DNA of 64,000 nt from Flaccisagitta enflata (Eukaryota), in the NCBI GenBank assembly GCA_965153355.1, contig OZ231126.1, positions 42,408,001 through 42,472,000 of the forward strand, written 5' to 3'. This document shows, one piece after another, positions 1 to 64,000 of this stretch. A program made the translations under genes and the position numbers. The notes beneath the pieces were generated by a model that was not told the DNA's origin, made no database searches, and saw only the letters and a program-made list of their open reading frames with translations. The number at the start of each line of letters is the position of its first letter. The stretch's first letter is position 1.

Positions 1-505
1 GTGGAGCACGTCTTTTCCATTTTTGCCTTTGATGGGGCTAGGACTGATGATGATGAGACACGTTTTGCCATACTCTGTTGGTAGAGAAGATACAAAAAAT
101 TAAATTAAAATTCAGAAATTAGTGTGAACGTTGTCGCTCCCCTCGGTGATTGTGGCGCCGATCAGATTAAATAATGCATAAAATTTTCTCACCGTATCCA
201 AAATCGCGTATGACGGCTTGTTTCGAATCGAGCTGGCAATCTGGCTTTTCTGGACGCGTGCTCAACCATTGCACGATGCGTTGATTGAAATCCCCATTGC
301 TTTCGCCGTCACGTTGTTGCGGGGTCTGTGAAAAAAATTTTAGCGTTGGCCTTGAATATTTCTTCTTTCAGCGAAGAAGGAAGATTTAGGGTAGGGTTAG
401 ATCACGAATCTGCTGAATTGGTTATCTCACCTCTGATTGGTCCGCTACGCTCCCCGGGAGGAGGAGGACGGGGAGAATGAAGGAGAGGAGGGGGTGATAT
501 CTCAT
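1..505 (-). CDS. Secreted protein of unknown family, 5' three exons (gene continues past the window start)
   Basis: Exons 505-431, 325-193 and 74-1 join through GT-AG introns with matching phases (0, 1). Product: MRYHPLLSFILPVLLLPGSVADQSETPQQRDGESNGDFNQRIVQWLSTRPEKPDCQLDSKQAVIRDFGYEYGKTCLIIISPSPIKGKNGKDVLH... The N-terminus reads as a signal peptide. Confidence 0.7.
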
Positions 506-1573
506 TTTCACAAATTGTCTGTTGTTCTCTTGTCTTCCACTCGAGGTGATTGTAACTTGTTTGTCAGTATCTTGTCAGTATCTTGTCAGTACTTGTCACT
601 TTCATAAACCACGACACGCACTTTGTTGATTTGAGTGGTCGAGGTGTTGAGGAAAGGTGAAGTGTTGATTTTTGCTTTCGGAGCGCAGAGTCCAATTTCT
701 TGTACAGAATTTTGCGATTATGATTTTGATTTTGTCCTTTAACTTTCCGTCGGCGATTGTTATTGTTTTTCATAATGCGGAATGATTGTACTTCAATTTT
801 CGGCGTGCCTCGAATGGAATGAATGACTGTGAATGTTTAACTCACGTGTTCTTTCGATTGAATGGTATGTTGAGAATTGTGTTCTTATGTTAGGTATGTT
901 TGAATGAATGGTGGTTTTTCATCTCCATAACACCTGGAGATTTTCCACATATCAAAATTTTTGATTTTTTTTTAGAACCGTTCTTTTCTAAATTTTTCTA
1001 AGAATTTAGTTTTTAAACGTATCAACATTTTTTTGGTCGGGGTCCGAGCTTTTCTTTTCTGGACATTATCTTCACCTATCTTAAATAGATTGAAGATGAT
1101 CTCCGGGTAGCGTTAGCCGAATCATGAACCGCCCGGTTCTGACCTTTGATATTATTATTATTATCAAATTCTCTCTGCCTCTCGCTTTTTGCATTGCTCG
1201 ACGGCGCTCCAATTTTCTCTTTAGTCTGGAATATAGCCTTCTTTCTTTTAGCTCAATTTCTTTCTCTCTCTCTCAATTAATGATAATTAAGCAGTCAAGA
1301 AATTGATCAAGAATAGATCTATAGCCAGGACGAATGATCATCATTTGGATGATCATCCGTTACTACTCGATCGACAAACTTTTTTTTCTCCTTGACTCAA
1401 TTTGCCACGGTACAAATTTTCATATCCTAAACCGACACCAAATTGATGATAATCGCCATAAGTACAAAGTTGTATAAAGAATAATACAGTTACAAAGTTC
1501 TTACAGACTCAGTACAAAATATATACGCCTGGATTTCTTACTTTTAACGACGAAAAAAAATAAATTTCCATCG

Positions 1574-1879
1574 TTTTTAGATGCGTCCGTCAGGAACGCA
1601 TCTCTAGAAGAGGGTCTGTCCGTCCGTCGGTCCGTCCGTCCGTCGGTCCGTCCGTCGGTCCGTCCGTCCGTCCGTCCGTCCGTCCGTTACGCCTATGCAA
1701 AAACCGCGTTTCTTGGCTGTTTTTGGCCGCGGTAATATCCTACACTGAAACAAATGATCAACCAACATGTTTTGAGAGTGTTTTCACTCGTCTGTTCGTC
1801 TGTCTCTCCATTCATATGTCACATGATCAATACACGCTGAGACACAGCCCGGACGCATCTTTGCCCGGTCGGGCTTGTT
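1574..1879 (+). mobile_element. Helentron-associated (HINE/DINE-1-like) non-autonomous element
   Basis: T-tract, AGATGCGT..ACGCATCT stem, (GTCC/GTCG)n, repeated ACGCATCT, then the 3' hairpin GCCCGGTCGGGC and TTGTT. Confidence 0.65.
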
Positions 1880-3062
1880 GTAACACATGCTGCATGCTGT
1901 TTAAAGCCATCGTTGACTTCTTCATCAAAACCTATGTCGCCTTTTTGGATGCTACTAAGGCTCCTAAACTAAAGCTTTTGACAGAATCTTATATTACTGT
2001 CTATTTACGAAACTCATGGAACAGCACATACCATTGTGCATCCTCTTATGTCCCCTTATCTAAACAGGGTCACCAGTGTCAACTGTCAAGTGGGGATTTG
2101 CAATGAGTGACAGCTATCCTCCGCCCCTCGGTATCAACCCCCAGGCCAGGAGGTATTGTCTCCCCAGACATTTTCTTATATCATTTTGACCCATTGATCA
2201 AGTTGTTTCGGCATCTGAATGTTGGATGTTACATAGGCCATATACATTGGGGAAAAGCTCCCACACTTGTTGCCTAGATAACCTCCTTATTCACTAGCTG
2301 ATAGGTTCACCAGATCTTTTTTTCATATTTTGTTATTACCTAAATGGAAAAGAGAAAAATTAGGACCACTGTCCTAATAGTAAAGAAAAATATGCTGAAT
2401 TGGAATTCTAATCGTGAGCTCGATCGAGCAAGTATATCTAATTTTAAAGCGCCGGGACTAGAAATACAGAAAGGAAATTGTTCAAAATTATCTTTTATTT
2501 CTGATGTGTTTAGCAATTTTAGTTTTCGCCAAAGACATTTGCCTTATTGCCCCGACTAGATCGGCTTTACAGAAAATGGTCGATATATGTTACAATTATT
2601 GTTTTTAAAATGGATTGTCGTTCAAGTTTCAACCCACCTGGATAAAAAGAACTCATAATTAGTAAAACAGCCTTATGATTTGGATAAGATCAAACACCTA
2701 TACAGCTCCGAAATTGCCTTTGTCTCGCAGATCAAGTACTTGGGCATGAATATTCAAAGTAATCCAGTTTTGAATTTTATGGCTGATTCTGATATCTTCT
2801 TGTTATCGATCAGCAAATTCGGGTATTGCTCGGGTATTGCTCGGGCATTGCTCGGGTATCAATCTTACGTTTTTCTGTTACAGATTACGTGGTGCAAGAT
2901 ACCGCATAACACTCGTCTAAAACGCTAGGATTTGTCATGACTCATGATCACAATTTCATGGAAATATATACTAAAATCAAAAAATGATTCTGATGTAACA
3001 AAGAGAAAAGCAATCAAAACGATCGCATGAAACGATTTTTTGTTTCTGTTTCTTGTTCTTTC

Positions 3063-3295
3063 TTTTTTTTAGTCGCGTGTTACGCGACACTACACCCTGC
3101 TTTGTCCGTCGGTCGGTCGGTCGGTCGGTCGGTCGGTCGGTTGGTCGGTTGGTTGGTCGGTCAGTCGGTTGGTCGGTCGGTCGGTCCCCATTTTACTTTA
3201 TGTTTTTGCGGTCTTTGGCCTCACTGCACAGTAACTCAAATACTGCCCCTGCCCACCCGCACGCGACTAAGGTAGCCGTGTATCCAGCCTTGTTT
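3063..3295 (+). mobile_element. HINE/DINE-1-like element (AGTCGCGT subfamily)
   Basis: TTTTAGTCGCGTG..ACGCGAC stem, (GGTC)n, 3' CCCGCACGCGACT..GCCGTGTATCCAGCCTTGTT. The same layout recurs many times in the window. Confidence 0.7.
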
Positions 3296-4025
3296 CATGA
3301 AATATTTGAAGATTTTGCCATTTACGAGGAATTCCGAAGAAACTGCCCGTTTGTGCGCTTGTAATCTAGCAAGGCCGATAAGTAGTCGCTGGCGGGTGGG
3401 CAGGGGTGGAAATGCGGTGGGCAGGGGCAGTACTTGGGTGGACGAGAGCCGTAATATGACTGGGCAGGGGCCATAATGCTTATAAATCCTTTATTCAGCC
3501 GATTTCGCGTATAATTCAAAATTTCGCGTTGCCTCCCTACCTTACTTCCTACACAGCCCCTTATCGAGTCGCTTAGCCAGCGACCAAAAAGTACTTTTCG
3601 CCATTGTCAAAAAAAGAATAAAAATAAAAATAAAAATAAAAAAGTACTTTTCGCCATTGTCAAAAAAGAAAAATGAAGGAATCAACACCGAATGAAAGAG
3701 CGGACTTCATCAAACCGGCTTCTGTAAATGCCGACAAAACCAAAACCACCGAGGGCATTCCCAGGTTCATTTTAGTTTTTATGGTTTCAGTGTCAATTCT
3801 GCCGATATGTATGAACAATTTGAAACAAATCAATTGCCTCATTAATATCGTCATTCAGGTACATCATGGTGTACACGGGTTTTCTGTGCGTGGTTGCGTT
3901 TTGCCAAGGCATGACCACCGCAGCGTTTTTTGGAGGAATTACGACCATTGAAAAAGCCTTTCAATTCTCCTCAACACAAATGGGCATCGCAAATTCCATG
4001 TTTGTCGTCGGTTTTGCAGGTGAGT

Positions 4026-4085
<60 letters not shown>

Positions 4086-4229
4086 CAGAGACCGACGGAC
4101 ACAGACACACAAAAATGCAGACTGAAAAAAAGGCGGACAGACCGACGATAAAATAATCAGTCGGACAACCAGACAAACAGATCTTCTACAGAAGAAAAAA
4201 CAGGCAGTCAAATAAGTAGTCCGGCAAAC

Positions 4230-4376
4230 AACAAGGCCGGATACACGGCCACTACCAGTTGCGGATAGGTGGGCAGGGGCGGAAATACCCATTTTCCCAC
4301 TTTTTAACTCGATGACCCCGGACGGACCGACGGACGGACAAAGCCTCTTATAGAGTTGCGTGTCCGCAACTAAAAA
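4230..4376 (-). mobile_element. HINE-like element (AGTTGCG subfamily) in SLCO intron 2
   Basis: Reverse complement reads TTTTAGTTGCGGACACGCAACTCTATAAGAGG-(GTCC)n..GGCCGTGTATCCGGCCTTGTT. Close relative at 27258-27412. Confidence 0.7.
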
Positions 4377-4862
4377 CGTGAACTTACAGAAAATAGGAGA
4401 GATTAGTCACCAAAAAAGATCAAGACCAACATTTTTCATCCACGTTTCTTTTATATTAGGAATTCAACCTGTGTGGTCGTACTTCGGCGATCGTTTGTAC
4501 AAGCCATATTTGTACGCGTTTGGGCAGTACATCGTTGAAGTTTCAAACTTTATTCCCATGTTGATGGCCTTTTGGTACACGGCCCCGATGGACGCGGGCG
4601 CTGATGGGAATGGAGGAGGAGCCGAACTAAACCCAAACGCTTCCACTTCTACTTCTTACGCTCTTTGCATGCGACAGGACAATGCGACAAAGTTGACCGA
4701 TGATGTGCTCGATCCTAACGGGAATAATCCGGCGGTATGTTAATTGATAAAGGGGGTTAAGAAAGCAGGGGCCATAAAGATATTTAGACAGGGGAAATGA
4801 TGAATAACGAGCCAACCAGTTTCTTGACAATGGGCTAAGGGTGAAAGGCCAAATACACTGAC

Positions 4863-5740
4863 AAACAGGCCGCTCAAGCGTCATTATGGTCAGCGGTTCC
4901 CGATGCCCCATTGATATCATTTAGTATTGTAGTGTTGGGGTAATGGGGCAGCGGCCCCGGAGGGGTCGATGACCTATGGTTCCACACAGGGCAATTTTGT
5001 TTTGGGAGGCATGATCTTGGGTCTGAGAGGTCTGATCTGGGGTCCATAAGGTCTGATCTGGGGTGTAAGAGGCCTGATAAGAGGTCTGGGAGGCCTGAGT
5101 TAAGGCTTAAGAAGCCTGAAAAGAGGTCTGAGAGGCCTGATTTGGGGTCTGAGAGGCCTGATTTGGGATCCCAGATGCCTGATTTGTAGTTTGATATGCC
5201 AGATTTGGGGTCTGAGAGGCCTGATAAGAGGTCCAAAGGCCTGAGTTTGGGACTAAGAGGCCTGATATGTGGTCTGAGAGGCCTGATTTGGGGTCTGAGA
5301 GGCCTGATTTAGGATCCCAGATGCTTGATTTGTAGTTTAAGAGGCCTGATTTTGAATCCGAGAGGCCTGATTTTGAATCCGAGAGGCCTGATTTTGAATC
5401 CGAGAGGCCTGATTTGGGGTCTGAGAGGCCTGATTTGAGGTCTGAGAGGCCTGATTTGGGGTCTAATAGGCTGGATTTGAGGTCTTAGAGGCCTGCTTTG
5501 AGGTCTGAGAGACCTGATTTGGGGTCTGAAAAGCCTGATTTGGGGTCTGAGAGGCCTGATTTGGGGTCTGAGAGGCCTGATTTGGGGTCTGAGAGGCCTG
5601 CTTTGAGGTCTGAGAGGCCTGCTTTGAGGTCTGAGAGGCCTGATTTGGAGCTTTGGGGGGGGGACACTGACATCAGATCGGAAAAATTGCCCTGTGTGGA
5701 ACCATAGGTCATCGACCCCTCCGGGGCCGCTGCCCAAAAA
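4863..5740 (-). mobile_element. Non-autonomous element: 53-bp inverted repeats enclosing a 21-bp tandem array, plus an ~80-bp tail
   Basis: Perfect inverted repeat 4946-4998 / 5683-5735 (GGGCAGCGGCCCCGGAGGGG...). Internal (GAGAGGCCTGATTTGGGGTCT)n. Relatives at 21134-21703, 62693-63271, 9057-9349 and from 50951. Confidence 0.75.
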
Positions 5741-6569
5741 GACGTTGCCCAGCAAGTTCCATGCCATATGAATCGGTTAACATGTAAGATACTATGACGG
5801 AAACATGAACGCCACATTACCATAGTATTCAGCGGGCGAAATTTAGCTAACTAATTTTGGGAAGTAGTTTCAGGAAACATTTCTATCATCCTCCATCATC
5901 ACAATCGCTGCTTAACCGTGGTGTATGTGTTGTACGGTTCCTGTTCCTATCTAGGCATTCTAAAACTCAACATCATACGAGTTATATCATACAACTTATA
6001 TGGTTTGTTTTTTGTTCTTATCTAGGCTTACGACAACTTCGTGCCTTACGTGTGGTACTGTTTGTTCTTGTTCTTGTACGGTGGCGGATTCTGTCCACAA
6101 TTTAGCATCGCGTTGACTCACATCGACGATCACGTTCCTGCATCTGCATCCGCTTTCATGTTGTCTCTACCAACAGCGTCTTTCTTCCTCGGACCGATCC
6201 CTGGATTTGCTTTGGGTATAGAACGAGTTGATATTTTTTCTTATGATTTTTACTGTTCCAACAACATTGCGCGATGATTTATCAAATCAATATGTCGCCT
6301 CCAACCCACCAGCCAGTTCCAGATGCAATATTTACCAACAATCCATTAAGCACCATCTGTTATCACACAGATTGAAAAATTAGGGAGATACAGCAACAAG
6401 ATGAAAAAGGTGATCTCAATAGTCTAAACACTTATGGCTCACTACACAACAAATATCATTAGCAACTTTCATTTCACATATTTTGCTATCATGTCATGCA
6501 ATAAGAGATAAACAGTTTAGTTCAAACGATATTCTTACTCAAAATGCTTTTTTTCTGTGCATGGATAAA

Positions 6570-6777
6570 AAACAAGGCCGGATACACGGCTGGCCAAGTC
6601 GCGTGCGGGTGGGTAGGGGCAGTGATGAAATAGACCAGCTAGGCAGTTGGGCAGGAGCTGTATCCCCAAAACCCCCTGTAAACGTCGAAAAAGCAAAGTG
6701 TCACAGACCAACCGACCGACAGACGGACGGACAGACGGACAGAGTGGGTTGAAGAGTCGCGTGCACGCGACTAAAAA
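6570..6777 (-). mobile_element. HINE-like element in SLCO intron 4
   Basis: AGTCGCGTGCACGCGACT stem next to an A-tract, (GACC/GACG)n, and the AACAAGGCCGGATACACGGC end. Confidence 0.7.
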
Positions 6778-7098
6778 CAACCAAGTTATTCAATACGTTA
6801 TAGAATCCATTATCCTTGATCCTGCATTTTCCCATTTTCCACTCAGCTGGTTACCTCCTTCAAATCCATTACGATTTCTCCACTCCGGCTTATGGACCTT
6901 CGGACGCGCGATGGATCGGCAATTGGTGGCTGATGTTCCCGACTGTTGGATTCGTGGCCATTTCCGTCTCCACCGTCATCGCCTGTTATCCAACCAGAGC
7001 CCAAATGCGCCGGTACGCTGCAGCGAGAGCCGCTCAAAACGAGAAAGAGCCGTTGAAAGTTGCGGGGGACGAACCCATAAGAAGCGGGAAAGTGGGTA

Positions 7099-7275
7099 CA
7101 GTTAAACCCCGCTCTAACGGACCCGCCACCAACGGAATTCCGCCTATAACAGACACAAATTCATGGTCCCTTCAAGTTAATTTCTTTTATTTCCTTTGTC
7201 GGCAATAACAGAAGTCCGCCTATAACAAAAAAAAACTGTTGGTCCCCTGAAATCCGTTAGAGCGGGGTTTAACTG
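7099..7275. mobile_element. Tc1/mariner-pogo-like MITE inserted in SLCO coding exon 5
   Basis: 23-bp perfect TIR CAGTTAAACCCCGCTCTAACGGA with TA duplication at 7097-98 / 7276-77. Degenerate relative at 23448-23643. Confidence 0.9.
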
Positions 7276-7368
7276 TACAACGAACAAGTTTGGTGGTTTC
7301 TGCGCGGCTTTGAAGAATGTCTTCAGGTTTGCACGGTGGTGGGATGGTCGTTTGCGCTATTACGTTAA

Positions 7369-7761
7369 TTAGATGCGTCCTTGCATCTCTATATGAGATC
7401 ATGTCCGTCTGTCTGTCACGCTTTTGTATCACGCATTTATGTCATACTTTTGTGTTATGCTTTTATGGAAACCAAGGAAAACATTTATATTCATCACCAG
7501 TCTTCATTCCTGTAAGAACATACGGCTCCACAAATTCATTCATTCATTCATTCATTCATTCATTCATTCCTTCATTCATTCATTTATTCATTCATTCATT
7601 CATTCATTCATTCATTCATTCATTCATTCATTCATATAATTATTTCTCTACTCCTTCATTCATTCATTCAATCATTCATTCATTCATTCATTTATTCATG
7701 CGTTCATTCATTCATTTATTATTCCATTCAAGACCCATCGTTGGCCTACTCGGCCTTGTTT
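7369..7761 (+). mobile_element. HINE-like element containing an (ATTC)n microsatellite
   Basis: AGATGCGTCCTTGCATCT stem, (GTCT)n, (ATTC)n at about 7535-7730, and a GGCCTACTCGGCCTTGTT end. Confidence 0.6.
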
Positions 7762-9056
7762 CATCAGGAATCATTGCACTGGTAATGAGAAAGAAGAGTA
7801 CCAGTGCGCAGAAAAGTCATTGCACATGTGGTAAAATCAATATAGTTTCACAGCTGAATGGAGGCGTGTCCATGCATATCAAAATTCAGAGTGTTCTGTT
7901 ATTTTACTACAAAATCATATTCGTATCAGTATATCCCAGTTAAATAAGCAAAGTGAAGTAATTTGGCTCTGTTGTAAAACAAGCCCTTTTTCCCCAAATG
8001 CCTTCACGTCAGCGTTGTCCCATGGAGGCGCAAACGATTTACCAAGAGGATCATTTATTTGTTTCTTACAGCTCTAAGACGTACGTGTTGGTGCTGTTAT
8101 CCTCCTCTTTTGCGGCTTTTGCATTCGTTGGATTTGATTATTTCCTCATGAAAATTCTCTCGGTCCAATTTCAAAAAGACCCTACCAATGCCAATGAGAC
8201 CCTCAGCGGTGTTGCGTTAGGAGTGGCCCTCTCCATCATCGTCGGGGGATACATCTCCAAAAGGTGAGATAGATTTTTTATGGCCAGTACCATGATGGAC
8301 TCATCGGGCCTTTTTCAGTGATTTATTAACCCCCCCCTGACTCGTCCTCTCCCCCCGACATAATGTTGCGAATCACTGAGGCCATTAATGTTAACAAATT
8401 TGCCCAATTTTCAAATCGTTTATATATGAAAATTGATCGTTGGTTTTTATAGATCATTAGATAGCACTGCTATCTTTGAGCATCGGAATCGCGGGATCGC
8501 TTTTAGATAAGACCTGGAAATCATCCAAACAATCAGCTACTTTCTTTCTTTTAGATTCAACTTTTCGCCGGCAAAAATGCTCCTCATACAGTTCATCCTG
8601 CATTTTATGCAATTTGTATTCATGTTCATTATGATATTCACAAAATGTGCAAAAATTGAAATTCCCTCCCTGGAGATATCGCCTGGTCCAAAGACGGGCC
8701 TTCCACAACTTCAGGTTTTTTCCCTCTTTGTTTGCCAAATTCATTCTAAGACATGATCACGCGGAAACAAACAATTACTTAAAACATCTTAGCATTCAAC
8801 ATCAAACGTATGACAAGTAAAACAATGTCCTTCACTATACCCAAACTGACAAACATGGAGGAGGGCCTTGTAAACCCTCACTGTCTAGTTACGCTGTCTG
8901 ACAAATCAAAGAGACAAAGAGGCAAAATAACGATTGACATTTTACTAATGTCCTGATTGACAATAACCTAAGAAGACAAAAGATGACAGACAAGAAAAGA
9001 CAAAAGGTAAAAAAATGACAGTGCCTGTAGTTGTGTTTTGATTAAAGTTGAGGGTA

Positions 9057-9349
9057 GGGGCAGAGCAGCGACCCCAAAGGGGCTGATGACCTATGCTTTG
9101 ACACATTGAGAATTTCTCATTTGGGTGAATTTCTCATTTGGGAGAATTTCTCATTTGGGATTTGGGCTTAGGGGCTGGGTTTTGGGCCTTGAGCTAGATT
9201 TTGTGCTTGAGGCTTAGATTTAGGCTTTGACGCCGGCATTTGGACCTTGAGGCCTCGATGCTGGGAATTGGGTGTCGACGCTGTTTTCACATATGGGGAA
9301 ATTTCTCCTCCTCCCCCTTCTACCTCCCTTCCCCCTCAGGCCTCGAGAC
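9057..9349 (+). mobile_element. Truncated copy of the GCAGCGGCCCC..GGGG / 21-bp-repeat element family
   Basis: GCAGCGACCCCAAAGGGGCTGATGACCTATGCTTT head resembles 50955-50990. The copy stops abruptly at the foldback array. Confidence 0.5.
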
Positions 9350-9479
9350 AACAGACCATTGCCAACAGACCTTTTTGATGAATGTATCTTAGGACAACTA
9401 AATTGCTCAGAGCAGACCATTGAACGGCTTGAACAGACCATTTAATCATCCTCTGGGACAAGTTAGTGCTCCCAGCAGA

Positions 9480-12400
9480 CCATTTGTTACACCCAGCAGA
9501 CCATTCCTATGACTGCCCCCAACAGACCATTGTTACAGCTGGCAGACCATTTGTTACACCCAGCAGACCATTCCTATGACTGCCCCCAACAGACCATTGT
9601 TACAGCTGGCAGACCATTTGTTACACCCAGCAGACCAATCCCTCCACTGCCTTCAACAGACCATTGTTACAGCTGGCAGACCATTTGTTACACCCAACAG
9701 ACCATTCCCTCCACTGCCTTCAACAGACCATTGTTACAGCTGGCAGACCATTTGTTACACCCAGCAGACCATTCCTCTGACTGCCCCCAACAGACCATTG
9801 TTACAGCTGGCAGACCATTTGTTACACCCAGCAGACCATTCCTATGACTGCCCCCAACAGACCATTGTTACAGCTGGCAGACCATTTGTTACACCCAGCA
9901 GACCATTCCTATGACTGCCCCCAACAGACCATTGTTACAGTTGGCAGACCATTTGTTACACCCAGCAGACCATTCCTATGACTGCCCCCAACAGACCATT
10001 GTTACAGCTGGCAGACCATTTGTTACACCCAGCAGACCAATCCCTCCACTGCCTTCAACAGACCATTGTTACAGCTGGCAGACCATTTGTTACACCCAAC
10101 AGACCATTCCCTCCACTGCCTTCAACAGACCATTGTTACAGCTGGCAGACCATTTGTTACACCCAGCAGACCATTCCCTCCAATGCCTTCAACAGACCAT
10201 TGTTACAGCTGGCAGACCATTTGTTACACCCAGCAGACCATTCCTATGACTGCCCCCAACAGACCATTGTTACAGCTGGCAGACCATTTGTTACACCCAG
10301 CAGACCATTCCCTCCACTGCCTTCAACACACCATTGTTACAGCTGGCAGACCATTTGTTACCCCCAACAGACCATCCTCACTGCCTTCAACAAGCCATTG
10401 TTACAGCTGGGAGACCATTTGTTACACCCAGCAGACCGTTTCCTCCAATGCCTTCAACAGACCACTGTTACAGCTGGCAGACCATTTGTTACACCCAGCA
10501 GACCATTCCCTCCAATGCCTTCAACAGACCATTGTTACAGCTGGCAGACCATTTGTTACACCCAGCAGACCATTCCTATGACTGCCCCCAACAGACCATT
10601 GTTACAGCTGGCAGACCATTTGTTACACCCAGCAGATCATTCCTATGACTGCCCCCAACAGACCATTGTTACAGCTGGCAGACCATTTGTTACACCCAGC
10701 AGACCAATCCCTCCACTGCCTTCAACAGACCATTGTTACAGCTGGCAGACCATTTGTTACACCCAACAGACCATTCCCTTCACTGCCTTCAACAGACCAT
10801 TGTTACAGCTGGCAGACCATTTGTTACACCCAGCAGACCATTCCCTCCAATGCCTTCAACAGACCATTGTTACAGCTGGCAGACCATTTGTTGCACCCAG
10901 CAGACCATTCCTATGACTGCCCCGAACAGACCATCGTTACAGCTGGCAGACCATTTGTTACACCCAGCAGACCATTCCTATGACTGCCCCCAACAGACCA
11001 TTGTTACAGCTGGCAGACCATTTGTTACACCCAGCAGACCAATCCCTCCACTGCCTTCAACAGACCATTGTTACAGCTGGCACACCATTTGTTACACCCA
11101 ACATACCATTACCCCCGCTGCCTTCAACAGACCATTGTCACAGCTGGCAGACCATTTGTTACACTCAGCAGACCATTCCCTCCAATGCCTTCAACAGACC
11201 ATTTTTACAGCTGGCAGACCATTTGTAACACCCAGCAGACCATTCCTATGATTGCCTTCAACAGACCACTGTTACAGCTGGCAGACCATTTGTTACACCC
11301 AGCAGACCATTCCCTCCAGTGCCTTCAACAGACTATTGTTACAGCTGGCAGACCATTTGTTACACCCAGCAGACCATTCCTCTGACTGCCCCCAACAGAC
11401 CATTGTTACAGCTGGCAGACCATTTGTTACACCCAACAGACCAATCCCTCCACTGCCTTCAACAGACCATTGTTACAGCTGGCAGACCATTTGTTACACC
11501 CAGCAGACCATTCCCTCCAATGCCTTCAACAGACCATTGTTACAGCTGGCAGACCATTTGTTACACCCAGCAGACCATTCCTATGACTGCCCCCAACAGA
11601 CCATTGTTACAGCTGGCAGACCATTTGTTACACCCAGCAGACCATTCCTATGACTGCCCCCAACAGACCATTGTTACAGCTGGCAGACCATTTGTTACAC
11701 CCAGCAGACCAATCCCTCCACTGCCTTCAACAGACCATTGTTACAGCTGGCAGACCATTTGTTACACCCAACAGACCATTCCCTTCACTGCCTTCAACAG
11801 ACCATTGTTACAGCTGGCAGACCATTTGTTACACCCAGCAGACCATTCCCTCCAATGCCTTCAACAGACCATTGTTACAGCTGGCAGACCATTTGTTACA
11901 CCCAGCAGACCATTCCTATGACTGCCCCCAACAGACCATTGTTACAGCTGGCAGACCATTTGTTACACCCAGCAGACCATTCCTATGACTGCCCCCAACA
12001 GACCATTGTTACAGCTGGCAGACCATTTGTTACACCCAGCAGACCAATCCCTCCACTGCCTTCAACAGACCATTGTTACAGCTGGCAGACCATTTGTTAC
12101 ACCCAACAGACCATTCCCTCCACTGCCTTCAACAGACCATTGTCACAGCTGGCAGACCATTTGTTACACCCAGCAGACCATTCCCTCCAATGCCTTCAAC
12201 AGACCATTGTTACAGCTGGCAGACCATTTGTAACACCCAGCAGACCATTCCTATGACTGCCTTCAACAGACCATTGTTACAGCTGGCAGACCATTTGTTA
12301 CACCCAGCAGACCATTCCCTCCACTGCCTTCAACAGACCATTGTTACAGCTGGCAGACCATTTGTTACACCCAGCAGACCATTCCTCTGACTGCCCCCAA

Positions 12401-15400
12401 CAGACCATTGTTACAGCTGGCAGACCATTTGTTACACCCAACAGACCAATCCCTCCACTGCCTTCAACAGACCATTGTTACAGCTGGCAGACCATTTGTT
12501 ACACCCAGCAAACCATTCCCTCCAATGCCTTCAACAGACCATTGTTACAGCTGGCAGTCCATTTGTTACACCCAACAGACCATTCCTATGACTGCCCCCA
12601 ACAGACCATTGTTACAGCTGGCAGACCATTTGTTACACCCAGCAGACCATTCCTATGACTGCCCCCAACAGCCCATTGTTACAGCTGGCAGACCATTTGT
12701 TACACCCAGCAGACCAATCCCTCCACAGCCTTCAACAGACTATTGTTACAGCTGGCAGACCATTTGTTACACCCAACAGACCATTTCCTCCGCTGCCTTC
12801 AGCAGACCATTGTTACATCTGGCAGACCATTTGTTACACCCAGCATACCAATCCCTCCACTGCCTTCAACAGACCATTGTTACAGCTGGCAGACCATTTG
12901 TTACACCCAACAGACCATTCCCTCCACTGCCTTCAACAGAACATTGTTGCAGCTGGCAGACCATTTGTTACACCCAGCAGACCATTCCCTCCAATGCCTT
13001 CAACAAACCATTGTTACAGCTGGCAGACCATTTGTTACACCTAGCAGACCATTCCTATAACTGCCCCCAACAGACCATTGTTACAGCTGGCAGACCATTT
13101 GTTACACCCAGCAGACCATTCCTATGACTGCCCCCAACAGACCATTGTTACAGCTGGCAGACCATTTGTTACACCCAGCAGACCAATCCCTCCACTGCCT
13201 TCAACAGACCATTGTTACAGCTGGCAGACCATTTGTTATGCCAGCAGACCAACCTCATGCAGCCACAGGCCATACAGCTGGGTCCATTTATTACACCCAG
13301 CAGACCATTCCTATGACTGCCCCCAACAGACCATTGTTACAGCTGGCAGACCATTTGTTACACCCAGCAGACCATTCCTATGACTGCCCCCAACAGACCA
13401 TTGTTACAGCTGGCAGACCATTTGTTACACCCAGCAGACCAATCCCTCCACTGCCTTCAACAGACCATTGTTACAGCTGGCAGACCATTTGTTACACCCA
13501 ACAGACCATTCTCTCCGCTGCCTTCAGCAGACCATTGTTACATCTGGCAGACCATTTGTTACACCCAGCATACCAATCCCTCCACTGCCTTCAACACACC
13601 ATTGTTACAGCTGGCAGACCATTTGTTACACCCAACAGACCATTCCCCCCACTGCCTTCAACAGAACATTGTTACAGCTGGCAGACCATTTGTTACACCC
13701 AGCAGACCATTCCCTCCAATGCCTTCAACAGACCATTGTTACAGCTGGCAGACCATTTGTTACACCCAGCAGACCATTCCTATAACTGCACCCAACAGAC
13801 CATTGTTACAGCTGGCAGACCATTTGTTACACCCAGCAGACCATTCCTATGACTGCCCCCAACAGACCATTGTTACAGCTGGCAGACCATTTGTTACACC
13901 CAGCAGACCAATCCCTCCACTGCCTTCAACAGACCATTGTTACAGCTGGCAGACCATTTGTTACACCCTACAGACCATTCCCTCCATTGCCTTCAACAGA
14001 CCATTGTTACAGCTGGCAGACCATTTGTTACACCCAACAGACCATTCCCTCCACTGCCTTCAACAGACTATTGTTACAGCTGGCAGACCATTTGTTACAC
14101 CCAGCAGACCAATCCCTCCACTACCTTCAACAGACCATTGTTACAGCTGGCAGACCATTTGTTACACCCAACAGACCATTCCCTCCACTGCCATCAACAG
14201 ACCATTGTTACAGCTGGCAGACCATTTGTTACACCCAACAGACCATTCCCTCCACTACCTTCAACAGACCTATGTTACAACTGGTTGACCATTTGTAACA
14301 CCCAACAGACCATTCCCTCCACTGCCTTCAACAGACCATTGTTACAGCTGGCAGACCATTTGTTACACCCAGCAGACCATTCCTATGACTGCCCCAACAG
14401 ACCATTGTTACAGCTGGCAGACCATTTGTACACCTGGCAGACCATTCCTCCCACTGCCTTCAACAGACCATTGTTACAGCTGGCAGACCATTTGTTACAC
14501 CCAACAGACCATTCCCTCCAATGCCTTCAACAGACCATTGTTACAGCTGGCAGACCATTTGTTACACCCAGCAGACCATTCCCTCCAATGCCTTCAACAG
14601 ACCATTGTAACAGCTGGCAGACCATTTGTTACACCCAACAGACCATTCCTCAACTGCCTCAACAGACCATTGTTACAGCTGGCAGACCATTTGTTACACC
14701 CAGCACCAATCCCTCATGCCTTCAACTGCCATTGTTACAGCTGGCACACATTTGTTGCCCAACAGACCATTACCTTCACCTTTTTCAGCAGACCATTGCA
14801 GCTGGTATACCATTTGTTACACTCAGCAGACCATTCCCTCCAATGCCTTCAACAGACCATTGTTACAGCTGGCAGACCATTTGTTACACCCAGCAGACCA
14901 TTCCTATGACTGCCCCCAACAGACCATTGTTACAGCTGGCAGACCATTTGTTACACCCAGCAGACCATTCCTATGACTGCCCCCAACAGACCATTGTTAC
15001 AGCTGGCAGACCATTTGTTACACCCAGCAGACCAATCCCTCCACTGCCTTCAACAGACCATTGTTACAGCTGGCAGACCATTTGTTACCAACATACCATT
15101 CCCTCAGTGCCTTCAACAGACCATTTTACAGCTGGCAGACCATTTGTTACACCAGCAGACCATTCCTCAATGCCTTCAACAGACCATTGTTACAGCTGGC
15201 AGACCATTTGTAACACCCAGCAGACCATTCCTATGATTGCCTTCAACAGAATATTGTTACAGCTGGCAGACCATTTGTTACACCCAGCAGACCATTCCCT
15301 CCAATGCCTTCAACAGACCATTGTTACAGCTGGCAAACCATTTGTTACACCCAGCAGACCATTCCTCTGACTGCCCCCAACAGACCATTGTTACAGCTGG

Positions 15401-15966
15401 CAGACTATTTGTTACACCCAGCAGACCATTTCTATGACTGCCCCCAACAGACCATTGTTACAGCTGGCAGACCATTTGTTACACCCAGCAGACCCATCCC
15501 TCCACTGCCTTCAACAGACCATTGTTACAGCAGGCAGACCATTTGTTACACCCAACAGACCATTTCCTCCACTGCCTTCATTAGAACATTGTTACAGCTG
15601 GCAGACCATTTGTTACACCCAGCAGACCATTCCCTCCACTGTCTTTAACAGACCATCGTAAAAGCTGGCAGACCATTTGTTACACCCAGCAGGCCATTCC
15701 CTCCACTACCTTTAATAGACCATTGTTACAGCTGGCAGACAATTTGTTACACCCAGCAGACTATTCCTTCCACTGCCCCCAACAGACCATTTTTACAGCT
15801 GGCAGACCATTTGTTATTCCAAGCAGTACATTCCTTCCACTACCCCCAACAGACCATTGTTACAGCTGGCAGACCCTTTGTTACACCCAGCAGACCATTC
15901 CCTCCATTGCCTTCAACAGACCATTGTTACAGCTGGCAGACCATTTGTTACACTCAGCAGACCATT
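9480..15966 (+). repeat. 67-bp tandem satellite, left arm, with a 335-bp (5-unit) higher-order repeat
   Basis: Unit AACAGACCATTGTTACAGCTGGCAGACCATTTGTTACACCCAGCAGACCA followed by a variable ~17-nt segment. Near-identical ORF starts recur at 335 and 1005 bp offsets (10645, 11650, 11985). Confidence 0.95.
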
Positions 15967-15972
15967 TCCTCC

Positions 15973-18900
15973 AATGGTCTGCTGGGTGCAACAAATGGTC
16001 TGCCAGCTGTAACAATGGTCTGTTGAAGGCAGTGGAGGGAATGATCTGTTGTGTGTAACAAATGGTCTGCCAGCTGTAACAATGGTCTGTTGAAGGCAAT
16101 GGAGGGATTGGTCTGCTAGGTGTAACAAATGGTCTGCCAGCTGTAGCAAGGGTCTGTTGGGGGCAGTCATAGGAATGGTCAGCTGAGTGTAACAAATGTT
16201 CTGCCAGCTGTAACAATGGTCTGTTCGGGGCAATTACAGGAATGGTCCTCTAGGTGTAACAAACGGTCTGCCATTTGTAACAATGGTCTGTTGAAGGCAT
16301 TGGAGGGAATGGTCTGCTCGGTAAAACAAATGGTCTGCCATGTGACAATGGTCTGTTGAAGGCAGTGGTGAAATGAACTGTTTGTGTAAGAAATGGTCTG
16401 CCACCTGTAACAATGGTCTGTTAAAGGCATTGGAAGGATTGGTCTGCTGGGTGTAACAAATGGTCGGCCAGCTAACAGCAATGCTCTTTGGGGGCAGTCA
16501 TCAGAATGGTCTGCTGGGTGTAAAAACGGTCTGCCGAGAACAGCGGCAATGGTCTGTTGGGGGCAGTCATAAATGGTCTGCTGGGTGTCTGAAATGGTCT
16601 GCCAGCTGTAACAATGGTCTGTTGAAGGCATTGGAAGGAATAGTCTGCTGGGTGTAACAAATGGTCTGCCAGCTGTAACAATGGTCTGTTGAAGGCAGTT
16701 GAGAATGGTCTGTTGGGTAACAAATGGTCTGCCAGCTGTAACAATGGTCTGTTGAAGGCAGTGGAGGGATTGGTCTGCTGGGTGTAACAAATGGTCTGCC
16801 AGCTGTAACAATGGTCTGTTGGGGGCAGTCATAGGAATGGTCTGCTGGGTGTAACAAATGGTCTGCCAGCTGTTACAATGGTCTGTTGGGGGCAGTCGGA
16901 GGAATGGTCTGCTGGGTGTAACAAATGGTCTGCCAGCTATAACAATGGTCTGTTGAAGGCATTGGAGGGAATGGTCTGCTGGGTGTAACAAATGGTCTGC
17001 CAGCTTTAACAATGGTCTGTTGAAGGCAGTGGAGGGAATGGTCTGTTGGGTGTAACAAATGGTCTGCCAGCTGTAAGAATGGTCTGTTGGAGGCAGTCAT
17101 AGGAATGGTCTGCTGGGTGTAACAAATGGTCTGCCAGCTGTAACACTGTTCTGTTGAAGGCATTGGAGGGAATGGTTTGCTGGGTGTAACAAATGGTCTG
17201 CCAGCTGTAACAATGATCTGTTGAAGGCAGTGAAGAAAATATTCGGTAAAATGTAACAATGGTCGCCGCTGTAACAATGGTCTGAAGGCAGTGGAGGAAA
17301 TGGTCTGCTGTGTATTAAATGGTCTGCCAGCTGTAACAATGGTCTGTTGAAGGCGGAGGGATTGGTCTGCTGGGTAACAAATGGTCTGCCAGCTGTAACA
17401 ATGGTCTGTTGGGGCCGTCAAAGGAATGGTCTGCTGGGTGTAACAAATGGTCTGCCAGCTGTAACAATGGTCTGTTGGGGGCAGTCAGAGGAATGGTCTG
17501 CTGGGTGTAACAAATGGTCTGCCAGCTGTAACAATGGTCTGTTGAAGGCAGTGGTGGTCTGCTGGGTGTAACAAATCTGCCAGCTGTAACAATGGTCTGT
17601 TAAAGGCAGTGGAAGGAATGGTCTGTTGGGTGTAACAAATGGTCTGCCAGCTGTAAGTGGTCTGTTGAAGGCAGTGGAGGGATTGGTCTGCTGGGTGTAA
17701 CAAATGGTCTGCCAGCTGTAACAATGGTCTGTTGAAGGCAGTGGAGGGATTGGTCTGCTGGGTGTAACAAATGGTCTGCCAGCTGTAACAATGGTCTGTT
17801 GGGGGCAGTCATAGGAATGGTCTGCTGGGTGTAACAAATGGTCTGCCCGCTGTAACAATGGTCTGTTGGGGGCAGTCAGAGAATGGTCTGCTGGTAACAA
17901 CAAATGGTCTCCAGCTTAATGGTCTGATGGGAGTGAATGGTCTGCTGGGTGTAACAAATGGTCTGCCAGCTGGCAATGGTCTGTTGAAGGCAGTGGAGGG
18001 AATGGTCTGCTGGGTGTAACAAATGGTCTGCCAGCTGTAACAATGGTCTGTTGAAGGCAGTGGAGGGAATGGTCTGCTGGGTGTAACAAATGGTCTGCCA
18101 GCTGTAACAATGGTCTGTTGGGGGCAGTTATAGGAATGGTCTGCTGGGTATAACAAATTGTCTGCCAGCTGTAAAAATGGTTTGTTGGGGGAAGTCATAG
18201 GAATGGTCTGCTGGGTGTAACAAATGGTCTGCCAGCTGTAACAATGGTCTGTTGAAGGCATTGGAGGGAATGATCTGCTGGGTGTAACAAATGGTCTGCC
18301 AGCTATAACAATGGTCTGTTGAAGGCAGTGGAGGGAATGGTCTGTTGGGTATAACAAATGGTCTGCCAGGTGTAACAATGGTCTGTTGATGGCAGTGGAG
18401 GGATTGGTCTGCTGGGTGTAACAAATGGTCTGCCAGCTGTAACAATAGTCTGTTGGGGGCAGTCAGAGATATGGTCTGCTGGGTGAAACAAATGGTCTGT
18501 CAGCTGTAACAATGGTCTGTTGAAGGCAGTGGAGGGATTGGTCTGCTGGGTGTAACAAATGGTCTGCCAGCTGTAACAATGGTCTGTTGAAGGCAGTGGA
18601 GGGAATGGTCTGTTGGGTGTAACAAATGGTCTGCCAGCTGTAACAATGGTCTGTTGAAGGCAGTGGAGGGATTGGTCTGCTGGGTGTAACAAATGGTCTG
18701 CCAGCTGTAACAATGGTCTGTTGAAGGCAGTGGAGGGATTGGTCTGCTGGGTGTAACAAATGGTCTGCCAGCTGTAACAATGGTCTGTTGGGGGCAGTCA
18801 TAGGAATGGTCTGCTGGGTGTAACAAATGGTCTGCCAGCTGTAACAATGGTCTGTTGAAGGCATTGGAGGGAATGGTCTGCTGGGTGTAACAAATGGTCT

Positions 18901-19835
18901 GCCAGCTGTAACAATGGTCTGTTGAAGGCAGTGGAGGGAATGGTCTGTTGGGTGTAACAAATGGTCTGCCAGCTGTAACAATGGTCTGTTGAAGGCAGTG
19001 GAGGGATTGGTCTGCTGGGTGTAACAAATGGTCTGCCAGCTGTAACAATGGTCTGTTGGGGGCAGTCATAGGAATGGTCTGCTGGGTGTAACAAATGGTC
19101 TGCCAGCTGTAACAATGGTCTGTTGGGGGCAGTCATAGGAATGGTCTGCTGGGTGTAACAAATGGTCTGCCAGCTGTAACAATGGTCTGTTGAAGGCATT
19201 GGAGGGAATGGTCTGCTGGGTGTAACAAATGGTCTGCCAGCTGTAACAATGGTCTGTTGAAGGCAGTGGAGGGAATGGTCTGTTGGGTGTAACAAATGGT
19301 CTGCCAGCTGTAACAATGGTCTGTTGAAGGCAGTGGAGGGATTGGTCTGCTGGGTGTAACAAATGGTCTGCCAGCTGTAACAATGGTCTGTTGGGGGCAG
19401 TCATAGGAATGGTCTGCTGGGTGTAACAAATGGTCTGCCAGCTGTAACAATGGTCTGTTGGGGGCAGTCATAGGAATGGTCTGCTGGGTGTAACAAATGG
19501 TCTGCCAGCTGTAACAATGGTCTGTTGAAGGCATTGGAGGGAATGGTCTGCTGGGTGTAACAAATGGTCTGCCAGCTGTAACAATGGTCTGTTGAAGGCA
19601 GTGGAGGGAATGGTCTGTTGGGTGTAACAAATGGTCTGCCAGCTGTAACAATGGTCTGTTGAAGGCAGTGGAGGGATTGGTCTGCTGGGTGTAACAAATG
19701 GTCTGCCAGCTGTAACAATGGTCTGTTGGGGGCAGTCATAGGAATGGTCTGCTGGGTGTAACAAATGGTCTGCCAGCTGTAACAATGGTCTGTTGGGGGC
19801 AGTCATAAGAATGGTCTGCTGGGTGTTACAAATGG
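15973..19835 (-). repeat. 67-bp tandem satellite, right arm (inverted)
   Basis: Reverse complement of the same unit. Exact 335-bp periodicity over about 18800-19800 (identical ORFs 19066-19404 and 19401-19739). Confidence 0.95.
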
Positions 19836-20386
19836 TCTGCTGGGAGCACTAATTTGTCCCAGAGGATTATTAAATGGTCTGTTCAAGCCCTTCAATGGTC
19901 TGCTCTGAGCAATTTAGTTGTCCTGAGATACATTCGTCCAAAAGGTCTGTTGGCAATGGTCTGTTCGATTACCAATTCTGACAAAGGAACAGATGTACTA
20001 ATTCTGTTGTGGTTATGTGGGCGAGTACTAACGTATCGTTGTTTCAATCCAGATATTATCAGCTAATTGTAGCTCAACATGTGGATGCCAAACTCCTTTC
20101 CAGCCCATTTGTGGGTACAACGATGAGCAATTCTATTCCCCATGCACTGCTGGATGCACCGGAATGACTTCAATGGATGTCGGGGATGTTATTTTCAACA
20201 ATTGCTCGTGCATTTCCGGAGAAGGTATTCTTGAAAAGTTGACGATTGTCCATTAATACGCGCCCTTGACATCTCCAACTTATGATCATCACTCTTTTAT
20301 TTTCGATGTTTGATTCTATACATTCTATACATTCTCTGTCTGTCTTTGTCTCTGTCTGTTTTTCCGTTTCTGTCTATCCGTCAAAA

Positions 20387-20537
<151 letters not shown>

Positions 20538-21133
20538 CTCTTCCAGGATGGGCAAGAGACGGATTCTGTCCATCTTCTTCATGTATCGCTGGAACTGTCT
20601 ACGTGGCACTTGTCATTGCCATGAGGTTCACATCATCCTTTGGACGCGTTTACATGATGGCCATTTGTATGAGATCTGTTTCAGAAGCAAATAAGACACT
20701 AGCATTAGGACTTCGATCCATGATCGGTAAGACAAGGTCTACTTACAGTGAGTGTTAAGCATTCCCTATATTATTTTCCTTTCCTTTACATTCTATTATT
20801 TTTGTTTTGTTCTCCGGGATTCAATATGTTGTTAGTCAGCTGGTTGGTTGCCAATGGTTGGTTTATTGGGTGGTTGGTTGGTTGGTTGGTTGGTTGGTTG
20901 GTTGGTTGGTTGGTTGGATGATTGGTTAGATGGTTTATCGTTCCTTATGTTTATCAAAACTTTCTTTTTGGGAAATCAAAGGCTTTATTTGCACCACCAC
21001 TCCTGACCTGTATAATTGGTCATTTTTTTTCTACTGCCCCTGTCCAACCGCACACGAAGAGGGTAGCTGTGTATCCAGCCTTGATCTCTCCCTTTTGTTG
21101 CATTCAGATCATGTTGCACAAATTTTCTTTTCT

Positions 21134-21703
21134 TTTTGGGCAGCGGCCCCGAAGGGGACGAAGTCCTGTAGAACACAGGGGGACTTTTGTTCGTCCGTTC
21201 GTTAGTTCGTGCGTCCGTCCCCCCCCCCTCATCAGGCCCCTCAGGCCTCAAATCTAACCTCTGAGACCTCAATTCTGGCTTCTCAGGCCTCAAATTCAGC
21301 CTCTTAGGCCTCAAATCAGGCCTCTCAGGCTGCAAATCCGGCCTCTCAAGCCTCAAATCCAACCTCTCAGGCCTTAAACCTGGCCTCTCAGGCCTCAAAC
21401 CTGGCCTCTCAGGCCTCAAATTAGGCCTCTCAGGCCTCAAATCAGCTATCAGCTTCCGATTGGCATTCTGAAGCCTTGCATCAGCCTTCTTAGAACTCAG
21501 TTTAGGCTCTTGAAGACCTTCAGTAGGCCGTCTATAGCATCTCATCCACTTCTTCAGGCAGGACGAACGAAAGTCCCCCTGTGTTCTACAGGACTTCGTC
21601 CCCTTTGGGGCCGCTGCCCTGCTTCCCCTCACTCCAATCCACAATCACTCAAAGCAGGGCAACGGGTATCGCTGACCACATATTGCCCTTGGGCGACCTG
21701 TTT
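21134..21703 (+). mobile_element. Inverted-repeat / 21-bp tandem-array element in the last SLCO intron
   Basis: Inverted repeat 21138-21186 / 21571-21620, internal AGGCCTCAAATCCGGCCTCTC-type units, tail GGTATCGCTGACCACATATTGCCCTTGGGCGACCTGTT. Confidence 0.75.
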
Positions 21704-22076
21704 ATCACTCTCATTACAGCCAGCATATTCGGAGATGTGATGTCATCTACAATCTTGGGCGTGATCATCGATTTGGCTTGTATGTCTTGGGTCAACCCCG
21801 ACACAGAATCGGGCAATTGTTGGTTTTATGACACGGACAAGATGCATTTCTGGTTCCATCTGTTGCTACTTATTGCTCTGGGATTTTCCTCGGTTGGTTA
21901 CCTCGCCGGTTGGCGAGTGGAGAAGAAACAGGAAGGCGCGTCAGAAAGGACTTAATCTCGATTTCATAATCGTATCATCTTTTTTTTTTTCATTTTCATC
22001 ATTCTGTCTGATTTTGCGTTTATGATCTTGCTTGTAACTTGCTTTCAATGCAAATGACAAATGAATGAAATTGTTA

Positions 22077-22403
22077 CCGGGGTGTATATAGTTGAGTGGC
22101 TTTTGATTTTATTCCCCCCCCCCTGCCTTTGAGTTTCTTCGCCACAGCGCATTGCGTCGCATTACAAAATCTATGATTTTCTTCCCCATTAAGCAATAAA
22201 ACAGTATATTATAGCTTTAAATAGTGTTAAATTGTGTTGTAGTAATCATATATCACCTTCTGGAACTACCAAAAGTGTTAAATCTTCAAAACAAAACAAA
22301 ATTTCACCTTTTCTAGCTTTTGATTTTGTTCCCCAACTCCAAATCCTTTGAATTTACCTCCCCCCCCCACCAAGGGGGGAATACTCAACTTTACACATGC
22401 CTG
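22077..22403. mobile_element. hAT-like MITE just 3' of the SLCO stop codon
   Basis: 8-bp TSD AATTGTTA (22069-76 / 22404-11), imperfect TIRs CCGGGGTGTATATAGTTGAG / CTCAACTTTACACATGCCTG. Relative at 43329-43850. Confidence 0.8.
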
Positions 22404-23447
22404 AATTGTTATTTGCATGAACTAAGAAGCTGACTGTGACTTTACAACAGAATTTTTTCCGCAAAAAAAAAAGAGAGCTTTTCTGAAAAAAAGATTGTCT
22501 CTTTTATATTTCTTTACTATCATGCCGATAAACTGACATCGATGGACTTTTGACATTACTTTTGCAATCTGCTGACATAACATCTGTACACTTACTATTG
22601 TCAAAAGATCAAACAACTGTCAAATCTGAGCAGACATATTTAGCCATATGCAAATTTTTCCATCAGTTAGATCTTGAAAAAATCTTCATTTTTCTCATGA
22701 ATTTCACCTCAATTGCATTCTACAAAATCAAGTAAGATCAAAAACAGTAAAAACATTCCCTACGCAAATCATGGCAAAATTACCAGAAAAACCTTATCAA
22801 CTTCAGTTGTTCACCAAAGCTACATAAAGATAGATAATCAGATGCGAATTTCACGACTAAACAGCTTTTGAAAAGTTCTTTAATTTGCCCACCGATTTCA
22901 ATTGATTTTGTGCAAGTGAATGCTTTCAAAATTCAAACCAAAGTTATGGAAAAATTTTTACCTGGATATAGTTTGTTAGTTGTCAAGATGTGATGAAGTT
23001 TAAAACAAGCATCCCAATTGGTACAAAGTACAAAAAACAATGTGGAATACATTGAGAAATACTCATCAAATATATAACATCAGGGAGTTGCATCGTTCCT
23101 AACCAGTAGTAGCGAGGTATGTATATTTGTAACACTACCTTGACAATAATTAGTGTACAGGTGTTATTTACAAATATCATAATTCACAAAACCTGCAGGA
23201 TTCTTTTATTGCAAAAATTAAACATTGAGCTTCATGATTTCTGAGGAGTTTGCCATTAAGAACGGAAATTTTCGGGAAGGAATAAATCTGGAATAAGAAT
23301 CGAGAAGCAGCAACGGCAACAGATAGTTCTCATCGTAAATTTAAATTGGGTTCATTCAAATGATACGACAAAGCTGAACAGCACATGCTTGACTTACCCT
23401 ATCAATAGCCAGTAGGTAGAAGCATTTTTCTTTTGTTTGGTGAAGTT

Positions 23448-23643
23448 CAGTTGAACCCCGCTCAATGAGACCCGGTTCATAACATAACATGACATAATTT
23501 GACTTAAATAGGTGCAAATTCCCAATTCATCAAATTAATTTCCTTAAATTCCTACGTCGGCTTTAATACAAATCCACTTACACAGATAAAAGATGTATAT
23601 GATTCTTTGGTCCCTTGTAATCCGCGAGAGCGGGGTTTTACTG
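23448..23643. mobile_element. Degenerate copy of the CAGTTAAACCCCGCTC MITE
   Basis: Ends CAGTTGAACCCCGCTC and GAGCGGGGTTTTACTG resemble the TIRs of 7099-7275. Confidence 0.55.
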
Positions 23644-23789
23644 TGTCGGAATCCTATGTATAATGAGGACAATCTATTTGCGATTGGGTGGATTGGGCTG
23701 TTATAAACAAAAGGCGCAACAATATGTGTACATAGGGCAAAATTGAATTGCGTCACTTTGCAAATAGTCAACAAAAAGAACAACAACTT

Positions 23790-34243
<10,454 letters not shown>

Positions 34244-34615
34244 TTTAAATGGAAGGGTGAGTTTTTTTGTTGTTTTGCAAAAGGTGTTTAAAACGACTTG
34301 ATGGTGAAGCGGATACCAAATATGGATTGGACGTGGTGAAATCAAAAAGAGAAAATTTATTACCGAAAAATTTCGAACAGCCCTCTGTTCTTCATCAGCG
34401 GGAAAGAAATGAGAGAAATGAGAATAGGGCAAGAATGGAAAACATAGAGATGAGAAGAGGTAAAGAGAGAGAAAGGCCTGAAGAAGAAAGAGAAGGACTA
34501 GATGACACTCGGGGTGCCCCGGTAGAGGTAAAAATAATTAGATAGAGATGATCACGCACTATTTCTTTTTTGATGGACATTTATTGTACAAACATGCACA
34601 AAGGGACGACATAGA

Positions 34616-35300
34616 TTAAACAAAAAAGTCCAATCCCCTCCCCCCACTATTGGGTAGAAGGTTGACGATCCCGTATGCGCTGGGATTGTCTTTGAGGTTG
34701 AGTTCGTTCATTGCCCAACTCTCGGTGTTTAATCTGACGTTGAGAATGAGGGGGTTCGACAGTAGGCTCTCTCCTCTGGAGACCAGGTCGACTAGGCAAT
34801 GCCTAGTAGGCATCGTGGATGTCACAGTTTCGGGTTCAGGGTTCTGAGGAGGAGCAGGAGAAGAAATAACCGGTTGAGTCGAAATGAGAGGACATTGGAT
34901 GACGGCCGGGGTCGATGTTGACTGAGGGGTTGAGGGCTTTGACTAAAGCAGTCTCATAGATACTCCAAGAAGTTCTCCTTCAGATACCCCACTTGACCTA
35001 TTTTTATAGGCTAATATAGTTCTTTTTGCGAAACTGATGGCTATTTTCACGGGCTTGACGCATCATTGCCGACTTTTACTTGTCAAGAGCATCAGCGGCA
35101 GTGGACATGTGATATTGAAATTCAACCTCAACGGTACAACTTCCATACTTAATAAGGAAAAACCTGATTAAGACCGAGTGTTTTGCTTTTCAATCTCCGG
35201 TCTAACACCTCTACGAATTCTTTTCAAAACGAGTCTTACTTTTTGATGTAAAAGTATCTTTACACGCTCAAACCGGTTTAAGACGGTAGAAGGAATGGTC

Positions 35301-35353
<53 letters not shown>

Positions 35354-36991
35354 TTCCCACAGATCTTCCCAGATCCAGATCTCTCCAACATCCCATTTAC
35401 ATCAACATGGTCATGACACTATTTTGGATCGAGTAAATTTGGACTCTATGTCTTTGTCTTTCTTCGTTTTTCACACATCTGTGGATACCCCCCCAAAGAG
35501 AATCGAAATATCCATTTTTTCTGACTGTGTCATTTGTCTTCAGGAATATGTGGACTACTAAAAAGAAACAAAAAATGAAAAAATTCTTTTGAAATTTTTT
35601 CATTTATATCACTTTTTGGGCAAAAAAAGGTCATTTTTAGTACTTTTTTGGCATGAAATTGTTTTTACAGCTTTGAAAATTGAAAAAAATACTGGAAATA
35701 TGTGGCAATAGCTAGAATACACATGTTTTTACCATTAGCAGGTTTTTTGGATATCTTAAAGATAAGAGCGTAAAAAAAGCCTAAAACTGCAAAATATCGT
35801 TTTTTTTTTAAATATTTTTCTGTCCTAATTTGTTCAGGCAGCATAATAACTCTTAAAAAATCTTAGAAATGTGTGGCAATAGCTAGAACATACATGTTTT
35901 TACACTTGACAAAAAGTTTTTTTGGGATATCTTAAAGATAAGCGCATAAAAAAAACCAAAAAAACGGCAAAATATCCCCTTTTTGGTATTTTTAAGTGCT
36001 AATTCGTTCATGCAGCATAAGAACTCTTAAACAATCTTAGAAATGTGTGGCAATAGCTAGAACATACATGTTTTTACCTTTGACAAAAAATTTTTGGGAT
36101 ATCTTAAAGATAAGAGCATAAAAAAGACCCAAAAAATGGTAAAATATTGCTGTTTTTAGTAATTTTAAGTCCTTATCCGTTCAGGTTAAAATAGTTATAC
36201 TCAAGACTACCACTATACATTTCTAGGATTTTTCAGGAATTATTATGCTGCATGAACAAATAAAGACTTAAAATTATTAAAAAAAATGATATTTTACCGT
36301 TTTTTTTTTTTTGTCTTTCTTATGCTCTTATCTTTTCAATAACCCAAAAAACTTTTTGTAAAGGGTAAAAACATGTATATCCTAGCTATTGCCACACATT
36401 TTAAAGATTTTTTAAGAGTTTTTATGCTGCATGAAAGAAAAAGGATTTAAAAACACTGAAAAAAAGGATATTTTGCCGTGTTTTGGTTTTTTTTATGCGC
36501 TTATCTTCAAGATATCCCAAAAAACTTTTTGCTAAGGGTAAAAACATGTATATTCTAGCTATTGTAACACATTTCTAAGATTTTCCAAGAGTTATTATGC
36601 TGCATGAACAAATTAGGACAGAAAAATACTGAAAAAAACTATATTTTGCCGTTTTTTGGCTTTTTTTATGCTCTTATCTTCAAGATATCCCAAAAAAATT
36701 TTTGCTAATGGTAAAAACATGTGTATTCTAGCTATTGCCACCTATTTCCAGTATTTTTTGGGATTTTCAAAGCTGTATAAACAATTTTATACAAAAAAAA
36801 TGCTAAAAATAGTTTGTTTGTTTTTTTTCTCAAAAAGTGATATAAATGAAAACATTTCAGGAGAATTTTTTTCTTTTTTGTTTTTTTTTAGTAGTCCACA
36901 TGTTCCTGAAGACAAAAGACGCAGTCAGAAAAAAATGGATATTTTGATTCTCTTTGGGGGGGTATCCAGAGATGTGTGTTTTGATATTCAA
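34616..36991 (-). other. Candidate exons of an unidentified, possibly decayed gene
   Basis: Putative exon 36991-35401 (split by the foldback element) joins in phase to 35163-35080, giving LNIKNEERQRHRVQIYSIQNSVMTMLMFFLIKYGSCTVEVEFQYHMSTAADALD. An open frame 34943-34616 is followed by AATAAA at 34585-34580. No recognisable domain, and the last junction is unresolved. Confidence 0.25.
35472..36978. mobile_element. 1.5-kb foldback element with CAC..GTG termini; each arm holds three ~173-bp tandem units
   Basis: The ~700-bp arms are diverged reverse complements (CACACATCTGTGGATACCCCCCCAAAGAGAATC.. / ..GATTCTCTTTGGGGGGGTATCCAGAGATGTGTG). Marker TGTGGCAATAGCTAG at 35701, 35872, 36046 and inverted near 36382, 36555, 36728. 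TTTT on both flanks. Confidence 0.85.
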
Positions 36992-37128
36992 CTGTCAACG
37001 TTAGTTGCAAAGCGACCAAAAAAGAAGAAGAAAAAAAACAACGAAATTTGCGTAGCAACGCAAGTCGAGGATCGAAGTTTCATCCTCTCCTCCATCTTTT
37101 TCTCGTGGATGAATAAAATATGAAGACA

Positions 37129-37275
37129 GCCAGGTTTAACGATGGCATATGATTAACAAACTTTATGCCAGGTTTAAAGATGGCATATGATTAACAAATT
37201 TAAGCCAGGTTTAAAGATGGCATATGATTAACAAACTTTATGCCAGGTTTAAAGATGGCATATGATTAAAAAATT
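37129..37275. repeat. 37/38-bp minisatellite, about 4 copies
   Basis: GCCAGGTTTAAAGATGGCATATGATTAACAAACTTTAT repeated. Confidence 0.9.
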
Positions 37276-37600
37276 TCAAGGCCTACAGAGAGACGAGGTA
37301 AGAAAAATCAGGTGACGGATATTCTCGGTGCAAAAAACGAGCCTAATCAGGCAACGATGCGATGTCTCCTCGGTTTTTCGACAAACGATAGACAAACAGT
37401 GGATAATTGTGTATCTCACATGACCCTCTTCCATTTATTTCCGTTTGGGCAAACTGAGTGATATTGCTCCACTTCACATACATACATACATGCATACATA
37501 CATACATACATACATACATACATACATACATACATACATACATACATACATACATACATACATACATAAATACATACATACTTACATACATACATACATA

Positions 37601-37829
37601 CTATCTTGCTAATAAATATATCAACATCTGAAAAGAAGCATCAACTTTGGAAAAATACTGCTCCTTAATGAATAAAGCTCCAATTACCAGATTTGTCTCA
37701 CTTTAAATATTTGTTTGAACGCTTTAAAATGCGACCAATCTGGTAATTGTAGCTTTACTCGTTTAGGTGCAGTACTCTTCCAAAGTTGATGCTTCTTTTC
37801 AGATGTTGATATATTTATCAGCAAGATAG
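37601..37829. mobile_element. Hairpin MITE with ~90-bp TIRs at a TA target
   Basis: CTATCTTGCTAATAAATATATCAACATCTGAAAAGAAGCATCAACTTTGGAA.. is mirrored at about 37738-37829, with TA on each side. Confidence 0.85.
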
Positions 37830-37911
37830 TACATACATACATACATACATACATACATACATACATACATACATACATACATACATACATACATACATAC
37901 ATACATACATA

Positions 37912-38533
37912 CAGGGGCGTATTTGACGGGGCATCAGGGGCAGCAGCTGCTGCCCTTTTTGTTGGGGCACGAGACTCATTGGGACACAAAGAGAGAGAGA
38001 GAGAGAGTGATTTGAAATGTTTCCAGCAGTAATAAAGTGGGGTTTTATGGGATCGATCTACAGAGCTATTCATCCCCTCGGCCATTCATTCAGTTGTCCA
38101 GGTTGATGCCCTTGCCCTTCATCAACCAAATGGATCTGAATCATTACTCATTTCCAAGTTTTCACCAATAATTGAAATCCTCTTTAAAAATGTCCGATGG
38201 AAAATGATTCTGCTTTGCCTCAAGATGCGAAAAGGACAATGCTCCAAATATGACAAAATTTTTGACAATAACTATGGATGCTTCACATCATATGACAAAA
38301 CATTATCCTTGGGCTTGTTTATGCTTTAGATATTGAACATTTTGCACTGTAATATTAATAAAGCAAGACTTCCTTTTATATAACACAATAGCTACGGTAA
38401 AAAGCAATACTAATAAGTAATATTAGTTGCATGATTAGCTACATAAGTAAAAGAAAAATTATTGAGACACAAGACTCGTTGGGACACAGTTTTGGCTTGC
38501 TGCCCCAAAAATTTAGGCTCAAATACGCCCCTG
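37912..38533. mobile_element. hAT-like MITE
   Basis: 15-bp TIR CAGGGGCGTATTTGA / TCAAATACGCCCCTG with CATACATA on both flanks (inside a microsatellite, so the TSD is weak evidence). Confidence 0.75.
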
Positions 38534-39073
38534 CATACATACATACATTCATACATACATACATACATACATACATACATACATACATACATACATACAT
38601 ACATACATACATACATACATACATACATACAGACATACATGCATACATTCATATATATATACATACATACATACATACCGGCTGACCATCCAACCAACCA
38701 ACAGACAGCCGGATGGACGGACGGACAGACCCATTCATAGGGGTGTAATGACGCATCTAAAAAGGGTGTAAATCCCCCATTAGCCATGATTTTCCTCAGA
38801 TGGATTTTGGCCTGTTGAAAATTCCTTTGTCTCGAAGTCGATTTGCATGAGGGAGTGGAAAAAAAGTCGCATACCAGAGAGGATTTCTTTTTTCTTAAAA
38901 CTTCCTAAAAAAATTTGCAATGTAAAGTAAGATAATTCATTTGCGCCTGCTTTGGAGATTCATGTGTGAAGTATGTTTCGTACAAGCAAACAAATTTTAG
39001 CAAATGGGGCTTTGATATGAACCACAAACAGTTGTTTCACCGACAGGCAATCGAATTGTCTGTGTTGTAGGCG

Positions 39074-39199
<126 letters not shown>

Positions 39200-39583
39200 A
39201 CCCGACGAGTATCATCAGCCGACTAGTTTCGGTGATCAAAATTCATAAAATCCATATACGGCAATTTAATCAGAGCTAAGGAACAATGGATAAGCATTTA
39301 TACATATGATAGACATATGATGGAATTCTTTGAAATGTTTTGGCTTTTTTTTTTTTTTCTTTTTTTTGCGTCTGTATAGGGATAATTCCTCGTTAATGAT
39401 CCATGGATAGAATTGGGGCAAACTTTAATATTCGGCCGCCATTCATATCAAACATACGAAGTGGCATGAAGGCAGAAAATCAAACAAGCAGAGGTCAGTA
39501 TTTGATTGAGAAAACCCGCACGGCAAAACAATGGCGACGCGTATGAAGCCGTGTTTTAGGTCATTGAAACTATTTGGTGTGTA

Positions 39584-40174
39584 TCTAGAGCAAAAGTATG
39601 GAAACATTTTAGTAATTGCATAGTTTATGCAAAAAGTTTTTGTACAGAAACCTTAAGAATATATCAGATACTTATCTTAACATCCCGGAGGTTCAACAAG
39701 TTATTGAGTATGGGTTTTTGAACATTTTCAAATGAATGTTAGATATAAACACATTATGTTTCTTCCTTTTCATGAAAACTGTTTAGGATCAGTCTTTAGT
39801 ATATACTTAATGCTCTTTTTAGCTTTTTTGCAACCACAATGATTCAGAGGGGTTGGAACCAGCCAATAAAATACAATGAGTCTATGGCATTGAAGAAGGG
39901 ACTAAAAATTAGATGAAACAATCTTAAATCTATCTTTAAAATGGTGTTATCACTTGAAGCGGAAATCTCTTTGTAATAATTTTGCTAATATTCAGTTGAG
40001 GTACCTGTTTTGTTTTGCTTCTCTTTTCTAAACGGCTTGAGCTAGAAAAATGCGGTTTGCGGTATCAAGTCAGAAATTTGAAGAAGTTTTAAAATCTCTT
40101 TGATTTCTATATGAATTCTTTATTTTAAGCAGAGTTATGGCTTTAAATGCGTGTTTTCATACTTGTGCTCTAGA
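39584..40174. mobile_element. Probable MITE with TA flanks
   Basis: TA-TCTAGAGCAAAAGTATGGAAACA / TGTTTTCATACTTGTGCTCTAGA-TA imperfect inverted repeat. Confidence 0.55.
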
Positions 40175-40399
40175 TAGTACATTGCAAATTCTACATCAAA
40201 TGTTCGAGGCGATCATCCTCATGAAGCATCAACGGCGACATTCCATAGCGTTCATCAGATTCCATCGCCGTCCATCGGACCACAACGCAATTATCCCTTT
40301 GTTTTAAGTGACACCAATTCCCGGGACTTTTCTTTGTTATTCCCGGGAATTCCCGGGAATTTTTTGGTAATTTCTCCTAATTCCTGGGAATTTATATGA

Positions 40400-40880
40400 A
40401 TTTTTCATGTGATCTTGTTGATTCCTGGCACATTCCAGCTTACTGCTTTTTGTTTTTTACATGTTCCTGCTTATTCCTACTTGTTTTGGGGAATGAACAG
40501 GAACATGTATGAAACATGCAGGAATTAGCAGGAACATATTTTAAGATCTGCATAGATTAGCAGGAACATGTATGAAACAAAAGGGAATAAGCAGGAACAT
40601 GCATAAAATATGCAGGAATTAATGAGAACATGTATAAAACATTCGGGAATTAGCAGGAACATTCACAAGAAATACATGAATCAACAGGAACATGTATGAA
40701 ATATGTAGAAATTAGCAGGAACATGCATGAAACAAGCAGAAATGAACAGGAACATGCATGAAACAGTCAGGAATTAGCAGTAACATGCTTGAAACAACCA
40801 GGAATTAGCAGGAACATGCATCAAACAAGCAGGAATTAGCAGGAACATGCATAAAACATACAGGAATTAGCAGGAACATT
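40400..40880. repeat. 31-bp minisatellite with an internal orientation switch
   Basis: GCAGGAACATGCATGAAACAAGCAGGAATTA, about 13 copies at 40490-40880, plus 2-3 inverted copies at 40400-40485. Confidence 0.8.
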
Positions 40881-42788
40881 CAAAGTATTGGGCCAATACA
40901 ATACAATACCAATACAATACAATATCTTAAAGAATTGTACCCAATACGTAACAATATTTTAATTCACATAATAAAAGATCTTTGTTGAATCTGAAATAAA
41001 TAGTTGAAGCTTCAACTCATTTTTTATATGCTTGATCAAAAAAATTTTTTTGAATATTTCTTTTAACTTTCATATATCTATCAATATTTTTTTTCATAAA
41101 TCTCTTATCTTTGCTTCTTTAGGTAAGTCTCCTTGTCTGTGTTTGTCCCTGTGTGTGTGTGTGTGTGTGTCTCTCTCTCTCTCTCTCTTTTTCTTTCTCC
41201 CTTTATCTCCGTCTTTATCTCTATCTATCTGTCTATCTGTCTCTCTCTCTTTCTCTTTTTCTCTCTCTCTCTCTCTCCCCTTGAATGTAATGACCCAGGA
41301 TTAGATCTGAGGGAAAATCGATCTTTCCTCCTCTTCATCTTTCAGACCTCATCCTCTTCTTTTTCACTTTTTTTCTGCACTTCCTAAAAAATCGATCTCT
41401 CCTCATCCTACTCATCTACCTTACCTTATCCTCTTTTATTTTTCACCTGTCTGTTTGACCTTCCTAAAAATTTTACTATTTTCTCAAAAAAAATTATTGT
41501 ATTGTATTGTATTGGGAAAATAACAATAACCATAATAAATATTGGGTAAACCCAATACTTACAAGTATTGTAAATACAATACAATACCCAATACGAATCG
41601 CCCGGCCTTGCCCCCAACAGCCCAAACGGATCATCATAAAGACTTGAAATTTGGCATGTACTCTCATCTTAGACCTAATCGTGAGGACATCGAGGCGATT
41701 TTTGATAAGTTGCTCCAAAGTAGATTTATGGGGCAGGGGTGGGGGTACCCCTGGGGGGCAAAAATGTCAAAAAACATTTCTTGGATTTTTTTCATTTTTT
41801 CGACTTGGTTACTTGTTTCAGCGTCTTTAGCACCAGAATAAAGCATTATTTTGTTTTTTCCTTCATTAGAATGCAATATCAGGCTATTTAAAACTTGATA
41901 AGACACATTTCCAGGTTTTTGGCAAATTTCAAAGCCTGAAAATCAGGCGTTAAGCATAGCAAGTCCGGAACTCATCTGCTGCCTCCAGAAACAGTGCATT
42001 AGCTCTTTTTCTTTATACAATACCATTTCCACGCAACTCCATAATCAATAAGAGGCTTTGTCTGTCCGTCGGTCTGTCTGCCCATTGGTCCGTGAGGACG
42101 AGTCAAAAAATGGAAAAACGAGTGTTTTGGATGGTTCCGTGCATGTAGGGAAAGTGGGGTGGGGGTTGGACACCCCTGCCTACCCGTCCGCAACAATATT
42201 GTGACCAGTGTCAGCGGTTATCCCATCATTAGCACCAAACAATTCAAGCGGCTCGCCAACTGATGAATAAAAAAAAATGACCATTTGCCTCACCCAAATG
42301 TAAGAACGAGTTACGATTTCAGTCTAATAGTCGCATTTGGTCAAACAAGGCTGGATATAGGATACACAGCTACTGCAGTCACGTGCGGGTAAGCAAGGGC
42401 TATATTTGAGGTTATTACCGATTTGGGCCGGAGCAGTGGGACCAAAGACTGTAGACACAAAAGAAGTGTGATGGATTGACGGAGCGACGGTCTTAGTAGG
42501 GTGAAGTCGCGTAGCATGCAAACTAAAATTGCTCCATCGTTCTTAAGAGAACTTGATACGCTGTCACCCTAAAAAGTTGTCACCCTGACCAGGGCCTGAT
42601 AAGTTGTTACCCCGCTGATATAAGATAGTCAAAACCAAAAGCTGATGGCAAAACCATTTTCATTTTTTACTGTTTTTCCTTCATCAAAATTAAAGATAGT
42701 TACATCTTAAGAATGCAATCGAAGGTTAACTTCAGCCCTCTGGTTGAGGCACTGCCCCTGCCCCAGAACCGAAATTAAAGTTGCCATC

Positions 42789-42869
<81 letters not shown>

Positions 42870-43328
42870 TCGACAGGTTTTGTTGCCTGCAACGCGTTTT
42901 GTCGGGATGCTAAATCTACAATTTTCTTCCCCATAATGCAATAAAACAGTTGTTTTATGTAAAAATAGTGTTAAATATTGTTAAACTAATCAGGATTTAT
43001 GATTTGGTCATGCCAAAAGTCATGTTTTCTTGTTTTTGTTTTTGTTTTTGTTTTTTTTTTAAGGCGCGTCCTCGCTTTTCTATAAGAGGTCATGTTTGTT
43101 TGTCGTCGGTTGGTTGGTTTGTATAGTTCGTTCGGTCACTCAAATGTTTGAGATGTGCAAAACGGCCGATTCTGACGTCTTTTTTTATTCATTCATTCAT
43201 TCATTCATTTTTACATAACATGCTGTGACTTGGCCTTGCCTCTCCCACCTTCCTTTTCATTACATACAGGTCGGATTGTTGTATCACTGTGTTTGTTTCC
43301 CCATGACTTTAATCTTATGCTTTCATTG

Positions 43329-43850
43329 CAGGCGTGTATTAAGTTGAGCAGCATTTGATTTCTTCTCTCCCCCCCCCCCCTTTGGCGCTTTTTATTCCGT
43401 TACCCTCGGTTGGTCATAGTAAAACTTGAATCAAAATAGTATCAAATTTAGTAATCTTATATCAACTTTTGGTACTACCAAGAGAGTTATATCTTCAAAA
43501 AATTTTCTTTTTAGTCGCTGGCTATGCGACTCTATAGTAGGGTGTGTCCATTGGTAGGAAGGTCTGAAGGTGACGCGAAGTTTGAGATGGCGCAAAATAG
43601 GTTGAAATAGCCACATTGGGTTGAAATAGCCATATTGCAGCCCCAACCTGTCCCATACTGCCTCTGCCCACCCACATTACTACCACTGCCCACCACCAAG
43701 CACCAGCGATACACGACCATTGGTCGTGTATCTGGCCTGTTTTTAGCTATTGAACTTTTTACTCCATTTCCAAACCCTTTGATTTTACTCCCCATCTCTC
43801 CCACGGGGGGGTGGGGGGGGGGGAAAGATACTCAACAGTATACACGTCTG
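43329..43850. mobile_element. hAT-like MITE with a nested HINE-like element (43507-43742)
   Basis: 8-bp TSD TTTCATTG (43321-28 / 43851-58), TIRs CAGGCGTGTAT..GTTGAG / CTCAAC..ATACACGTCTG. Confidence 0.85.
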
Positions 43851-43910
43851 TTTCATTGTAAGAAATCTTTTATCTTTTAATCGATGGATACAATTGCGTT
43901 TGCTGTTTAA

Positions 43911-44509
43911 CACATGTGCAAAAATTAGGCGGAAAAGGATTGTTTGAGTACAGATTAAGTGTAACAACTGCTGTCAAAACCCATAAAACCCCCTCACATG
44001 AAATAATGTGCCTTATTTTATGAATTTGGAAGATTGGGCACGGCTTTAATGTCCTACGAACCTTGTTTTATTGTGATTTCCCAGTAAATCCTCCAGGGCA
44101 ACAATTTCAGAAATGAATTTTCTCTTCATTTTATTCAACTGCATATTGTTCAGATTGAACATTTTATGGGGCAAATGCGCACTTCTTGAGTCAGTTAACT
44201 TTTTGATACTCTACCCTACAAATATCTGAAAAATTTGCTCTTCTTTTTCCTCGCAGGGTGCTATAAATGCCTTGTAATGATGAGCAACTTTTGGAAGCAT
44301 AAACATGGGAAAAATCGGCAACGTTTTGATATTGCAATCATAACATAAGGGTTGAATTAGGCATCATATGAATTAAGTCGAAATCAAATCTTACTACAAC
44401 CCAAAAATACTACCAAATAGCTATCTTCACTCCAAATTTCATGTTACTGGAGCTTTTCTTATTATGGAAACTACATCTTTACATTTTCCGCCTAATTTTT
44501 GCACATGTG
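43911..44509. mobile_element. piggyBac-like MITE
   Basis: 26-bp perfect TIR CACATGTGCAAAAATTAGGCGGAAAA flanked by TTAA at 43907-10 and 44510-13. Confidence 0.85.
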
Positions 44510-45732
44510 TTAAAAAAAACTCTTGCTTTAGTTGGAATTTGGTCGGTCGATGGCCTAGTCAAATTGACACAAATTGAAATTCTTTGTAAGTCTCGGTTTT
44601 GACATTGTCCCTCCTAGAGAGCATTAATTATGATTACAATGAGTAAGTTGGGTTAAAATGAGTTTTCCTAGTACCTAAGACACTAATCTAAGCTGCTAAG
44701 TCGAAAAAATGAAAAAAATCGGAAACAAAATTTTTTTGACATTTTTGCCCCCCAGGGGTACCCCCACCCCTGCCCCATAAATCTGCTCTGGGGCAACTTA
44801 TCAAAAATCGCCTCGATGGCCCCACGATTAAGCCTAAGATAAGTGCCCATGCCAAATTTCAAGTCTTTATGATGATCCGTTTGGAAGGTGACAAAGCATT
44901 TACAAATCTGTCCGAATTCATTTGCTTACTGACTGAAGGAGAATACACTATAAAATATATAAAGCCTCTTGAAATAGTGTAAAATTACCACAAAGCGCAG
45001 GGAGGTTGAAATCCATGCCCTTTAAATGATTATTGACATCAGATGTAGCATTTTTTCGCTCATAAACATGAAAAATCAACAAAAAATGCCAAAAATGCTC
45101 GATCGGGGCCCTTAAAATGGCTTTTGAGTCACTCAAACTTAATTTTGTACCATTTTTTTTCTCAGATTTGGGCTTCTCACTTCCAAAAGTGGTATTTTAC
45201 AGCAGGGACCGCTCGTTTTTCCCCCTCAAGACACAACCAATCCAAAAAAATCACGAAAAACACCAAAAATGCTCGTTCGGGGCCCTTCAGACAGCCGATG
45301 GGGATCGAAATATTGTTCTGAGCCCATTTTTGACGATCTGAGTGAATTCCCCACCCCAAAATTGGTCTAGTACGGAATGGACGGTAAGAGATCATGATTT
45401 TTGCATGATCCTGAGAGCTGTTAACGACGGCGGGGTGCTTGATAGCTACAACCTTCAACACGCATGTGTGGTGCCGCTGACTTTTTTTGGCGACAGCCGA
45501 GTGTCATAAGATCGTTCGTGATGGGAAATCGGACGCGCCCGAAGAACAATCAAAACTGAGCTCAACTGAACGTCTATTGCCGAACGTTGTTTCCATTCGG
45601 TTTTACCTTAGTCAAGCAATTATTTTACCGTTGTCTCTAATTAAGAAGCATTATTGAGTGTTAGTTATCTGCTGAACTATACCTTATATTGGCATATTGC
45701 ACCAGATTCCGTCTAGGGACTAATTTGTTAGA

Positions 45733-47281
45733 ATGATCTCCATCACGCAAAGACTCTTAAACGCTGGACGCAGTGTTGCTCACTCATCTTCGCAGACATT
45801 CGTTCGCGGTTTTGCAGCTTCGACACCCGCTCAAAATCAGAGGTCGGTTGTAGTAATTGACGTGAATGTTTATGAACGGGTGGGGGCTTTTAAAGAGTTT
45901 GCAATTGCGGAATGCGTTTAAAAGGGAAAAAAGATAAAGCATAACGTTTTATTACTGCAGTACAATGTAATACTTTTTCATTTCCAAAAGTACCATTGAG
46001 GAAGAATCAAAGAATGTGGGGCTGAAAGAATCAAAGGCGACACAATTGTATACACCCCTGCGTATCTTTAAGCTCTAAAGCAGACATGACCTTGGCTCCT
46101 TTTGGTTGCAGCTTCGATCTTGACGAACTGGAGGTAGAAGACCGGCCACAAAGAAGCAAAACGAGAGAGAAGTTCGTCAACAATATTACCCTCTACGGGA
46201 CGGTCGGCAGAAAACCGGAAGAATATGGCCTCGAAGGTATCGTTCATGTTACCACATATACTTGTTGAAAATTGAATGTCCTATCCTGCCTGTCGCCCGC
46301 CTGCCTGCCTGTCGCCTGCAGTCGATGGAAGTTTCATCTCTTGTCAAACAAAATATAAGCGCCCTAAATTACTCTATTCAGGGAAAGAAGTGACGATTTT
46401 CCCTTTGCTCACGAAGAGCTATTACGGTCAGCCGGGAGACAAAAAGGAGGAAAAGAATTGGCATAAGGTGGGTGAACGACTGAATGTTGAGTTGAGGCGT
46501 CGTTCAAAACATGGAAATTGGTAATCCGGATAGTCTAATCCTCCTTCAATGTAAGTCATGGTTTGATTCCCGACCATCTGTATCGCAGATCATGCTAACA
46601 AGGGCCAGCGGAGGCTCGAGAGAATGGGCTTTGAACAATCTGGAGCCCGGGGACAAAGTTTTGGTGAGTTGCAATTGTTGAATTTTAAATATATATCTAT
46701 TGAAACAAGGCCAGATACACGGGCCAAGACGGTGCACCTGGCGTTATTAATTCTTAGACTTATCCGTAGCTCTATGCCCCTAGCTCTATCCCAGACCTAT
46801 CCCTAGAACTATTGAACCTATTTCTAGCTCTATCAGACCCATACTTAGCTCAATCAGACCCATTCCAAGCTCAATTAGACCTATCCCTAGCAATATCTGA
46901 CCCATCCCTAGCTGTATCCAATCTATCCCGAGCTCTAGCAGACCTATCCACAGCTGATTAGGATAATGACTGAAATGACGAGAAACATGAATGAGGAGTT
47001 TTTACGTGATTTCAAACATTTTCTGCGATTTTCACTCAAGCGTGACAGACAGACGGACAGAGCCTCGTATAGAGGTGCCATGGCGCACCTAAAAACTTTG
47101 ATTATGAATTCACGATTATGCGAATGGACGTAAACTCTTATCTCTCCTCAACTTGTCTTGATTTTAGGTTACTGGTTCGATATTTTACAAGCGGGTTGAC
47201 CCTCAAAATCGCGATCTCGGGAAGATGACGACGATCGTGGCCGAAAACACCATTTTAGCGGAAAAAAAATTCGTTTCATGA
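45733..47281 (+). CDS. SSBP1: Mitochondrial single-stranded DNA-binding protein, 169 aa
   Basis: Exons 45733-45842, 46112-46236, 46382-46467, 46589-46663 and 47168-47281 total 510 nt in phase. Basic/Ser-rich presequence MISITQRLLNAGRS.. OB-fold motifs EKFVNNITLYGTVGRKP, VTIFPLLT, NWHKI, GDKVLVTGSIFY, TTIVAE. Confidence 0.9.
46703..47095 (-). mobile_element. HINE-like element with ~21-bp tandem repeats in SSBP1 intron 4
   Basis: AGGTGCCATGGCGCACCT stem beside an A-tract, (GACA/GACG)n, AGACCTATCCCTAGCTCTATC-like units, AACAAGGCCAGATACACGGGCC end. Confidence 0.6.
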
Positions 47282-47492
47282 TGGACGTGGACTGGAATCT
47301 GCGATGTTGCGGAGAAAGTGACTCATTTGTTACGAAACGCGATCCTTTCGTGATACAAAACAATCTGCATGACCGATATTAGTCACCAGTGATTTGAGTT
47401 GTCTTAGTTTTCAAAGTGTTGAATCCTTCGTTTTCATTATGTCAGGTTACTATTTAATAAAACACCCCCATCAACCCTTAAAAACTCGAACC

Positions 47493-49757
47493 ATGGAGGA
47501 CGCCGAGGTACAATCTCGAGGCGCGGGGAGGGTGAGGAAGAAATCTCAGAAATTGTTGGAAATGGAGGATTTCGCCAGCGCCTGGAAACAACAACAACAA
47601 CACCAACAACAAAATTCGGCCAAGATGACGTCACCGAGAAAGAAGAGCTCTTCTGGGAACCACAAAACTCTAAGCGTGGGTAGCGAAGGTGGGAAACATA
47701 TCAACTGTGGTAGTGTCGGTGGTGGTGGAGCGAATGGCGCGGAGCAACTTAAACGAGACAAATCCGTGCCAAAAGCGAGGGACGAGGATTGCGACTGGAA
47801 AAGCAACGATGGGAATATCGATGGAACTCCCGCCAATCCCAAAATAATCCCTCAGCCCGCCTCCAGAACTGGATCGATTTCCAAAGACGAAGCGTCCGAT
47901 GTCCCGAAATCTATCGTCGTTACGAAGCCTCTCGTTGTAACCAAGCCCGACGCGTCCTCCCGGCCGGAAACGCTCGTCGTTAAAAACACTTCCACATTGT
48001 CCTCCGACCGAGTGGAAACCGGAAGCAAGAGACCGGCGGATCGCGTGGTTGTTATCGGGGGCGTCAGCGAAGAGACGCCGAAGAAGAAACCGAAATCAAC
48101 GACTTCGGCATCGACGACGCCTTTCCACAGCGGCAACGGTGGCGCTCCCAAATCCATCATGAAAACCAAGGAAAGTGGTTCCAGCTCGATACGAACTCCT
48201 TCGACGCCTGGTTTGTCAACCAGTCACGTGACGCAGCGTCAACCGCCGCCTACGCCGCCGCTCATCGCCACCACCAAAAAAATGCAAATCAATTTCGAAG
48301 AGGAACTTCTCAAAGCGGATTTGGCGCTGCGAAAACAGAAACCCGTCAAAAAAGTCAAACCTAATTCAACGAATAAGGAAACAGTCGCTTCCGCTTCCGC
48401 TTCTTCCTCCTCTCCATCTCAATCCAAATCGGAATCTATGCCGACTATTGTTCCATCATCTTCGGCATTCGCCGCTTTGGAAGCGTCGCTGAAAAGCGGC
48501 GACGATCGAAGCCGCGGCGGTGGCGGTGGCGGTGGTGACTGCGGCGGCGGCAGCGGCGGAGGCAGCGGCGAATCTGACTCTTCAAAAAGCGTTTCCTTCA
48601 AGGAGGGAAAGAAAGGCGGCAAAGTGGAAAAATCGCCGAAAAAGGAGAAACGAAAGAGGGAGAAAAAACACGATGACCGAGAGGCGCGTGAGCGTAAACA
48701 TGAAAAGCTCCAAGACTCGAATAATGAAATAGCATCGGAGCGACTTCTCGGTAACGATACGCGTGAGAAACCCAAAGACGGTCTCGGTTCTGGGGACGCC
48801 GACAAGCAAGGATACGTCCTGTTCTGCAAAACGGCTCGACGGGAAGTGAGGAAAGATTTCCCGTCTATCAGCTTCGCCGACATCACGCAGGTCGCCGTCG
48901 AAAGATGGAACGCTTTGTCCGCCAAAGACAAAATGAACTGGAGCCGTAAAGCCGCCAAACACGCGCTGGCCGTTAAGGCTGGAAATGCCGGATCGGGGAT
49001 GTCTAAATCGTTGGTGTCTGCGTCGAGCGCGAAGAACTCAGTCAGTATCAAAAAGACCTTTAACGTGACAAAACCCATTAGTCCTTCAAAACGCGTTAAC
49101 ACTGAGAAATCGGCGAAGCAGCAGAAACCACCACAACGTCAGCAAATAGACTCCGCCAAGGAGGAACAACAACAACAACGACAACGACAACAACAACCAC
49201 AGCACGCACAGCCTCATCAACGACGAGATCAACGGCAATCGCATTTAGAATTGAAACCCGACCTCGGTTCTCATCAGCCGGTAACTTCTTCGATAAAGCC
49301 CTCCATTCCCTCTCCGATCTCTTCCCCCAATCCTTCTACCTCCCATCCAGTAGCTCGTCCCGTCTTGCCCTCGCCTCCTCCCGCTCCTCCTCCGGATCCC
49401 TCTCAATTCGTTCCTCCTCCAGACGTCGATTATTCTTCGATTCCATCTCCATCTCCAGCGTCTACTGCCACGTGTTCCACATCCGCTCCATGTCCGTCTA
49501 CCAGCTTAGACTCGGCCGCCAATTTGAAGCTGTTGGGCGAATCTTTGACGGTGATCGGTACTCGGCTGACGGCCACTACGACGCCCCTCGCCGTTCAGGG
49601 CGGCTTGTCCGTGCTCATGGACTCGTTGCTCTGCGCCACCGCGCCTCTGACGGCGCTCTTGACTTCCGAGATACCAGAGTTGAAAGACGACGAGGAAACG
49701 CGCAACTTGCAAGCGCAAATTATGGAAAATGCGGCCTATCTTATGCCCGGAATGTGA
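47493..49757 (+). CDS. HMGXB4: HMG-box domain-containing protein 4 homolog (single coding exon)
   Basis: Long ORF with HMG box GYVLFCKTARREVRKDFPSISFADITQVAVERWNALSAKDKMNW. C-terminus AANLKLLGESLTVIG..GGLSVLMDSLLCATAPL..IPEL..MENAAYLMPGM matches the HMGXB4 tail. Start taken at accATGg 47493; an in-frame ATG also exists at 47439. Confidence 0.9.
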   Translation: MEDAEVQSRGAGRVRKKSQKLLEMEDFASAWKQQQQHQQQNSAKMTSPRKKSSSGNHKTLSVGSEGGKHINCGSVGGGGANGAEQLKRDKSVPKARDEDCDWKSNDGNIDGTPANPKIIPQPASRTGSISKDEASDVPKSIVVTKPLVVTKPDASSRPETLVVKNTSTLSSDRVETGSKRPADRVVVIGGVSEETPKKKPKSTTSASTTPFHSGNGGAPKSIMKTKESGSSSIRTPSTPGLSTSHVTQRQPPPTPPLIATTKKMQINFEEELLKADLALRKQKPVKKVKPNSTNKETVASASASSSSPSQSKSESMPTIVPSSSAFAALEASLKSGDDRSRGGGGGGGDCGGGSGGGSGESDSSKSVSFKEGKKGGKVEKSPKKEKRKREKKHDDREARERKHEKLQDSNNEIASERLLGNDTREKPKDGLGSGDADKQGYVLFCKTARREVRKDFPSISFADITQVAVERWNALSAKDKMNWSRKAAKHALAVKAGNAGSGMSKSLVSASSAKNSVSIKKTFNVTKPISPSKRVNTEKSAKQQKPPQRQQIDSAKEEQQQQRQRQQQPQHAQPHQRRDQRQSHLELKPDLGSHQPVTSSIKPSIPSPISSPNPSTSHPVARPVLPSPPPAPPPDPSQFVPPPDVDYSSIPSPSPASTATCSTSAPCPSTSLDSAANLKLLGESLTVIGTRLTATTTPLAVQGGLSVLMDSLLCATAPLTALLTSEIPELKDDEETRNLQAQIMENAAYLMPGM

Positions 49758-50503
49758 AAAGGACGTAGTAGTTAGTATGAACTGAGACGGCTGGCCTGGA
49801 CGAGTGAGGGATTGTGAGGAAGTGCTGAGGATACTAGAAAGAGAAAGATTCAGAGGACAGATTGAGGGATAACGTGATTGATTATCCAAGAGGCAGTTAG
49901 CTGTTTCTAGTTTCATTCAGTATATGCTTGAAAATTGGCATTTCCTGCGTCACGAAGAACGGCGTTTGACCGGTTATATACTGAATTTAGAGTAGTATCC
50001 GCACTGCGTGCGCAAAATCTATCAATTATCAACACCCCATTCATTTATTGAATCGGCTTGAAAATTATTCACGACTTCTGTGACAGTTTTAATTTATTTT
50101 CCTACATATTCTTGAATTTCGTTTGTCGCTCCGGATCTATTCTTAGAATTAGTCATCAAGATATTTTGTCACCTTGCAATGTGGATAAGATCCCCCCTTA
50201 TTGGTCTTTTCAAATATCAAATCGACTGCCGTGTTTTACGTAGCAATTTATTGTTTCATACTACACTGATTTTTTTTTCGGAAAAGAAAAAAACTTGCAC
50301 CATCGATCATAATTCTCCATCGATACCTTCAATTTATACATTGCCTACTGTATTCCGAGATGAAATCTACACAAGCTTCTGAGTAGCGATTGGCATACAG
50401 TTGTGATCTCTGTTTACTAAACTTGATCTGTCATGTCCAACTTAGACGTTTAAAGCCGTCTGACAAAAAAAAAAAACAAAAAAACAAACAATAACAACTT
50501 TCG

Positions 50504-51394
50504 ATGTTGGATGACAAAATGTCTTCGCTGTCATCCTTCTCGCCGTCGTTGAGTCGGGAGGCCTGGGACACGATTGATCACTACTCTCAGGAACTTCGCG
50601 TGGAAGTGGACCGGTTGCTCAATTTTACTTATTATCCCGTCGCTTTAGTTTCCTCTCTCTTCTTCATATTTATTTACAAAGTCGTCTCGCCCAACATTTC
50701 CTACTCGCTGTTTCCAAGGTAGGATTGTCATGATAGGGTAAGGCTATAAATTGCGAGGGATTGATTGAGAATGGCTTTTATTTGTGGCAATAAGGGCGTG
50801 GCAGTCCTGGTTTATTTGTCGCCATGAATTTTAGCGCAAATTTTGCACACCGCCTCCTAGAAAGCCTCATAAAGTTTGATCAAACTGTCATCAAATGGAA
50901 TATTTGCTTGTTCGATCCCTGTCCCACCGACACCGTCTTTCTACTCTACTTTTGGGCAGCGGCCCCGAAGGGGCCGATGACTCATGCTTTTGCAATATGG
51001 GAGATTTTCTCCTCCTCCTCCTTCTCCTCCTCCTTTCTCCGTCCCCCTCAACTCCTGGACTCGAGGCTCAAATCCCAGCCTTGAATGCTCAATTACTAAC
51101 CTTGAGGCCCAAATCTCAGCCTCGAGGCCCAAGTTCCCAGCCGTCAGCCCCAAATCTTTCTGGAAACAAGAAGAAAAGTGAATAAGTCCAACGGCCGAGA
51201 CCCTATTGACTCAGAAAACATAGTATTTTGTCTGTTCGTTAGGTCATTAGTTGCAATCACTCAGGAACTCTCTGTCCCAAGCGATTGCCATACATTAATA
51301 CAATGGGTTTTTTTTTCCAAATGGTAATAAGAACGCAAAAATGGACGAAAAACAAGAATAACTACTAGAATAACGAGAATAACATGAACGAAAT

Positions 51395-51491
<97 letters not shown>

Positions 51492-53070
51492 AAAAAAATT
51501 TATATAAAAAGACACCAGAGAAAAAATGACTTCTAAATACTATCCAATCAATATGACGTCTAAATATGTTGTCTAAACTTAGCCATGACTGGCCCATAAC
51601 CACTAAACAGTGAGGCCCATAACATTTATAGGTGTCTGTATAATCTTACTTCGCGAAACCGTTCATCCAGGAAGACACCAGAAACCAAGACACAAAGATG
51701 AATACTGTGCGCAGGCAAAATATACACGGACAGCAGAAAATGGCCGTGCGCCATGAGAAAGGCAAAAATTAGCGTAGCTAAGCGCAGTTACTTCGGCAGC
51801 CACGCCATTGGTAGCGTTGCAAGAGAGTAACTGTTCAACCATGAAGGAAGAATATTTAGCTCGCCCCATAACTTGAGGCAACATACCTACGATCTGAATG
51901 ACTCCTGAGGCTCACCCGATCTTGAACTCACCTGAGTTCCTGAGGCTAAATTCGAGCCCTCGGGATCACCACCTGGCTCCAAACCCTAGCCTGAGTAGCC
52001 TGAATCTCAGAAATCCCCACTAAACATGGTCACCACCACCACACCATACACCACAAAGGTCCGGTATCGCTGACCATTTCGGACGCTTTTGCGACTATTT
52101 AGATATCGATCTTGCGATCAGTGACGACTGAATTCGCCAATCGCTCACGCCGTCATCGTCGCCTTGTCTTCACGAACTTCTCACGCGGGACACCCGTTTA
52201 CGCATCAGGTCTCGTCAGAATTAACTGCGTCGTGCTGTCGGGTCGTCTTAACTGCCTAACGGATTCGCTGCTTTCCACTTTAGCCGTCCAGTTTTGGCAA
52301 AATTTGTTATTCCCCAAGACCGGTATGGGGGCGTTTAAACGCTTGCACGGTGGTGAAAGATACCGATCGATGACTCTCCAAATGCGCATCATAATAGATG
52401 TTGTCTCTCATCTTATTTTCAGGCGCTGCATGGCGGATTTAATACCAATCTCAATGATCAGATCGGCGAGCCAGACTTCACGTCACCATTCACGCCTGCT
52501 CATTACGTCATAAACCCATATATTTGCTATCACACTTCCGGTTACTGCCGATTAACGCCTTCGTCAAAGATGGTGAGAGAGATGCGGACGATTGCCTTCG
52601 TATTGGCAGAATGAAAATGACGGGTGCCATCAAACACGACATTCAGTCGACAATCATATATGGTCGCTCTGAAGAAAACAAATTCGCACGCGCGCCTTTT
52701 CTGACGATGGCATAATACGTGTGTTAGATCACATTTCAGCTGTTCCGATCACCAACATGCCAGAAAACCAGCAACCCATTTATTTGACTTCCAGTTTTGC
52801 GGTGTCTTTCGACGTTAGTGTCACGGCGCTTTACATCACTCGTACGGATTTCACGATGCCATTTTATTACGGCAGTAATACCAGTTTCATATCATCCTGC
52901 CTGCGAAGATGTTCGGTCTCAACACGTTAATGATTTATTTCGAACAGCGATAGCTGAGCATCAGCCGCTTCAGGCAAAATGGTTGTGGCAACGTTCCACT
53001 TTTTTGCGATTTGTACACGGCCAGGTAATGTTGGCACCAATACCCATCGTCAATAATACCACTTAGTCGT
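50504..53070 (+). CDS. TLC-domain membrane protein (TLCD4/TMEM56-like); exon 1 clean, later exons frameshifted in low-quality sequence
   Basis: Exon 1 50504-50718 (YYPVALVSSLFFIFIYKVVSPNISYSLFP, AG|GTAGGA donor). In-phase acceptor at 52101-02, then fragments YRS, IAHAVIV, PVYASGLVRINCVVLSG, FRLL..FV.. with a GTGAG donor at ~52573, and FTMPFYYG. The 3' end is approximate. Confidence 0.6.
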
Positions 53071-54779
53071 TCAGCCGTTAATAAAACCACAGCCTGTCGT
53101 CGCTTTATGAGTCGTTTTCATGAATAGAATTTTCATTCAAAATTACTGCATTCAGATTAGAGATTATCATTGCCATTGTGACAAAGAGACGAATGATGAT
53201 AAAGGTACAGATACAGAAGACAAGGAAGCATTACGGCGATAGCCAGATCGTTATTAACTAACTGGGAGATGCGCGCAACACTTGCCGTGAATGGCAGATG
53301 ATATGATCATTCACAGGCATAACCATAAGTAATGTTAATAATAATGCGATAGGTTCACCAGCAAAAACATGGTACCTACCCGAGAACGTGACACGTGAAC
53401 TTACTGTAATGCATCTCAGACCTTGCTTTTATTTGTCTTCTAATATGAATTCCCCTCAGTATTTCAAGTCAAGAGCTTGAGACACTGTGCAAGCACACAA
53501 ATCCCTTCGCTTCTGCCCATGGTCACACTAGATTCGGGCGTGCCACACGTGGCGCTGGGCCGTCTTTCGACGCGATTACCACTGCTGGTTCTCGAAAACT
53601 CCGGGGCCGCTATCCAGCTGCCCAGTCGCTCCTGCGGCTTACTGCCAGCTCTGCCAGAGACACGCAAGAAGTCAACGGCGGCGTTGGTCACCCAGAAACA
53701 CGAAGGGGGAGTCCTGCCAGCCCGGCGGAGAGTTTTGACGAATTGTACTTTTTGCTGTCGCGAAATTGACGGAACAATTTTTTTTTCGAGAACACGCGCG
53801 GTAAAGGCGCCGCTGCGTACTTGTCAATCATGATGAAATATGTCGCAGGTCTTGGCAAAACCGTGTCAACAAAATCTTTTTACGTCATGCCATTTGTTGC
53901 AGCACTAGCGTTCCCAGGGTGCCCGAGCTGGTGACCACGCCCACCTGCAGGCCCCACAAATGTGTATGTTTCAGCCACCAGCTTGGGGCTTTTTGAAGGA
54001 GAAAAATTCACATTGGTATAGCCTCTAATGAAGTTAGCCCTGCAGGTTAGCTCAATTATCTTTTAATAGGACATTGTTATCTCCTGACAAATTCCCTTTA
54101 ATTTGATAGGTCGCACTAAAGAGTTTTTTAAAAAGAAATTATACTCATTTTCTATGCCAATATTTACAAAAATATAATGGTGGCCTAAAACATTTAAAAA
54201 TTGCATTCTTTTAAACCCCATAATGCAAAGATCTATCAAACAAAAGGGAATTCCTGTCATGATTAACACATAACAAAATGAATCAAACCAACTCAAATTA
54301 TAAAATCAGATTAAAAATCCTGAATTTTATATTTTTCAAAAAGCGTTCTGGGCAGATATTTGATTTTGGCTATGGAAAATCATTTCCCCACACTGAGCAG
54401 AGCCTAAAACCAGGAGGGGCAGTAATGGTCACCAACTCACTTCTTTTTCCACCCGAGGGCATCTACAGTGCAAAAGAAGAGAGACAATTTCACATTGAAA
54501 TTTGTCGATGCAGTTTGGGATATTCCTATATATCTTATCTTTAGATGATTCCCATTATTCGCGTTACTTGGTTCGTCTCCATGTTTCAACATTTTTTAAT
54601 ATCGGCCAAAGTTTGAATCTCAACGCAGTGAATATAATATCGATTGTTTTTTGATCGTTCATGTCAGGTCATGGGAGATTGCCGTCATTGCGCCTCGGAT
54701 CAGATCGTAATCAGGGGAGGCTGCACACACCTAAGACACTCTTTATAGTTTTCTTGTTCGACAGCTCGTCGGTAACAGG

Positions 54780-55384
54780 ATGACTGAGCCTCCGCCGGCC
54801 TGTCTGTCTGCTTGTAACCCACGCACCAGACTTCAGAATTAAATCTTGCTGGTGTTAGCTATAGGTGTCAATAGGTTGTAAAAATACTTGTGAAAATTCA
54901 CTAATCTTACTGTTTCTTTGCCTATTATTCAGCATATTTACCAGATTTGTACATATATGCAGAGGTAAAGAGGTGGCCATGACTCTTACTTCAGATAATA
55001 AGAGAGTAGCAGAATGAATATCTGAATTATTGCCTGAAGTCTGGTTTGATGAGATATTAGCTTATTTATGCAGTAGTATCGTTAATTTGGCACTCTATAC
55101 AGCAAAGGGTAGTAGTGACAGAATTTTTTCTAATTGCACACAAGTAGTGTATAACACACCTCTGTGTACCTGACACTGCTTGGTTTATGAGATATTAGCT
55201 TATTTATGTAGTAATATGTGACTATGACTAAGGCAGCTTACATAGGCAAAGGGTGGTAAAGTTTATGAATTTTTTTAAAACTTAGTAAACAGGTAATAAT
55301 GTCATCACAGTTCTAAAATTGCATTTAAATCTGAAGCTGGCTTACGAGATATAAATCCAGCTTTATGCAATATATAACACGGAA

Positions 55385-55449
<65 letters not shown>

Positions 55450-56582
55450 TAGCTTGATGCACGCCAGCACGTACACGCACACACACAAAAAGAAGGTCAG
55501 TCGGTCGCTAGCGACCGTCTGATACCAGTGTTTAATGCCCAAGGTGCGCTTCACGACTTTTTTGCGCCGTCATGGATTTTGGCATGCGCTGTCATGAAGG
55601 TATGCCGTCATACCCTTAGGTATGCTGCTGGATCAAGGCGTATTATCATGGATCACTAGTTTTTTTCCAGTGGCTTTTTTAATTTTTTTTAATTTTTTTT
55701 TGAAATTTTTTTTTTTTTGAAAATTTTTATTTGAAATTTTTTGAAAGCAAATTTTTTTCTGAAGTTAAATTTTTTTGAATGTTTTAGTCACGCTTACGCC
55801 GATGAAAGCTTCAAAATTATATTCCAGTCGACTGCAATTTGAAGCTTTTTAAATTTATCGATCTTCCATTTAAATCTCGACGCCTCCCTTAATTTGTTTA
55901 TTGTAGCAATCTGATTAAGTGATGACAATGAAGAAAATCACCATTACGAACGACTGTCAGGTTTTCGCTGGTGACAGCATATTTGCGTTAAATTGTCTGT
56001 GTGTGTGTGTTCGTCTGTGCCTTCTTAATATTCATGAAACTTTACCAGTGTTACATTATCAATGAAGCTTGTGTACACTTTCAGAGAACTCATAAACTTT
56101 TTACTGCCTTCTTTGCCTATTATTTTTGCAGCATTTTACTGGACTTAGGCGCAATTTACATAGGCAAAGGGTAGTTAAGGTATGTGAATTTTTTTAATTT
56201 GGTATACAGAGGGTAAATAAGAATTTGCAAAATCGAAGGTCTCCGAAGCCTGGTTTGTGAAGATATTAGCTTATTTATGTAGCAATATGTTACTAGGACT
56301 TAAGTTTAGGCGAATAGTAGTTTATGAATTTTCACCTGGCATTCAAGTGCGCAGCAATATCTCAGAAATACCTGACTAAATTGAGCCTGGCTCTATGAGA
56401 TTACACATTGTATAGTAGTCACATTAGATTTGCTAGCCATAGGTTAGTTTATGAATTTTTTAAAACCAAAACAGGTAGCTCTGCAGAATTCGATTTAAAT
56501 CTGAAGTCTGGTTTATGAGATATAGACTTATTTATGTAGTAATATATTATTGTTGTGAGAGTACACACATGACACACACACA

Positions 56583-56620
<38 letters not shown>

Positions 56621-57340
56621 ATAATATATTAGTGTTCACACACACAAACACAAACACACACACAATAACAGCAAATATCACAAATAATACAAACACATAT
56701 AAACAAACACATGACAACAGCCACAAACACTAATATTAACACAAACATTGATTGAAACATACAAACAAATATCAGAATAATAATAAATACACATTGAAAT
56801 AATACACAAACACACACACACAGAGTGTGTGTTTTTTCTTCTGTGGACTGTTTAAAACAGATATGCCAAGACAGAATATATCATGTTATCTTTCTTGGTA
56901 TATTTTAATATTCTATGACTCTGCACCAGAAGCCAGCTTGACTTCAGTGTTTAATGTTAGCAGTGCTGTCATGGACTTCTATATGCCATCGTTTGAGGTA
57001 TGCACACATGGACTTCCATATATGCTGGATCAGCAGAAGGAAAATGGACTTTAGCAGTATGCTGTCATGTCTTTAGGGTATGTTATCATAAGGGATATCA
57101 ATTATTTTTTTTCAAAACAATTTAAGAAAAAAATTTCTTTTTTAATCTTTTTTTTTTTTGAATTTTTTAATTTTTTTGAATTTTTTTTTAGAATTTTTTT
57201 TTTTTTTTTTTCTTTTTTGTAATTTTGTTTTTCATTTTTTGAATTTTTCATTTTCTATCGTATCTTCGCAAACGCGCTTTACGCTGACGGCAGCTTCAAA
57301 ATTGCTGTCCCCAGTCGGGGACTGCAATTTTGAAGCAGTC
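54780..57340. repeat. Two tandem copies of a ~1.1-1.4-kb composite repeat (noisy sequence)
   Basis: Each copy has ~120-bp units (GAGATATTAGCTTATTTATG..GGCAAAGGGT), (CA)n, GTCATGGA repeats, a T-tract and a terminal hairpin GCTTCAAAATT..AATTTTGAAGC (~55810-55845 and ~57290-57337). Confidence 0.55.
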
Positions 57341-57757
57341 CTCTTTATATTCTGCTTTTATACAAAAAGTTCCAGCAAAGAAAAATGAAATTTAACTGAT
57401 ATATTAGTTCATTTCAACGAATTGGCGCAGTTGCTATAAGTATATATTTGACAAGTTTACACGCGAAGAAAAAATAGGAGATGATTGAAATTCAAAAAAT
57501 AAAATGATAAATTCCAAGCACACCATCAGTGGTGCGCTGCCGAGCCCACAAAATACTCTAACGCTTCTATTTGCCTCGCTTTGACGCATTGTTCGAGCGA
57601 GAAAACGTTTTTCTTAGTAATGTAGCATGAATACATAGTCTGTGACCATATACCGTAGAACAGCTCGTAGTTCATTATTGCCATGGCATTTTTGAAAACA
57701 TTGACTGTTCGGTCTCTAACTCTATCTCTAACTATCTACCTGTCTATCTGACACCCA

Positions 57758-60610
57758 CTGTCGACAGCGCGCTTTCTGAAAAGCAATACTATCCCAACCA
57801 CCACCTACGATTACATATTTACCAAACGAATTCTCAAAAAAGCTACGTCACTCTGTAATACCGATACCGAACTTGCCTTTACGATTTACTCGATTTGCTC
57901 ATTACAAATTTTTACGTTATTTCTGGTTTTGTCTTCATTGATTATTTTTTCCTAGCTTGTGGATAAGGGATATCAAAAACGGAGTGTAGTTGTGAAGAGA
58001 ATAATGCATTTGCAATATGCATTTTTTGGTTTCCCAGTGAGGACAGTGAGACGCGATGCCAAATCGTTCCTCCGTTTTACCATACTTTAGCAAACATCTG
58101 GCGTTGGTTGCATTGTGAATAGTTTGATTTATTTGAATTATATGAATCTATCGAGAATTAGGTATAAAGTAATGATTTCACAATAGCAAAAATAGTAATA
58201 CTATTTTTCTCGGGCGTATGGTATAGGGTCGCCTTTACGATTACACTAATTCAAAATGGCGTCACATGGATATTTTTCGCGTTTTTCTGATTTACTGTTT
58301 GCCGTTGGCTCTCTATTTCTCTCATTTGTTCTCCCTTTAACAGTTTTGCGTTTTACTCCGCCCGCTTTCTCAGTTTGTTCCTGATGAATCTGTTATTTTT
58401 GTTTTTGGACAGCGGTCGCGAAGGGGGCGTAGTCCTGTAGAACACGGGGGAACTTTGGTTTGTTTGTTTGTTCGTCCCCCCCCTCTCATCAGGCCTCTCA
58501 GGCCTTGAATGTGGCCTGTCAGGCCTCAAATCCAGCCTCTTAGGCCTCAAATCCAGCCTCTTAGGCCTCAAATCTGGCCGCTCAGAATCCAACCTCTCAG
58601 GCCTCCTTCAATCAGCCATCTAGCCAATCGCCACGTCTGGTCTGACTTTCAGGTTTCACCGTTCGTCTGGTTTCAGCCCCTTCTCTTCTGTTCTCCTCAC
58701 CTCTGCACTCTGCCCACATCATCCTCTAGACTCAGATTAGGGCCTGAAGGCCTCGGCCAGCCTCCATATCTTCATCTACTACAGGCAGGAAGAATGAGTT
58801 CCGCATTCCACGTGGATTATCCTCGCCGCTGCCCGCCTTCTTCACTATCACCAAGCAGGGCAGGCTGACCACGTTCTTTTGCGACGTTTTTCCCGATTAT
58901 GTTATTTTACTTTTCTTGATTGCCAATATCTGATAGCGTTTTGGAGCTCGAGGTTCAGAGACTCGTGTTTGTCCCAGAAAAACCATATTGATGATATTGT
59001 CTGCGTAATAACGCAATAGTCACGGCGGCAGATTCTGATTTATTAACTTGTCATCATCCTTCTTCCGCCTGCTCAGCCGACATTTTATACCTGAGATGCC
59101 CGCTGATACCGGCTCCAACCGGTCATTCTTCAATAAAATCGTCTTTGCCAGTTCCCGATAACGATCTTGATTTCCACCACCGAAAGGGAACCAACAACAC
59201 GAAGCGTTTCATTTTCACGTAGCCGATATTATCGACGCGGCGAAAATACCGCTAAAATTATGGCAACACAATCGCTATCGCACTGCGTAAAAGGCAAAGT
59301 AGTCTGGTCGCCGGCGACACCATGGCGGTCGTTTTGAAGGAGATTCGGCACTATGATTGCCGAAGAATCTTCATCATATCAGACGTTAGTGAAACTAGTT
59401 ATGAAGGGTGAAGTGACTCATATACATTGCCTTTACGCAGTAATGGAGTAAACTGCTGCAATATAAACATAATCTGTCGCCTGCTTGCTCAACATGATTT
59501 GATGAGTTTAATTCAATTATTTTAAAATACAATATGACTATTTATTTCAACTTGAAGTTTGCTTCACAGTTCGCGGCTGGCGTCAACGCCTGGTCAGCTC
59601 TTTGACGCCTCATAGCATACCCGACACATAGCGATATCACGAATGTTGGAGAAAGGGACTTTCCGCGGGCGCCAAGCGCGGTTGTTGGCCAAGACTGGGT
59701 CGCTTCAGCTTACAGCTTGAGCGAGCGGATATTTGCGCGACTGTGTCACCTGTTATGGTTGCAGTGAGGCTTATTGTTCTCTGCCCGATCTCTTCTTAGT
59801 CACTTCCATCATATGGATCGATGGTGATCGTGAAGGAGAAAACACGGATTCGAGATTGTTTAGCAGCACCGTTGCCGTTCATCGTCGTCGGAAACCAAAA
59901 CGCCACCAGTCGCGGTCACGCCGCCTGCGATGGTGGCTGGCCGCCACATCTGCCTGTGTTCACAATCAGTCATTGTGTATTTATAACCGATAATTCCTGA
60001 TCCTTTCTCCGCCTCGTAAAGCTGGATCAACGACGGTGGAGCGAGAAGGAGTTGGGACTCCAGCACCGGCGCACGCAGCTTCAAACGCTAGCCCAGCACA
60101 CTCTTCAACATGCCTTCCGTCTGTATTCAACGGCAGGTGAAGACCATCGTGCCAGCCTTAGCGACGGCTGATAGGCCATCTTGCTGTTGTTATTGCCACG
60201 TAGCCCGCTCGGCGGTCGTCGGATATCAACGACGCATAGACGTTTGGGAAGATGTTTTCAGTTACCCTCGTTGCTCTGTTTGCTTTTGCAAAGAACGTCA
60301 TTTTTCTGCTACTTCGGTAAAATAATCATTGGCGCTCACTTGAACTATTTCATAAGTTTGATATTATAAACCAAATTCTTAAAAATAAAGTGTACACGAA
60401 ATACCTTTTCGTCTTGATAATTATTAAAAAATAATTTTCATGTTGTTTCGTGGTGGAATAGACAAGTAATCGAGAGTTTCATTCCTGAAATCTTTCTGAA
60501 GGTCAGTGACTCACAAGAAGGAGATTTTGAAGGGTGAATTACGTGGGAATAGAGGTGACTTCGACCATCTCGTGCCTGAAACATTCACGAGGTATTTTGC
60601 TATTCGATCG
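57758..60610 (+). other. Deletion-rich inverted copy of 60622-63915 (probable fold-back read artefact containing a garbled TOP3A)
   Basis: 57758-58604 is a near-identical reverse complement of 63068-63915. 58604-60610 mirrors 60622-63068 but is ~18% shorter. Apex TATTCGATCG-acaaatcattc-CGATCGAATA. Confidence 0.9.
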
Positions 60611-60643
60611 ACAAATCATTCCGATCGAATAACAAGAAAATAC

Positions 60644-62504
60644 CTCGTGAATGACTTGGGCGCAGAGATGGTCGAAGAGTCTGCCTCTGTCCCACGTGAA
60701 TTCGCACTTCAAATCTCCCTTCTTCACGTGAGTCACTTTGATCTTCCAGAAGGTTTCGGGAATGAAACTCTCGATTGCGCGATACCGTTCCACCACGAAG
60801 CCCAACGTGGGAAATTGACAACTGGATGTATCAAAATGTGGACGAAGAAGAATTGTTTCGTGTACACTTTTTATTTTTTTTTAAGAACCTAGTTTATAAT
60901 ATCAAGCCTTGAAATAGTTCAAAAAATTAAGAACATAGTAATTATTTTACCAGTAGCTATCTCTATCTCTTTTGAAAGCTTCAGAAAAAAAATGACGTTC
61001 TTTTAAAAAACAAACAAACAACAATTGAACTAAGAAAACATCTTCCAAACGTCTATGCGTCGTTATTCCATCCGACGACGGTTTTCCGTTGACGCTGAAC
61101 TACGTGGCAATAACAACAACAACAAAGATAACCTATCAACCGTCGACTAAAGACATTTTGATGGTCTTTCACCTGCCGTAGGATACGAGATTGTTGGAGA
61201 GCGTGTTGGGGAATTGATGCTGCAGACGAAGCGTTTGGAAGCGCGTGAATGCTGCGCCGATTCGGAGATCCAACTCCTTCCTCAACTCCACCGCGTCGTT
61301 GATCAACTTTTACAGGGGGCGGAGGGGGGGAGGAGAAAGGATCAAGAATTATCGGTTATAAATACACAATGACTGCGATTGATTTGAACACGAATTTCAG
61401 GTCTTGAGAAAACAGCCCAGCTTTCCCTTCCTTACCTCATTGGGCGGCACGAGATTGTTGCAGGCTCTTCTGATGGCGTTTTGAGTGATTTCCGAGAACT
61501 TGGCCCGATGGACGGCGATGTTGGATTTGACGGCGCGGCAAACGGAAATGATCTCGAATCCGATGTTTTCTCCTTCACGATCACCATCAGTCCATATGAT
61601 CAAAGCTGGAGATAGGTAAAGAAGGATCGGGTGCTGGAGGAATAAACAAACCTCACGCAACCATATCTTTAGATGACACAGTCTCTGCCGATATCTCCAC
61701 TCGCTCAAACTGTAAGCTATTTATTTGAATCTTGACCAACAACAACATTTCCCACCTTGGCACCCGCGAATTTCCTTCTCCAACGTTCGTTTGATATCCT
61801 TGTAATTGTCCGGGCAGTAAGTCTGCACTGGGGCGTCAAAGAGCGACAGAGGACTGCATTGACGCCAACCGCGGAACGAACTGGTAAACTCCAAGTTGAG
61901 TAAATGGCCGGAAACGGAAGTCATAATCATTTGGACGTTATTGTGGCCCAAAATGGAGTAGTTAAACTCGTAAATCATGTTGAACTTGGAAAAGCCTGAG
62001 AGCGACAGGTTATGTTTATATTACGTAAGTTTATACATTACTTGCGTAAAGGGTGAAGAAATAATATATAGGTCACTTCACCCACTTCATAACTAAAACT
62101 AGTTTCACTAACGTCCTGATATGATTGAAGATCTAATTTTGCTTCGGCAATCACTAGTACTTAACCGAATCTCCTTCAAAACATTACACCGCATGAATTG
62201 TCGCCAACATTCAAGACTACTTTCCCCTTTTACCTCGTCGCGTGCTTGGATTATTGTTGCCACACATAATTTTGGCGATATTTTTCGCCGCGTCATTCTT
62301 CTCGGCTACGTTGAGAATCTTCATGACGCTCGTGTTGTTGGTTCCTTCCGGTGGTGGAGAATCGAGATCGTTTGTCAAGGACTGACAAAGACGATTTACA
62401 GTGAAGAATGGCCGCCAGTTGGAGCCGAGTATCGACGGGCGTCTCCAAGGTAAAAATGTCAACTGAGGCACCAAACGAGAAGGAAGGATGAATGACAAGT
62501 TCAT
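60644..62504 (-). CDS. TOP3A: DNA topoisomerase III alpha, first five exons (truncated at the fold-back apex)
   Basis: Exons 62504-62234, 61995-61756, 61605-61436, 61306-61173 and 60821-60644 are in phase. Motifs LNVAEKNDAAK, SKFN.IYEF, MTSVSGHL, WTDGDREGENIGFE, RAKFSEIT, ELDLRIGAAFTRFQT, SYGSCQFPTLGFVVERY. Confidence 0.95.
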
Positions 62505-62692
62505 AATAAATCAGAATCTGCCGCCATTATTTTGTCGCGCCGAGTCCGTTATTGTACAGACGGCGGCATATTATGGTTTTTTTCTGGGACAGACACGAAG
62601 TCTGCGAGGCCTCGAGCTCCAAAACGCGTTCGAAACATCCAGATGTTGGCAATCAGAAAGTAAAATGCCTGTCGAATTTCAAGGGAAAAATG

Positions 62693-63271
62693 AAACGGGT
62701 CACCCAAGGGCAATATGTGGTCAGCGATACCCGTTGCCCTGCTTTGAGTGATAGTGAATTGGAGTGAGGGGAAGCAGGGCAGCGGCCTTGAAGGGGATGA
62801 AGTCCCGTAGAACACGGGGACTTTCGTTCTTCCTGCCTGAAGAAGTAGATGAGATGCTATGGAGGGCTGACTGAAGGCCTTCAAGAGCCTAATCTGAGGT
62901 CTAAGAAGGATGATGTAAGGCCTGAGAATGCAAATTGGAGGCTTGAGAGGGCTGCTTAGAGGCTCGAGAGGGCTGGGAAGGCCAGACGACTGATTTGAAA
63001 CCTGAAAATTGAGGCTTAGATGGCTGATTGGCTTAGATGGCTGATTGGAGGCCTGAGACCCAGGTTTGAGGCCTGAGAGGTTGGATTCTGAGCGGCCAGA
63101 TTTGAGGCCTAAGAGGCTGGATTTGAGGCCTAAGAGGCTGGATTTGAGGCCTGACAGGCCACATTCAAGGCCTGAGAGGCCTGATGAGAGGGGGGGGACG
63201 AACAAACAAACAAACCAAAGTTCCCCCGTGTTCTACAGGACTACGCCCCCTTCGCGACCGCTGTCCAAAAA
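62693..63271 (-). mobile_element. Inverted-repeat / 21-bp tandem-array element upstream of TOP3A
   Basis: Close reverse-complement relative of 21134-21703: same tail, inverted repeats and AGGCCTAAGAGGCTGGATTTG units. Confidence 0.75.
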
Positions 63272-63919
63272 CAAAAATAACAGATTCATCAGGAACAAAC
63301 TGAGAAAGCGGGCGGAGTAAAACGCAAAACTGTTAAAGGGAGAACAAATGAGAGAAATAGAGAGCCAACGGCAAACAGTAAATCAGAAAAACGCGAAAAA
63401 TATCCATGTGACGCCATTTTGAATTAGTGTAATCGTAAAGGCGACCCTATACCATACGCCCGAGAAAAATAGTATTACTATTTTTGCTATTGTGAAATCA
63501 TTACTTTATACCTAATTCTCGATAGATTCATATAATTCAAATAAATCAAACTATTCACAATGCAACCAACGCCAGATGTTTGCTAAAGTATGGTAAAACG
63601 GAGGAACGATTTGGCATCGCGTCTCACTGTCCTCACTGGGAAACCAAAAAATGCATATTGCAAATGCATTATTCTCTTCACAACTACACTCCGTTTTTGA
63701 TATCCCTTATCCACAAGCTAGGAAAAAATAATCAATGAAGACAAAACCAGAAATAACGTAAAAATTTGTAATGAGCAAATCGAGTAAAACGTAAAGGCAA
63801 GTTCGGTATCGGTATTACAGAGTGACGTAGCTTTTTTGAGAATTCGTTTGGTAAATATGTAATCGTAGGTGGTGGTTGGGATAGCATTGCTTTTCAGAAA
63901 GCGCGCTGTCGACAGCGAA

Positions 63920-63966
<47 letters not shown>

Positions 63967-64000
63967 ATCAATGTTTCAAGCGCATAATAAATAATAACTA

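Follow-up and report, generated by a model that had tools for sequence, protein, structure and literature searches.

A probable foldback-type element built from a 67-bp repeat in a transporter gene intron of Flaccisagitta enflata

In an intron of a transporter gene of Flaccisagitta enflata, 10.6 kb of DNA (positions 9350-19965 of the 64-kb window, the whole stretch analysed) consists almost wholly of a 67-bp repeat laid out as two inverted arms. Is this structure a transposon, a satellite array that was duplicated in place, or in part a product of assembly? We consider it probably a non-autonomous foldback-type DNA transposon, in which the core CAGACCATT would be the likely transposase-binding word.

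An earlier note on this DNA had described inverted termini leading into facing 67-bp arrays, with unequal arms of ~6.6 and ~4.0 kb, and measurement bears out both descriptions. The terminal unique domains, each 125 bp long, lie at 9350-9474 (plus strand) and 19841-19965 (minus strand) and align as gap-free inverted repeats with 119 of 125 matches. Behind them, Tandem Repeats Finder placed 97.6 copies of the 67-bp unit on the plus strand at 9475-15966 (its own call running to 15973; 90% matches) and 58.5 copies of the reverse complement of that unit on the minus strand at 15973-19840 (87% matches). The element thus holds ~156 monomers, in arms of 6617 bp (left) and 3993 bp (right). It begins with AACAG... 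on the left and ends with ...CAATTC on the right, and both a middle domain and coding capacity are absent. Outside the inverted repeat, a non-inverted tail of 13 bases (19966-19978) is probably also part of the element, because other copies share the right end up to 19978 and their contigs diverge only after it. Open frames of up to 505 amino acids run through the arrays; they were rejected as coding, the 67-nt unit being stop-free in three phases. The CpG observed/expected ratio is 0.04 in the element versus 0.87 elsewhere; methylation decay was rejected as the cause, since the consensus monomer simply contains no CG.

The word CAGACCATT occurs 237 times on the plus strand (9352-15958) and 141 times on the minus strand (15973-19955), with no copies in the window's remaining 53 kb; chance is excluded as the origin of this arrangement. 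Each 67-bp unit contains three cores, spaced 21, 26 and 20 nt apart, and can be divided into three sub-units of roughly 21-26 bp with one CAGACCATT each. The left terminus carries four cores, at 9352, 9366 (variant CAGACCTTT), 9413 and 9434, and the arm is modular in that cores of this type are common to the unique domain and the monomer. Of 152 monomers, 113 have a length of exactly 67 nt; in these, 3.4% of the cells in core columns are non-consensus versus 9.0% elsewhere, and when the core mask was shifted circularly, only 3 of the 67 shifts scored as low, which makes this a modest test. By analogy with Galileo and FB, CAGACCATT is a probable transposase-binding word, reiterated as sites for a transposase encoded elsewhere. 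Three monomer pieces, used as strings, had no match in the literature searched, and JGI metagenome contigs gave 0 matches to a 26-nt terminus tip or a 29-nt monomer piece, a result that is uninformative on the family.

The left array is organized into a 5-monomer (335-bp) higher-order repeat, clearest at its outer end, with identity peaks at lags 5 and 10. Both arms open with this same repeat, and in the right array the outer ~20 monomers follow it cleanly and the inner part is degenerate. Compared in register, the outer 527, 800 and 1200 bp of the arms are 97.7, 97.0 and 96.1% identical, respectively, and the inner 300-1000 bp are 86-89% identical. The order of monomer variants had been described as not being a mirror image, which stands for the interior, where the arms are out of register, but fails for the outer ~1.2 kb, where they are mirror images at 96-98% identity.

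The arrays do meet over a 6-nt loop, as had been claimed, in a central palindrome at 15955-15984 that reads CAGCAGACCATT-TCCTCC-AATGGTCTGCTG, with 12-bp stems and the loop TCCTCC at 15967-15972. Both arms end just past the second core of a monomer. Folded as DNA, a 200-nt piece from the centre reaches -98.7 kcal/mol versus -27.5 +/- 3.2 kcal/mol for shuffled sequences, of which 0 of 200 folded as well. Some monomers (14 in the left arm and 7 in the right) read CATT-YCCTCC-AATG, and the centre follows such a monomer without a difference as far as the AATG and then turns back. Next to the centre the arms are 94.9% identical over the inner 67 bp, 91.3% over 134 bp and 85.9% over 300 bp, against a monomer-to-monomer background of 87.8 +/- 8.1%.

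The host, judged from its exons, is an intact OATP/SLCO (organic-anion transporter) gene. Pfam OATP profile matches are collinear on the plus strand, covering profile positions 2-48, 42-121, 140-195, 187-255, 291-356 and 357-397 upstream of the element, and Kazal_2 followed by OATP positions 446-505 and 499-545 downstream; these matches and the Kazal domain place the gene in the family and agree with the earlier statement that SLCO exons continue on the plus strand at both sides. The exon directly upstream of the host intron (8555-8714, plus strand) ends at a CAG-gt donor at 8714/8715, and its translation from 8556-8714 resembles OATP positions 357-397, the very stretch that the matches of the adjacent exons leave uncovered, with an E value of 0.016, which by itself does not reach the family cut-off. 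The intron spans 8715-20052 on the plus strand (11,338 nt), from the donor at 8715 to a cag acceptor at 20050-20052, both in phase 0, and the element makes up 94% of these 11.3 kb. The downstream exon (20053-20224, plus strand; splice sites read) encodes the Kazal-type domain (Pfam Kazal_2, E=5.8e-05). The effect of the insertion on the host gene looks neutral. A neighbouring 794-amino-acid open reading frame encodes an HMG-box protein. In a polyA RNA run (X15; 12.2 million records, about 6% of the run), only 3 reads were placed, all on a low-complexity stretch at 20332-20378, with 0 reads on the satellite, the terminus or the neighbouring exon and the host gene equally unseen; the suggestion that a pre-mRNA hairpin yields siRNA or undergoes A-to-I editing found no support there.

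Contigs from three DNA runs of the same species (X1, X2 and X3) were compared with the locus. The flank contig of X1 (record 6) is 459 nt long and that of X2 (record 16) 431 nt; both agree with the locus down to position 19989 and then continue for 216 nt and 57 nt, respectively, in sequence unlike anything in 19770-19988, and the flank contigs of these two runs contain no element-flank junction. Since X1 and X2 lack the copy at this locus, if not in every form then in the one seen here, it is probably a polymorphic insertion or rearrangement of fairly recent date. Similarity restarts at 19989, not at 19979, which leaves the 10 bases 19979-19988 unaccounted for. A target-site duplication, raised in the earlier note, was not found between 9200-9362 and 19955-20010: these intervals share no direct repeat of at least 7 exact bases and none of 8-10 bases even when 1 mismatch was allowed, and their sole match is the 6-mer AACAGA at 9350 and 19988. 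An 8-mer noticed by eye, CTGACAAA at 8899 and 19977, was rejected as a duplication, being within chance expectation and inconsistent with the 19989 boundary. In flank-continuity searches the left flank proved to be an old dispersed repeat with no continuation beyond the element on the right side. With no duplication and no resumption of this repeat, the flanks are unlike those of a simply interrupted target.

Such flanks, together with the unequal arms, speak for an origin that we nevertheless consider unlikely. A foldback copy could have been rearranged after insertion, or two copies could have recombined, with an adjacent deletion; or a one-ended remnant, a terminus plus array, could have regained its second end by snap-back (hairpin-primed) synthesis at CATT...AATG, a 4-nt mini-palindrome natural to some monomers. 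Foldback elements are described as promoting rearrangements (PMC4079207), and the centre falls exactly at the CATT-YCCTCC-AATG word found in monomers of both arms. Against this, the mirror symmetry beside the centre is weak when set against the monomer background, so a snap-back would have to be old or short. This origin is compatible with a foldback-type transposon and is not truly exclusive of it.

Evidence for a family comes from depth and from contigs that leave the right end. The contigs are short k-mer contigs, whose summed word depths are not copy numbers; depths in X1 and X2, respectively, are 71.3 and 114.4 for the unique-flank contig, ~2,680 and ~11,200 on average for terminus bins 19854-19979 (~38x and ~98x the flank) and ~231,000 and ~860,000 on average for satellite bins (~3,200x and ~7,500x the flank). 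Twelve contigs (4 in X1, 7 in X2 and 1 in X3) exit the terminus at 19978 into unrelated sequence, and these continuations agree poorly among themselves (0.54 in X1 and 0.45 in X2). Beyond 19978, depth drops from thousands to 0 except in the flank contig. X2 record 15, a 299-nt contig at depth 82, matches 19901-19978 and then runs on for 221 nt of unlike sequence. Taken together, the raised terminus depth and the 12 contigs leaving at 19978 indicate that the element is one copy of a dispersed family, as read at its right end. The foldback family proposed in the earlier note is upheld to that extent, with dispersed copies that have the same right end and different flanks. A satellite nursery, also proposed, is plausible, since the summed depth ratio of satellite to terminus, a crude measure, is 86 in X1 and 77 in X2, close to the 78 monomers per terminus of this copy.

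It is quite improbable that no transposon is involved and that the structure arose when a satellite array bordered by a conserved edge sequence was duplicated locally in inverted orientation, the termini becoming multi-copy through segmental duplication, extrachromosomal circles or a carrier such as a Helitron/Helentron-type element. The sharp 19978 boundary common to 12 contigs and the mutually unlike continuations in X1 and X2 fit insertion at many sites, not segmental duplication, and the same 125-bp domain stands inverted at both ends and carries 4 of the array's own core words. Helitrons and Helentrons are one-directional: they have a 3' hairpin, terminate in 5'-TC and CTRR-3' and lack inverted arms, whereas this element has two inverted ends and differs from them in both terminal sequences. 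The points on the other side are the family evidence from one end, the lack of a target-site duplication between the flanks and the lack of a transposase gene in the 64-kb window, where open reading frames were inspected by eye and the Pfam scan was confined to the OATP pieces. Helentron-type elements are, moreover, described as carrying satellite arrays in oysters (PMC7492417).

A further alternative, which we consider very unlikely, is that two real facing arrays exist but that the interior (the arm lengths, the centre and the missing middle domain) reflects in part an artefact of assembling a long inverted satellite. In its favour, assembly of long tandem arrays in inverted orientation is difficult, the junction is missing from X1 and X2, and long-read bias at inverted repeats is the topic of a preprint (10.64898/2026.07.13.738322). 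Against it, the two flanks differ and carry collinear exons of one gene, where a fold-back chimeric read would repeat one flank; the right terminus and ~20 clean monomers adjoin, in inverted orientation, the unique right flank; the arms differ by defined monomer variants rather than random errors, with symmetry lowest at the centre; and the window contains no N. The earlier view of a real structure rather than a fold-back read is sustained.

A foldback-type transposon remains our preferred reading, and the long inverted arms, mostly tandem repeats (97.6 and 58.5 copies behind 125-bp termini), are a feature of that class; the 8-10-bp target-site duplication of FB, Tetris and Tm1 was not found here. 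FB elements of Drosophila are linked to a Mutator/Phantom-type transposase, and the hallmark of the Mutator/Phantom superfamily is an autonomous relative that shares the termini and encodes a MULE (and FLYWCH) transposase; inspection by eye of the window's open reading frames showed none of this type. The arms of FB reportedly consist of short tandem repeats that go back to a shorter core and can be unequal, and many copies are said to have no central domain or open reading frame (Potter 1982; Truett et al. 1981). The present element is like FB in its long, unequal inverted arms of tandem repeats and in having neither a central domain nor an open reading frame; it is unlike FB in that the two are unrelated in sequence, its 67-bp units are organized into a 335-bp higher-order repeat, and no target-site duplication like the 9-bp one of FB turned up.

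Closer in layout is Tetris of Drosophila virilis (Dias et al. 2014, PMC4079207), described as a non-autonomous, ORF-less foldback element in which an outer flanking domain and tandem repeats share a motif, whose repeats also seeded a genomic satellite and whose autonomous partner is unknown. Tetris differs in its ~220-bp repeats, terminal inverted repeats (TIRs) of up to 1.7 kb, middle domain and 8-10-bp duplications, whereas the element here has arms of 6.6 and 4.0 kb, no middle domain and no duplication found. Tm1 (Mutator/Foldback, root-knot nematodes) is described as having composite TIRs, variable short tandem repeats, unequal ends and short, asymmetric, non-inverted terminal motifs outside the inverted repeat, comparable to the 13-bp tail at 19966-19978; unlike our element, it is ~1-2.6 kb long, has 14-bp repeats, includes one member with a Phantom-like transposase and is mostly flanked by target-site duplications of 9 bp (45 of 53 elements have 8-10 bp) (PMC3169594). 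Galileo (P superfamily, Drosophila buzzatii group) is the model for reading the CAGACCATT cores as binding sites, since in its foldback-like long TIRs the THAP-domain sites of the transposase are described as recurring in tandem repeats (PMC3688188). It differs in having its own P-like transposase and TIRs of ~1 kb (PMC3688188), whereas for CAGACCATT we infer binding; the 7-8-bp target-site duplication of the P superfamily was not found.

For the foldback-type transposon we infer cut-and-paste mobility, which might work as follows. Each end would present a 125-bp unique domain and then a long 67-bp array, whose length would change by unequal exchange (compare the 5-monomer higher-order repeat). 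The outer ~1.2 kb of both arms would be kept alike as the interior decays, and a transposase supplied from elsewhere would bind the reiterated CAGACCATT words. A bolder proposal, which we regard as doubtful, is that the 67-bp satellite exists essentially only as foldback-transposon arms, as the genome-wide satellite/terminus ratio close to that of this copy would suggest, and that a lone terminus plus array rebuilds itself into a complete, two-ended, mobilizable element by snap-back at the 4-nt mini-palindrome of the monomer. If true, the repeat would be a binding-site array, a satellite and a transposon self-repair device at once.

The element is a further instance of the known foldback kind (Drosophila FB, Tetris and Tm1) and adds no principle by itself. 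Sequenced in full, this copy from a marine animal is a clean example: over 10.6 kb without a middle domain, a satellite-like repeat makes up the arms of a mobile element, as it does in Tetris. Its arms grade from homogenized outer to decayed inner monomers, and its centre hints at the way in which palindromes of this type arise. Should the family be active and polymorphic, structural variation, inversions and introns that form long hairpins would arise from it in the species.

The 67-bp satellite lies in two facing arrays, one at 9475-15973 on the + strand (Tandem Repeats Finder, 97.6 copies, 90% matches) and its reverse complement at 15973-19840 on the - strand (58.5 copies, 87%). Terminal inverted repeats in opposite orientation (9350-9474 and 19841-19965) align without gaps at 119 of 125 positions. 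The arrays meet at 15955-15984 in CAGCAGACCATT-TCCTCC-AATGGTCTGCTG, as read from the sequence. As single-stranded DNA, 200 nt around this junction folds at -98.7 kcal/mol (mean of shuffles, -27.5; SD, 3.2), and 0 of 200 shuffles fold as well. A count over both strands of the element and the rest of the window placed the 9-nt core CAGACCATT 237 times on the + strand, always within 9352-15958, and 141 times on the - strand, always within 15973-19955, with none in the other 53 kb. The window sequence contains 0 N. Given these arrays, termini, fold, and core counts, the description in the earlier note is correct and far beyond chance. No transposase open reading frame was found within the 64-kb window.

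An HMM built from 20 monomers matched 99 times in the left arm and 60 times in the right, each total including one 12-nt match in the unique terminal domain. Matches are mostly exactly 67 nt and adjoin without gaps; monomers of exactly that length comprise 52 distinct sequences, the commonest being A (n = 24), B (n = 18), C (n = 11), D (n = 6), and E (n = 4). The left arm begins AABDE-A.ABDC and the right.ABDC-AABDC-AABDC. In each arm, average identity between monomers rises to a peak at lags of 5 and 10, marking a 335-bp higher-order repeat of five monomers. Three cores lie in each 67-mer, with offsets of 1, 22, and 48 (spacing, 21, 26, and 20 nt), and the 125-bp terminus holds four more, at 9352, 9366 (a variant), 9413, and 9434. 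Core conservation within monomers is modest: among monomers with a length of exactly 67 nt (113 of 152), 3.4% of cells in core columns are nonconsensus versus 9.0% elsewhere, and a result this good recurs in only 3 of 67 circular shifts of the mask.

From the termini inward, the arms are 97.7%, 97.0%, 96.1%, and 93.6% identical over 527, 800, 1200, and 2000 bp, respectively; from the centre outward, identities are 94.9%, 91.3%, 85.9%, and 88.6% over 67, 134, 300, and 1000 bp, compared with 87.8 ± 8.1% for monomers in general (all against all). By these identities, the proposal that variant order is not a mirror image holds for the interior, which lacks mirror symmetry (85.9-88.6% over 300-1000 bp), and fails for the outer ~1.2 kb, where the arms are mirror images (96.1-97.7%). 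Both arms end directly behind the second core of a monomer, and the loop TCCTCC equals the following six bases of the left-arm monomer. At exactly this place, 14 left-arm and 7 right-arm monomers carry CATT-YCCTCC-AATG, which the centre matches identically through AATG before reversing. Snap-back at a 4-nt inverted microhomology would leave such a signature; because only the innermost ~130 bp is slightly more symmetric than background, we go no further than to infer this origin.

A fold-back chimeric read would show one flank on both sides, but this element is flanked by two different exons that are collinear within one OATP gene. The right terminus and ~20 clean monomers adjoin, in inverted orientation, the unique sequence to their right, and defined monomer variants distinguish the arms, whose likeness is lowest at the centre. 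These differing flanks, the terminus against unique sequence, and the monomer variants show that the facing arrays are a real structure, as first proposed; arm lengths and exact centre are those given by the assembly.

OATP profile pieces (Pfam) run collinearly along the + strand on both sides of the element, as expected from the SLCO exons noticed there. Upstream are profile positions 2-48 (3824-4027), 42-121 (4354-4743), 140-195 (6026-6277), 187-255 (6804-7208), 291-356 (7962-8267), and the piece still lacking in this series, 357-397, in exon 8555-8714 (E = 0.016 alone; donor CAG/gt). Downstream are Kazal_2 (Pfam; 20032-20256) and OATP positions 446-505 (20540-20758) and 499-545 (21527-21955). 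The downstream exon begins at 20053 after the acceptor cag, in phase with exon 8555-8714. This donor and acceptor delimit a host intron of 11,338 nt on the + strand (8715-20052), 94% filled by the element, which breaks no exon. The left flank sits within one copy of an old family of dispersed repeats whose members have a conserved head and, internally, tandem repeats of 17-21 bp (e.g., unit ATCTGGCCTCTCAGGCCTCAA at 21231-21443), present at 4874-5776, 9040-9340, 20985-21644, and 50956-51137 and, by translation motifs, at 58509-58868 and 62549-63232. The stretch on the element's left (9040-9340, 300 bp) shares 67-79% identity with 4931-5006, 5681-5733, 21590-21639, and 50956-51137, and a flank search found no resumption on the element's right side.

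A public-run search found the same coded species in two DNA runs (X1 and X2) and a polyA RNA run (X15), and small shares in marine metagenomes. X1, X2, X15, and the metagenome X3 were mapped on 19770-20380 at 88% likeness. Word depth over contigs of the unique flank was 71.3 (X1) and 114.4 (X2). Mean depth was ~2,680 and ~11,200 for the terminus (six bins, 19854-19979), 38× and 98× the flank, and ~231,000 and ~860,000 for the satellite (three bins), 3,200× and 7,500×; these ratios are our arithmetic on summed word depths, which are not copy numbers. Satellite/terminus ratios were 86 and 77, and the window copy has 78 monomers per terminus. Terminus contigs (4 in X1, 7 in X2, and 1 in X3) enter unlike sequence at a single point behind 19978, with poor mutual agreement of the continuations (0.54 in X1 and 0.45 in X2); others just stop at 19963-19965. 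The raised depth, common exit point, and unlike continuations thus establish, from the right end (19770-20380), a family of many copies with differing flanks, whose right end takes in 13 noninverted bases (19966-19978). The family proposed in the earlier note stands in this respect. No target-site duplication was found between the two flanks of the window copy, where the sole common word is AACAGA, at 9350 and 19988. In ~6% of X15 (12.2 million records), three reads mapped to 19770-20380, all on low-complexity 20332-20378, and 0 on the satellite, terminus, or exon 20053-20224. Marine and seawater metagenomes from several studies (X3-X14) contain the satellite, the Kazal exon (a 162-nt contig with 2 differences), and copies of the terminus that have diverged (13 differences in 124 nt). 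Sampling of sea water evidently picks up this animal or a near relative.

The X1 flank contig (record 6, 459 nt) matches the window from 20231 down to 19989 with 5 differences, and that of X2 (record 16, 431 nt) from 20362 down to 19989 with 7; their tails past 19989 (216 and 57 nt) have no match within 19770-19988. X3 record 19, with its 54-nt loose end, served to verify how record coordinates on the - strand are oriented. Ten bases (19979-19988) separate the family's right end from the resumption of similarity, and 19980-19988 is uncovered in X1, since the bin depth of 40.8 is 12/21 of 71.3. Among the matches listed for X1 and X2, no joint between flank contigs and element was reported. Because the flank contigs match to 19989 and then become unlike, the element in these data is not joined to the right flank as in the window. 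Contigs are better proof of presence than of absence, and these may derive from a diverged paralogue or other allele; insertion or rearrangement polymorphism at the locus is likeliest.

Drosophila FB is a foldback element with the same architecture. The element probably belongs to the foldback elements, a known kind of architecture, with three structural features found and a target-site duplication not found. Tetris has an outer flanking domain, tandem-repeat domains that share a motif with that domain, and no open reading frame; its duplications are 8-10 bp long, and a satellite derives from it (PMC4079207). Tm1 has composite terminal inverted repeats that differ in repeat number, asymmetric motifs at its ends, and duplications of 9 bp (PMC3169594). 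Galileo has extra transposase-binding sites in tandem repeats inside long terminal inverted repeats (PMC3688188). The Tm1 motifs, outside the inverted repeat, resemble bases 19966-19978 here. No counterpart of the Tetris and Tm1 duplications was found at this element. Monomer strings had no match in the literature searched.

Elsewhere in the window, an uninterrupted 794-aa open frame (47373-49757, +), with HMG-box proteins as nearest protein-atlas clusters (HMGXB4/"high mobility group protein 2-like 1," score 0.90), is probably a single-exon gene beside the transporter gene. Micro- and minisatellites are abundant (1478-1740, 2977-3275, 20387-20534, 24549-24869, 25540-25709, 28919-30438, and others), including (TC)74, (AAC)107, (TG)85, 10-14-bp arrays of ~60 copies, and tetranucleotide runs translating as PTDR/GRTD. 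The window also holds another foldback-like element (35472-36978, 1.5 kb), unrelated to the first, with 49-nt termini (35472-35520 and 36930-36978) that are 96% complementary. An AT-rich repeat of ~174 bp makes up its arms, with ~3 copies at 35684-36185 and ~3 in the opposite orientation at 36217-36748, and the arms join near 36185-36216. Its flanks, ending in GTTTTT and resuming with TTTTGA, may represent a T-run duplication of 4-5 nt. The F. enflata genome may commonly carry foldback elements whose arms are tandem repeats.
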